From assembly GCA_002269645.1 (NCBI GenBank), contig NIVC01000916.1:186001-250000 (forward strand): 64,000 nt of DNA, given 5' to 3'. Made by a program: the position numbers and the translations under genes. This DNA is from Macrostomum lignano (Eukaryota). The notes under the pieces were generated by a model. The model did no database searches and was not told the origin of the DNA. It saw nothing but the letters and a program-made list of their open reading frames with translations. Shown piece after piece: positions 1 to 64,000 of the stretch. Numbering within the stretch: position 1 is the stretch's first letter; every line of letters begins with the position of its first letter.

Positions 1-1480
1 GGAAGGATAGCCTGGGAAGGGTAGAATCGGAGAGCTGCCTGGGAAGGGTAGCCTGGGAGGGGTAGAATGGGAGAGCTGCCTGGGAAGGGTAGCCTGGGAA
101 GGGTAGTCAGGAAGGATTGACTGGAAGAGGTAGCCTGGGAAGGGTAGCCTGGGAGGGGTAGAATGGGAGAGCTGCCTGGGAAGGGTAGCCAGGAAGGATT
201 GACTGGAAGAGGTAGCCTGGAAGGGTAGCCTGGGAGAGGTAGAATGGGAGAGCTGCCTAGGAAGGGTAGCCAGGAAGGATTGCCTGGGAAAGGTAGCCTG
301 GGAGGGCTGCCTAGGAAGGGTAGCCTGGGAGGGCTGCCTAGGAAGGGTAGCCTGGGAGGGGTAGCCAGGAAGGATTGCCTGGAAAAGGTAGCCTGGGAAG
401 GGTAGCCTGGGAGGGGTAGAATGGGAAGGGTAGCCAGGAAGGATTGACTGGAAGAGGTAGCCTGGGAAGGGTAGCCTGGGAGGGGTAGAATGGGAGAGCT
501 GCCTGGGAAGGGTAGCCTGGGAAGGGTAGCCTGGGAAGGGTAGCCTGGGAAGGGTAGCCTGGGAAGGGTAGCCAGGAAGGATTGACTGGAAGAGGTAGCC
601 TGGGAAGGGTAGCCTGGGAGGGGTAGAATGGGAGAGCTGCCTGGGAAGGGTAGCCTGGGAAGGGTAGCCAGGAAGGATTGACTGGAAGAGGTAGCCTGGG
701 AAGGATAGCCTGGGAGGGGTAGAATAGGAGAGCTGCCTGGGAAGGGTAGCCTGGGAAGGGTAGCCAGGAAGGATTGACTGGAAGAGGTAGCCTGGGAAGG
801 GTAGCCTGGGAGGGGTAGAAATAGAATGGGAGAGGTAGCCTGGGAAGGGTTAGCCTGGGAAGGGTAGCCTGGGAAGGGTAGCCTGTGAGGGGTAGAATGG
901 GAAGGGTAGCCTGGGAGGGGTAGAATGGGAGGGCTACCTGGGAAGGGTAGCATGGGAGAGGTAGCCTGGGAAGGGTAGCCTGGGAAGGGTAGCCTGGGAA
1001 GGGTAGCCTGGGAGGGGTAGAATAGGAGAGCTGCCTGGGAAGGGTAGCCTGGGAAGGGTAGCCAGGAAGGATTGACTGGAAGAGGTAGCCTGGGAAGGGT
1101 AGCCTGGGAGGGGTAGAAATAGAATGGGAGAGCTGCCTGGGAAGGGTAGCCTGGGAAGGGTAGCCAGGAAGGATTGACTAGAAGAGGTAGCCTGGGAAGG
1201 ATAGCCTGGGAGGGGTAGAATGGGAGAGTTGCTTGGGAAGGGTAGAATGGGAGAGCTGCCTGGGAAAGGTAGCCAGGAAGGATTGCCTAGAAGAGGTAGC
1301 CTGGGAGAGGTAGAATGGGAGAGCTGCCTGGGAAAGGTAGCCAGGAAGGATTGCCTAGAAGAGGTAGCCTGGGAGAGGTAGAATGGGAGAGCTGCCTAGG
1401 AAGGGTAGCCAGGAAGGATTGCCTGGGAGAAGTAGCCTAGGAAGGGTAGCCATAGAGAAGTAGCCTAATAGGGCTGTCTG
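1..1480. repeat. G-rich satellite, ~14-bp core GGAAGGGTAGCCTG with variant sub-blocks; truncated by the window start, degenerating to ~1740
   Basis: Direct tandem repetition visible; variants increasingly carry G>A changes (CCTGG>CCTAG>CCTAA) toward the right edge. Confidence 0.95.
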
Positions 1481-2850
1481 GGAAGGGTAGCAGCCTAGGA
1501 GAGGTTGAATGGGAAGGATAGCCTAGGAAGGCTACTTGGGTGGGGTAGAGTAAAAAAGGGGCTGTCTAAGAGGGCTGCCTGGGAAGGCTGCCTTAAGGGT
1601 TTGCTTAGAAAGGCTACCTAAGAAAGATAGCTTAGAAGGACTACCTGGGAGGAATAGTCTAAAATAGATAGCCTAGATGTCCTGGAAGGGGAGCCTAGAA
1701 GGGCTACCTAGAAGAGGTAGCAAGGGAGATCCAAGGGTCCCAAGGGGGCATAGCCATGATATCCTCCTTAACTATGGTTAAAAAAACTTTGCATCACATT
1801 TTTGGCCTATAACTATATACGTACAAGGTTTATTTTCTAATTTTAGGTTATAGTTGCTTTGTATAGTTTGCCCTTTTCAAATTTCTCTAGATATTTCCTT
1901 GAAAGATAATTATAAAGGCTAGCCAAAGAAAAAATAGCTTAGAATAAAGAAGCCTAGCTAGAATAAACTAGATTAGGTAGACTAAGTGAGGTAGACTAGC
2001 CTAGTCTAACTAGGTAAGGTAGTCATAAAGGTTGTTTAAAAAGAATAATAGCCTAGCTAAGCCTTGGTAAGCTATAGTATAGGCAAAACTTTTTATTTAC
2101 TTTTTAAACTTATAACAACAAAGTAATAGGCTAGGCCTATACTAACAAAATATATTTATTAAATGTTCATAGTATAGTAGGCTCTATACTAGAATTAGAA
2201 CTAGAAATGTTTATGTTTAATATAGGCTCTACAAATAATTTACTAGTACTAATATTAATAACAAAAACTTTTTTATAGTCTAAAGACAAAGTAGCTACCT
2301 AGCTATATGAGCTATATGTCCATATAATATACAACACTTGATTAGACCTAGCCCTACCTTTACATGGCTGATGGCTACAATAAAAACCTATACTAGCCAT
2401 AGATAAGCCTAGCATATGCTATATATAGGCCTGGGGCTAGGCTCTAAAATTTCAACCAAGAAGCCCAGATATAGATTGGAAAGAACTTATCAACTTATAT
2501 CTAGTCATTAATAGCCTATCCTAGCCTTTTAACTAAAGATAATATATCCCTGCCATTATTCTAAAGTAGACCAGAACAAGTCAATTGGCCTATATTTACT
2601 ATATATTACAGTGCAATTCAATTCTAACAATGAAATAGGCCTAGTTACTTTATATCAAAGGTGGCTTTTTGAACTAGGCCTATTAGGGCCTAGTCAATTA
2701 GTCCAGTTGTGTCTAAGCCTAGTAAAGATTAACTACTTGATAATGCTTAACAATAATGAAAAAGCTTAGTATTAAACTGTAACGACTCTTGTACTTAACC
2801 TTACCCTAGCCTAAAACTATAATAGTCTAGGCCCCTAGCTCATTTTAAAT
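1440..2850. other. CpG-free, CpA/TpG-depleted, TpA-rich hypermutated block (probably a decayed repeat or TE)
   Basis: Hand count for 1921-2040: 0 CpG, 19 TpA vs 5 ApT, 4 CpA+TpG vs 13 ApC+GpT; CpGs resume abruptly at ~2850. Confidence 0.8.
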
Positions 2851-3017
2851 CGACGGCAATTTTACCAGCCGATTGAATATATTAGTTGGCTTTAGTAGGC
2901 CTTGCGAACATGATCTTTGAACACAGAACTTGTTCGCAACAGCCTTAAAGGCGGTCAGCGATCATGTTCAATTTGGCTTTATAAAGCGGCGTATCTGTCA
3001 ACACGGGTGTGTAAACA

Positions 3018-3323
3018 TATGAAACATTCGCCGACACTTATTCAGACACTTTAGTTTCTGTCGTATGGTTAGGAAAAAGCATTAAATTTGTCTAGGACAC
3101 TTCCTAATTCATATTTAATGAAATAAAGCAGTCCATGCATAGTTTTAATTTTGAAATTTTGTTTTTGTGCACTCGTTCCAGACTTTCAAATTATGGCTTT
3201 TATCGCGTAGCGTGCACATGCATCGTGTACAACGATTAGCTGCAGTGTGCTAATTAGTTCACTGAGGTATTAAAAGCGTACAAGGAGACGAACCTCAGCG
3301 AATGTGTCGGCGAATGTTTCATA
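3018..3323. mobile_element. MITE-like element bounded by a perfect 20-bp inverted repeat
   Basis: TATGAAACATTCGCCGACAC at 3018-3037 and its reverse complement at 3304-3323; non-coding AT-rich interior; no clear TSD. Confidence 0.5.
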
Positions 3324-4636
3324 CGTACCATGTAATATATTTTAATAATTAATGTGTGCAAAGTACCGAAAAGTAATAATCTTTTGTTTTAATGCTCAAA
3401 ATATATCGGTGAGTTTTTTTGTTTTAAATTAACAAATTAACAAACCATAATTAATTAATACTTTAATAGATGTTTTGCTGACCCTTAGAATGATTAGCTA
3501 TAGCTAAAAATAAATGTTTTTTAAAGTTTCTGCGACCGACATGAAAACAAATGGTTTATAAATGACGCTCGTTGAACTTAAAATCACTTCTCATAGCTAC
3601 TATACGGCTTGTATAATGCAAGAATCGTAGAAACAATATTAATTGGATAACCTAAGATAGAGATATTTTGGAGTCGGCATGCAAAATTAGTACGATCTCT
3701 AGTCAGCCAGCATCAGCAAAAAACACGCAGCAGACAGAAGCAGTTTACAGCATCTACAGTACATGGACAATGTTTGTGGGTGTAACAGAGTACACGCCAG
3801 ACGCCACGCATCATGTGCAACAGATGAGATCATTTAAAAAATCATATGAATCTTGATTAACAGCCAAGCAAGTCTTCTAGTAGAAATAGAATTATACATT
3901 ACATTAGCTTTTGCACCAAGCCGCTGTGTAAATTGAACTGCTCTTTGCTATGGGAAATGAAAGAAAATTGATTTTTGGATTTAATCTGCGGCCTGCGCAA
4001 TGGAACTTTTTTACAGCACCCTCGGGGGAAGATATGGTCAAAACGGTCATGCCTAGAGGGGGCCTAGCTGGGAGACAGTGTGGCGAACAAAGACCAAGAC
4101 CATTTAGAAATTGACATCGAATTCAGGTTGCAATTCAATTAGGTTTAATGCCTTCTGTGTTGATTTATGCCTTCAAGCATCGAGCTTTTTAATGCTAACC
4201 GTATGGCAGTCACCCATGACCCACCCATGTAGCGCGGTGCAACCTGCTATAAAAACAACAAAGACTGCCGCAAAAATGGCCTCCCAAAAACCACAAGGCG
4301 CCTCATAAACTCCCGCGGGGGAAGGATGAATTATTTTAAGGTCTTTGTGGAAAGTCTTGGTGTGAAAAAGTTTCTTTAACTTCGAACAGATAAAATTTTC
4401 TCACTAATGGATTTTGCAGCAACCAAACTTAATGCGTCGTGTCAAATACAGTTTGTTTGGCTTCCAAAATTGATCTGCATCCTCATTAATGGGAGATCGC
4501 AGATTGCCCAGACATCCAGTAGAGATAGCCGCAGCCCCCATGAAGTTAATTGTAGGGCTGATTTAAACTGCTAGCCATGTTTAATATATAGCCCAACCGT
4601 ATTTAATGACTGCGCGTCCGGATTCCGTGTCCGGGC

Positions 4637-4669
4637 TATAAAATTATATAATGCAAACAATCCGTCAGC
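4637..4669 (+). promoter_or_regulatory. Putative TATA box plus Inr-like start
   Basis: TATAAAA at 4637-4643, with TCAGCC placing an A at 4667, 30 nt downstream of the first T. Confidence 0.4.
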
Positions 4670-4730
4670 CTCTCCCTCCCCAGCAGCAGCAGCTACCCGG
4701 CATTGCTGTCTCTCTTCAAGATTAGCCATA
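4667..4730 (+). repeat. 64-bp perfect direct repeat, left copy (flank of LTR element)
   Basis: AGCCTCTCCC...ATTAGCCATA is identical to 8791-8854. Confidence 0.97.
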
Positions 4731-4896
4731 TGTTGTGTATGAACTTAAGTTCTATGGTTTATGGGTGAAGCCTTATTCATATTTTAAGTATAGCAGCCAG
4801 CTACTTCGCTGCGGAAAATATACGCGCTGCATGCATCTACGATCTCTTCCTAACTTGGCATCTTGCATTCGTCTTCGTTACTACGAAATTACAACA
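4731..4896 (+). repeat. 5' LTR (166 bp)
   Basis: Inverted termini TGTTG/CAACA, directly followed by the PBS. Confidence 0.85.
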
Positions 4897-4908
4897 TGGC
4901 GACGAGGA
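4897..4908 (+). promoter_or_regulatory. Primer-binding site, tRNA-Ser(GCU)-type
   Basis: TGGCGACGAGGA is complementary to a tRNA 3' end ...UCCUCGUCGCCA (tRNA identity from recall). Confidence 0.75.
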
Positions 4909-4958
4909 AAATTTAATTCGCCGCGGGACGATACTGCAGTCACCAAATCTTCATCCCG

Positions 4959-7900
4959 ATGTCTTCCGGACTCGACTTCCGACTGGGGGAGATGCCGCTG
5001 TGCTACCCCGATGTCGAACAGTATTTCAAGCGCCTCGGTTTTTACATTTGCGCAACGGAAAAGAATGACCAGAGCAAAGCCGTTCTACTTGCTACATGTG
5101 GAGATGCCGCATTTTCACTGATTGAGACACTTGTGCAGCCAGAAGACATTTTAAACGATACAAAGTGTACGTTCGATTTCATCAAAGAAGCGGTACTGAG
5201 CCACTTGAAACCCAAGCGCCTTCTTCACTACGACAGACATCTGCTACATACCATGGTCCAAATACAGGGTGAGTCGGTGACAAAGTTTTTGGAGAGACTG
5301 AAGACACAGGCCAACAAATGCGAATTCGGCAACCTGCGAGAAGAGTTAATTCTTTCTTAGTATATTTTCGGACTGGCTGATAATTCTCTGAAGCAAAAAT
5401 TACTAGTGAAGGAAAAACTGGATCTAGAGACTGCGGTTAAGGATAGTCTCTTATCGGAGTCCGTATCTCAAGCTACTGAGTCGAGCAAAACCGTCGCAGC
5501 AGTGCAGAAAACCACTCACAAGAAGACCGGCAGCAACCAAAAGTATCCAACGGTATCCAGGCCAATGCCAACAACGCCGAATCATTCTAAGTCTAGCTGC
5601 CATTCCTGTGGTAACCCGGGTCATCTTAGAAATACCTGCAAGTTCCGTAATGCGACATGTCACAAGTGCGGAAAAACCGGGCACATTGCCAGAGCATGCA
5701 GGTCCAACATCGGTGGCAGCAAGAAAGTCACGTACGCGGAAGTTGAAGCAACCGACGCTGATCCACCTGATTCAGCTGTGTACTCGGTGATCAAGGCTAC
5801 TCCATGCGACGAACTCTGGAAAATAGTCTGCACGATCGGTGATTCCACAGTCCATATGTGCGTCGACTCTGGTAGTCAGGTAACAATTTTGCCAGTAACC
5901 ATCGTAGAGCAAGCCGGATTGCACATGGTTGACGCGGACATTCGATCACTCAAAGTTTTCGGGGGAGCTTCAGTTTCCGTACGAGGCATGGCTAAGGACG
6001 TCAAGATTGAGCTGAGAAACGGCAAAACAGCATGCGGAGACATATATGTCGGGGACCCATCCAGTCAAGCCATTTTGGGAATAAATTTTATTCGTGCCTT
6101 CAACCTATTGACGGTAGACGAATTTCTGTGCCATCTAGTGCAGTGTGATGAAAATTCAAGATTCCAGGCCAGCTTTCGCCTGAAGGACGGGGCCTCTACC
6201 GATGGAATGTGCTTTCCTGCCAGATCCCTTCCGTTCTCAATTAAAACTTTGGTTGAACTGGAGCTGAAAAGACTGGAAAGTGCAGGTATCATCTACCCAG
6301 TTCACTCGCCTAAGGTATCGTGCCCTATTGTTCCTGTGTTGAAACCAGAAGGATCAAAGAGACCCATTAGACTGTGTGGAGACTATTCAGTCACTCTCAA
6401 CAGACTGATAGACCGAGATCGATATCGACTGCCAACTTTGAAAGAAATCCTTCAAAAGATCCCAAATTCGAAAGTGTATTCAGTGCTTGACCTCGAAGAC
6501 GCATTCTTGCAGATTCCCCTAACGCCAGAAAGTCAGGATCTTACGTGTATTTCCACCCACGTAGGACATTTTGCCTTCCGCAAGTTACAATTTGGGATAT
6601 CGGCAGCACCACTGATATTTCAGGAAGTTATGGATATCTTGCTCAAAGGAATACCAGGCACTGCTTCTTATCAGGACGACATCATTCTAGGCACTGAAAC
6701 AGTGGAGCAGCATCGACAGATCCTGGTGCAAGTCAAGGAAAAACTGAAAAAGCATGGATTCAAGATCAATGAGCGTAAGACTCAGGAGTGCAAGAAAGAA
6801 GTCACATTTCTGGGATTTCTCCTCCGAGATGGGAAACTTTTGCCTGATCCTGCAAGAGTGGAAGCTCTATCCAACTTGTCAGAGCCAAAAGACCGGGATC
6901 AATTGAGAAGTGCTATATGCACCTTAAGACACTACGGGATTTTTTGTCGGAACTTCTCTATGATCGCCAAGCCGCTCTATTACCTCCTAAAGAAAGGGGT
7001 TCAGTGGAAATGGACTGTCGTTCACTCAAGTGCGTTCTCCCAACTGAAAGCTGCTGTAACGGAAGGTCGAATCGTTTCTTATGATATAAAAAGGCCGTTG
7101 TTTCTAACCTGCGACGCTTCTCAGAGTGGAGTCGGATTTGTGCTGTCCCACGACACGAACCAAAAAGAAGTTGTATGGCTGGGAAGCAGAGTTTTGACCA
7201 AGGCTGAGGCCAACTACGCCAACATTGAGCGGGAGGCTCTTGCAATTATCGAGGGTGTAAAATATTTTCATCAATTTCTGGCAGGCCGTCATTTTACAAT
7301 CATCTCTGATCACAGACCTTTGCAGTACATCTTCTCTACAACGAAAGTTCCTGACCGAGTTTCTGCGAGACTCCAGAGATGGGCATTGCTGCTCAGATCC
7401 TATGACTACACTGTCACTTACTCAAAAGGAGACACCATGCTCGCAGCAGATACTCTGTCCAGAATTCCTTCAACAAACGCTTCTACTTCGTTTTCAAATT
7501 TTGATGTCAATATGCTGGAGGTAAACTCTCTCGTAGAATTTTCTTCTTCTGGGACAATTCTTCGGCGTGTCGCCAACACCAGAGACCCTGAAATTGATAT
7601 TATCAAGAAGTTTGTTACTCAAGGTTGGCCAAGCTACATTTCTAAACAGCTGCTTCCGTACACCAAATCCAAGGCGGAATACTCCATTCAAAACGGGATT
7701 CTGTTCAAAGGGATCCGAATCGTGCCTCCAAAGTCCATGCGCAGAGAAATTCTTCAAATTCTTCACGAGAATCATCCGGGCATTGTGCGCATGATCAGAC
7801 TAGCTCGAGAGTACTTCTGGTGGCCTTACATTGACGCCCAGATCAATAGCTTCGTTCAAAGGTGTCCTTCCTGCCAACTAAATTCGAGAAAGCGAACAAA

Positions 7901-8750
7901 TGCAAATCTGCATTCATGGGAAGATGCAAAGTTCTTCTTCGAACGTGTTCATCTGGACATAGCATATTTCAAGGAGAAACACTTCTTGGTTCTCATCGAC
8001 TCCTTCTCTCGGTGGATTGATGTACATCAGCTGTCAAATCTCACAGCCAACTCTCTTATTCCAGCATGCAGACGAACATTTAAGTACATGGGACTTCCAA
8101 CGTGCATTGTGACTGTCAATGGAACTAATTTTCGATCAAAAGAGTTCGCAGAATTTCTTAAGATGAATCTAATTAACCATGTCCTAACACCACCTGGTCA
8201 TCACCAGTCAAATGGGATTGTGGAGAGAGCTATCCAAGAGTTAAAAGTGACTCTGAAGCAGAACAGTAATGACATAGGTTCCGAATGTGAGAAGGTGTTG
8301 ATATCATTCTGCCTTTCGAAGAACACTACACCGAATTCCGAAGGAGCGATTCCTGCTGCACAACTGTTTATGCAACGCCCAAGAACGCGCCTCACTGCAA
8401 CCTTTACAGAATGGGACAAACCGCTAACTACCCCAATTCCTGTCTACATCAACGTAGAAGGAAAGTCAGACAAGGTCCCAGAAGAAATCCAAGGACTTCA
8501 TGGATCAAATACCTACTTGGACAGCAAAGGACGGGTTGTCCATGCATCTGATGCAACGCCAAGGACTACAGAGAACTCACAAGAGATTACCTCGCCTGGA
8601 CCTGCCAATGTTGGCAGCAGCAATGATAAGGAAATGGAAACTACGACTCCTGCTGAAGTGGAGACAACCAGCGATCAAAGTCCCGAGTACCAAGTTTCTC
8701 GTCGAAGTCAGAGGCTCCGAAAAGCCCCTGATCGGCTGACCTATTCCTGA
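4959..8750 (+). pseudogene. gag-pol polyprotein in a single frame, with one in-frame TAG at 5358-5360 and integrase catalytic Asp>Val
   Basis: ORFs 4959-5360 and 5406-8750 are in frame. Motifs: two CCHC knuckles (CHSCGNPGHLRNTC, CHKCGKTGHIARAC), protease VDSG, RT YQDD, RNaseH CDAS/EREA/SDH, IN HHCC, HLD and ERAI. The middle Asp reads IVTVNG instead of xDNG (GTC at 8115-8117). Confidence 0.93.
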
Positions 8751-8790
8751 TTTATTTGATCGTTAGATCGTTAGATCGTTCGGTCTTTGG

Positions 8791-8854
8791 AGCCTCTCCC
8801 TCCCCAGCAGCAGCAGCTACCCGGCATTGCTGTCTCTCTTCAAGATTAGCCATA
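8791..8854 (+). repeat. 64-bp perfect direct repeat, right copy
   Basis: Identical to 4667-4730. Confidence 0.97.
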
Positions 8855-9845
8855 CAAGCTAAATTGGGTCAAGCTTAGCCCACAGAGAGACACGGAGGCT
8901 GACAAAGCCTGCAGTCTAAAAAGTAGCATAGAAAAAACTTTAGAAAAGCAGCATACAGAAAAGTCGGTCTAGCTCTTTCAGCTGTCTAATTATGCATATA
9001 CAGAGGCCGCAAAAGCAGCCGAGTCGGCCCGGATTCCGGCCTAGCAACTGTCGCAGCACGGTCGCTTTAGACTGCCGGAGTGGTGAAGTCAGAACAAAGA
9101 CTTACATGGCGCCTGACGCAGCAGCAGATGGCCGCTTGTAGCAGCTTGATGCAGAAATTCCTACAATAGAAACAGCTCCGGCTGCATTCTCCCAATTGAT
9201 TTGAGACTTTGATGGCAGCAAGTTGTCGGGCGAGAGCGTGGGGGATGTTTGCTCACCGCCAACACGCCCCAACAAGCTTAGGAGCTGCTAATACCCAGAG
9301 ACTCGGGTCATTTGCATAGGCATTGCTGAGTTGGACTGGAGAAAGTGAAGATTATAAAATGACTCTGTAATGCTTTGTGTAAGACCTGCTAAGCCTCTTA
9401 AAGACGCTGAGTCGAACTCAAATTGGGCCAACCCCAACCCCCCGCAGGTTACTTTGCTTAAAAGTCACGTTGCAGCTGGAAACTTTGATCATCGATATTG
9501 GAACCGGTGCGGCCGGAGCTCAGATAAGAGACTTGGGGATCCAGCCTTGCTGCTCCACGGGGGGCGGAGTCAGCGACAGGAAGTGGGAATTCTCCCGGAT
9601 CGTCACGCACCATGCGGGGTGGGACTGGCTGGTGGGGGGGGGGGGCTAAGCGAAGCTCCAATCTCGACTTTGCGAGAGACTCAAAATTTATGAGCTACGA
9701 AGATCCCGGAACTGGGGATGCGAAACAGCCGGGTTTCTGGCCTTTATCTCTGCATTTAAATGTAATTAAATTGAGTTGGAAGAGCATTGCAACAGCCAAT
9801 TCTGCATAATTGAGGGACAAACTATTGTGGGGGGGAGCTGAAGAA

Positions 9846-10240
9846 CACTGGATAGAGCGCTGAGGATCTGGATAGAGCACTGAGGATCTGGATAGAGCAC
9901 TGAGGATCTGGATAGAGCACTGAGGATCTGGATAGAGCACTGAGGATCTGGATAGAGCACTGAGGATCTAGATAGAGCATTGAGGATCTGGATAGAGCAC
10001 TGAGGATCTGGATAGAGCGCTGAGGATCTGGATAGAGCACTGAGGATCTGGATAGAGCACTGAGGATCTGGATAGAGCACTGAGGATCTGGATAGAGCAC
10101 TGAGGATCTGGATAGAGCGCTGAGGATCTGGATAGAGCACTGAGGATCTGGATAGAGCACTGAGGATCTGGATAGAGCACTGAGGATCTAGATAGAGCAC
10201 TGAGGATCTGGATAGAGCACTGAGGATCTGGATAGAGCAT
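9846..10240. repeat. 20-bp minisatellite (GATAGAGCACTGAGGATCTG), ~19-20 copies
   Basis: Direct tandem array. Confidence 0.97.
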
Positions 10241-10943
10241 AAGGGACATGACGCTAAGGCTAAGAGACGAGAACGCGAGCTCCTATTCTCCGGAAAATGA
10301 AAATTTATTTTCCAATTTCGCCTGCCGCCAGCTGGCCAGCTCCTCGCCCTTTGGAACAGCTGTGCGCGGGCCGGTGAAGGATTTCAAAGCGCGGCGAGAG
10401 ATGAAAATTCTGTTTGGAAGCTGCGGATGAAGGGAAATGCGACAAACAAATGTTTCGTCGTAAGCTGGGGGAGACAGATGTCACCTGGCACCCGGGACAC
10501 CCCAGTTGAGTGGCAAAGGCAAGCACAACAATGCCCAATGATGATGATGGGCCCAGCCACAGACCACCGCTTCGTTTGGGATAATTATCCCCCCACTCCA
10601 CGCGGGAGAGCCCCATGCATTCAGGCGGCGCTCCCTGCTCTCTGATAGCCAGCGCTCAATCCCTTGCTTTCAGCTGCCCGCCGCAGCTGTTCCGTGTATT
10701 CACGAGGGCGCGCAGCTGATGGCCTGATGAAGCTAAGAAGAGCCTGGCTCTGGCGGCTTATCTGCGCAACACATGCGCTTGATGGAAGCCAGCCACCCGG
10801 GCACAGCTGCATGGGCGGCGCCCGACTCTGGGGGGGGGGGTTGCCGGAATCTGCGGCAGGCGGCTGCCATGCTTTGCGAAATGGTGAAACTGGCCCCGAA
10901 TTCGAGCTCGTTTAACAATCGATGAAGTTTCAAGCTTATGGAC

Positions 10944-11012
10944 CAGAGGCGGATCCAGGATTTTTCCGGGGGTCATGACCCCCTTGACCCCCCCTCCCTG
11001 GATCCGCCATTG
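10944..11012. mobile_element. Tiny MITE-like element with a 12-bp TIR GGCGGATCCAGG
   Basis: 10948-10959 and 10997-11008 are perfect inverted repeats. Confidence 0.5.
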
Positions 11013-12884
11013 ATCTTAACTTTGAGCTAATATGACAGCTTGTAACTTTGCATAACTCTCTGGACTTCAATGCCACAAATTGAAATCTAGTGACGATTGG
11101 AATAGACATTTTTCTGTTTTCTCGAGGGGGGGGGGTCATGACCACCCCTAACTTTCTCGGGGGGGGGGGGGTGTCAGCCATCTCCCTTCAACTCCATATC
11201 AGCCAGTGTTATAGATAGTTAGGGGTGGCTGAATATTTCGCCGCAGCGATAGCGGGAGCCACAAAGATCGCGGGCGTGTTTCAGAATTCATTAGCAGCCC
11301 GGGAGCTTCCGGTCCTCCGATAGCAATTTCCGGTTGGTTTCATGTCAGTCAAGTCTGGCTCGAGTTTCTTCGAAAATGAAGTTTTTTTCTCACCAGACTG
11401 CGCCTGTCCCACTTACGGACCAAGCCAAGCGGTCCCGCTTCCTCTGCAGAAATTGCTGAGTGATGGTAACTGAGAGAAAGAGGATGGAGGGAGGGAGGTG
11501 GGAGCCCAGCCAGATCAAATATCGGCGGTCACGGCAGTGTCTGACTTTAGACTGGGACTTTAGGGGCCAGACATTGCTGCATGTCCTTAGCTTGCTCGGG
11601 CAGTTTGCAAACGAGATGATGAGAAGTAGAGTAGAGATAGTGAGAAGAGTAGAAATATGAGTAGTTAAAATTAGATTAGGTCGGCAATAGAGTGGCTGAG
11701 AAGTAGAGTGCTAGGGAAGTAGAGTGGGTGAGAAGTAGAGTCATATAGATTAGGTAATCCTGAGACAGGTAACTCAGTTGTCTATCTAGGTGTTGACTCA
11801 TCCAGAGTTGTTAGAAAAGCTGCTGTCGTGAGAGAACAGGTTCTGAACATAAATTTTCAGCGGTCTCTCCCCTGCGGAGGACCCTTTTGGTGAGTTTCCC
11901 ACAGCCCAGGGCCAAAGTGTTTGGAAATGCGCGGATGAACTTGCGGCAGGGCGTGGGACTGCGAGGAGCTGCGCGAGTGGCAAAGGTTTGGCGGCCCCAT
12001 CCTCCGTCGCGCACCTGGCCCCGTCCCCTGGCCCGGCCCCCCGCGCCTGCATTATGCATGGAACTCCGTCGCGGAACTCCGACAGTCGCATATTTCTCCC
12101 ATCGCAAGCAGGATGCAAAGGGAGGGAAGCAGGTGCAGGTGGGCTGTTAAGCGGGATTCCAAAATCCCGATTTTACCCCGGTGTTTCATTCACTCCCCTC
12201 TCTCCCACTCACTCACTCTCTCTCTCTCTCTCTCTCTCCTCACATCGTGCCGAGTGTGATGGGAAGCAAGCAAAGTGCCAGCTGGTGCCTCCATGCCTGA
12301 CCTTCCCTTCTCTACCCCCCTTGCGTACGCCGGGGCCAGGGACTGCTTGCTAGCAAGTGTCTGGAGTGGAAACTGGTCTCGTCTGAAGCACACGCAGCAT
12401 CATGAAACGATTATTATAGTTATAGTTGTTTTATAAATTTCTAGAAGAACTTCAAGAAGTCTTTTGTTGTGTGACAGTTATAACATAGATGCGCAATTCA
12501 ATTTACAAGCTAATTTACAATTGCATTCACTTTTTGAGGTAAGAGAGGAACACTTCCGCTCCAGATTCTGTATTCTAAACTCCATGGCCCGCCCGCCCTG
12601 GCCGCAATCGGCATCCGGAGTGCAGGAAATTGCCAAGCACTGGCTGGGCTGCAGCCCCCCCCAACCGGCATTGGCTGGCCTAGGCCCAACCCCCCTCCCT
12701 CCCTTTCACTTCGGGCATAAAGGAAGGCCTCACCATCCCAGTTCAGCCGTCCTTGACTCTCTGCCTTCCTGCACCCTCTGACCGTCTCTCGCGCTAGCTA
12801 AGTCTCCCAGATCCCACTCTCCTTCACTCTACTTTACTCCACTTTCCCAAGGTTCAACAAAGCCAGCAACAGCAGAGGATCGAC

Positions 12885-13346
12885 ATGGACGCCGAGTACA
12901 CCGATCTTCCAGCCTCCGGATCTGCATCACTGACTGTGAAACCCGGCACTGCGCCAAACTGCTGCCAGTCCGAGAACTTCAACGGAGCCGATTTTGCCAG
13001 CGAGCAGGAGATGTTCGACGTTGTGGCGAGCTTTGAGCAGCTGCACCAGTCCATCCCGTGGCTGTCCAAGGCTGGCGTCAGTTCCGAGTGCCACCGCGGC
13101 CAGCTGCAGATCCTTCAGGCCGCCATCGATTACATCATCGACTTGGAGGAGCAGCTCACCGACCAGCTGACCGGGGACTTCTACCGCGCCGCCCTGCAGC
13201 AGTCCTTCGCCGCCGCGGCTGCCGCTGCCTCTGTCAGACGGCCGTTTGCCGATGTCAACTCGGCGACAAATGCGGAGACGCCAGCCCAGCAACAGATGAT
13301 CCTGTTGAATGTGAGTGCACCACTGGAGCCACTGCTGGGCAGTTAG
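12885..13346 (+). CDS. emc: Id/extramacrochaetae-like HLH protein lacking a basic region (153 aa, intronless)
   Basis: Helix 1 SFEQLHQSIP and helix 2 LQILQAAIDYIIDLEEQL match the HLH pattern; the upstream segment is acidic, not basic; ATG start and GC-rich codon usage. Confidence 0.68.
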   Translation: MDAEYTDLPASGSASLTVKPGTAPNCCQSENFNGADFASEQEMFDVVASFEQLHQSIPWLSKAGVSSECHRGQLQILQAAIDYIIDLEEQLTDQLTGDFYRAALQQSFAAAAAAASVRRPFADVNSATNAETPAQQQMILLNVSAPLEPLLGS

Positions 13347-13398
13347 GGTGTTGGGAGAAATCTCCCTGGGTCACTAAAACAAATGTGCTGTAGTGAGA

Positions 13399-14118
13399 AG
13401 CCGCCACTGACCCAAACAGTCCTTCAGTGAGAGGCCGCCACTGTCCCAAACAGTCCTTCAGTGAGAGGCCGCCACTGTCCCAAACGGTCCTTCAGTGAGA
13501 GGCTGCCACTGTCCCAAACGGTCCTTCAGTGAGAGGCTGCCACTGTCCCAAACGGTCCTTCAGTGAGAGGCTGCCACTGTCCCAAACAGTCCTTCAGTGA
13601 GAAGCCGCCACTGTCCCAAACAGTCCTTCAGTGAGAGGCTGCCACTGTCCCAAACAGTCCTTCAGTGAGAAGCCGCCACTGACCCAAACAGTCCTTCAGT
13701 GAGAGGCTGCCACTGTCCCAAACGGTCCTTCAGTGAGAGGCTGCCACTGTCCCAAACAGTCCTTCAGTGAGAAGCCGCCACTGTCCCAAACAGTCCTTCA
13801 GTGAGAGGCTGCCACTGTCCCAAACAGTCCTTCAGTGAGAGGCTGCCACTGTCCCAAACAGTCCTTCAGTGAGAGACTGCCACTGTCCCAAACGGTCCTT
13901 CAGTGAGAGGCTGCCACTGACCCAAACAGTCCTTCAGTGAGAGGCTGCCACTGTCCCAAACAGTCCTTCAGTGAGAGGCCGCCACTGTCCCAAACGGTCC
14001 TTCAGTGAGAGGCTGCCACTGTCCCAAACAGTCCTTCAGTGAGAGGCCGCCACTGTCCCAAACGGCCCTTCAGTGAGAAGCCGCCACTGACCCAAACGGT
14101 CCTTCAATGAGAGGCCGC
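13399..14118. repeat. 35-bp minisatellite (GCCGCCACTGTCCCAAACAGTCCTTCAGTGAGAGG), ~20 copies
   Basis: Tandem array starting ~50 nt after the HLH stop codon. Confidence 0.97.
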
Positions 14119-14484
14119 CTGCTCTACAGAAAGACCTAAAAACAGTGAGATGAACGACAAATAAAGGTGCATACAATAAATTTTTCCCACAGTCACACCG
14201 ATCAGCGGCAGCAGCAGCGGCGGCTTTTAGCGGCACCTTTTCTGGCGAGTTCGTTCGAAAATCTGACTGACTTCCTTGTGCTTCAAACTGCTTCACTTCA
14301 TGCTCCTGCGCAGTGAGCATCTGATGACGGACCTGCTGGGAGTTTGAGCTGGTCATTTCATCAAGTTTTATTTTCTATCTGTGAGTTAATGATAAATTAA
14401 TGCCTTATTGGTACTCAAATTTAATTAAATAAGATTAGTAAAGTAACCGGTAGAACGTGGGTTTAATAAGTGCCACCTGGGTCT

Positions 14485-14660
14485 AACAGGGAAACCGGGG
14501 TCCAAGTCCAACTAGTGAAACCGGGGTCTAACAGGTGAAAACTGGGGTCTAACAGGTGAAAACCGGGGTCTAAAAGGTGAAACCGGGGTCTTAACAGGTG
14601 AAGCCGGGGTTTAACAGGGGAAACCGGGGTCTAACAGGTGAAAAGGGGTATAACCTGTAG
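14485..14660. repeat. Degenerate ~20-bp tandem repeat (AACCGGGGTCTAACAGGTGA)
   Basis: About 8 imperfect copies. Confidence 0.85.
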
Positions 14661-15333
14661 AACTGGTTTGAACCTGGATCTTGAAACGTGTAGTGACTCA
14701 CATAGACACAATGAACTTGTGCTTAAAGCATATTTTTATATTTACTTTTTTTCCTCACTAATTCCTTTTCAGAATTCTCCAATTTGAGCAAAGTGTGCCG
14801 CCAGGGAGTCTGCAGAGTTGATCCTCATCAAGTTGTGAACTGTTCGGAGAACTGATAAAGTTCATTTCGTACTTATTGTGTAAAAAATATGAATTCAATA
14901 TTCTTATTGAACATTAATTGCCATTTTGTTGTGAATAAGTGCAGATAAAAAAAGCTAGATTACCTATTAGTTGTATAAAACTCAGTGTTAATTTCATCCT
15001 GTGTGAATGAGTTTCAAGATAATGACTCATAAATATAACATAACCAATTACGTCTGTTTTTACATAAGTGACAAGTTAAATGGTTCAGAAATATTTCCTT
15101 TAAAAGTTCGAAGTTTAAAGTGAACAATAATTTCACTCAGCTTTCTTTTCCTGCATAAAACAGGGTGCCCTGGGTCGGTGCTGTCAGACTGGGGTCACTT
15201 CAGGTGCATTCTTCCTCACAGAGCCTTCCTTGGTAGCTGGCAAGACTGATTGATTGATTGACACGTCGCGGGTTAGGGATGGACTTGCTGCCTTCTAGGT
15301 AACTCAGGGGGTCGCGGGGGACAAATTAGAGGT

Positions 15334-15664
15334 ACAGACTGCGGAGGGTGAGAGGGACAGACTGCGGAGGGTGAGAGGGACAGACTGCGGAGGGTGAGAG
15401 AGACAGACTGCGGAGGGTGAGAGAGACAGACTGCGGAGGGTGAGAGAGACAGACTGCGGAGGGTGAGAGGGACAGACTGCGGAGGGTGAGAGAGACAGAC
15501 TGGTGAGAGTGAGAGAGACAGACTGGTGAGAGTGAGAGGGACAGACTGGTGAGAGTGAGAGAGACAGACTGCGGAGAGTGAGAGGGACAGACTGCGGAGG
15601 GTGAGAGGGACAGACTGCGGAGGGTGAGAGAGACAGACTGCGGAGGGTGAGAGGGACAGACTGC
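15334..15664. repeat. 23-bp minisatellite (ACAGACTGCGGAGGGTGAGAGGG)
   Basis: About 14 tandem copies. Confidence 0.95.
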
Positions 15665-16182
15665 TTAGACGGAGAGCAGACGTGAAGTCAAATACTTGAG
15701 AATAGCATTCGATGACTCACTGCTGCTTGTGATATGTATAAATTCATAGCTCGCGAATAAACTAGACCAAAATACGGTTGGTAAACAATGTACAGTGCTT
15801 GGACACTTGTTCTCGTATTAATTCATAATGATGCGCTAAACTTTAGCATCTACACAGAGTGGAAACTGCAGCTAATGATTAGTTGCCATGTGAAACAGGG
15901 AATCGATTGTAAATAACCACAATTCCATTCAATTTACTAGCTGTTACTTCGATTGCAAAGGAAAATGACTCGGGCTAATTAGAGGGAAAACTAATGCATC
16001 ATAATTGCACCTGCTTGGGTCTTACTCAATTCATTGGCGCTTTGGGTTGCGACTGCGGATGAATGACGGGGTTCCTCTGCCCAGAACAAAGAGACGCCTA
16101 GAAAATTGTTGTTAGGCAAACTGGAAATGCCCCATAGCTATATGCAATATGAAAGGTCTGGCACTCGAGACTCGCATGCCTC

Positions 16183-16718
16183 TGAGACTTGTCCCCCCCG
16201 ACATTTGCCCCCCCCCGAGACTCCCCCCCGAGACTTGCCCCCCGAGACTTGCCCCCCGAGACTTGCCCCCCGAGACTTGCCCCCCGAGACTTGCCCCCCG
16301 AGACTTGCCCCCCGAGACTTGCCCCCCGAGACTTGCCCCCCGAGACTTGCCCCCCACCGAGACTTGCCCCCGAGACTTGCCCCCGAGACTTGCCCCCCGA
16401 GACTTGCCCCCGAGACTTGCCCCCGAGACTTGCCCCCCCGAGACTTGCCCCCGAGACTTGCCCCCCGAGACTTGCCCCCCGAGACTTGCCCCCCGAGACT
16501 TGCCCCCCCCGAGACTTGCCCCCCGAGACTTGCCCCCCCCCCGAGACTTGCCCCCCCCCGAGACTTGCCCCCCCTAGACTTGCCCCCTCTCCGAGACCTC
16601 CCCCCGAGACTTGCCCCCCTAGACTTGCCCCTCTCCGAGACCTCCCCCCGAGACTTGCCCCCCTAGACTTGCCCCCTCTCCGAGACCCCCCCCCGAGACT
16701 TGCCCCCCCGCCCCCCGA
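16183..16718. repeat. C-rich ~14-15-bp minisatellite (CCCGAGACTTGCCC+)
   Basis: Tandem array with variable C-run lengths; G-rich on the minus strand. Confidence 0.95.
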
Positions 16719-18002
16719 GTACAGGCGCTGTCAGTCAGAGTACATCTGAACCCTGGCTCATCTCAACTGACGAAGCGAATCGGGACCCCCTGACACGCAG
16801 GTGAGAGATAATTAGAGGAAGATGAAGCAGATCCGGTATTCAGTAAAGCTGCTTAGCGTTTTCCCCTGGGCCCCACAACAAGCCCAGCAAGATTGAAGAG
16901 ATTCAGACTCGCAGCTGCAATGAAAACAGATCAGACAGAGCTCGCGGACACCTGCGCTCCCAGCGGACCAGCGGCCCTTCAAGGAGGCCCAGAACGGCAG
17001 CCTGGAGCAGCAAGTCTTCATCAGAACTGCAGCATCTTCAGAAGAGATTATGTTTGAAATTTGATTAATCCCATCAAAACTCAAGCTTGAGTGAACTCAT
17101 TTTAACAAGCTCAAAGTCTCACTATAAAGCTGCATAAAATCTCAGCAATCCTGATGAGGAGTTGCTATGCTCCAGGCTCTATCAAAATGGTCTCCTTGGC
17201 TCAGGCAAAAGCCAAGCAGAGCCTCAAGCAAAGTTTCTCGATAAGCCCGCGCAGGTGCGCACCCCCACCCCCCTTCCCGGGTCCGCATCGCAACTGGGCC
17301 CGAGGCGGAGAATTTCCCATGGGCGGCAGGCATCGGCTTTCCCATGGTGCCAGTTGGGGATGGCAAAGCCCCACGGCAACTGCCGCCACCCGGAGACCCC
17401 CCTCTGAGACGCCGCGTGAGAAAATGTGAGAAGCATAAAATGCTTTTTTTCTTTCTCCTCCTGCTGATGCTTGGCTGGGCTGGGGCTGGCGGGGTCCTGT
17501 GAGAAACTGGAGACCCCGGGGGGCCTCCGCCTGCGTCCTCGCCTCCACCTGTTGCCAAATTTGTGTCAGCGACAGGTAGGGTGTTAGGGGAGAATTTTCC
17601 TCCAAAACGTTGTTTTAGAACACGTGGCCGGCTAAAATTTTGTCCAGCATCTCCAGCTGCAGCAGTTGGGGCAGTCTTTGTCTGAATCGCACCTGCCCGC
17701 CCTCCCTGCCTCTCTCACTCGCCTCCATCTCCTCCGAGGCTTGGTGAAAAGTTGCGCGCTGTTCCGCACCTGTTCGGGCTATTCCTCTTGGCGGCCATTT
17801 TCTCAAGGTCTTCAAACACTCGCTTAGCAGCGGCAGGGGCCGACACGCTGCTAGTTGCTGGCCGCGCCACGTGTGCTCCTGTGTGAGCGGAAGCGAGGTG
17901 GCGTGTTTGAACTGATGGAGCCCATTGCCGCTTTTTGCCTTTGCAAATAGCTGGGCCCAAAATTGGCTGTTCGCATTGCTATATAGCTTTTGTTGGGGTG
18001 TT

Positions 18003-18606
18003 TCACAATCCCCACAGCTTCACAATCCCCATAGCTTCACAATCCCCACAGCTTCACAATTCCCCCAGCTTCACAATTTATACAGCTTCACAATCCCCAT
18101 AGCTTCACAATCCCCACAGCTTCACAATTCCCCCAGCTTCACAATTCCCCCAGCTTCACAATTCCCCCAGCTTCACAATTCTCCCAGCTTCACAATTCCC
18201 CCAGCTTCACAATTCCCACAGCTTCACAATCCCCACAGCTTCACAATTCCCACAGCTTCACAATTCTCCCAGCTTCACAATTCCCACAGCTTCACAATTC
18301 CCACAGCTTCACAATCCCCACAGCTTCACAATCCCCACAGCTTCACAATTCCCACAGCTTCACAATCCCCACAGCTTCACAATTCCCACAGCTTCACAAT
18401 TCCCCCAGCTTCACAATTCCCCACAGCTTCACAATTCCCACAGCTTCACAATCCCTACAGCTTTACAATTCCCACAGCTTCACAATCCCCACAGCTTCAC
18501 AATCCCCACAGCTTCACAATTCCCACAGCTTCACAATTCCCACAGCTTCACAATCCCCACAGATTCACATTCCCCACAGCTTCACAATCCCCACAGCTTC
18601 ATAATA
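18003..18606. repeat. ~17-bp minisatellite (CACAATTCCCCCAGCTT)
   Basis: Tandem array. Confidence 0.95.
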
Positions 18607-19077
18607 TTCCCAAATTTTCGATAGCAGCGAAAATCACCTCAACTAGCATGAGTCATCATTGCGCCGGGACTTGAATTGAATTTTTTATTGCCAGCATGAC
18701 TGATGCAGTGTTGCGGAGTGCAGTGTTGCGAGTGAACTTGCAAACCGCGGCTTCAAAAGCTTTCGAGGTAAGCATCTACTTGTTCCAGCTGTTGCCAAGC
18801 CGAAAATGGTTAATGAAGGAAGGCAGAAAAATGACAAAAAATGACTGCTTGTAACGAGAAACAAAGACTTACCCGACAGGACAAAGACTCGATGTGGCTT
18901 CTGCATCCGTCTTGTGCAGGTGGGTACTTGAAAATCCTATGTTTACAAGAACGAACGTAGATACGAGGTTATGGACAGACACTTGATGCACTCATTAGCT
19001 TCAGCTTGGAGATTGAATCATTTGCCAAGCAGCTTCTGCCAGAGGCTCGAAAATTTTATTAACTTAATTGGGCTTAA

Positions 19078-19830
19078 AGCAGAGGACACAAGAGACAGTT
19101 GGGGCTAGCAGAGGACACAAGAGACAGTTGAGGCTAGCAGGGGACACAAGAGAGACAGTTTGGACTAACAGAGGACACAAGAGACAGTTGAGGCTAGCAG
19201 GGGACACAAGAGAGACAGTTTGGACTAACAGAGGACACAAGAGACAGTTGAGGCTAGCAGGGGACACAAGAGAGACAGTTTGGACTAACAGAGGACACAA
19301 GAGACAGTTGAGGCTAGCAGGGGACACAAGAGAGACAGTTTGGACTAACAGAGGACACAAGAGACAGTTGAGGCTAGCAGGGGACACAAGAGAGACAGTT
19401 TGGACTAGCAGAGGACACAAGAGACAGTTGAGGCTAGCAGGGGACACAAGAGAGACAGTTTGGACTAGCAGAGGACACAAGTGAGACAGTTGGGGTTAGG
19501 GCTAGCAGAGGACACAAGATAGACAGTTAGGGCTAGCAGAGGACACAAGATAGACAGTTAGGGCTAGCAGAGGACACAAGAGAGACAGTTAGGGCTAGCA
19601 GAGGACACAAGTGAGACAGTTGGGGTTAGGGCTAGCAGAGGACACAAGATAGACAGTTAGGGCTAGCAGAGGACACAAGATAGACAGTTAGGGCTAGCAG
19701 AGGACACAAGAGAGACAGTTAGGGCTAGCAGAGGACACAAGAGAGACAGTTAGGGCTAGCAGAGGACACAAGAGACAGTTAGGGCTAGCAGAGGACACAA
19801 GATAGACAGTTAGGGCTAGCAGAGGACACA
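19078..19830. repeat. ~30-bp minisatellite organised as a 60-bp dimer in its left part (GCTAGCAGAGGACACAAGAGACAGTT...)
   Basis: Tandem array; 20-aa periodicity in the spurious ORFs. Confidence 0.95.
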
Positions 19831-20363
19831 GGACAGACATACATTTTCAGCCCATCGGTGAGTTACAATTTTACCAACCTTGCGACAATCGGAAGCGCAC
19901 GGAGAAATTCGATCATGTTTTTGCTGGCCTCCTCTGCAGGCGCACCAGGTTGTGCGAGAAGCAGCTGCAACCAAAATCTGAGCCTTTGAAGTAGCGAAGC
20001 ACTGCTTTGCTTCAGCAGAGGAGAGCGCAGCTGCTTGCTTGCTGTCGACTGCCGAGAAAAAAATTCTTCACAAAAATATCCGCGCGAGACTTTTATTCAA
20101 TTAAACAAAATAAACTGAAGTCAATGGGCTGCAGACACTGTCTTGCGCTGGCTAACTGAATATTTTTGCCAGACTAGAATAAACCGAGTGGCCTGAGATA
20201 CCAAAATGCAGCTGTCGATCTGTCGCTGCAGTTGGTCTGTCAAGAAATCCGCCTGTTACAAAACTTTGGAATCGTTGCTTCTTGGTATGCGGAGCCCAGC
20301 TGGCCTGCCCGAGTTCAGTGGCTCCGTATGGTAAAACTCATTGGGAGTGGCAACTGTACCACC

Positions 20364-20415
20364 ACACACAGACAGACAGACAGACAGACACACAGACAGA
20401 CAGACAGACAGACAC

Positions 20416-20466
<51 letters not shown>

Positions 20467-20467
20467 C

Positions 20468-20498
<31 letters not shown>

Positions 20499-20531
20499 CA
20501 CAGACAGACAGACAGACACACAGACAGACAC

Positions 20532-20598
<67 letters not shown>

Positions 20599-20641
20599 CA
20601 CAGACAGACAGACAGACAGACACACAGACAGACAGACAGGC

Positions 20642-20716
<75 letters not shown>

Positions 20717-20731
20717 TAGACAGACAGACAC

Positions 20732-20766
<35 letters not shown>

Positions 20767-20883
20767 CACAGACAAACAGACAGACAGACAGACACACAGA
20801 CAGACAGACACACAGACAGACAGACAGACACACAGACAGACAGACAGACACACAGACAGACAGACAGACACACAGACAGACAC

Positions 20884-20934
<51 letters not shown>

Positions 20935-20959
20935 CACAGACAGACAGACAGACAGACAC

Positions 20960-21028
<69 letters not shown>

Positions 21029-21043
21029 TAGACAGACAGACAC

Positions 21044-21078
<35 letters not shown>

Positions 21079-21195
21079 CACAGACAGACAGACAGACAGA
21101 CAGACACACAGACAGACAGACACACAGACAGACAGACAGACACACAGACAGACAGACAGACACACAGACAGACAGACAGACACACAGACAGACAC

Positions 21196-21238
<43 letters not shown>

Positions 21239-21291
21239 CACAGACAGACAGACAGACACACAGACAGACAGACAGACACACAGACAGACAC

Positions 21292-21330
<39 letters not shown>

Positions 21331-21359
21331 CACAGACAGACAGACAGACAGACAGACAC

Positions 21360-21398
<39 letters not shown>

Positions 21399-21419
21399 CA
21401 CAGACAGACAGACAGACAC

Positions 21420-21505
<86 letters not shown>
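20364..21505. repeat. (CAGA)n microsatellite with CACA interruptions, ~1.14 kb
   Basis: Direct. Confidence 0.98.
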
Positions 21506-22051
21506 GGTCCCTAATGAGGCACACAAGCAAGGTCAGCTGCATTCAGCGGCAGGCAGATTAATCAAATGCAATGAATGCTGCAGGAGGCCCAAAGCTCAGA
21601 GGGGGGATTACTACAGGAAACCGCTGGATCGGATTGCGGTGTCAGTAGAGAAAGAGCGAATCGGTAGAGCAGCAAGTCAAGATTTGAGCAAACAGCCGGT
21701 CCGTCTCGCGCCCGAGGACACGAGGATTATTAAATTCTGCGCTCTGGGATTATCGCGATCGAATTTGAGTAGGGCGACGTGAGTCACCCCCCCCCCCGAT
21801 GCTTAGCCATGTCCTGGGCAATATCGGAGAGATCGGTAGAGCTGAAAGATATTAATTGCGACTCTCAGCTCCCCAACGACTGCAGCCCTGATTGCAAAAA
21901 AAATACGCTAAACTGATTAGGATAAGAATTACAAGACTGAAGTGGGCGGACTGGTGACAGGGCAGGATTTTATATTTCATATTTCATATTTCATATACCA
22001 TATTTAAGAATCCATTTGGAGAGTTGGAGCATCATAACTGAAAATGACGCC

Positions 22052-22705
22052 GTGTTTGAGAATCGGAGTGCCACATTTGAGAACCGGAGTGCCACATTTG
22101 AGAACTGGAGTGCCATGTTTGAGAATCGGAGTGCCACATTTGAGAATCGGAGTGCCATGTTTGAGAATCATAGTGCCACATTTGAGAACCGGAGTGCCAT
22201 GTTTGAGAATCAAAGTGCCACATTTGAGAATCGGAGTGCCATATTTGAGAATCGGAGTGCCGTGTTTGAGAATCGGAGTGCCGTGTTTGAGAATCGGAGT
22301 GCCACATTTGAGTTTCGGAGTGCCACATTTGAGAATCGGAGTGCCACATTTGAGTTTCGGAGTGCCACATTTGAGAACCGGAGTGCCACATTTGAGAATC
22401 GGAGTGCCACATTTGAGTTTCGGAGTGCCACATTTGAGAATCGGAGTGCCACATTTGAGAATCGGAGTGCCACATTTGAGAATCGGAGTGCCATATTTGA
22501 GAATGGGAGTGCCATGTTTGAGCATCTATGTTTGAGAATCGGAGTGCCATGTTTGAGAATCGGAGTGCCATGTTTGAGCATCTATGTTTGAGAATCGGAG
22601 TGCCATGTTTGAGAATCGGAGTGCCATGTTTGAGCATCTATGTTTGAGAATCGGAGTGCCATGTTTGAGAATCGGAGTGCCATGTTTGAGCATCTATGTT
22701 TGAGA
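22052..22705. repeat. 21-bp minisatellite (GAGAATCGGAGTGCCACATTT)
   Basis: Tandem array. Confidence 0.96.
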
Positions 22706-23632
22706 AAGGTGCTATGCCTATTTTTTAAGTTAATTTTTCACTAAATCTGCTTCAGTAGGTGAAAATTTTCACTTAAACGCCAAAAACCGAGCCGGCAAAG
22801 AGGGCCAAAGCGGAGTCTCTTTGAAGAATTCTCGCGCAAAGGGAACTGAGCATGGACCGGTAAATTTAAAAACGACACGGGGGATTTATGTGCACCTGGG
22901 AACCATTTTTTTGTTTTTTTGATAAGAGAATATGAGATTTTCGGCCCGAGATTAATGCAGAGTGGGAAAATGGCGAGGGGATTACTGAACTCTTCGCCCA
23001 TGGGATCCCTGCGCCCCAGCACAGGGCCGTAGCCAGAGGAGAAGGGAGCCCCCCCCCTCACAACAGGTTTGGCTTTGGCACCCTGTTCCCCAAATTTTGG
23101 GGGCTAAATGTACTTTGGCTGTAGCGCCACTGGTGCTAGGCGCAACCCCCCCCCCCCCCAAGTAGGGAGCCACCGAGCCCGCGCACCGCCCCCTCACTCT
23201 CAGAGACTCAGAGGCTCTTCTCCTCTTCTCAACAGGATTTCTGCTCCGGTCTTTGCTTCTCCTGCTGCAGCCCCAAGGCGGGGTCTCGGGGGAATTCGGG
23301 GCCGATCGGGGAGGCGGGCATTCGATGATCAATTTGCCTTGGTCTGGGAGGCCGGCATCCGGGAGATTGATTTTCATGACTCTTGGCCATCGATCGCCGA
23401 GGCTCGCTGGGCCTCTCGCTGCTAGAAAAGGGATTGAAGAAGTCGCGCAGCTTTGGCAGAAAAAATCCAATACAGGATCAGGAGAAGTCAACAAAATAGA
23501 GGATTAAAATGTCGATTGTTAGTACTGACTACTTTTGTAGAGTCTGTGAGTAGTATGATGCGGAATCAGCTTAACTGATTTTACTATTTATTTCTAATTT
23601 ATTTAAAGAATTCGTGAAATTAGCATTCATTT

Positions 23633-25828
23633 TGCAGCCACAGGCACTCATTTTGGCTCCGCAGGTACTCATTTTGGCTCCGCAGGTACTCATTTTGGCT
23701 CCGCAGGCACTCATTTTGGCTCCGCAGGCACTCATTTTGGCTCCGCAGGCACTCATTTTGGCTCCGCAGGCACTCATTTTGTAGCCGCAGGCACTCATTT
23801 TGTAGCCGCAGGCACTCATTTTGGCTCCGCAGGTACTCATTTTGGCTCCGCAGGTACTCATTTTGGCTCCGCAGGCACTCATTTTGGCTCCGCAGGCACT
23901 CATTTTGGCTCCGCAGGCACTCATTTTGGCGCCGCAGGCACTCATTTTGTAGCCGCAGGCACTCATTTTGGCGCCGCAGGCACTCATTTTGTAGCCGCAG
24001 GCACTCATTTTGTAGCCGCAGGCACTCATTTTGGCTCCGCAGGTACTCATTTTGGCTCCGCAGGTACTCATTTTGGCTCCGCAGGCACTCATTTTGTAGC
24101 CGCAGGCACTCATTTTGTAGCCGCAGGCACTCATTTTGGCGCCGCAGGTACTCATTTTGTAGCCGCAGGCACTCATTTTGGCTCCGCAGGTACTCATTTT
24201 GTAGCCGCAGACACTTATTTTATAGCCACAGGTACTCATTTTGGCTCCGCAGGTACTCATTTTGTAGCCGCAGGCACTCATTTTGTAGCCACAGACACTC
24301 ATTTTGTAGCCACAGGCACTCATTTTGGAGCCGCAGACACTCATTTTGTAGCCACAGGCACTCATTTTGGAGCCGCAGACACTCATTTTGTAGCCACAGG
24401 CACTCATTTTGTAGCCGCAGGCACTCATTTTGTAGCCGCAGGCACTCATTTTGGCTCCGCAGGTACTCATTTTGGCTCCGCAGGTACTCATTTTGGCTCC
24501 GCAGGCACTCATTTTGGCTCCGCAGGCACTCATTTTGGCTCCGCAGGCACTCATTTTGTAGCCGCAGGCACTCATTTTGTAGCCGCAGGCACTCATTTTG
24601 GCGCCGCAGGCACTCATTTTGTAGCCGCAGGCACTCATTTTGTAGCCGCAGGCACTCATTTTGGCTCCGCAGGTACTCATTTTGGCTCCGCAGGTACTCA
24701 TTTTGGCTCCGCAGGCACTCATTTTGTAGCCGCAGGCACTCATTTTGTAGCCGTAGGCACTCATTTTGGCGCCGCAGGTACTCATTTTGTAGCCGCAGGC
24801 ACTCATTTTGGCTCCGCAGGTACTCATTTTGTAGCCGCAGACACTTATTTTATAGCCACAGGTACTCATTTTGGCTCCGCAGGTACTCATTTTGTAGCCG
24901 CAGGCACTCATTTTGTAGCCACAGACACTCATTTTGTAGCCACAGGCACTCATTTTGGAGCCGCAGACACTCATTTTGTAGCCACAGGCACTCATTTTGG
25001 AGCCGCAGACACTTATTTTATAGCCACAGGTACTCATTTTGGCTCCGCAGGTACTCATTTTGTAGCCGCAGGCACTCATTTTGGAGCCGCAGACACTCAT
25101 TTTGTAGCCACAGGCACTCATTTTGTAGCCGCAGGCACTCATTTTGGCGCCGCAGGCACTCATTTTGGCTCCGCAGGTACTCATTTTGTAGCCGCAGGCA
25201 CTCATTTGTAGCCGCAGGCACTCATTTTGTAGCCACAGGTACTCATTTTGTAGCCGCAGGCACTCATTTTGGCGCCGCAGGCACTCATTTTGGCTCCGCA
25301 GGTACTCATTTTGTAGCCGCAGGCACTCATTTTGTAGCCGCAGGCACTCATTTTGTAGCCACAGGCACTCATTTTGTAGCCGCAGGCACTCATTTTGGCG
25401 CCGCAGGCACTCATTTTGGCTCCGCAGGTACTCATTTTGGCTCCGCAGGTACTCATTTAGGCTCCGCAGGCACTCATTTTGGCTTCGCAGGCACTCATTT
25501 TGTAGCCGCAGGCACTCATTTTGCAGCCGCAGGCACTCATTTTGCAGCCGCAGGCACTCATTTTGGCTCCGCAGGCACTCATTTTGTAGCCGCAGGCACT
25601 CATTTTGTAGCCGCAGGCACTCATTTTGTAGCCGCAGACACTCATTTTGCAGCCGCAGGCACTCATTTTGGCGCCGCAGGCACTCATTTTGGCTCCGCAG
25701 GTACTCATTTTGTAGCCGCAGGCACTCATTTTGTAGCCGCAGGCACTCATTTTGCAGCCGCAGGCACTCATTTTGTAGCCGCAGGCACTCATTTTGGCTC
25801 CGCAGGCACTCATTTTGGCGCCTCAGGC
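23633..25828. repeat. 21-bp minisatellite (GCAGGCACTCATTTTGTAGCC and GGCTCC variants), ~100 copies
   Basis: Tandem array. Confidence 0.97.
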
Positions 25829-25918
25829 ACCGGTGCAAGACATAAATACGGGCGTATTCTATAGGCCAAATAAACAGCAAAAAAACTTGGCTAAAGTTCT
25901 ATGGCAGAAATGCATTAA

Positions 25919-26861
25919 ATGAGCACACAATGCATTCCAAATTACTTCTATAGGCACCAGCATTTCTTAGCTCGCCCCAGGAAGTTCACCGACTGCATGG
26001 CTGAGCGGCTTCATCAACAGGCAAAGAGCCCAGCCAGGACGAGGACTTTATTGATGATGACGTCATCGTCTTCGAAACAGAGCGGCAACGCCGAGTCCAT
26101 CTCCGGTGGAAAGTGCAGCTCCCAGCTGAAGTGGCGGTCGGTTGCAGCGAAGTCAGCCAAGGGATCGGCTGGACTCGGGGGGTCTCAGAAGTCTCAGAAG
26201 GAGCAGCAAGCCGGACAAGGCTGGATCAGTCAGCAGCAGCAAGCCGGACAAGGCTGGATCAGTCAGCAGCAGCAAGCCGGACAAGGCTGGATCAGTCAGC
26301 AGCAGCAAGCCGGACAAGGCTGGATCAGTCAGGGGAGCAACAACCAGTGCGCTCTGGAGGGGTTCGATTCACCAGGTTCCGAGATGACGCTGCTGCAGAA
26401 TCAGGATGAAGCATGCCTTAACGAACCACCGCAGCAGTGGCAGCGGACTTCGGAATCCATACCTGACCTCTGCACCAACGGCAGAGATGGACAAGTAGGT
26501 CTTCCCGCAGAGATCCCAGCATCCACAATCAGTCTTGAAAGCTTGCTGTTTCAAAATGGTTTCGATGTGACTCGCGCGGAAGCTCAAACTCGTCTGGCCG
26601 ATTCGAAGTCTTCAGCTGATCAGTCAGGCTGGCAGTCACCACAGTCCCGCTGTCGCAGCTCCGAAGAGCAACCAGAGACTTCTCAAGATCATGAGACAGT
26701 GCGCGACCAGCTACTGCTGGCTGACTTCTCAGATGACGAACTGACCGACGCGGAGGCTGAGTCGGGCGAGCTCTTTCTGACTCCGAAGCCGCCAGTCCCG
26801 AAGCCGAGAACGAGGCGTACTTTAACGATGGAGCAACCGGCTGCTCAAGTGACTCAGTTGG
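25919..26861 (+). CDS. Orphan low-complexity S/Q/P-rich protein, exon 1 of 2 (start codon uncertain)
   Basis: Long open frame with four 33-bp coding repeats (QQQQAGQGWIS, 26203-26331); phase-1 donor G|GTAAAT at 26861/26862. Confidence 0.55.
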
Positions 26862-26926
26862 GTAAATCCCTCAGGGATCGATTGAATAATGAATTTATTG
26901 TTACATTACATTCGAGGGGGAGCGCC

Positions 26927-27090
26927 ATTTCGGCTGAGGGGCGCCATTTCAGCTGAGGGGCGCCATTTCAGTTGAAGGGGCGCCATTTCAGTTGAGGGGC
27001 GCCATTTCAGCTGAGGGGGCGCCATTTGATTTGAAGGGGCGCCATTTCATCTGAGGGGGCGCCATTTGATTTGAAGGGGCGCCATTTCAT
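26927..27090. repeat. Intronic ~21-bp tandem repeat (GGGGCGCCATTTCAGTTGA-like)
   Basis: About 8 copies. Confidence 0.9.
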
Positions 27091-27247
27091 TGGAGGTCAT
27101 GTTTAGCACCAGACCTATCGCGATTTCTTCAAGTCCCTTCTTGAGCCACGCGTACAGGTACACATGCAGATTTGCATTCATTAGCTCTCATTAACTGCAC
27201 CTCCTTGCTCTGAGACGCATATTGGTCTGTACGTGCAAATATTTCAG

Positions 27248-27765
27248 ATCCAGCGCTGCCGATTAACTTCAACGCAGCGGCGCCAGTGCCGACGCCAAGA
27301 CGGCGCCGATCTCAGCAGCAGCCGCAGCCAGTTGTTGTTTCGACGCCCGACTTTGAGCCGCTGCCTCCACCACCGACCTTGCCGGTGCCTCGAGAACGTC
27401 ACAGTCGTTGTAGACCTTCCGGGTCAGTTGACAACCAGCTTGATTGTGAGCAGCGATTTGATGATTCGCCTCTCGACGGGCCAGGCTGGACAAGCTCGAC
27501 AACCTCGCAGACCGACTCAGCCGAGGCCGGTGCCGTGGAAGACGACGCCACGGTGCGGCCGGAGTACGTCGACGAGGCTCTGGACCAGCTGCTGCTCACG
27601 CGGTCGCGGCTGACGCAGGGCCTGCCAGCAGTTGCTCAGCCAAAAACGCAAGCAAAAGGCTGCTCGGAACTGGCCAATGCCTTGACAACGGCCCGACGAC
27701 CGATGGAGCAACCGGCGGTGAAGCTGCCAGCGGGTGCCTCTGGCCGCAGGAGACCAGCGAACTGA
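27248..27765 (+). CDS. Orphan protein, exon 2 of 2
   Basis: Acceptor TTTCAG|AT is phase-compatible with exon 1 (G+AT = Asp) and continues in the 27286-27765 ORF frame to TGA. Confidence 0.55.
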
Positions 27766-28122
27766 CAGCCGCAACTGCATCTGGAAGAAGTTCTTCGTGC
27801 ACTTGAACTTGAACTGAAGGACCCGAGCAACAGAAGTAACATTCAAAAAGACTGTACAGTATAGGCAATGCACTCATTTTTTTATGGATGAAGTAGACAC
27901 GAGTTCCTTTAGCCCTACTTGATTGGCGAGATCGAGCCTGGCCTTTACATTAATTATAGGGGGAGGATTTTCCCAGCTTTGTTGGCTTGGTTTGTCGTCT
28001 GCTTTTTAATTCCCAAAGTAGAAGCGGTGATCAATGTTTTACAAGCATTTTCATGACATTTGCCCAAAGTTTTTGCATAGCAATCTTTTCCCTTGTAAAT
28101 TAGCTCAGTTCACGACCTCATA

Positions 28123-28493
<371 letters not shown>

Positions 28494-28578
28494 GGTTGAA
28501 AGAATGTTTGCGAAAACACAGGGTGAACAATTTTATTATAAAACTACTCACAAAGTACCACCTAAGTAACACTGCAGA

Positions 28579-28584
28579 TTTATT
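28579..28584 (-). terminator. PolyA signal of heptad-repeat gene A
   Basis: AATAAA on the minus strand ~105 nt after the stop, at a position conserved with the paralog (42222-42227). Confidence 0.6.
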
Positions 28585-28688
28585 GGTCAAGTCAATAAAA
28601 GAGAAAACACAAAGGCTCAGATTTCATTTCCCATTGTGGGAGAAGGAGTTCAAGGATCAGAGCACCAAATAATTGAATAGCAAAGGGT

Positions 28689-29420
28689 TCAATAATCTCC
28701 CCCCTTCTTCCGGCCGTCACCGCCCTTGTTCCAGCGGTCTCCGCCCTTCTTCCAGCCGTCACCGCCCTTGTTCCAGCGGTCTCCGCCCTTGTTCCAGCGG
28801 TCTCCGCCCTTGTTCCAGCGGTCTCCGCCCTTGTTCCAGCGGTCTCCGCCCTTGTTCCAGCGGTCTCCGCCCTTGTTCCAGCGGTCTCCGCCCTTGTTCC
28901 AGCGGTCTCCGCCCTTGTTCCAACGGTCTCCGCCCTTGTTCCAGCGGTCTCCGCCCTTGTTCCAGCGGTCTCCGCCCTTGTTCCAGCGGTCTCCGCCCTT
29001 GTTCCAGCGGTCTCCGCCCTTGTTCCAGCGGTCTCCGCCCTTGTTCCAGCGGTCTCCGCCCTTGTTCCAGCGGTCTCCGCCCTTGTTCCAACGGTTTCCG
29101 CCCTTGTTCCAGCGGTCTCCGCCCTTGTTCCAGCGGTCTCCGCCCTTGTTCCAGCGGTCTCCGCCCTTGTTCCAGCGGTCTCCGCCCTTGTTCCAGCGGT
29201 CTCCGCCCTTGTTCCAGCGGTCTCCGCCCTTGTTCCAGCGGTCTCCGCCCTTGTTCCAGTGGTCTCCGCCCTTGTTCCAGTGGTCTCCGCCCTTGTTCCA
29301 GCGTTGTCCGTCCTTCGTGGAGCCGTTACTAGAGCCATCAGGCAGACTGGAAGCCGCGATGGCGCACAGAAGCGCCGCAGTGGCCGCAAGAAGAAGACGC
29401 CTGGACGAGTTTGTCGCCAT
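28689..29420 (-). CDS. Secreted heptad-repeat protein A (243 aa): signal peptide, short linker and 29 heptads (WNKGGDR) ending KKGGDY
   Basis: N-terminus MATNSSRRLLLAATAALLCAIAAS resembles a signal peptide. Repeat variants CGC>CGT and GGA>GGT are synonymous only in this frame. Paralog at 41724 shares the start, stop position, UTRs and promoter. Confidence 0.78.
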   Translation of the reverse strand: MATNSSRRLLLAATAALLCAIAASSLPDGSSNGSTKDGQRWNKGGDHWNKGGDHWNKGGDRWNKGGDRWNKGGDRWNKGGDRWNKGGDRWNKGGDRWNKGGDRWNKGGNRWNKGGDRWNKGGDRWNKGGDRWNKGGDRWNKGGDRWNKGGDRWNKGGDRWNKGGDRWNKGGDRWNKGGDRWNKGGDRWNKGGDRWNKGGDRWNKGGDRWNKGGDRWNKGGDGWKKGGDRWNKGGDGRKKGGDY

Positions 29421-29511
29421 TCTGTTTGCTTGAAGCAGATTGTTTTGGCAGTTAGCAAAACGCTATCTGAGAGTTCTGGGCGTTCTGAGAGTTCTGAGCC
29501 ATGAAGCATAC

Positions 29512-29562
29512 CGGTTATTTATGCGGAATTTGAAGAGAACACGATAGGTTGATTATGCAACC
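29512..29562 (-). promoter_or_regulatory. Conserved proximal promoter of gene A: GGTTGCATAATCAACCTA and AATTCCGCATAAATAACCG (TATA-like)
   Basis: Both blocks are near-identical to 41601-41648, upstream of the paralog. Confidence 0.65.
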
Positions 29563-29888
29563 CCGAGCACCTGCAACAGAGCCTTGGTGCCAGGTGAACA
29601 TTCAGATGTGCTGAGAAAATCTCAAATTAACTGGAATTTACCAGTTCGTCTTATTTACCAGTAGGTGTGGCTGCATTTTGCCAGGTGCAAACTGCTAATA
29701 GCCAACCTTATTAATTTGTTTCGGTCAGGCCCGCACTTGATTAGTACCGCGATATGCCAGTTTTAAGTAAAAACATCTGATCTGCTACGGAAACAAAAAG
29801 GGTTTGTGTAAAGCTCTTTTACTTTATTAATAATCACACACGATTTTTCCAGCAATTGAAGCTTACATTTTTTCAAGTTTAAAATTTA

Positions 29889-30365
29889 AGGGAGGTCCAG
29901 AGTGAGGGAGGTCAGAGTGAGGGAGGTCAGAGTGAGGGAGGTCAGAGTGAGGGAGGTCAGAGTGAGGGAGGTCAGAGTGAGGGAGGTCAGAGTGAGGGAG
30001 GTCAGAGTGAGGGAGGTCAGAGTGAGGGAGGTCAGAGTGAGGGAGGTCAGAGTGAGGGAGGTCAGAGTGAGGGAGGTCAGAGTGAGGGAGGTCAGAGTGA
30101 GGGAGGTCAGAGTGAGGGAGGTCAGAGTGAGGGAGGTCAGAGTGAGGGAGGTCAGAGTGAGGGAGGTCAGAGTGAGGGAGGTCAGAGTGAGGGAGGTCAG
30201 AGTGAGGGAGGTCAGAGTGAGGGAGGTCAGTGTGAGGGAGGTCAGAGTGAGGGAGGTCAGTGGGAGGGAGGTCAGAGTAAGGGAGGTCAGTGGGAGGGAG
30301 GTCAGAGTGAGGAAGGTCAGTGTGAGGGAGGTCAGAGTGAGGGAGGTCAGAGTGAGGGAGGTCAG
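29889..30365. repeat. 15-bp satellite (GAGGTCAGAGTGAGG), left part
   Basis: About 31 copies; interrupted by an LTR element insertion. Confidence 0.97.
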
Positions 30366-30623
30366 TGTTGTGCATCAGAGTTCAGCCTATAGCTTTAGTG
30401 CATTATTGTTTTTCTGTCTATGTGACTTAAGCTCGCTCAACTTTCGTTTTGTTGCTGTTTAGTCTATGGCAGTATACTCTTTCTTTCGCAGAGCTCCTCT
30501 CGGTTTCAGCCCTTCTCCCCCTCAAGACCCCGCCCAGAGCTATGCGTTCAAGATTCCTGATTATACCATCAAATATAAACGATAACCTTGCACCGCTCGT
30601 CATCTTAATCTCGACACACATCA
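30366..30623 (+). repeat. 5' LTR (258 bp; lacks a 197-bp segment and 4 bp relative to the 3' LTR)
   Basis: Alignment by eye with 32987-33445 shows one substitution plus the indels. Confidence 0.92.
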
Positions 30624-30956
30624 ATGGCGTCGCAACTCGGCAACCTGCCGCTCGAAAAGCCGGAGAGGGCGCAAACATGGCTGACTGCCTTCCAAGCGTT
30701 GGCCAGAGCGAAAGGATGGACTGACACTGCAGAAAAGAAATGCATCGCTGACAATTTCCTAGCTTGCTGCGGTCTGACTGCACTTGAAAAATTGCAAGAT
30801 CTTGTGTCTCCACGACTTGTAGCCGACCTGTCGTTTGCGGACATTGAGAAAACACTCCTGGACTACCTACGACCCAGAGAGAAACTGACCGTGGCGGAGA
30901 GGGCGCGGTTCTTCAACGTTCGTCAAGCGCCTAGCGAGTCCATTGGCGACTTTGTG
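30624..30956 (+). pseudogene. Truncated gag (N-terminal capsid region)
   Basis: MASQL...LRPREKLTVAERARFFNVRQAPSESIGDFV is typical Mag-like gag; breaks at the junction with the inverted segment. Confidence 0.8.
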
Positions 30957-31490
30957 AGCGTTGGAATGGATAGTCCGGGGCGGGCCATCGATCCCTGTCG
31001 TGGCCGACACGCGGTCGTAGGCGGCTGCAGACCGGGCAGCGTTGGACAAATCGTGACACATCCTGTTGCATCCCAGGCCACCAGCAAGACGCTGAAAGCA
31101 GGTTGTATGAGGCCTGAATTCCAGAGTGGGTGTCATGGATCGCGTCAAAGGCAGCCCGGCGCAACCGTGGGGGGATGTAAACCCTCCTCTGCATGTAAAG
31201 AAGTCCGTTTTCCAGCGTTAGCTTTTCGGAAACGGCTTTGAAGCTTGACTCTGCCTGCGAGCAACCTTGCCAATTTCCATTGCGTACTCTCATTAAAATC
31301 TTCTGGGTGAACGGGTCTGCGTCCATTTCTGCCAAAATTCTTCCGGCCTCGATCACCGGCGATTCAAATACCACGACGTTGATAGCATCAAACGTTTCCT
31401 TGTCGTCTGCTGAAGGGTGATCAAAGCGGAGCCGAGATAAAGCGTCAGCGTGTGGGATGTCGCGGCCTCGCACGTACTCGATGTTGAAGG
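30957..31490 (-). pseudogene. Inverted pol fragment (RNaseH end plus integrase HHCC domain) from a related subfamily
   Basis: IEYVRGRDIPHADALSR...HDTH...CPVC...YPFQR on the minus strand, with no stops. Confidence 0.88.
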
Positions 31491-32807
31491 TACGCGCGAG
31501 GGAGCAGCATTCCCCATGCTGACGCAATTTCTAGACTGCGCTTTGACGACTGCACCTCGGACGACAAGGAGACGTTTGAAGCTATTAATGCTGTGGCTTT
31601 TGAGGCACCGGTGATTGACGCAGATAGGGTTGCAGCCGAACTGAGTACTGACGCGTTCGCTCAACGCATCTTGGAGCGTGTACGCTCCGGCAATTGGAGG
31701 AGTTGCAGTCAGGCAGAGGCATCCTTCAAGAAGGTTGCGGAGACACTAACGCTGGAGAACGGGCTTCTCTATATGCAGAGACGCGTGTTTATACCACCGC
31801 GGCTGCGCAAGGCAGCGTTTGAGGCAGTTCATGACACCCATTCAGGTGCACAAGCTTCGTACAACCTGCTCTCAGCGTCTTGCTGGTGGCCTGGCATGCA
31901 GCAGGATGTAACCCAGTTTGTCCAGCGCTGCCCAGGCTGTTGCCACTTGCGACCTCGCTTGGGAAATGACAGAGACCACTGGCCGGCAGCTTCGTACCCG
32001 TTTCAACGTATCCATATGGACTGGGCCTATGTGAAGGACGCCGGTAACATTCTAGTCATCATTGACACATTTTCTGGTTGGATAGAGGCATTCCCCTGTC
32101 GGAATAGAACTGGCGAATCAGTTATGCAGTGTTTGCGCGCAGTGTTCGCACGCTTTGGAGTGGCCGAGCTGGTAGTGTCCGATAATGCACCAGAGTTCAT
32201 CGGTGATCCCCTCTACTCTTGGCTACGGGCCAATGGTGTCCATAAACTTGAATCGCCAGCTTATTATCCACAGGCAAACGGAGCGGCCGAACGCGCTGTA
32301 CAGACCGTCAAAGCTGCACTGCGCGCGTGGTCAGAGAGAATTACGCACATGGAATTCAGCCATTTTCTGCAGAAAGTGCTGCTCCACCATCGGAACTCAG
32401 CATCGTCGCGGGAGCAATGCCCGGCCGAGATACTGTTCGGCAAAAAGCTCAGAGTACCGGTGGTGACGCACTTTGAGCAAGGTGACGGCGTCATGTATCG
32501 GCCTACCGCCTCCGCAAGCACCAACTCAGCCACATTTCTAATGACGTCAGGGCGCAACACCGCATGGATTCTGGCTAAAAATGGATTGCACCTGGCCAGT
32601 ACAAACCAACTGGCGCCCGCAGCCGATCCATTCGCCACCGACGAGGAGGATAGCTATGAAACCGATGCTCCAGTTCCGAACGTCGACGAGGACTCAAGAG
32701 ACGAAGACCCTGCTACGGGACAGGAGGGTCCAACCCAGGAGCATGGGGCTGCGTTGCCCCGCCGTAGCACCCGTGCATGCCGCGCGCCTGATCGCTTCTC
32801 ACCATGA
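31491..32807 (+). CDS. pol 3' fragment: RNaseH end plus intact integrase (HHCC, DDE)
   Basis: IPHADAISR, HDTH/CPGC, HMD, VSDNA and AAER motifs intact; PR and RT absent. Confidence 0.85.
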   Translation, partial: YARGSSIPHADAISRLRFDDCTSDDKETFEAINAVAFEAPVIDADRVAAELSTDAFAQRILERVRSGNWRSCSQAEASFKKVAETLTLENGLLYMQRRVFIPPRLRKAAFEAVHDTHSGAQASYNLLSASCWWPGMQQDVTQFVQRCPGCCHLRPRLGNDRDHWPAASYPFQRIHMDWAYVKDAGNILVIIDTFSGWIEAFPCRNRTGESVMQCLRAVFARFGVAELVVSDNAPEFIGDPLYSWLRANGVHKLESPAYYPQANGAAERAVQTVKAALRAWSERITHMEFSHFLQKVLLHHRNSASSREQCPAEILFGKKLRVPVVTHFEQGDGVMYRPTASASTNSATFLMTSGRNTAWILAKNGLHLASTNQLAPAADPFATDEEDSYETDAPVPNVDEDSRDEDPATGQEGPTQEHGAALPRRSTRACRAPDRFSP

Positions 32808-32986
32808 TTGACTCACTGACAATTCTTCAGATAACAAAAACTGCTCTACTTAATCATATACCTAACATAACGCTCTGGCATAGTCGTTTCCCACATATGA
32901 TAGTTTGAATAGTTCTTTCTATGATTGTTGCTCACGCGCGTATGCGTGAATATCGGCCCCACGCCCTTCGTTCCGTAAGGGGGACA

Positions 32987-33445
32987 TGTTGTGCATCAGA
33001 GTTCAGCCTATAGCTTTAGTGCATTATTGTTTTTCTGTCTATGTGACTTAAGCTCGCTCAACCTTCGTTTTGTTGCTGTTTAGTTAGTCTATGGCAGTTG
33101 TAGTGTACGCCCCCTCTATGCCTTCACGCTTTTCTCTGACTAGCTTTCGCCCTCTTGTCCAACGTGCACTAGCACTGGCCCCGTCAACCATTGCGTAACA
33201 CTGTAGCCGCACGTCGGCAGTGAGTTGATATAATAGCTCAAATATACGGTTCACGAGACCAGGTTTTTTGCCACACACAAGAGCACTACAGCAGTATACT
33301 CTTTCTTTCGCAGAGCTCCTCTCGGTTTCAGCCCTTCTCCCCCTCAAGACCCCGCCCAGAGCTATGCGTTCAAGATTCCTGATTATACCATCAAATATAA
33401 ACGATAACCTTGCACCGCTCGTCATCTTAATCTCGACACACATCA
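32987..33445 (+). repeat. 3' LTR (459 bp)
   Basis: Preceded by the PPT and followed by the TSD. Confidence 0.92.
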
Positions 33446-33850
33446 GTCAGAGTGAGGGAGGTCAGAGTGAAGGAGGTCAGAGCAAGGGAGGTCAGAGTGA
33501 GGGAGGTCAGAGTGAGGGAGGTCAGAGTGAGGGAGGTCAGAGTGAGGGAGGTCAGAGTGAAGGAGGCCAGAGCAAGGGAGGTCAGAGTGAGGAAGGTCAG
33601 AGTGAGGGATCAGAGTGAAGGAGGTCAGTGCAAGGGAGGTCAGAGTGAGGGAGGTCAGAGTGAAGGAGGTCAGAGCAAGGGAGGTCAGAGTGAGGGAGGT
33701 CAGAGTGAGGGAGGTCAGAGTGAGGGAGGTCAGAGTGAGGGAGGTCAGAGTGAGGGAGGTCAGAGTGAGGAAGGTCAGAGTGAGGGATCAGAGTGAAAGA
33801 GGTCAGTGCAAGGGAGGTCAGAGTGAGGGAGGTCAGTGTGAGGGAGGTCA
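33446..33850. repeat. 15-bp satellite, right part
   Basis: Continuation of the 29889-30365 array. Confidence 0.95.
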
Positions 33851-34211
33851 TTGCAAATGTTTTGCGGGGTCAGCAAGACCAGCTCAGGTCTGCAACAGTA
33901 ACTTGAGTTTGGCAGAACTTGCTAAACCACTCTCCTATTAAGCGCCTAACTGGGTCCCTGCGCAGTTCTGTTGAAGCACTACCCAAATTCGAAGATCAGC
34001 CAATATGAAGCCTCTTGGCGTTCGGGCAACCCCAGCCTCGAGCTCAGCTGCAGAACAGATAAGAATTGTTTACAAAAATCGCATACAAAACTAGTATTAG
34101 TGAGAGTGGCACAACCTCAAGCTGGTGAGACTGAGACCTGAAGTCGCTCAGAAGCTTCGTCGGCAAAGTTTTTATTCGGAAAGTTCCCATTGTACTTTAA
34201 CAAAACTAAGG

Positions 34212-34391
34212 ATGATGCGCCTGTCGCAGTGCCGCAAGCGAACCCTCGTTGCCAGCGCCATCGTGGTTGCCACCATCTGCTCTGACGGTGCGGCGGTCTC
34301 GGGCTGGCAGCTGCTGCCGCTGCTTGCCCTGCTGCACCTCCTGGCTGCCGTTGTTGGCAGCTGGATGGCTCTGCGGACCTGCCTCATCAGG
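34212..34391 (+). CDS. PISD: Phosphatidylserine decarboxylase proenzyme, exon 1 of 4 (basic N-terminus plus hydrophobic anchor); gene 34212-37772, ~368 aa
   Basis: ATG, phase-0 donor AGG|GTGAGT, frame-compatible with exon 2. Confidence 0.7.
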
Positions 34392-35375
34392 GTGAGTCAA
34401 CAGCCCGGTGTCAGAATCGATATATCAGGAAATCTTTGTTGAAATACTTGTTGAAATTCTTAACAATCAAGGTGACAATGGAGCGTGGCTCATTATTAAG
34501 TTGCATTGTTATCTACATGTAATGCATTGATTACCGATTTAGCAAAACAGACCAGCGGTCTGGTGCCCCCCTTCGGGGCGGCCAATAAGCGAATCTCATT
34601 CGCCTTTGAGATCTCAGCAATTTCCCCCAAGCTCATCTCACGGATGCCATTGAATAAATGATGAGTCAGTGAACTGGAGTCAGTAATACGAGCTAGGAGA
34701 GTCAGCGAGGGCGGAGTCGGGGAGAGGGGTCAGTGAGAGGGGGTCAGTGAGGGGGGTCAGCGAGAGGGGGTCAGAGTGGGGGGGGCAGTACGAGCGAAAC
34801 GAGCGGTCTGCCGCCTGTCTCAGCGCCGAAATCCGAGGGCAAGTTCGGCTCATAAAGTTCGCTTCGAGGCGGTGCTTCGCTCACCCCTCTCACTGCTAGC
34901 GAAAAATGTTGAAATTTTTACCTGCCTTAAAAAGATTGTGTTCTCAGCCTTGCTAAGTCGCTATTGGAGTTCGGATCAACCTCAGCTGACTTGTCGAATT
35001 CTGGTTTGCTCTGGGGGGCCAGAGCTGCAGGCTTTGTCTGAGCCAATCCAGTTTGAACAACCGGCCAACTGGTTCACCAACTGGTTGCGTGACCGGTTCC
35101 GGAAACTCTGTAATTTTCCACCGACCTTTGAAATGCTGAAAAATGTTGTAAACTTGCCCGATAAATTGCGGGCTGCTATCGCGGAGAGATAAGACTGGGT
35201 GGGGCAGCCAGGACTGCATGGGGGGGGGCTGCAAACTCAAAGAGATATCAGCAGCTTTTTAGTGCAAACAATTTGTATGAGAAATTTCCACTGATCTTTA
35301 AGTAGTTCACTCATTTGCGTCAACCTTTCCTTGCACTTTATGGATCAACGGATCAGTCAGCTGCCTCTCATCTAC

Positions 35376-35613
35376 CCAGTTGGGTAGCCACTCCCTCACT
35401 CAGTTGGGTAGCCACTCCCTCACTCAGTTGGGTAGCCACTCCCTCACTCAGTTGGGTAGCCACTCCCTCACTCAGTTGGGTAGCCACTCCCTCACTCAGT
35501 TGGGTAGCCACTCCCTCACTCAGTTGGGTAGCCACTCCCTCACTCAGTTGGGTAGCCACTCCCTCACTCAGTTGGGTAGCCACTCCCTCACCCAGTTGGG
35601 TAGCCACTCCCTC
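35376..35613. repeat. 24-bp intronic minisatellite (CAGTTGGGTAGCCACTCCCTCACT), 10 copies
   Basis: Tandem array ending ~33 nt before the PISD exon 2 acceptor. Confidence 0.96.
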
Positions 35614-35646
35614 AGCCAGCTGGTCCGCCCCTCTGCCCACCCTCAG

Positions 35647-35973
35647 GCCTACTGCCGCCTGCCGCTGCCTCTGAACTTCATCTCCCGTGCCTGGGGCCGC
35701 TGTCACAGCCGCCCGCTGCCCCGGCTGGCCCGCGCCCCAGTCTACCGGCTGTACAGCCGTCTCTGCAGCTGCGACCTGACCGAGGCCGACTGTCAGGGCC
35801 TGGCGGATTTCAACAGCTTGGCCGAGTTTTTCTCTCGCAGCCTCCGACCGGGCCTTCGACCGGTGTGCCCGACGAGTGACCTGGTGTCCCCCGCCGACGG
35901 CCGGGTGCTCAGCCTGGGCCGGGTTTATGCCGGTCACCTGGAGCAGGTGAAGGGCATCACCTACAGCTTACAG
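35647..35973 (+). CDS. PISD: PISD exon 2
   Basis: ISRAWG...FNSLAEFFSRSLRPGLRP...VSPADG...EQVKGITYSL; acceptor CCCTCAG| and donor CAG|GTGAG. Confidence 0.93.
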
Positions 35974-36549
35974 GTGAGCTGAATTAGGCCTGTTATATCT
36001 GTTAATGCCGTTCTGTTCTGTAGTTTAAACACCTGGTTCTCAATGTACACTTTAAGAGTTCTGGTGCTCGTTAATCCTTCTCTACCCGCCTACAAGTCCC
36101 TTATCTTTGAAGGTCGGGAGGGCTGTTAACCGGCACTGTTTCACCCCTTTGGCTCGCCAAACCGGGACTTTATCAAACTAATTTCTACTAATTAGTAGTC
36201 GAACGTGGCTCTAATGTTTGTTTGAGCAATACTGTGCAACAGGTGGTTCGTCCTCGATTTTCCGGATGCTAAAACTTGGATCACGGATTGGTCTCTGATG
36301 CCAGAAATTCAGTTAACAATGACAACTTCAAGAGGCCTATTGGGGTAGTGTGGGACCTGTACGTAGGATCAACCCCCAAGGCACCGACAGTATGTATGTC
36401 TGACAATTAGAAAGTCGGGTTCGCTGTGCACCCTGTCTGAGTGCGTGGCGTAGGAATGGACATGACTAGCTATGAAATACCATTTCTAGCTCCAATCGCC
36501 AGTGCAAATGCCACAAAACCACCTGCCAACCACCTGCCAACCACCGCAG

Positions 36550-36927
36550 GGTTTCCTTGGTCCCCAGCCGATTGGCGAATTCGACAAAAACCAGACTCTG
36601 CCTAGCAACCATAAAGCGTCGAGTAGCGACGGTCCCTACTTGGAAGGCCTGCGCCGCCTGCCCGGTACGCAGCTGTTCCACTGCACGATCTACCTAGCAC
36701 CGGGTGACTATCACCGGTTTCACTCACCGGCCGACTGGCTGGTGCTGGCCAGGCGCCACTTCCCCGGCCGCCTGCTGTCCGTGGCGCCGCCCGTGGCCGC
36801 GTGCGTGGCCGGCCTGTTCTGCGTCAACGAGCGGGCGGTTTTTGTCGGCGAGTGGCGCCACGGCTTCTTCAGCATGACGGCTGTCGGAGCCACTGGCGTC
36901 GGGTCCATCAGCGTCGCCTGCGATCCG
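36550..36927 (+). CDS. PISD: PISD exon 3
   Basis: GFLG...IYLAPGDYHRFHSP...NER...AVGATGVGSI; acceptor CGCAG| and donor |GTAAG. Confidence 0.95.
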
Positions 36928-37550
36928 GTAAGAGTCGCGGGGAGGGATGTCTTCAACGTGACATACTAAATACCATCAGGTAGGTTAGCTGTTTCAGGGA
37001 ATCTGAGTACCACTTCCTTGACAACTCACTGCACTTCAGCACCTTCTCAGCACCTTAGAACAGTATAAAATCCATTTACACAGTCAGGCTTCAGTAGCCT
37101 AGTGACTTTCGATACCACAGTAAAAAATGAATTTGCATTTGCTAATCAATTGTTAGATATTAAGTCTTGTTTGAGGACAAAATTTTGTAGAAAAAGTCTG
37201 TCAAAAATTATCATTTAACGCGTACAAACAGGTCCAAAGTTTCAGTAAATTTCGAAGTTGTGAACTCAAATAATTTTACTTTGAATGTTCTGATTAAGGA
37301 GGTAATATCTAGTGGTCGTTACCCGTACAGCAATTATCTATACATCCACTGATAAAGACGTCATACGTCGGCTAGACGTCGGACTGCTGTACGGGTTACT
37401 TAGTGCACACTTGGTGCTTTGGGTGGTTAAATTAACCCTGCAAATCGTCTCGACAAGCATCCCGGATGGGACGATCTAGGAGACCGCGATCCGCTACTCA
37501 GTCAGGTCTTAGTCCCATGTAGCTGAGAACTCTCTTCTCTGCTCCCACAG

Positions 37551-37772
37551 GAGCTGGCAACCAACCGCGGCGCCAAACAGGCCGGGCCGGCCGGCTTTGC
37601 TGACCGACGCCTCCAGCCGAATCCGCGCTTCGGCAAAGGCGAGCCGTTCGGCCAGTTCAACCTGGGCAGCACCGTCGTGCTGGTGTTTGAGGCGCCCGAA
37701 CAGTTTCAATTCGCTGCCACGGCTGGACAGAAGATCCGGGTTGGACAGAGCTTTGGCTGGGTGCACAGTTAG
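37551..37772 (+). CDS. PISD: PISD exon 4
   Basis: [16 protein letters not shown] contains the LGST autocleavage motif; ends at TAG. Confidence 0.95.
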
Positions 37773-37956
37773 CTGATATTCGGCTGCCTGCTCTGATTGG
37801 CTGGAGTGCCTGTTGCTGCTATGATGATGGTGCTGTTTGCAGCATCCCGATGTGAGGCAGGATTAGCAAAATGCAGTGCCGGGCTGCTGTGTCGAACTCG
37901 CACTTCAGCTTAGGATACAGGGAGAGGCAGTTTGCTATTTAGAGTGGCAAGTGACC

Positions 37957-37994
37957 CAGGGACTACTCAAAAACTAGTTATTGAGTAGTCCCTG
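37957..37994. other. Perfect 14-bp stem / 10-nt loop inverted repeat, 185 nt after the PISD stop
   Basis: CAGGGACTACTCAA - AAACTAGTTA - TTGAGTAGTCCCTG. Confidence 0.8.
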
Positions 37995-39171
37995 ATGTGA
38001 CCTTGACCCAGTGTGGAGATCTGGTGAGCAGGGCTTACCCGAGAATGTGCCCGAAGAAGAGGCACTTCTGAGTAGTCTGTTCTTTGTGATACCTGTGGAA
38101 CCAATTGTTGTGCTGGCGTATACCGGATGCCAGCGTGTGTGGAACCAATGCGGTTGCATTGCGATTGTACTGGATGCACGAATTGCAGTGTACTAGCTGA
38201 ATGCTGTGAAGTACATGTACGATTGCGGTGCAGAATTTGCACGAGAAATAGGCTGCAGGGAAGGTACACCACGCGTGATAATTGAACCGCGCAGTGCGCT
38301 TTCTCTGCCAAATGAACTCTAACGAGCTCCTATACAGTATACAGATAGCTATTAGCGCCTTTGATCGATTATATAGCCCAATAAACTACTAAAAGTAGTT
38401 GACGGACCAAAAAATTAATCAATAATATGAGCCATAATTCTCTGCGCATTAATTTCTGAATTGCGATAAGATTTGAATGCACTAATTATTAACTCACTCT
38501 ATTTGTACACTGCAGACATCAGTTTTGTTATAATTTAAAGCTTTTTTGTATGCTTTCGATGCCTTTGTTATAGAAGTTGAATATTCAGAGAAACAATGAA
38601 TGGATTCGTTGAGACAATCGTGATTGTATCGGTTGTCATTCATATGCACATTAGAACACTAATTCGCAACCCAGTCATCTTCACGTGCTGATTCTTGGTT
38701 TGCGAAATGCATAACATTTGCATGGATACATATTCATATTTGCACAATTCATCTTGTAAAATACACGAAAGAGTTTCAACTGTAAATTAGTTACAAATGC
38801 ATATTCCATATTTCTGAATTATTCGTGAATCCTCCGGCCTTTAACTTTTGGAAACGTCAGGGAACACCTGAAGTCAGAATGTTTGCAATACAATCAAGAC
38901 AAAGGCATTGACAAGAAATTCGCCGGATTGACAAAGCGTACTTATAATTTTATGCAAAGCTTGGAGCGAAAAAGAGTCTGTACATGGATATAGAACTTCC
39001 TGCACATCGATTAACTACATGTAAGTAGGTTCCAATATAGGCGAACAAATCGCTCAAATCAGTTTTTCGCACTGCATACGACAAAAATGAGCAGTGGCAG
39101 TAAATACTTATAAGGGCGTTGCCAAGGAATCTAGACTCATGGGTATTGCTGACATGATATGGATTAATAAC

Positions 39172-41558
39172 ACTGACCTCCCTCACTCTGACCTCCCTCC
39201 CACTGACCTCCCTCACTCTGACCTCCCTCCCACTGACCTCCCTCACTCTGACCTCCCTCCCATTGACCTCCCTCACTCTGACCTCCCTCCCACTGACCTC
39301 CCTCACTCTGACCTCCCTCACACTGACCTTCCTCACTCTGACCTCCCTCCCACTGACCTCCCTCCCACTGACCTCCTTCACTCTGACCTCCTTCACTCTG
39401 ACCTCCCTCACTCTGATCTCCCTCCCACTGACCTCCATCACACTGACCTCCCTCACACTGACCTCCATCACACTGACCTCCCTCACTCTGACCTCCCTCC
39501 CACTGACCTCCCTCACTCTGACCTCCCTCCCACTGACCTCCCTCACTCTGACCTCCCTCCCACTGACCTCCATCACACTGACCTCCATCACACTGACCTC
39601 CCTCACTCTGACCTCCCTCCCACTGACCTCCCTCACTCTGACCTCCCTCACTCTGACCTCCCTCCCACTGACCTCCATCACACTGACCTCCCTCACTCTG
39701 ACCTCCCTCCCACTGACCTCCATCACACTGACCTCCCTCACTCTGACCTCCCTCCCACTGACCTCCATCACACTGACCTCCATCACACTGACCTCCCTCA
39801 CTCTGACCTCCCCCCCACTGACCTCCCTCACTCTGACCTCCCTCCCACTGACCTCCATCACACTGACCTCCCTCACTCTGACCTCCCTCCCACTGACCTC
39901 CCTCACTCTGACCTCCCTCCCACTGACCTCCCTCACTCTGACCTCCCTCCCACTGACCTCCATCACACTGACCTCCATCACACTGACCTCCCTCACTCTG
40001 ACCTCCCTCCCACTGACCTCCCTCACTCTGACCTCCCTCACTCTGACCTCCCTCACTCTGACCTCCCTCACTCTGACCTCCCTCCCACTGACCTCCATCA
40101 CACTGACCTCCCTCACATTGACCTCCATCACACTGACCTCCCTCACTCTGACCTCCCTCCCACTGACCTCCATCACACTGACCTCCATCACACTGACCTC
40201 CCTCACTCTGACCTCCCTCCCACTGACCTCCCTCACTCTGACCTCCCTCACTCTGACCTCCCTCCCACTGACCTCCATCACACTGACCTCCCTCACTCTG
40301 ACCTCCCTCACTCTGACCTCCCTCACTCTGACCTCCCTCACTCTGACCTCCTTCACTCTGACCTCCCTCACACTGACCTCCATCACACTGACCTCCCTCA
40401 CTCTGACCTCCCTCCCACTGACCTCCCTCACTCTGACCTCCCTCCCACTGACCTCCCTCACTCTGACCTCCCTCCCACTGACCTCCATCACACTGACCTC
40501 CATCACACTGACCTCCCTCACTCTGACCTCCCTCCCACTGACCTCCCTCACTCTGACCTCCCTCACTCTGACCTCCCTCCCACTGACCTCCATCACACTG
40601 ACCTCCCTCACTCTGACCTCCCTCCCACTGACCTCCATCACACTGACCTCCCTCACTCTGACCTCCCTCCCACTGACCTCCATCACACTGACCTCCATCA
40701 CACTGACCTCCCTCACTCTGACCTCCCTCCCACTGACCTCCCTCACTCTGACCTCCCTCACTCTGACCTCCCTCACTCTGACCTCCCTCCCACTGACCTC
40801 CATCACACTGACCTCCCTCACTCTGACCTCCCTCCCACTGACCTCCCTCACTCTGACCTCCCTCCCACTGACCTCCCTCACTCTGACCTCCCTCCCACTG
40901 ACCTCCATCACACTGACCTCCATCACACTGACCTCCCTCACTCTGACCTCCCTCCCACTGACCTCCCTCACTCTGACCTCCCTCACTCTGACCTCCCTCA
41001 CTCTGACCTCCCTCACTCTGACCTCCCTCCCACTGACCTCCATCACACTGACCTCCCTCACATTGACCTCCATCACACTGACCTCCCTCACTCTGACCTC
41101 CCTCCCACTGACCTCCATCACACTGACCTCCATCACACTGACCTCCCTCACTCTGACCTCCCTCCCACTGACCTCCCTCACTCTGACCTCCCTCACTCTG
41201 ACCTCCCTCCCACTGACCTCCATCACACTGACCTCCCTCACTCTGACCTCCCTCACTCTGACCTCCCTCACTCTGACCTCCCTCACTCTGACCTCCTTCA
41301 CTCTGACCTCCCTCACTCTGACCTCCCTCCCACTGACCTCCCTCACTCTGACCTCCCTCACTCTGACCTCCCTCCCACTGACCTCCCTCACTCTGACCTC
41401 CCTCACTCTGACCTCCCTCCCACTGACCTCCATCACACTGACCTCCCTCAGTCTGACCTCCCTCACTCTGACCTCCCTCACTCTGACCTCCCTCCCACTG
41501 ACCTCCATCACACTGACCTCCCTCACATTGACCTCCCTCACACTGACCTCCCTCACAT
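39172..41558. repeat. 15-bp satellite, inverted relative to 29889-33850 (TGACCTCCCTCACTC and variants), ~160 copies with a 945-bp higher-order duplication
   Basis: Rare variants recur 945 nt apart (40116/41061 and 40351/41296). Confidence 0.97.
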
Positions 41559-41600
41559 TTGAAAACTTTTATATTTCAATCGCCGGAGAATTTCCGCGGC

Positions 41601-41648
41601 GGTTGCGTAATCAACCTACTGTATCTTTAAATTCCGCATAAATAACCG
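41601..41648 (+). promoter_or_regulatory. Conserved proximal promoter of heptad gene B
   Basis: GGTTGCGTAATCAACCTA and AATTCCGCATAAATAACCG match 29512-29562 (minus strand). Confidence 0.65.
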
Positions 41649-41723
41649 CGCTATACCTCATTACCCAAAACTCTCAAATAGCGTTTTGCTAGCTGACCAA
41701 CCAATCTGCTTCAAGCAAACAGA

Positions 41724-42108
41724 ATGGCGACAAACTCGTCCAAGCGTCTTCTTCTTGCGGCCACTGCGGGGCTTCTGTGCGCCATCGCGGCTTCCAGTCT
41801 GCCTGGTGGCTCCAGTAACGGACGGACAACGCTGGAACAAGGGCGGAGACCGCTGGAACAATGGCGGACAACACAGGAACAATGGCGGAAAACACATGAA
41901 CAATGGCGGACAACACAGGAACAATGGCGGACAACACAGGAACAATGGCGGACAACACAGGAACAATGGCGGACAACACAGGAACAATGGCGGACAACAC
42001 AGGAACAATGGCGGACAACACAGGAACAATGGCGGACAACACAGGAACAATGGTCGAAACAGCAAGAAGAAGGGCGGAGACCGCAGGAAGAAGGGTGGAA
42101 ATTATTGA
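41724..42108 (+). pseudogene. Secreted heptad-repeat gene B: paralog of A with 13 heptads (mostly RNNGGQH) and an 11-nt deletion at ~41820 that shifts the frame after the signal peptide
   Basis: MATNSSKRLLLAATAGLLCAIAAS. Restoring 11 nt gives 131 aa ending KKGGNY, at the same stop position as A. As written, the ATG frame runs to 42149. Confidence 0.7.
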
Positions 42109-42221
42109 ACTCATTGCTATCCAGCTATTCGGTGTGCTCTGCTCCTTGAACTGTGCTTTCTCTCACAATAGGAAATGAAATTTGAGCCTCTTTGTTAATT
42201 TCATCATTGTATTGACTAGGC

Positions 42222-42227
42222 AATAAA
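42222..42227 (+). terminator. PolyA signal of gene B
   Basis: AATAAA within a 3' UTR homologous to that of gene A. Confidence 0.6.
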
Positions 42228-42865
42228 GCTGAAGTGTTGCTTTGAGTAATACTTTGTGAGCAGTTTTAACATTACATTTTTCATACAGTGTTTTTTAAAC
42301 ACTTTTTTTCAACTTTACTACATTCACACTGTAGCTGGATCGCTAGCTGTTCCTTTCCTGGTGTCGGGCCATCCTTGAGAGTCCAACCCGGTCAGGTGGA
42401 GCGGTAGGGTGGGTACCACGCCCCTTCGAGGGTAGCGCACCAACCTTTATCATGGCCTTTATCATGACTCACTGTGAATAAGAACCCTTTACTAGGGACG
42501 GTGACCCTTCTAAACACCAACGTCAGTCCAAAGTACGTAGTTTTTCTCAATTATTTGGCAATCGAAATCAATTATTTATCGATAATTTTGAAATCGATTT
42601 TCTGTCTGTCGAGATTGAAAGGCAATTACAGAATTTTGAATTATAACAGCAGTCCCTGTACCAGTCAGCCCCTAGAAGATAGATGAAAAGCCATTGTTGC
42701 CTGTATGAAGTGATGGCGCTCATGCTGAGGTGGCTGTCGCTGCGTTGCTAGGAACTTAATTGTTGCAAGTTCCGCAAATTCCATGAATTTGGCCCATGCA
42801 GTTGGCTGAAAAAATTAAAAATCAAAAATTAAAAATGAAAAAAATTCACCGATTTCATTTGCTGA

Positions 42866-43615
42866 TTGAACACTTTTGCTTCTTGCTGCCCAAGTAAAAG
42901 AATGTACACTGCTCCAGCCACTCCAGATTTTTCGGCCATGAGTTTCGGATACCTGCGGCAGATCGGCGGCCGGACATTCTGGGTGTTCCAGCAGAGACAG
43001 ACGGGTCAAATCGCCTTCAACAGGAGCTGGGATGACTACGTCCGCGGCTTCGGGAATGCCACAGAGTTCTGGGCTGGTGAGCATCCCATGCAGTGCTGGG
43101 TGTAAAACATTGTCTGTGTGTGTGCTCAACTTGGCGAGTATGTAAGTTTTTGACCATGCCAATTGCAGGACTCGATAACATCCACGATGTGAGTGCGAAT
43201 AGCCCTAGAAACCTGCGAATCGAGGCCCAGACCTTCGAAGGAGAGTCCTACGCGTTCGAGTATCTCAGCTTCACGGTCGGGAACTGCAGCAAGAACTACA
43301 GGATGAACTGCGGCAGCTTACTCAACGCCAACAAGAGCTTTGGGAGCAACAGCTCCACCTTCACCTCCGACTTCTTGGCCGGGGCTCGAGAGGCTATCAG
43401 TTCTCCACCTTCAACAGGGACAACGACGCTTATTCCTCCTCAAGCTGCAGCACCGGGTATGGCAGGGGCGGCTGCTGGTGGGGAAGCTGCATGAAATCCA
43501 ACCTGAACGGCGTGCACTCAGCCACGCAGGCGTCCGGTGCCGCCTACAAGGCCTCGACTATCATTGGAGACTACGAGGCCCTCCGTATACGATGCAGATG
43601 ATGCTGCGGGTGTGA
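42866..43615 (+). pseudogene. Fibrinogen-related domain (FReD/ficolin-like) gene with intron 43077-43168 and two apparent 1-nt deletions (~43392 and ~43545); 5' end not identified
   Basis: WVFQQR..G..FNRSWDDYVRGFG..EFWAG|LDNIH, then FSTFNRDND..C..GGCWW..C..SNLNG, then ...MMLRV* are spread over three frames. Confidence 0.8.
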
Positions 43616-44075
43616 ATTTTTGTCACAGTTCAATTATCAGTGTTAATGTCTGAAGATGCTTTTTAATAATCCAATTCTTTATATCGGTTGCGAAAAACAA
43701 AATTATCAGTGACTGACTATTGTCCTCATCTCGCGTTGTTACATTTTATTAAACGGCAAAAAATCAAACTGTGAATCGCAACTCTCACAATTGTGTCTTC
43801 GTGTTTCTGGCAGAAACTTTTATGAAATTTTATTTAAACACGATTTCTTTTATTTACGCTTGGATCTTTGTGTTAGGATGTTTTTGCTACACCATGCTCT
43901 GACAGCTAGAATTCTCACATTAAACTGCATTCCGATTCTGTTTTGTAATAACTGAAATTTTATGAGCATATTTATTGGAGTGAAATCAGCATCACTTATT
44001 CTATTCTGTTGGTGCTTTCTATTTAAATATATCCGCTTCTGTCCCACCAAAAGTAACTAAATAAAAGTTCGTTTC

Positions 44076-44276
<201 letters not shown>

Positions 44277-46064
44277 CATGAATTCACCTGCTGGCAGGCA
44301 GGCAACACAGAAGGCAGCAATATGAAGTCCACTTTGTTATTATGGCAGGAGAAATGGTTGGACTCAATTGTTTAAAGGAACAGGAGCCCATATGGTTGGA
44401 AAATCTTCCAGTGCACTTGTAAAATGATTGTCACCGGCTTGAAATAGGACATATGATGGAGTAGCTAAATTTAGTCTGAACTGAAACTGCACCGAACACC
44501 GCCTCCAGCAAAAAATCCCGTACTATATAAGAAGCACGAGGTAATGCTATTACTCGGACTGGTATTAAGATAAATGACTGATTGCAATTGAAATACAGTA
44601 TTTGCGATGTACGTGTAACTTCGAAGAGTTTAAGGAGTCAGAAACAGCAAACCTTTCGCTGGAACTTTGCTTGCTTGCCGGTTTTTTGAATTTTCGCGAA
44701 TTTTTTTACGATTTGAGAGTTCAGCGGCACGACCTTTAGCCGTCCGAGACCTCAGCTGTTTCCGTCCGAACCTTTTAATGTCTTTTTGCATACATACTTT
44801 GCGGCTTGACAATGTCAGAGTTGGGACATTATTTTGAATTCTGGTTGAGTAAGTATCTTCGTAGCCAATATTCCAGCATAATGCACATCTGATGCATAAA
44901 AAATCTGGTAAAACCATGCGCGTTTACAGGACCCGAAAAAATCGCCATATGACTAGGCCTATATGCAGCAGCAGCATATATATAATAAACTCCCGAGTTA
45001 AAGTGACGACAATTGTCCTTCAGCATTTTGAGTTCGCGAGTCCTCCAAATTTACCTTAGGGATCATACTTCAAAAATGATAGAATAATTATACTACGGAA
45101 ATCTGATGAATGTTTCAATACGTACTGTCGCACTGAGCTGCGACTTTCTGGTGGGTCATGTTTGGCTATCCCACGCGTTCTCAATCTTCTTAACCTTCAA
45201 ACCCGCGGAGAAAGCTGCAGCTAAATTCGAGGGGCGGAGAATTTTGGTGGGTCAGTACTCATCTAACCCTGCTTTCGGGCCGAGTCTTACATGTCCGTCA
45301 AGGCCCAATTACATCGAGCTACATGCATGTGCAAAGCATTGCGTCGTGTGTTTTATTAAATTTACACTCATGGAGTGTATGTGGTGCCGTTCCGTCCATT
45401 TTCCTGGCGTCACAGTCTTCAATAATGCTCCGTTACCCAGCTTCGATGCAAATTATCTTTCGCTGCCGTCCCTCGATTAACGCCTTCAACAAGTGAGCTA
45501 TATACTGTTCCGCGAAACGTGTACAAAAATAATAGCTATTCTGTACCAGAAAATCAAAATTTTGTAATGAAAACCAGCATAAAAAGGATTCAGACTGACA
45601 AGTAAATGTAGGATTACAATGCCCATTCTTTCTACAGCTAAATTGTTTTTATCAGCATACTTCCTACGTGTCAGTTTAAAATAATGATTTCCAGAAAAAC
45701 GCCGAAGAAGTAATTCATCAGGGAAGGCTGTTGTATTAAATTTTCAATTGAAAGTTATTTGATAATATTAAAGACTCGGTCGGTTACTTAATAGAAACAA
45801 ATTATTTTATAGTTTTAATTTTTAACTTGTGTTATCTTTGAAAGGTGTGAAAGTTGACTAAACTGTCTTAATAAACATCTAATCCGTCATTTTTTGTCAT
45901 TGTCAAACTCAGTTTGCAAGAAGGTTCTTTATTTCAGTTAAATTAAACTATATTTGATTATGATCATAAAAACCACTATTGTTTGAAAGCCTGTGTAGAC
46001 TGTAAAAACGTAACTATATTAATACAGCCTAAACTTCTGTTAAAGTCAACCAAAGCTTCTTGTC

Positions 46065-46125
46065 ATGGCTACAGCTGTCTCATCTATTAAAAGTAAAGGA
46101 GATGAAGAGCTGGAAATGTGGCTTA
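46065..46125 (+). CDS. GGA: GGA (Golgi-localised, gamma-ear, ARF-binding adaptor), exon 1 of 6; gene 46065-60637, 738 aa
   Basis: MATAVSSIKSKGDEELEMWL + A|GTAAGT joins phase 1 to AC-RATDP, giving ELEMWLNRATDP (GGA consensus LExWLNxAT). The six exons sum to 2217 nt, an intact frame. Confidence 0.75.
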
Positions 46126-46985
46126 GTAAGTTTATTATTCAATTAATTCAAACTTATTTGTTTCCACCTAATAATATTTAGCTTGCTTGCTAATAGTAAA
46201 TTTATTATTGTATAATAATTTTTTTAAACATTTTTCACTAAATTGCTTTACAGGATTAAATTTTGCATTATAAGATCTTAGAGATTTAGTATATTGTGAT
46301 TGAGTGTGAGTAATATTAGGCCTATAGCATTATAGCAAGTGTACATAGAAAAATAGGTGGCCCTATAATGTATTTTTATATATTTTTAAAATTTCAAAGA
46401 TTTTTTCCTTATTTTAAAAAAGTATCTTGTATATATATAAGTCAAGAAAAAACATTTTCAATATTAGTTGATTAGAAATTCTTTATAGGGCAGGTTTACC
46501 ATAGTCAGAAAGGTGCCCTGTATGCCTGAATTTTCTGGCATGCATTAGCCCTTCATAGTTCATTAGTGTATGGGGAAATCCAAAAATCGGGGGCAAGTTT
46601 TATAAAATTTGTTTTTTGGCAATTTGAAAGCAATAAAGCTATAAAATAAAATTATTCAAGTTTTTAAAAAGTAAAAAAGTCTATTAAAGCACAAATTATT
46701 TTCGTATAGCTTTATTTTTAATAAAATGATTTGTTAAAATGGTAAGTTTAATTACAACCTAAAATGAGTCTAATGAAAATGATAGAAAAGCTATAATAAT
46801 GTATTTTATTAACTTTAACTATCTTATAATGTTACACTTTATTATTCTACAACATTATTAACATTATTTTCAAGGGTTTATTTGTTTATCACTTTCGTTA
46901 CTCTTGACAACGTGTATTTTGTAGAGTTTGTTTGCAATAAATTGTATTTAACGTAAGTTTATTATTTAAACATACAAATTCCCGT

Positions 46986-47855
46986 AAGGATTGGAAAATT
47001 GCATTTTACTCAGCTTCTACTGAAGCGATTTGGAAAATTCTTTTTTTCCTGCATACACGCCGCAATGATACATGTTTTAGTGTAATTTCATTGTTCTTCG
47101 TCACTTAATAAGCATACAGTAAGCATCTGATTTGGAAGCCGAGTAACACATTGGAATTCCCATAAGGATTGGAAAATTGCATTTTACTCAGCTTCTACTA
47201 AAGCAATTTGGAAAATTCTTTTTTTCCTGCATACACGCCACAATGATATATGTTTTAGTGTAATTTCATTGTTCTTCGTCACTTAATAGCATACAGTAAG
47301 CATCTGATTTGGAAGCCGGGTAACACATTGGAATTCCCATAAGGATTGGAAAATTGCATTTTACTCAGCTTCTACTAAAGCGATTTGGAAAATTCTTTTT
47401 TTACTGGATACACGCTGCAATGATACATGTTTTAGTGTAATTTCATTATTCTTCGTCGCTTAATAAGCATACAGTAAGCATCTGATTTGGAAGCAGGGTA
47501 ACACATTGGAATTTCCACAAGGATTGGAAAATTGCATTTTACTCAGCTTCTACTAAAGCGATTTGGAAAATTCTTTTTTTCCTGCATACACGCCGCAATG
47601 ATACATGTTTTAGTGTAATTTCATTGTTCTTTGTCACTTAATAAGCATACAGTAAGCATCTGATTTGGAAGCCGGGTAACACATTGGAATTCCCATAAGG
47701 ATTGGAAAATTGCATTTTACTCAGCTTCTACTAAAGCAATTTGGAAAATTCCTTTTTTCCTGCATACACGCCACGATGATACATGTTTTAGTGTAATTTC
47801 ATTGTTCTTCATCGCTTAATGAGCATACAGTAAGCATCTGATTAGGATACCGGGT
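46986..47855. repeat. 178-bp AT-rich tandem repeat, ~4.9 copies (GGA intron 1)
   Basis: AAGGATTGGAAAATTGC recurs at 46986, 47164, 47341, 47519 and 47697. Confidence 0.95.
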
Positions 47856-49999
47856 TCACATTTTGTGGTACCATTTTTTACCCAAAATTTTTAAGTCTAA
47901 ATATAGGCATATTACAAATACTAATACTATGCAAGTTGATATTTAAATGAAAGAAAACAACTTAAAGATTATTTTGCAACAAGGAATTAGCGATATATTT
48001 ACTTTTAGAGAAAGATGTTTGCTGGCAAACTTTGCACTTTATATTAGTATGAATTTTTGCGAGTTTATATGGTTTTAGAAAAACTTTGAAATCCTTAGAA
48101 ATACTTCATCTTTTTGAATTGAATAAAAAGTAAAACATAGATTACTTTCTGTTTTGTAAGTAGTAAAAAAATTAGCCTTCTCTAAGGCCTACAAGTCTTA
48201 AAATTAATTGTTTAATAATGAAAAAAAGTAAAACAAAAAATTGCAAATTGGTCAACTCGGACTTTCAAAATACTTTTTTGTGGTTTTTTCTTATTTATTC
48301 AACAATATAAAGCATGAAAACAATAGTTTTTATCCAGAACTATTTTCTAAAGACCTATCTATCTTTCAAAAAACCTTTTTTAGATATATTACTTTCTATC
48401 GAATGTCCGCAGATTTGTTTTACTGTTTTATCTTATGTTTTTGGATTTCGCCGTATATATTTAGCATGCTTGAACCCCATATTGTGGAAGGTTTTCTATG
48501 TACGCTGGACACATTTTAATTGAATTTTCAACTGTACACCAACAAATTTTAAATGTATGCCAACTTAAAAAATAGTAAAAAAATTGAAAAATATTTAAAT
48601 TTAAATTTAAATTACAAAAAATTGATAATGACATGACAATTGTTATGACAATTCTGGTAATTAAAATGATTAGTAAATGAGAAAATAGTAGCAAAAAAAG
48701 GTTTTTGAGATAACTTTACATAGAAAATGTACAAAAAATTATTTATATTAATTTGTACGCCAATTGTATATGCAACACTGTATATAGCCCAGAAATGTAC
48801 GTTGGTATACACTACAAAACTCAAGTTTTCCAGAATTTTCCGGCATACACCCCTCCTTCTGCAATATGGCTTGAACCTTATAGTTATATTTGGCATACAA
48901 AAAGTAAGGGCCTGTTATAAGAAGCAACTTGAAAATAGATGCAAGTCCTTCTAGATTCTATAACAAAAGTCAAACATTTCAAAGAAAGAGATATATAGTT
49001 AAAAAGTGAAAAAACTACAAATAAAAAATAAAAAAATTAACTGAACATGATCATGCCATTCAAAAAAATTAGGTATTAGAACTTTATGTAATTGCAAGTT
49101 TTTAAAGGAGTAATAACTAGGACACTTATTTTGTTATAATTTAAATATAAATGTTGAGCATAACAGTAGAAAAGGTCTTTTTTGTTATAGTACAAAAGTA
49201 AAGTTGCATAATTTTGAAATTTTGGCATATATGACAAAATCATATTTCTTTTTGAGGTAGGCCTCTTTCTTTTTACACAATTATTCTACAAAAACTATTA
49301 TTTTCAAATCTGCATAAATCTAAGAAAAATGCTTTTTTGTTATACTGTACACTTTTTCCAAAATATTGTGCAAGCGCTTAATGCTACTAATAGTAATAAT
49401 AATAGTTTTTGTAAATAAATTTGTCAATAATAATTTCGAGTTTAATCACTCAAGAATAATATTCACATATTATTTGTTTTAATCTTCTAACGTTTAATAA
49501 TAATATTCATGTAAAATTTGTATGTATTTTTAATCTGAAAACTAATTTTAGCCCTATTTGTTTTAATACTGCATATATCAAAATTAATATTGATCAAGTC
49601 TTAAAATAGTATAAATAGACGGGATCTGGCCAGAGAGCCACCAACTTGGCTGATTGCCTGTTCTTGCTACTGTAAATTAGTCTCAAGTCTTGCTACTTGT
49701 TGAGCTTTAAACTGTTACTTAGAAATCTTTTCAAGACTTAGTAAATTTTTCGATTTGAAGAGTGAAGTGGAAGTTAATCATACCACAGATACTATTGATA
49801 CGCAGAATACCAAGGAGATTCAAGTGAAACAAAGTAGATCTCAAGAATACATATGCAGTATTAAGAAGGCTGTGACCCTCTAATCTCGGGAACGCCTAAA
49901 GGACTGGACTAGACGATCAGATACTTAAATAACTGCAAAAGAATTACAAGGAAGATCATTCTGAGAAATACATTCCAGGCCAATAGTAGACCACTCAGC

Positions 50000-50310
50000 A
50001 TATACTAAAAATGCTACCAATACATATACTAAAAATGCTACCAATACATATACTAAGAATGCTACCAATACATATACTAAGAATGCTACCAATACATATA
50101 CTAAGAACGCTACCAATACATATACTAAGAATGCTACCAATACATATACTAAGAATGCTACCAATACATATACTAAGAATGCTACCAATACATATACTAA
50201 GAATGCTACCAATACATATACTAAGAATGCTACCAATACATATACTAAGAATGCTACCAATACATATACTAAGAATGCTACCAATACATATATTAAGAAC
50301 GCTACCAATA
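50000..50310. repeat. 24-bp minisatellite (CATATACTAAGAATGCTACCAATA)
   Basis: About 13 copies. Confidence 0.96.
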
Positions 50311-51589
50311 GAAGTAGATACTTAGACTAATCCTTAGACATATACCTAGACTTATTCTTAGACTTATACTTAGACTGATACTTATAGACTTATACTTAGA
50401 CCTATTCTAAGAAACATTTCTCAGATTATTCTAATATTGATAAACTCATAATTTATTAATCAAATAATCTTGGTGGTTGCTACCAACCTAAGAAGAACAC
50501 TTAAGAGATTAGTAAATTAGCCCTGTGACAGCTTTTGGTGACAGTGTGAAATTATTATTAGAGACAGAAGTAACCCCTAGGACAACTTTGGTAGCAGCTC
50601 ATAAGATAAGTGACTAGGCAAAGGCTAACAATAAGGAAGACAGAGTGAGCATAGGCCTAGCACAATATTTTGACAATATAATTATTTGTTTAAAATGATA
50701 CAAAAATATAGTATTAATAGAAGTGAGTTTTGGTAGTTGAATATCAACTCACCTCCCGCAGTTCAAGCAATATAATACAGTTAAGAAGTTGAAAGGAGTA
50801 TTCTAAGCAAATATAAATGAAGTTGTTTTCCAAGTTATTCATTTGCAGAAGAGAAGTGAAATGGTAGAGAGCATATACAGTACATACTACTGAGAAATAG
50901 AAGTAGTAGAAAGAGACAAAGTAGATCCTAGCAGTACATAGAAAACTACAGAGGCTATGACCCTCTGATCTTGGTAACACCCAGGATTGGAATACAGAAA
51001 GTACATATAACAGTAGACCAGTATACCACTCAGGCCAAATTACTAGTGAAGGCAACTAGAATGACAGTAAACTCTACTAGAATAACACAAGAATGATACT
51101 TGTAAGGGCTAAATAGTATTCTAATAATAATTCACAAACCAAATACTCAGACTTATGCTAAGATAAAGTACTCAGATATATACTCAGATTAATTCTAAGA
51201 AACATTCTCAGACTTAATGTAGGAAAAATAATTTAATAATAGAATAGTCTTGGTGGCAGCTACCAATATTAGAATAATTTGTAGAGAACAAGGACAAAAT
51301 TTGCCTTGTTATAACTTTTGTAGCATTTTATGAGAGCATTCATAAAGATAGAACAGTACCCCTTTGACATTTTTGGTGTACTTTGCATATACCTATACCT
51401 AATCTTTTGTCCAAAACTCTAGTGTACACTGCACACCCTGATAGTGGCAGGTTTATAGGTTTCTAATTCATTTTTTCTATTTGTTTGTCTACTAAACAGA
51501 CAAAAAGTTTATTTAAAAACTATCTGCTAGGAAATTGGGGTTGAGAATGGAGTGAGTGGGATAAAATAGGGAGTAGGGTGGGAAGCTAC

Positions 51590-51808
51590 TTAATGTTTCT
51601 ATTAATACTGGTTAAATGCTATAGGTTAACATTTCTATTAATATTGGTTAAATGCTATAGGTTAACATTTCTATTAATATTGGTTAAATGCTATAGGTTA
51701 ACATTTCTATTAATATTGGTTAAATGCTATAGGTTAACATTTCTATTAATATTGGTTAAATGCTATAGGTTAACATTTCTATTAATATTGGTTAAATGCT
51801 ATAGGTTC
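51590..51808. repeat. 36-bp minisatellite (ATTTCTATTAATATTGGTTAAATGCTATAGGTTAAC)
   Basis: About 6 copies. Confidence 0.95.
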
Positions 51809-52729
51809 CATCACTTTAATAAACTATTATATGATGTATATATATTTTTTACAGAAAGAATAATAGGCTTGATTTCAAACCAGTGGAACTAAAACTATTG
51901 TATTAAAAAAATTTAGAAATAAAAATATCAACAAATTGTTTTTCTTATTCAACAATTCTCAGATCCAGAACATGAAATGCATGCAAATTAGGCAATAAAC
52001 AAATTCAACAATAGAAATTTAATATGGACAAATTTGGCAAAAGCTAATCTGGCAACAATCTAGGCAAGTTTAACAACAAATCTTGTTAAGTCTGATTTTT
52101 ATCAAAAACAAGGCTTTAGATATAAGCCATCTATTAGACCAACCCCTATCCCCTTTAACAGCATAATATATGATTTGAACTTAAGTATTAGATGTGCATT
52201 GTCAGTTAAGTGCACTGCAGAAAATGTACATCAGAATAGAAGTACTATCAATTGATACTACTACTGTACATGTGAATGTACATTTAGATTTCTGTGGCAA
52301 AGAGGTGCCTTAAAACTCTAGCCACTAAACTCCTGCATGACCTTTGATAGAAAAAAATTGATAGACATTGCATGTCTTTGAGAATGATTAAAATTTTCTT
52401 GGAAAGCATATTTGAATTAAAGTACAGGATAAATAATGAATAAAACAAACTTTATTGAAAAGGAATGCTAATATGCATTGTCTAATACCATTGTACCAAA
52501 AATTAATAAGATCATAGTATACAATTTTTAGTATATATACAAAACACTGTTAGGATAATAAGGGATTCCCTAAGTGTGACTTGTATTTTGCTATCTTTTT
52601 CGATTGTACTTCTTTGCTTGAATACCTGAAACAAATCTTGAATAAAAATGTCTGAAATCTATCAAATGCAAATACTTTCATTTTTTCATACTATATATAA
52701 ATACCATTTAATTTAAATAACCTTCACAG

Positions 52730-52965
52730 ACCGAGCCACTGACCCAACTAATCGAGAAATCAACTGGGACGCTGTGAACAAATTTAGTCAGCAAGTCAGC
52801 AAAGAGCTGGAAGGCCCGCAGATTGCTCTGCGCTTATTGGCTCACAAGATCCACAGCCCGCAGGAGAATGAGGCTCTCTACGCTCTGGCTGTCACCGAGG
52901 CTTGCGTGCGCAACTGCGGCCCCGTGTTTCACCAGGAGCTGGGGAAATTCCGCTTTCTTAATGAG
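52730..52965 (+). CDS. GGA: GGA exon 2 (VHS domain)
   Basis: RATDP..GPQIALRLLAHKIHSPQE..CGPVFHQELGKFRFLNE; AG/GT boundaries. Confidence 0.95.
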
Positions 52966-52995
52966 GTATGCCAGCTTACTGTTACTTGTTACATT

Positions 52996-55620
52996 GAGTG
53001 CCACTATCTCCACTGCACTGAGTGCCACTATCTCCACTGCACTGAGTGCCACTATCTCTACTGCACTGAGTGCCACTATCTCCACTGCACTGAGTGCCAC
53101 TATCTCCACTGCACTGAGTGCCACTATCTCCACTGCACTGAGTGCCACTATCTCCACTGCACTGAGTGCCACTATCTCCCTGCACTGAGTGCCATTTTCC
53201 CTACACTGAGTGCCACTATCTCCCTGCACTGAGTGCCATTTTCCCTACACTGAGTGCCACTATCTCCCCTACACTGAGTGCCACTATCTCCCCTGCACTG
53301 AGTGCCACTATCTCCCCTGCACTGAGTGCCACTATCTCCCCTACACGACTGCCATTTTCTCTACACTGAGTGCCATTTTCCCTACACTGAGTGCCATTTT
53401 CCCTACACTGAGTGCCACTATCTCCCCTACACTAAGCGCCACTATCTCCCCTACACTGAGTGCCACTATCTCCACTGCACTGAGTGCCACTATCTCCACT
53501 GCACTGAGTGCCACTATCTCCACTGCACTGAGTGCCACTATCTCCACTGCACTGAGTGCCACTATCTCCACTGCACTGAGTGCCACTATCTCCACTGCAC
53601 TGAGTGCCACTATCTCCCCTGCACTGAGTGCCACTATCTCCACTGCACTGAGTGCCACTATCTCCACTGCACTGAGTGCCACTATCTCCACTGCACTGAG
53701 TGCCACTATCTCCACTGCACTGAGTGCCACTATCTCCACTGCACTGAGTGCCACTATCTCCCCTATACTGACTGCCATTTTCCCTACACTGAGTGCCACT
53801 ATTTCCCCTACACGACTGCCATTTTCTCTACACTGAGTGCCACTATTTCCCCTACACGACTGCCATTTTCTCTACACTGAGTGCCACTATCTCCCCTGCA
53901 CTGAGTGCCACTATCTCCCCTACACGACTGCCATTTTCTCTACACTGAGTGCCATTTTCCCTACACTGAGTGCCATTTTCCCTACACTGAGTGCCACTAT
54001 CTCCCCTACACTAAGCGCCACTATCTCCCCTACACTGAGTGCCACTATCTCCACTGCACTGAGTGCCACTATCTCCACTGCACTGAGTGCCACTATCTCC
54101 ACTGCACTGAGTGCCACTATCTCCACTGCACTGAGTGCCACTATCTCCACTGCACTGAGTGCCACTATCTCCACTGCACTGAGTGCCACTATCTCCACTG
54201 CACTGAGTGCCACTATCTCCACTGCACTGAGTGCCACTATCTCCACTGCACTGAGTGCCACTATCTCCCTGCACTGAGTGCCATTTTCCCTACACTGAGT
54301 GCCACTATCTCCCTGCACTGAGTGCCATTTTCCCTACACTGAGTGCCACTATCTCCCCTACACTGAGTGCCACTATCTCCCCTGCACTGAGTGCCACTAT
54401 CTCCCCTGCACTGAGTGCCACTATCTCCCCTACACGACTGCCATTTTCTCTACACTGAGTGCCATTTTCCCTACACTGAGTGCCATTTTCCCTACACTGA
54501 GTGCCACTATCTCCCCTACACTAAGCGCCACTATCTCCCCTACACTGAGTGCCACTATCTCCACTGCACTGAGTGCCACTATCTCCACTGCACTGAGTGC
54601 CACTATCTCCACTGCACTGAGTGCCACTATCTCCACTGCACTGAGTGCCACTATCTCCACTGCACTGAGTGCCACTATCTCCACTGCACTGAGTGCCACT
54701 ATCTCCCCTATACTGACTGCCATTTTCCCTACACTGAGTGCCACTATTTCCCCTACACGACTGCCATTTTCTCTACACTGAGTGCCACTATTTCCCCTAC
54801 ACGACTGCCATTTTCTCTACACTGAGTGCCACTATCACCCCTACACTAAGCGCCACTATCTCCCCTACACTGAGTGCCACTATCTCCCCTACACTAAGTG
54901 CCACTATCTCCCCTACACTAAGCGCCACTATCTCCCCTACACTGAGTGCCACTATCTCCCCTACACTGAGTGCCACTATCTCCCCTATACTGACTGCCAT
55001 TTTCCCTACACCGAGTGCCACTATCTCCACTACGTTGAGTGCCACTATCTCCCCTGCACTGAGTGCCACTATCTCCCCTGCACTGAGTGCCACTATCTCC
55101 CCTGCACTGAGTGCCACTATCTCCCCTGCACTGAGTGCCACTATCTCCACTACGTTGAGTGCCACTATCTCCCCTGCACTGAGTGCCACTATCTCCACTG
55201 CACTGAGTGCCACTATCTCCACTGCACTGAGTGCCACTATCTCCCCTGCACTGTCCGCCATTTTCCCTACACCGAGTGCCACTATCTCCACTACGTTGAG
55301 TGCCACTATCTCCCCTGCACTGAGTGCCACTATCTCCCCTGCACTGAGTGCCACTATCTCCCCTGCACTGAGTGCCACTATCTCCCCTGCACTGAGTGCC
55401 ACTATCTCCACTACGTTGAGTGCCACTATCTCCCCTGCACTGAGTGCCACTATCTCCACTGCACTGAGTGCCACTATCTCCACTGCACTGAGTGCCACTA
55501 TCTCCACTGCACTGAGTGCCACTATCTCCACTGCTCTGAGTGCCACTATCTCCACTGCACTGAGTGCCACTATCTCCTCTACACTGACTGCCATTTTCCC
55601 TACACTGAGTGCCACTATCT
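52996..55620. repeat. 24-bp minisatellite (ACTGAGTGCCACTATCTCCACTGC, with 21-bp variants) filling GGA intron 2; 1089-bp internal duplication
   Basis: Tandem array; identical spurious ORFs start at 53166 and 54255. Confidence 0.97.
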
Positions 55621-55651
55621 GACCCGCCCGTCTCTCAACCGCCCCTCCCAG

Positions 55652-55932
55652 ATCATCAAGATCCTGTCCCCGAAGTACCTGGGCGCCACGTCCAGCGAGG
55701 CGGTGAAGAAGCGCTGCATCGAGTGCCTCTACGGCTGGTCCCGCGGCCTCTACACGGAGCCGAAGATTCGCGAGGCCTACGACATGCTGAAGAAGCAGGG
55801 CATCATCTCCAGGGACCCGGTGTACATCGACCAGACTCTGCGCTCAAATCCCTATCTACCGTTGAAGCGCGAGAAGGACACTGCTATATTTAACGACGAG
55901 AAAACTGCTCAAGAGATTAGCAGGCTGCTCAA
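55652..55932 (+). CDS. GGA: GGA exon 3 (end of VHS, start of GAT)
   Basis: IIKILSPKYLG...EAYDMLKKQGI...IFNDEK..ISRLL; phase-2 donor AA|GTGAGT. Confidence 0.95.
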
Positions 55933-55999
55933 GTGAGTAACTGTTGCTTTTTTAGCTTAGTGAGATTTTAAAACTAAATTGAAAAGGGAAAAAGATAGG

Positions 56000-56352
56000 G
56001 GGATCAGGGATGTAGAAGGAGCATCCTATTGAAGGGATCAGGGATTTAGAAGGAGCATCCTATTGAGGAGATCAGGGATTTAGAAGGAGCATCCTATTGA
56101 GGGGATCAGGGATTTAGAAGAAGCATCCTATTGAGGGGATCAGGGATTTAGAAGGAGCATCCCATTGAGGTAGGGGATCAGGGATTTAGAAGGAGCATCC
56201 TGTTGAGGGGAGGGGATCAGGGATTTAGAAGGAGCCTCCCATTGAGGTAGGGGATCAGGGATGTAGAAGGAGCATCCTATTGAGGGGATCAGGGATTTAC
56301 AATGAGCATCCTATTGAGGGGATCAGGGATTTAGAAGGAGCATCCTATTGAG
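56000..56352. repeat. ~34-bp minisatellite in GGA intron 3 (GGGATCAGGGATTTAGAAGGAGCATCCTATTGAG)
   Basis: About 10 copies. Confidence 0.95.
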
Positions 56353-56414
56353 CATCATGAAGGCACGGGTCATTCGCAGCATTATTAAAAGCCAAAGTTG
56401 CTCCACCCGGCCAG

Positions 56415-57581
56415 GTCCAAGCGGCCCGAGGACCTGATGGCCGCCAACCGGCTGATCAAATCCGCAGTGAAGCAGGACAACGAGCGCATGGACCGGCTAT
56501 CCAAGCGGCTAGGGGAGCTGGAGACGGTCCGCAACAATGCCCAACTGCTCAGCGAGATGCTCAACCACTACAGGCCTACCGAGGCTGTTCAGAGCGATGT
56601 GGAGATCATCCGCGAGCTGCACCGGACTCTGCGGGAGGCCCGGCCGAGGCTCTACAGGCTGGCCGGAGAGACGGAGAACACGGACGAGGAGTCCATGAAG
56701 GAGGTGCTGGCCGTCAACGATCTGGCCGCCGAGGTGCTCAAACGATGCACTGAGCTCATTGGCGAGGATCAGCTTAGAGAGGCGTCGGCGCCGCAGGCGC
56801 CCAGCAGCGGTTTTTCTTCGTCGGCTGCCGCTGGCTCTGCACCTGCAGCATCGGCAGCCTCGCCGAAAAGCTCCTCCAGCGGTGGCGGCGGCCTGCTGAT
56901 CGGCGACATGGCCTTCGACCCGTTCGACCCACTCAGCTACGGGCCTTCGACGTCGTCCACTGCGTCCAGCGCCGCTCCCGCGGCCGGCAGCATCCTCGAC
57001 CTGCCCGACCTTCCGCCCGCTTATTCGGCCACTCCGGCCTCGTCCGCGTTGGCCGCGACAATTTCGTCGTCGATTTTTAATACGACAGCACCTACGGCAT
57101 CAACAGCGACAGCGTCGACAGGCGGCGGCAGCAGCGGCGACATCGACCTGTTGAGCGACCTGTTCTCGTCTGCCTCGTCGGTTGCTCCACCAGTTCAGCG
57201 GGTTGGCATCGCCCCGATGGTGCCGATGAAAGGTGGCGGCGGCGGCGCCTCCGTCAAGCCGGCCGCGTCCTCCGCGGTGCCGAACCTGGCGCTGAACCCC
57301 AGCAAGCCGTCGGCTGGCACGCAGCTGCAGTCTACCAGCGGCTCCACCGGTGCCTCGGCGGCGGAGAGCGCCGTGTTCAAAGGACTGGACCAGCTCGGCA
57401 AGGACTTCCTGATGCGGCAGAGTCCCAAGAAGACGCCGGCAGCCGCTGCCGCTGCCGACTCGGCGTCGGTTGCTCTGTTGGCATCGGCAAGCAACTCGGC
57501 CGCGAAGGCTGCTGGCGCGGCGGCGCCTAACGGGAAGCCTGAAGCTGCGGCTGCTGCCGCTCCCGTCAGTGCGGTTGACAG
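56415..57581 (+). CDS. GGA: GGA exon 4 (GAT domain plus A/S-rich hinge)
   Basis: SKRPEDLMAANRLIK...LAGETENTDEESMKEVLAVNDLA; hinge contains DPF/FDP, DLL-type and LDL/IDL motifs. Confidence 0.93.
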
Positions 57582-57591
57582 GTAGATGAGG

Positions 57592-59062
57592 GGTGCCATT
57601 TCCAAGATAAGGATGCCATTTCCGAGATTTAGATGCCATTTCCTAGATTTAGATGCCATTATCTATATTTAGATGCCATTTCCGAGATTTAGATGCCATT
57701 ATCTATATTTAGATGCCATTATCTATATTTAGATGCCATTATCTATATTTAGATGCCAGTTTCGAGATTTAGATGCCATTTCCAAGATTTAGATGCCATT
57801 TCCGAGATTTAAATGATTTAGATGGAGATTTAGATGCCATTTCCGAGATTTAGATGCCATTTCCGAGATTTAGATGCCATTTCCAAGATTGGGATACCAT
57901 TTCCGAGATAGGGATGCCATTTCCCAGATAGGGATGCCATTTCCAAGATTGGGATGCCATTTCCGAGATTTAGATGCCATTTCCGAGATTTAGATGCCAT
58001 TTCCAAGATTGGGATACCATTTCCGAGATAGGGATGCCATTTCCCAGATAGGGATGCCATTTCCGAGATAGGGATGCCATTTCCGAGATTTAGATGCCAG
58101 TTTCGAGATTTAGATGCCATTTCCAAGATTTAGATGCCATTTCCGAGATTTAAATGATTTAGATGGAGATTTAGATGCCATTTCCGAGATTTAGATGCCA
58201 TTTCCGAGATTTAGATGCCATTTCCGAGATTTAGATGCCATTTCCAAGATTGGGATACCATTTCCGAGATAGGGATGCCATTTCCCAGATAGAGATGCCA
58301 TTTCCAAGATTGGGATGCCATTTCCGAGATTTAGATGCCATTTCCGAGATTTAGATGCCATTTCCAAGATTGGGATACCATTTCCGAGATAGGGATGCCA
58401 TTTCCCAGATAGGGATGCCATTTCCAAGATTGGGATGCCATTTCCGAGATTTAGATGCCATTTCCGAGATTTAGATGCCATTTCCGAGATTTAGATGCCA
58501 TTTCCAAGATTGGGATGCCATTTCCGAGATAGGGATGCCATTTCCGAGATAGGGATGCCATTTCCCAGATAGGGATGCCATTTCCAAGATAGGGATGCCA
58601 TTTCCAAGATAGGGATGCCATTTCCAAGATAAGGATGCTATTTCCAAGATAGGGATGCCATTTCCAAGATAGGGATGCCATTTCCGAGATTTAGATGCCA
58701 TTTCCTAGATTTAGATGCCATTTCCTATATTTAGATGCCAGTTCCGAGATTTAGATGCCATTTCCGAGACTTAGATGCCATTTCCGAGATTGGGATGCCA
58801 TTTCCGAGATAGGGATGCTATTTCCCAGATAGGGATGCCATTTCCAAGACAGGGATGCCATTTCCGAGATAGGGATGCCATTTCCAAGATAGAAATGTCA
58901 TTTCCTAAATTGGGATGCCATTTCCGAGATTTAGATTCCATTTTCGAGATAGGGATGCCATTTTCAAGATAGGGATGCCATTTCCAAAATAGGGATGCCA
59001 TTTCCGAGATAAGGATGCCATTTCCAAGATATTGATGCCATTTCCGAGATAAGAACGCCATT
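57592..59062. repeat. 20-bp minisatellite (GATGCCATTTCCGAGATTTA/AGG) filling GGA intron 4
   Basis: Tandem array from 10 nt after the donor to ~40 nt before the acceptor. Confidence 0.97.
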
Positions 59063-59103
59063 TCCGTCGCTCATTCGCCACTCCCCCTGCACCTCCGCCG
59101 CAG

Positions 59104-59305
59104 CCGACTCTCCAGCCTGCCCCCGGTCTCTGTGGCCTCCCTCCGGCCGCACCCGTCCTACTCGCCTCAGCCCGTCATTCAAAGCGAGCCGGCTGGCCCC
59201 GGCGCCGGTCACGTGACCGTCATGCTGCACTTCGCCGAGCCAGACTGTGCGCCTGCGCCTGGCGTTGCAGCGCTCCTGTGCGCAGTGGCTTCTACACTGG
59301 GACAG
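59104..59305 (+). CDS. GGA: GGA exon 5 (GAE/gamma-adaptin ear, N-terminal part)
   Basis: VASLRP..P...VTVMLHF...GVAALLCAVAST; phase-compatible AG/GT sites. Confidence 0.85.
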
Positions 59306-59624
59306 GTAAGGGAGACTAACGCGCTTAGCCTGTTTAATTTACTCAAAACCCTCGAATCCATTAAGGTGTTCTTGGAAACTTAAAGATGCGAAATCCTTAT
59401 GATTATGAAATCTTTATGAAACCATCACTAGCTAGTTCATATCAGAATTCGGCCTTCAAATCCCAAAGTAAGACTCGCCCTTCAGATCCCAAATCATTAC
59501 CCAGCCTTTAAATCTTAAAGTAAGACTCAGCCTGCAAACCCCAAATCATGATTGATTAGGCATTCAATTCCAAAAGGAAGATTTGGCCTTTAAATCCAAA
59601 TTCATGAATAGGCCTTCAAATCCC

Positions 59625-60258
59625 AAGTCATGATAGGCCTTCAAATCTCAAGTCATGATAGGCCTTCAAATCCCAAGTCATGATAGGCCTTCAAATCTCA
59701 AGTCATGGATAGTCCTTCAAATCTCAAGTCATGGATAGTCCTTCAAATCTCAAGTCATGGATAGGCCTTCAAATCCAAATTCATGAATAGGCCTTCAAAT
59801 CCCAAGTCATGATAGGCCTTCAAATCCCAAGTCATGATAGGCCTTCAAATCCCAAGTCATGGATAGGCCTTCAAATCCCAAGTCATGATAGGCCTTCAAA
59901 TCTCAAGTCATGGATAGTCCTTCAAATCCCAAGTCATGATAGGCCTTCAAATCCAAATTCATGAATAGGCCTTCAAATCCAAATTCATGAATAGGCCTTC
60001 AAATCCCAAGTCATGATAGGCCTTCAAATCCCAAGTCATGATAGGCCTTCAAATCCCAAGTCATGATAGGCCTTCAAATCCCAAGTCATGATAGGCCTTC
60101 AAATCCCAAGTCATGATAGGCCTTCAAATCCCAAGTCATGATAGGCCTTCAAATCCCAAGTCATGATAGGCCTTCAAATCCCAAGTCATGATAGGCCTTC
60201 AAATCCCAAGTCATGATAGGCCTTCAAATCCCAAGTCATGATAGGCCTTCAAATCCCA
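59625..60258. repeat. 25-bp minisatellite in GGA intron 5 (GATAGGCCTTCAAATCCCAAGTCAT)
   Basis: About 25 copies. Confidence 0.96.
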
Positions 60259-60367
60259 AAGCAAGACTCCGCGTTCAAGACCCAAATACTTAGAATTCTT
60301 CAAATGCATTAAGGTCTTCAAATCCAAGACTCCAGTCAAATTTATAACTCCGCCTCACGCGCCGCAG

Positions 60368-60637
60368 GCCTGCCAAGACGTCGCCCTAACTGTGACCTGC
60401 CGGCGCGCCCCCGACTCGGTGCTGACCCAGGCTCCCAGCGGCACCAGCCTGCCGGCTAGCTCCCCCATGCTGCCGGCCGCCGCCCCCATCACCCAGTGCC
60501 TACTGGTGCTGGACCCGGCCGAGAAGAGCCTGGCCTTTAGCCTGACCTACCGACTGGCCGGCGAGGCCGCCTGCCGCACACAGAAGAGCCTGCCGGTTGT
60601 GCTGCCCGAGGACCTGCTTTCTACCGACTCTCCCTAA
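60368..60637 (+). CDS. GGA: GGA exon 6 (GAE C-terminal part, stop)
   Basis: PSGTSLPASSPMLP..PITQCLLVLDP..LTY resembles the GAE consensus; ends at TAA. Confidence 0.87.
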   Translation, partial: ACQDVALTVTCRRAPDSVLTQAPSGTSLPASSPMLPAAAPITQCLLVLDPAEKSLAFSLTYRLAGEAACRTQKSLPVVLPEDLLSTDSP

Positions 60638-62063
60638 TCTGGAGTTGTTATCCCTATCTACGATTGCGAATACCGGCAATGAATGCTCTTATCCTGTCAC
60701 CTGCACTGATTTACTGGGCTAATACAGTTAATAGGCGCTTTGGGCTACTGTTAGTAGGCTTATATTGACACTCTTATTATTAGTCTTGGCTGCCTACTAT
60801 CAGTAGCCAGTTGCGGATAAGAAAAACTGGTTTCCATTTCTTTATCTCTCCTGATTTAATCCAGAAATTTATTAGCACTATTTCATGTACCTGTACTCTT
60901 GTATCTTGTATCTGTATTGTACATTCATTAACCTAAGAAAACTCTGCCTAATATGCGTTGTCCTTAAAAAACACTGATTATTACGAGCTACTAAAACTTG
61001 ACTATAAGAGTGAGAACAAAAACCTATCCCCAGCATTGGCACTTGTACCATTACTTGCAATCTAACAATGACACCTTGCTCAGATTGCTGCACTCAACCG
61101 TGCTAATTCGGCTGTTTGATGAAATCCACCCCTATTTCATACTTGTGTGCTGGTCTATACAAATCAGAATAGTTTTTTGAGAATTTTCTAATCAGACTAA
61201 TCGAATGACACTTGCTGTTTTAAAATTATAGCAGAAAAAATATGCATGCCTGATGCTATTGACATCTTTTCTTTTTTTCGGTGAACGGCCCGATTCGTTT
61301 TTTTGTTTTAGTCGGACTTTGCTGTGCTACTGGACTACGCTGTGTGGCAGCGATTCAAACTCCTGCTAATAAGCGCAATCTTAGTATAAGAATGCAAAAT
61401 AAATCTGAGAATGTATGAAGAATTGATAATTAGCTCTTAATTCCTTATTGTTAGACCTTGACATGAAAAGGGGTCGTGAGCAGGCTTTTTATTGCCTGCA
61501 TTTCACATCAATATACGGACTAATGCGTCTTCGATTGATTGAATTTACTTCCATTTCTTACGATTTTAAGAAATCGATAAAATTATTTTCAGCACTGCAA
61601 TAGTGGCAAACATAAAAAGCATGTACTGTAAATATACTTTGCATATGTACTCGCAGTGACCCCTACCGGTACTGTATCATATTGCACAATTGTAATGTAA
61701 AGTACGCGACTGTTATACACAAGGGTTTCTTGTGCAGGGTTCCAGGGTGCATTTGAGAAAGTTAATGACAGTTACGATAGAAAAGCTGAACTTAGTCAAT
61801 GATTCAACACTGCTCTCTGATCCAGCCATCTATGAGTCATGATGTAACAAATATGCATGGTTAGTGTTCTTATAGCTAAGCAGATATTGTGCATGAATTT
61901 TATCCTCTCGTCCTTCGAATCGATTCTGGTTTGGATGGGCATTCATAGAATACACATTTCGCTATAAAAGGGCAAAAAAGGACGACTTAGTGGGTTTTGC
62001 CGGAAGCATGACGACAAGATCGATCTATTTAAAAGTTATCGCCGTGATTTCAAATAAGTTCTA

Positions 62064-62435
62064 TAGGCTTTTCATATTACCGATTCCAGAACCAGAATCG
62101 ATTCGAAGCTTTTCAAATTGTCTGTTCCGTTTTCAGAATCGGTTCCAGAACCGTGTTCTGGTTTTGGAATTTGGATTGAAAAATTTTCTCGATCCGTTGT
62201 CATGTTTACACCTTAACAGTAAAATATATTTGAAATCGTCAATTTTTTTATTATTGGTATATAATTATTCCGTTTTTTGTCAAATCCAAGAGGAAACAAA
62301 GTCAAGGAAAAACAAAATTAATCTGTAAAGAGTGAAAAGCATAAAATGGGCTCGAAGCTTTTCATTTTACTACCGATTCTGGCTCTGGAATTGGAATTAT
62401 TCTGGTTCTAGAACAGATCTTCGTTGAAAAGCCTA
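62064..62435. mobile_element. MITE-like element, 372 bp, with an 11-bp TIR TAGGCTTTTCA and flanking CTA duplication
   Basis: TIRs at 62064-62074 and 62425-62435; CTA at 62061-62063 and 62436-62438; internal subterminal repeats (GAAGCTTTTCA, ACCGATTC). Confidence 0.65.
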
Positions 62436-63461
62436 CTAAAGCAATGCATAGTATAACAAAGCCTACAATACTCAAAGAATTAATTTTACTAGCTGCAAAT
62501 TAAAGCTGTATTAATTACTAAAAAATGTGTAATAAATAAAATTTTATATTAAAAAAGTTTACTTTTCATATTCAAAGAAAAAAAGAAAATCAAAAGTAAC
62601 AACGATTTCGCAGAAAATGCACTTAATTAGTTTTGGAAATAAACCGAGAGTTCTGATAGTTTTTCTTGTCTTGGCTTTGCCTAGTGGGTGAGATTTTTTT
62701 GCTCTAGTGGTATTTATTGTATTTAAATCTATGTAAGAGGTATTGTTTATAGGAGCAGTGAATTCTCCAATAAGGAAGATGTTTCCCTCTGAGTGATGTG
62801 CACAGTGCATCTAGGATAGTTGTTAACTGTTCTCAATTTTCTTATTCGTAATATTTTGAAGACATTGGTGGTATATAGGAGTTTATTATGATGAAGCTTT
62901 TGTTTTAATCCTTTTTGTGTTTGAAATTTAGTGTCAGGAAGTTGTTATAATTTTTGAATGATTCAGTTACACTGTTACATTGTATTGAGATTGAGTGTCT
63001 AGCAGTCTAGTGACTTTTTATAAGCTGTCAATAATGCACTAGATGATCTGCAATGAAATTGCAGCCTTTTTTGTTAGCAGACTTTTGGTATGTTATGTAG
63101 TTGTCAGACAGATTGTTTATTTTGAGGAGTTTGTTTTCACTTTTTGTGTCTATTATCCAAGTTTCTTGAAGGCAAAGAATATTAGAAGAATTCATACTTA
63201 TTTTTATTGCAAAATGGCTAGTAAATTTTAATGTGCCAAAATGAAAGATTGTATATCTTTTATTATGCTAGGCCCTTTTTTAAGTGTATTATTTAAATAT
63301 AAAAAGTTGTATGTTTTTTCTATACATATTAGTTTGGCATGCATTTTTTTGGTATGTATTGGTTTCCCGACAGACATTCAGACAGACATTTAGAAATTGT
63401 TCAGTAAATGTTTAACAAAATTTGCTATTTAGTACGCAAGACAGTGTAATTTTTCAGACAT

Positions 63462-63741
63462 TTTTACGCATGTCTCAGCTTTAAAAAGACACCTCAGATA
63501 CACACAAAAACGCTTCACAAGCTGAGACATTCCCTAGCAACTGTTGTTATGACGTTTCCCAATATACCGAATACTGTATATAGTAGTTTTTTGAGAAGCC
63601 GCTACATCGTCCCACTTTGGTCTTGCTGCATGAAATTTGCACAGCTGTTTTACGCATGTCTCTGCTTTAAAAAGACACCTCAGACACACAAAAACGCTTC
63701 ACAAACTGAGACATTCCCTAGCAACTGTTGTTACGACGTTT
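63462..63741. repeat. ~95-bp direct duplication (63462-63557 and 63648-63741)
   Basis: TTTTACGCATGTCTC...CTGTTGTTAYGACGTTT occurs twice with few differences. Confidence 0.9.
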
Positions 63742-64000
63742 TCTTAGAATACCAAATGCATTATATAATATTATTAAGACTATTATTGAAATTATTACTA
63801 TTAATAATGATAATAATATATTACGATCGTATTACTGTATTTCTTTTATTACTATATACATATTACTGTTCTATTATTAACAGTAGAACAGGGAATCCCC
63901 CACCCCAGCTGACATTTTTTGATGCACCGACACGGAGCAACGCGGGCGCACGAAATTCAAGAACACGGGCTTACTTTTTGCTATGCACCTTCTCGTACAA

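What the first reader, a model, noticed from the sequence alone, without database searches (positions are those of the whole stretch)
28579..42227. Inverted pair of intronless secreted heptad-repeat protein genes: an apparent orphan family
Seen: gene A (28689-29420, minus) is a signal peptide plus 29 x WNKGGDR-type heptads. Gene B (41724-42108, plus) has nearly the same signal peptide, 13 heptads that have drifted to RNNGGQH, and the same KKGG(D/N)Y end. 5' UTR, 3' UTR and AATAAA are alignable. Repeat variants in A are synonymous in this frame, supporting real coding. I recognise no known family. Inference: a rapidly evolving gland secretion (adhesive, mucus, cocoon/eggshell, seminal or antimicrobial). 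The W/R/K/G periodicity would suit cation-pi coacervation or membrane activity, while the N/G/Q/H version looks prion-like or metal-binding.
Basis: partly seen in the sequence, partly recalled or inferred. Interest (0 to 1): 0.75.

Follow-up and report, generated by a model that had tools for sequence, protein, structure and literature searches.

The report
Orphan secreted repeat gene, broken twin
In the flatworm Macrostomum lignano, an unannotated small gene appears to encode a secreted, strongly positively charged protein made of 26-40 copies of the 7-residue unit WNKGGDR. Its inverted duplicate has lost that reading frame, so this is one plausible lineage-specific gene plus a decaying or frame-shifted copy, with no expression data available here.

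Summary
Gene A (28689-29420, minus) is exactly as described. It is an intact 243-aa ORF with a signal-peptide-like N-terminus and 29 heptads encoded by a 21-bp minisatellite, with a TATA box, Kozak ATG and AATAAA plus GU-rich element.

Gene B is not as described. An 11-bp deletion after the signal peptide puts the ATG (41724) in a different frame from the RNNGGQH heptads. The real ORF is 41724-42149 and reads EQWRTTQ-type repeats.

The window is Macrostomum lignano contig NIVC01000916.1. Two further copies of the locus exist in the same assembly:
- A is intact in all three copies, with 26, 29 and 40 heptads.
- B carries the deletion in all three, and one copy has a further 1-nt deletion.

No homologue, Pfam family, solved structure or paper was found, and neither gene is annotated.

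The "synonymous variants" claim fails (6 synonymous vs 9 replacement codons). The near-identity of the A and B signal-peptide blocks is best explained by gene conversion, not protein-level selection.

The window is packed with minisatellites that give long chance ORFs, so coding of A is likely (about 0.6) but unproven.

The closest functional analogue is the Gly/Arg/Lys-rich cohesive repeats of flatworm adhesives. Interest is modest.

The parts
29516..29522 (-). Gene A TATA box (ATAAATA), about 100 nt upstream of the ATG. It sits in a block (GGTTGCATAATCAACCTA...TTCCGCATAAATAACC) conserved with gene B.
   Evidence: Read. Conserved in A and B and in all three locus copies.
29349..29420 (-). Gene A start codon (Kozak AACAGAATGGCG) and signal-peptide-like N-terminus. 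MATNSSRR is the basic n-region, LLLAATAALLCAIAA the h-region, and small residues A-x-A / A-S-S lie at -3/-1.
   Evidence: Among ATG ORFs of at least 80 aa in the window, only A and B have a hydrophobic N-terminus that is not itself repeat sequence.
29301..29348 (-). Gene A linker (SLPDGSSNGSTKDGQR) between the signal peptide and the array. It contains the 11 bp that gene B lacks.
28692..29300 (-). Gene A coding minisatellite: 29 x 21 bp, WNKGGDR consensus. GC at codon position 3 is 6/7, like host exons.
28689..29420 (-). Gene A complete ORF, 243 aa. The mature protein is about 25 kDa, pI 10.6, net charge about +27, with G 29%, K 15%, D 14%, N 13%, W 13%, R 12%.
   Evidence: Intact in L001 (222 aa) and L003 (320 aa).
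28540..28688 (-). Gene A 3'UTR with AATAAA at 28584-28579, followed by a GU-rich element (GTGTT...TTTGTGAG).
29889..30365 (.). 15-bp minisatellite upstream of gene A (first part). It belongs to the inverted duplication.
30366..33445 (+). Rearranged LTR-retroelement fragment inserted into the A-side minisatellite. It is specific to this copy of the locus.
   Evidence: About 258-bp direct repeats at both ends, of which 155 bp are 100% identical. Integrase domains. Absent from L003.
33446..33850 (.). 15-bp minisatellite, second part of the A-side array, in the same orientation as 29889-30365.
34104..37772 (+). Phosphatidylserine decarboxylase (PISD) gene, 4 exons, lying between the two inverted copies. 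This gene identified the organism.
39170..41557 (.). 15-bp (30-bp higher-order) minisatellite upstream of gene B, inverted relative to the A-side array.
   Evidence: inverted arms 91-94% complementary.
41638..41644 (+). Gene B TATA box (ATAAATA).
41724..42149 (+). Gene B ORF as actually read from its ATG: 141 aa. It consists of the signal peptide, then LEQGRRP, EQWRTTQ-type heptads, and a tail read from the former 3'UTR.
41819..41824 (+). Site of the 11-bp deletion relative to gene A (2-nt GG microhomology). It shifts the frame and is present in all three locus copies.
41833..42108 (+). Gene B array of 13 x 21 bp plus the old-frame stop codon. The first and last two units are still A-type. The interior units are AGGAACAATGGCGGACAACAC, which is RNNGGQH in the old frame and EQWRTTQ in the ATG frame.
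42222..42227 (+). Gene B AATAAA, followed by the conserved GU-rich element.

Best explanation
The window is Macrostomum lignano (assembly Mlig_3_7, contig NIVC01000916.1).

Gene A is most likely a real, lineage-restricted, intronless gene with a TATA promoter. Its product would enter the secretory pathway and be released as an intrinsically disordered polycation of about 25 kDa (net charge about +27). That protein is built from 26-40 copies of WNKGGDR.

The repeat region is a coding minisatellite. It grows and shrinks by whole 21-bp units through unequal exchange or slippage and is kept homogeneous by the same process.

Gene B is the inverted duplicate of A. The duplication also carried the upstream 15-bp minisatellite, and the two copies now flank the PISD gene. 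An 11-bp deletion that predates the triplication of the locus disconnected B's signal peptide from the original frame. B's unit then diverged at about the neutral rate (5 of 21 bases, mostly towards A/T). B lost the GC3 codon signature, and one copy gained a further frameshift. B is therefore most likely a decaying pseudogene.

Ongoing gene conversion between the inverted copies keeps the block from -22 to about +160 (signal peptide and first units) nearly identical.

Inferred function of A: an extracellular polycation that binds polyanions such as glycocalyx, sulfated glycans or microbial surfaces. It would work like the Gly/Arg/Lys-rich cohesive repeats of flatworm adhesive proteins or like Gly-rich cationic defence peptides.

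Shown: anatomy, frames, copy-number variation, organism, and absence of homologues.
Inferred: transcription, secretion and function.
For: Organism and paralogous loci:
- The PISD exon matches M. lignano PAA85269.1 at 96%.
- Window 24104-47000 is 100% identical to L002.
- L001 and L003 carry the same A - PISD - B arrangement.
- The assembly is known to hold 180 Mb of duplicated blocks (PMC5730564).

For A being a gene:
- Intact ORFs of 243, 222 and 320 aa in three copies that are 1-5% diverged, with no indel or stop in about 2 kb of array.
- The signal peptide and linker differ only by 2 synonymous changes among the A copies.
- TATA, Kozak ATG, and AATAAA plus GU-rich element are conserved.
- The unit has GC3 of 0.86 in the signal-peptide frame against 0.60 and 0.55 in the others. 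Host exons have 0.78-0.87.
- Frame 2 is closed by stops. The only upstream ATG for frame 1 lies between the TATA box and the expected start site, and B lacks it.
- Only A and B have non-repeat signal-peptide-like N-termini in the window.

For B being broken:
- The 11-bp deletion is in all three copies.
- There is a 1-nt deletion in the last unit of the L001 copy.
- GC3 is 0.57, 0.60 and 0.40 in the three frames.
- B-specific signal-peptide changes are nearly all replacements.
- The unit divergence of 5/21 is not different from the flanks (p=0.55).

For gene conversion:
- There are 0-1 silent differences between A and B in the 96-nt signal-peptide block, where 4.7 are expected (P(0)=0.009).
- The TCG/TCA variant is shared by A and B within each locus.
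- The first two units of B in L001 equal the WNKGGDH units of A in the window.

For the functional analogue: GRK-repeat cohesive proteins of flatworms are positively charged and are displaced by polyanions (PMC9229212).
Against: - No transcript, peptide or orthologue evidence could be obtained.
- Neither gene is among the called genes of the RNA-seq-guided GenBank annotation of the three loci. No protein with this N-terminus exists in a 5.8-billion-protein collection.
- The window holds at least 25 minisatellites, several of 21 bp, that give chance ORFs of up to 868 aa. An open frame across the array therefore proves little.
- The synonymous excess in the A units is not significant (5/14 against 19% expected).
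- GC3 of at least 6/7 has a chance probability of 0.13, and the signal-peptide and linker codons show no GC3 bias (0.62).
- Conservation of the signal-peptide block is explained by gene conversion.
- AlphaFold gave no trustworthy fold: one of five models reached pLDDT 76 and the other four about 38, with pTM 0.31.
- The function is argued from composition only.
Confidence: 0.6

Rival explanations
1. Neither A nor B makes a protein. They are two copies of a duplicated segment that contains a 21-bp minisatellite. The ATG, hydrophobic stretch, TATA-like and AATAAA strings are fortuitous or belong to a non-coding transcript.
For: - Minisatellites cover a large part of the window and produce many long ORFs mechanically.
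- Simple and tandem repeats make up 15% of this genome.
- There is no annotation, no homologue and no literature.
- The synonymous/replacement counts are not significant.
- Silent and replacement sites of the signal-peptide block are equally conserved, which indicates gene conversion.
Against: - It would be an unlikely coincidence to find all of these together: a textbook signal peptide in frame with the array, a Kozak ATG, a TATA box 100 nt upstream, a stop directly after the array, and AATAAA plus a GU-rich element 105 nt later. All are conserved in A across three copies.
- GC3 of the unit matches host exons only in that frame.
- No other minisatellite ORF in the window has such an N-terminus.
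- The A arrays have no indels in about 2 kb, whereas B has two frame-breaking indels in about 0.8 kb.
Confidence: 0.25
2. B is not dead. After the 11-bp deletion it became a frame-shifted paralogue whose signal peptide now exports an EQWRTTQ-repeat protein. This would be a different protein read from the same minisatellite.
For: - The ATG frame is open through the array in all three copies (141, 96 and 148 aa).
- The substitution fixed at unit position 9 (AAG to AAT) creates TGG (Trp) in the new frame. The substitution at position 1 removes the Trp of the old frame.
- Unit variants at positions 17 and 20 (1-based within the 21-bp unit; listed as 16 and 19 in the script output) give ACA/ACG/ACC, silent Thr codons in the ATG frame but Q/R and H/R/P replacements in the old frame. 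The counts are 3 silent of 7 against 0 of 7.
- Promoter, TATA box and AATAAA are retained.
Against: - A 21-bp unit without stops is open by construction.
- 3 of 7 silent variants is not significant against 21% expected.
- GC3 in the ATG frame is only 0.40, against 0.8 in host genes.
- The C-terminus is not conserved: the L001 copy ends at EKG* after a 1-nt deletion.
- B-lineage changes in the signal peptide are replacements.
- The unit diverged at the neutral rate.
Confidence: 0.2
3. A is a multi-copy precursor that is cut into many identical short peptides, either antimicrobial or signalling, like cnidarian or insect polyprotein precursors.
For: - It has a signal peptide followed by 28 near-identical short units.
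- The unit is cationic and contains Trp.
Against: - In the signal-peptide frame there is no dibasic or furin site between units, and no Gly-Lys/Arg amidation signal. KK occurs only in the last units.
- The frame that would give PLEQ-Gly-Arg-Arg is closed by stops in A.
Confidence: 0.07

Closest known systems
GRK (Gly/Arg/Lys-rich) repeat regions of flatworm adhesive cohesive proteins: the flanks of Mlig-ap1 in M. lignano and the stand-alone ap3 of Minona ileanae and Theama mediterranea (PMC9229212)
   Same: - Same animal group, and for Mlig-ap1 the same species.
- A signal peptide followed by low-complexity, highly repetitive, strongly positively charged sequence rich in G, K and R.
- The proposed mode of action, binding anionic partners with release by polyanions, is what a +27 WNKGGDR polymer could also do.
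   Different: - ap3 and the GRK flanks are thousands of residues long, and about 88% of ap3 is G/R/K/H/S. Protein A is 222-320 aa, and 40% of it is W, N and D.
- No sequence similarity was found.
- Expression in adhesive glands is untested.
Coding-minisatellite secreted glue proteins, e.g. Drosophila Sgs3/Sgs4 (own knowledge)
   Same: - Small genes with few or no introns that encode a signal peptide plus short tandem units (7 aa in Sgs4).
- Copy number differs between alleles.
- The genes evolve fast and lack homologues outside a narrow clade.
   Different: - Sgs repeats are Thr/Pro/Cys-rich and O-glycosylated, whereas the A unit is W/N/K/G/G/D/R.
- They are unrelated in sequence and phylum.
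Schistosome eggshell precursor genes (p14-type; own knowledge)
   Same: - A flatworm small-gene family that is intronless and TATA-driven.
- Signal peptide plus Gly-rich repeats containing Lys, Asp and an aromatic residue.
   Different: - Eggshell precursors rely on many Tyr residues (DOPA) for quinone tanning. Protein A has one Tyr and uses Trp.
- No similarity was detected.
- Macrostomum forms its eggshell from oocyte granules, and expression of A there is unknown.
Glycine-rich cationic antimicrobial peptides with short repeats, e.g. armadillidin GGGF(H/N)R (own knowledge; AMP reviews listed)
   Same: Each short unit has the aromatic + Gly-Gly + basic-residue pattern, the peptides are cationic, and they are secreted.
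   Different: - Those mature peptides are about 50 aa with 5 repeats. Protein A has 26-40 units and one Asp per unit.
- Activity is untested.
De novo repeat genes such as codfish antifreeze glycoprotein (own knowledge)
   Same: The architecture is a signal peptide joined to an amplified short coding unit, and there are no homologues elsewhere.
   Different: There is no evidence here on how A arose, and no outgroup sequence was available.

Membership tests
Flatworm GRK-repeat cohesive proteins (Mlig-ap1 flanks / ap3) | N-terminal signal peptide | tested here: met
   A basic n-region, a 15-residue hydrophobic core and small residues before the predicted cut site. This is a rule-based judgement; SignalP is not available.
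Flatworm GRK-repeat cohesive proteins (Mlig-ap1 flanks / ap3) | Composition dominated by G, R and K (plus H and S), about 88% in Tmed-ap3 (PMC9229212) | tested here: not met
   G+K+R is 55% of mature A, and W+N+D is 40%.
Flatworm GRK-repeat cohesive proteins (Mlig-ap1 flanks / ap3) | Detectable sequence similarity to ap1/ap3 | tested here: inconclusive
   No hit with E of 0.01 or better among 5.8 billion proteins. Whether ap1/ap3 sequences are in that collection is unknown.
Flatworm GRK-repeat cohesive proteins (Mlig-ap1 flanks / ap3) | Expression in adhesive gland cells of the tail plate | not testable with these tools
   No expression data are accessible.
Coiled-coil heptad-repeat proteins | Hydrophobic residues at positions a and d of each heptad, with helix-compatible residues elsewhere | tested here: not met
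   There is only one hydrophobic residue (W) per unit, and Gly-Gly occurs in every unit. The AlphaFold helical hairpin appeared in only 1 of 5 models, with pTM 0.31.
Multi-copy neuropeptide / prohormone precursors | Dibasic or furin cleavage sites flanking each copy, often with a Gly amidation donor | tested here: not met
   The unit WNKGGDR has no KR/RR/KK and no Gly-basic pair. The frame with PLEQGRR is closed by stops in A.
Coding-minisatellite secreted glue/mucin-type proteins (Sgs-like) | Signal peptide plus short tandem coding units whose number varies between copies or alleles | tested here: met
   26, 29 and 40 units in three locus copies, always whole units.
Coding-minisatellite secreted glue/mucin-type proteins (Sgs-like) | Ser/Thr/Pro-rich units carrying O-glycans | tested here: not met
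   There is no S, T or P in the consensus unit.
Schistosome-type eggshell precursor proteins | High Gly content with abundant Tyr for quinone tanning | tested here: not met
   Gly is 29%, but there is a single Tyr, at the C-terminus.
Any Pfam family / solved structure | Significant profile or sequence match | tested here: not met
   Pfam gave no family for A (243-aa and 320-aa copies) or for B in the old frame. The B ATG-frame hit to DUF874 is below the cut-off. PDB gave only designed consensus-TPR repeats at 25 bits or less, which is a repeat-versus-repeat artefact.

The most novel reading that the evidence does not exclude
Gene B is a live example of 'frame-switching' in a coding minisatellite. 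After an 11-bp deletion, the same promoter and signal peptide would export a new protein read from another frame of the same repeat (EQWRTTQ). The unit then acquired substitutions that moved the Trp codon from the old frame into the new one. On this reading, one ancestral gene gave rise to two unrelated secreted repeat proteins sitting as an inverted pair.
Probability: 0.15. Interest if true: 0.6.

Novelty: new member of a known kind. Interest (0 to 1): 0.3.

Why it matters
If gene A is expressed, it adds an unannotated, species- or genus-restricted secreted polycation to a flatworm used as a model for bioadhesion, regeneration and seminal-fluid biology. Its chemistry is unusual: one Trp, two basic residues and one acidic residue in every seven.

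The pair also gives a compact case study of how coding minisatellites change length, get homogenised by gene conversion between inverted copies, and die or possibly switch frame.

There are two practical lessons. Transcript-guided annotation misses genes whose body is a perfect tandem array. Conversely, in a genome where 15% is tandem repeats, an ORF across a 21-bp array is weak evidence on its own.

Tried and rejected
- Exact-protein look-up of A found nothing.
- A homologue search with A found nothing.
- A full-text search for the heptad strings found nothing.
- Literature searches on Macrostomum gland, seminal-fluid, rhabdite and eggshell proteins turned up no matching protein.
- The supplements of the prostate in-situ screen (PMC5977470) contain no matching sequence.
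- Rfam and tRNA scans of the window were empty.
- The GGA exon search did not identify the organism; the best hit was 41% to a snail. The PISD exon did.
- I asked whether B's signal-peptide exon could be the first exon of the fibrinogen-domain sequence 0.7 kb downstream. I rejected this because B keeps its own AATAAA, A has no such neighbour, and A/B homology ends about 80 nt after the poly(A) signal.
- I asked whether the higher A/B identity of the signal-peptide block (3.4% vs 14-20% substitutions, p=6e-5) shows purifying selection. I rejected this because silent sites are equally conserved.
- The AlphaFold single-sequence model of A was not trusted, so no fold search was run.
- One repeat finder and one megablast call mostly returned redundant minisatellite matches.

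Full report
**1. What is in the sequence**

On the minus strand, an ATG at 29420 opens a 243-codon ORF that ends at 28689. It encodes three parts:
- MATNSSRRLLLAATAALLCAIAASS, with a basic n-region, a 15-residue hydrophobic core and small residues at the likely cleavage site.
- A 16-residue linker, LPDGSSNGSTKDGQR.
- 29 units of exactly 21 bp. 21 of them are the identical TGGAACAAGGGCGGAGACCGC (WNKGGDR) and the last is RKKGGDY. TRF gives 29.5 copies at 96%.

The surrounding signals are canonical:
- An ATAAATA box lies about 100 nt upstream (29522-29516).
- The ATG has a Kozak context (AACAGAATGGCG).
- The stop codon follows the array directly.
- AATAAA (28584-28579) lies 105 nt further on and is followed by a GU-rich element.

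The mature protein would be about 25 kDa with pI 10.6 and net charge about +27. Its composition is G 29%, K 15%, D 14%, N 13%, W 13%, R 12%.

**2. Gene B is not one ORF**

Aligning the two loci shows that B lacks 11 bp present in A between AGTAACGG and ACGGACAACGC. The consequences are:
- The ATG at 41724 reads the array in another frame. The ORF is MATNSSKRLLLAATAGLLCAIAASSLPGGSSNGRTT-LEQGRRP-(EQWRTTQ)n..., it stops at 42149, and it is 141 aa long.

The B array has 13 units. The first and the last two are still A-type. The interior units are AGGAACAATGGCGGACAACAC, which differs from the A unit at 5 of 21 positions.

**3. The 'synonymous variants' argument fails**

- In the window copy, variant codons in the heptad frame are 6 synonymous and 9 replacement, against 4 and 10 in the other two frames.
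- Pooling 95 units from three locus copies gives 14 distinct variants, of which 5 are synonymous in the heptad frame. Random mutation of this unit would give 19%. That is an excess of less than two-fold and is not significant.

**4. Context**

A and B are the only copies in the window and lie head-to-head 12.3 kb apart. Each has the same 15-bp minisatellite upstream, in mutually inverted orientation:
- On the A side it lies at 29889-30365 and 33446-33850.
- On the B side it lies at 39170-41557.

The unit that was duplicated therefore ran from the minisatellite to about 80 nt beyond the poly(A) signal. Beyond that point the flanks are unrelated.

The A-side minisatellite is split by a 3.1-kb rearranged LTR-element fragment (30366-33445). 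It has 258-bp terminal direct repeats, of which 155 bp are 100% identical, and it carries integrase domains.

Between the two genes lies a four-exon phosphatidylserine decarboxylase (PISD) gene.

The window as a whole is saturated with minisatellites. More than 25 arrays have 12-36-bp units, and three others have 21-bp units. Many give chance ORFs of up to 868 aa. An ORF through a 21-bp array is therefore weak evidence here. On the other hand, A and B are the only ORFs in the window whose hydrophobic N-terminus is not itself repeat sequence.

**5. Organism and extra copies**

- A search with the PISD exon found a 96% match, PAA85269.1 of Macrostomum lignano.
- Fetching the three M. lignano PISD loci showed that window 24104-47000 is 100% identical to contig NIVC01000916.1 (L002). 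Two further contigs (L001, L003) carry the same A - PISD - B arrangement at 95-99% identity.
- This redundancy is expected. [quoted passage not shown]
- The LTR insertion is absent from L003.
- Neither A nor B is a called gene in any of the three loci.

**6. Comparative evidence**

Gene A:
- It is intact in all three copies, at 243, 222 and 320 aa, which is 29, 26 and 40 whole units.
- There is no indel or stop in about 2 kb of array.
- The 40 signal-peptide and linker codons differ only by two synonymous changes.

Gene B:
- It carries the 11-bp deletion in all three copies, so the deletion predates the multiplication of the locus.
- Its ATG-frame ORFs are 141, 96 and 148 aa.
- The L001 copy has an additional 1-nt deletion in the last unit that changes the end of both frames.
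- Its lineage-specific changes in the signal peptide are almost all replacements: R7K, A16G/V, D28G, N32D.

Codon usage:
- Host exons in the window have 78-87% G/C at codon position 3.
- The A unit has 86% in the signal-peptide frame, against 60% and 55% in the others.
- The B unit has 57%, 60% and 40%.
- The chance of 6/7 or better in one given frame is 0.13, so this is supportive only.

Unit divergence:
- The B unit's 5/21 divergence does not differ from the 17% substitution level of the A/B flanks (p=0.55).
- Three of the five changes go from G/C to A/T, as expected for unconstrained sequence.

**7. Gene conversion**

The block from 22 nt before the ATG through the first repeat units shows 3.4% substitutions between A and B. 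The 5' flank shows 13.9% and the 3' flank 20.3% (p=6e-5).

This is not protein-level selection, because silent sites are just as conserved. There are 0-1 silent differences where 4.7 are expected (P(0)=0.009).

Two further observations point the same way:
- A and B of the same locus share the TCG/TCA variant.
- The first two units of B in L001 are the WNKGGDH variant that begins the A array in the window.

Recurrent gene conversion between the inverted copies is the simplest explanation. The 11-bp deletion has survived it, or arose after the last large tract.

**8. Searches for relatives**

- There is no exact protein on record.
- There is no homologue among 5.8 billion proteins.
- Pfam gives no family for A or for either frame of B.
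- PDB gives only designed consensus-TPR repeats at 25 bits or less, which is a periodicity artefact.
- There is no paper with the heptad strings and nothing in the Macrostomum gland literature or in one supplement set.
- AlphaFold without an alignment gave a helical hairpin in one of five models (pLDDT 76, the others about 38, pTM 0.31). I do not trust this, because every unit contains Gly-Gly.

**9. Interpretation**

A is probably (about 0.6) a genuine, lineage-restricted, intronless gene for a secreted, disordered polycation whose body is a coding minisatellite. B is its inverted duplicate that lost the frame and is most likely decaying.

The alternative for B is attractive but unsupported. 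It holds that B now exports an EQWRTTQ-repeat protein. In its favour:
- The G-to-T change that makes AAT in the old frame creates TGG (Trp) in the new one.
- The variable unit positions 17 and 20 (1-based within the 21-bp unit; 16 and 19 in the script output) are silent Thr third positions in the new frame, but replacements in the old frame.

Against it:
- The counts are 3 of 7 against 0 of 7, which is not significant.
- GC3 in that frame is 0.40.
- The C-terminus is not conserved.

I give this alternative about 0.15-0.2.

For function I commit to extracellular polyanion binding. The closest analogue in the same animals is the Gly/Arg/Lys-rich repeat of the cohesive adhesive proteins (Mlig-ap1 flanks, ap3). 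These are positively charged and are thought to be released by a secreted polyanion (PMC9229212).

A is not a member of that group:
- It is far smaller.
- 40% of it is W, N and D.
- No sequence similarity was found.

Processing into short peptides is unlikely because the unit has no cleavage or amidation signals.

**10. Verdict**

The finding is a new, unannotated member of a familiar kind, namely taxon-restricted secreted tandem-repeat genes. No expression evidence was obtainable here. Interest is modest, at 0.3.

Noticed in passing
window 30366-33445: A rearranged LTR-retroelement fragment is inserted exactly into the 15-bp minisatellite. It has about 258-bp terminal direct repeats, 155 bp of them 100% identical, and the right-hand repeat carries a 190-bp insert. 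It also has a gag-like ORF and two integrase fragments in inverted orientation (30980-31987, 70% self-complementary). It is absent from the paralogous locus L003, so the insertion is recent.
   Followed up: partly
window 5406-8750 (+): An uninterrupted 1114-aa Ty3/gypsy-type pol ORF with zinc knuckle, protease, RT, RNase H and integrase domains. It is possibly an active element. GC3 is 0.47, unlike host genes.
   Followed up: no
window 42866-43600 (+): Fibrinogen C-terminal domain sequence lies 0.7 kb downstream of gene B. It is spread over at least three reading frames, with degenerate motifs, and it is not a called gene in GenBank. It is probably a pseudogene or fragment. There is no counterpart downstream of gene A.
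   Followed up: partly
whole window, e.g. 1-1451, 13392-14119, 20364-21505, 23623-25830, 39170-41557, 52995-55620, 57590-59066: Minisatellite density is extreme. More than 25 arrays have 12-36-bp units, with up to 112 copies, and they produce chance ORFs of up to 868 aa on both strands. Three other arrays also have 21-bp units: 14515-14654, 22055-22694 and 23623-25830 (105 copies).
   Followed up: partly
window 35377-35614: A 24-bp x 9.9 minisatellite (99% identical units) lies in the first intron of the PISD gene. It is in frame with the ORF that contains exon 2 but is not part of the annotated protein. Copy number differs between the three loci.
   Followed up: partly
window 44000-52000 vs L003 14300-20600: In the window copy the GGA gene exon (56398-57585) lies about 19 kb downstream of PISD. 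In L003 the GGA gene starts 6.3 kb downstream. The window copy therefore holds large extra sequence: an AT-rich block (28-30% GC), a 178-bp satellite at 46977-47862, a (TCA)66 run at 44074-44275, and more minisatellites.
   Followed up: no
window 25946-27765 (+): An annotated two-exon gene of 444 aa with no Pfam domain converges on the 3' end of gene A. An (AAGT)93 microsatellite (28123-28494) lies between them. The protein is low-complexity and Q/S/P-rich and contains a 33-bp x 4 coding repeat (26202-26332).
   Followed up: no
window 56398-57585: A search with this GGA exon returned only a 41% snail hit, although an M. lignano GGA protein (740 aa, L003) is in the collection. The low-complexity hinge probably filled the candidate list, which is a caution for word-index searches with repeat-rich queries.
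   Followed up: no
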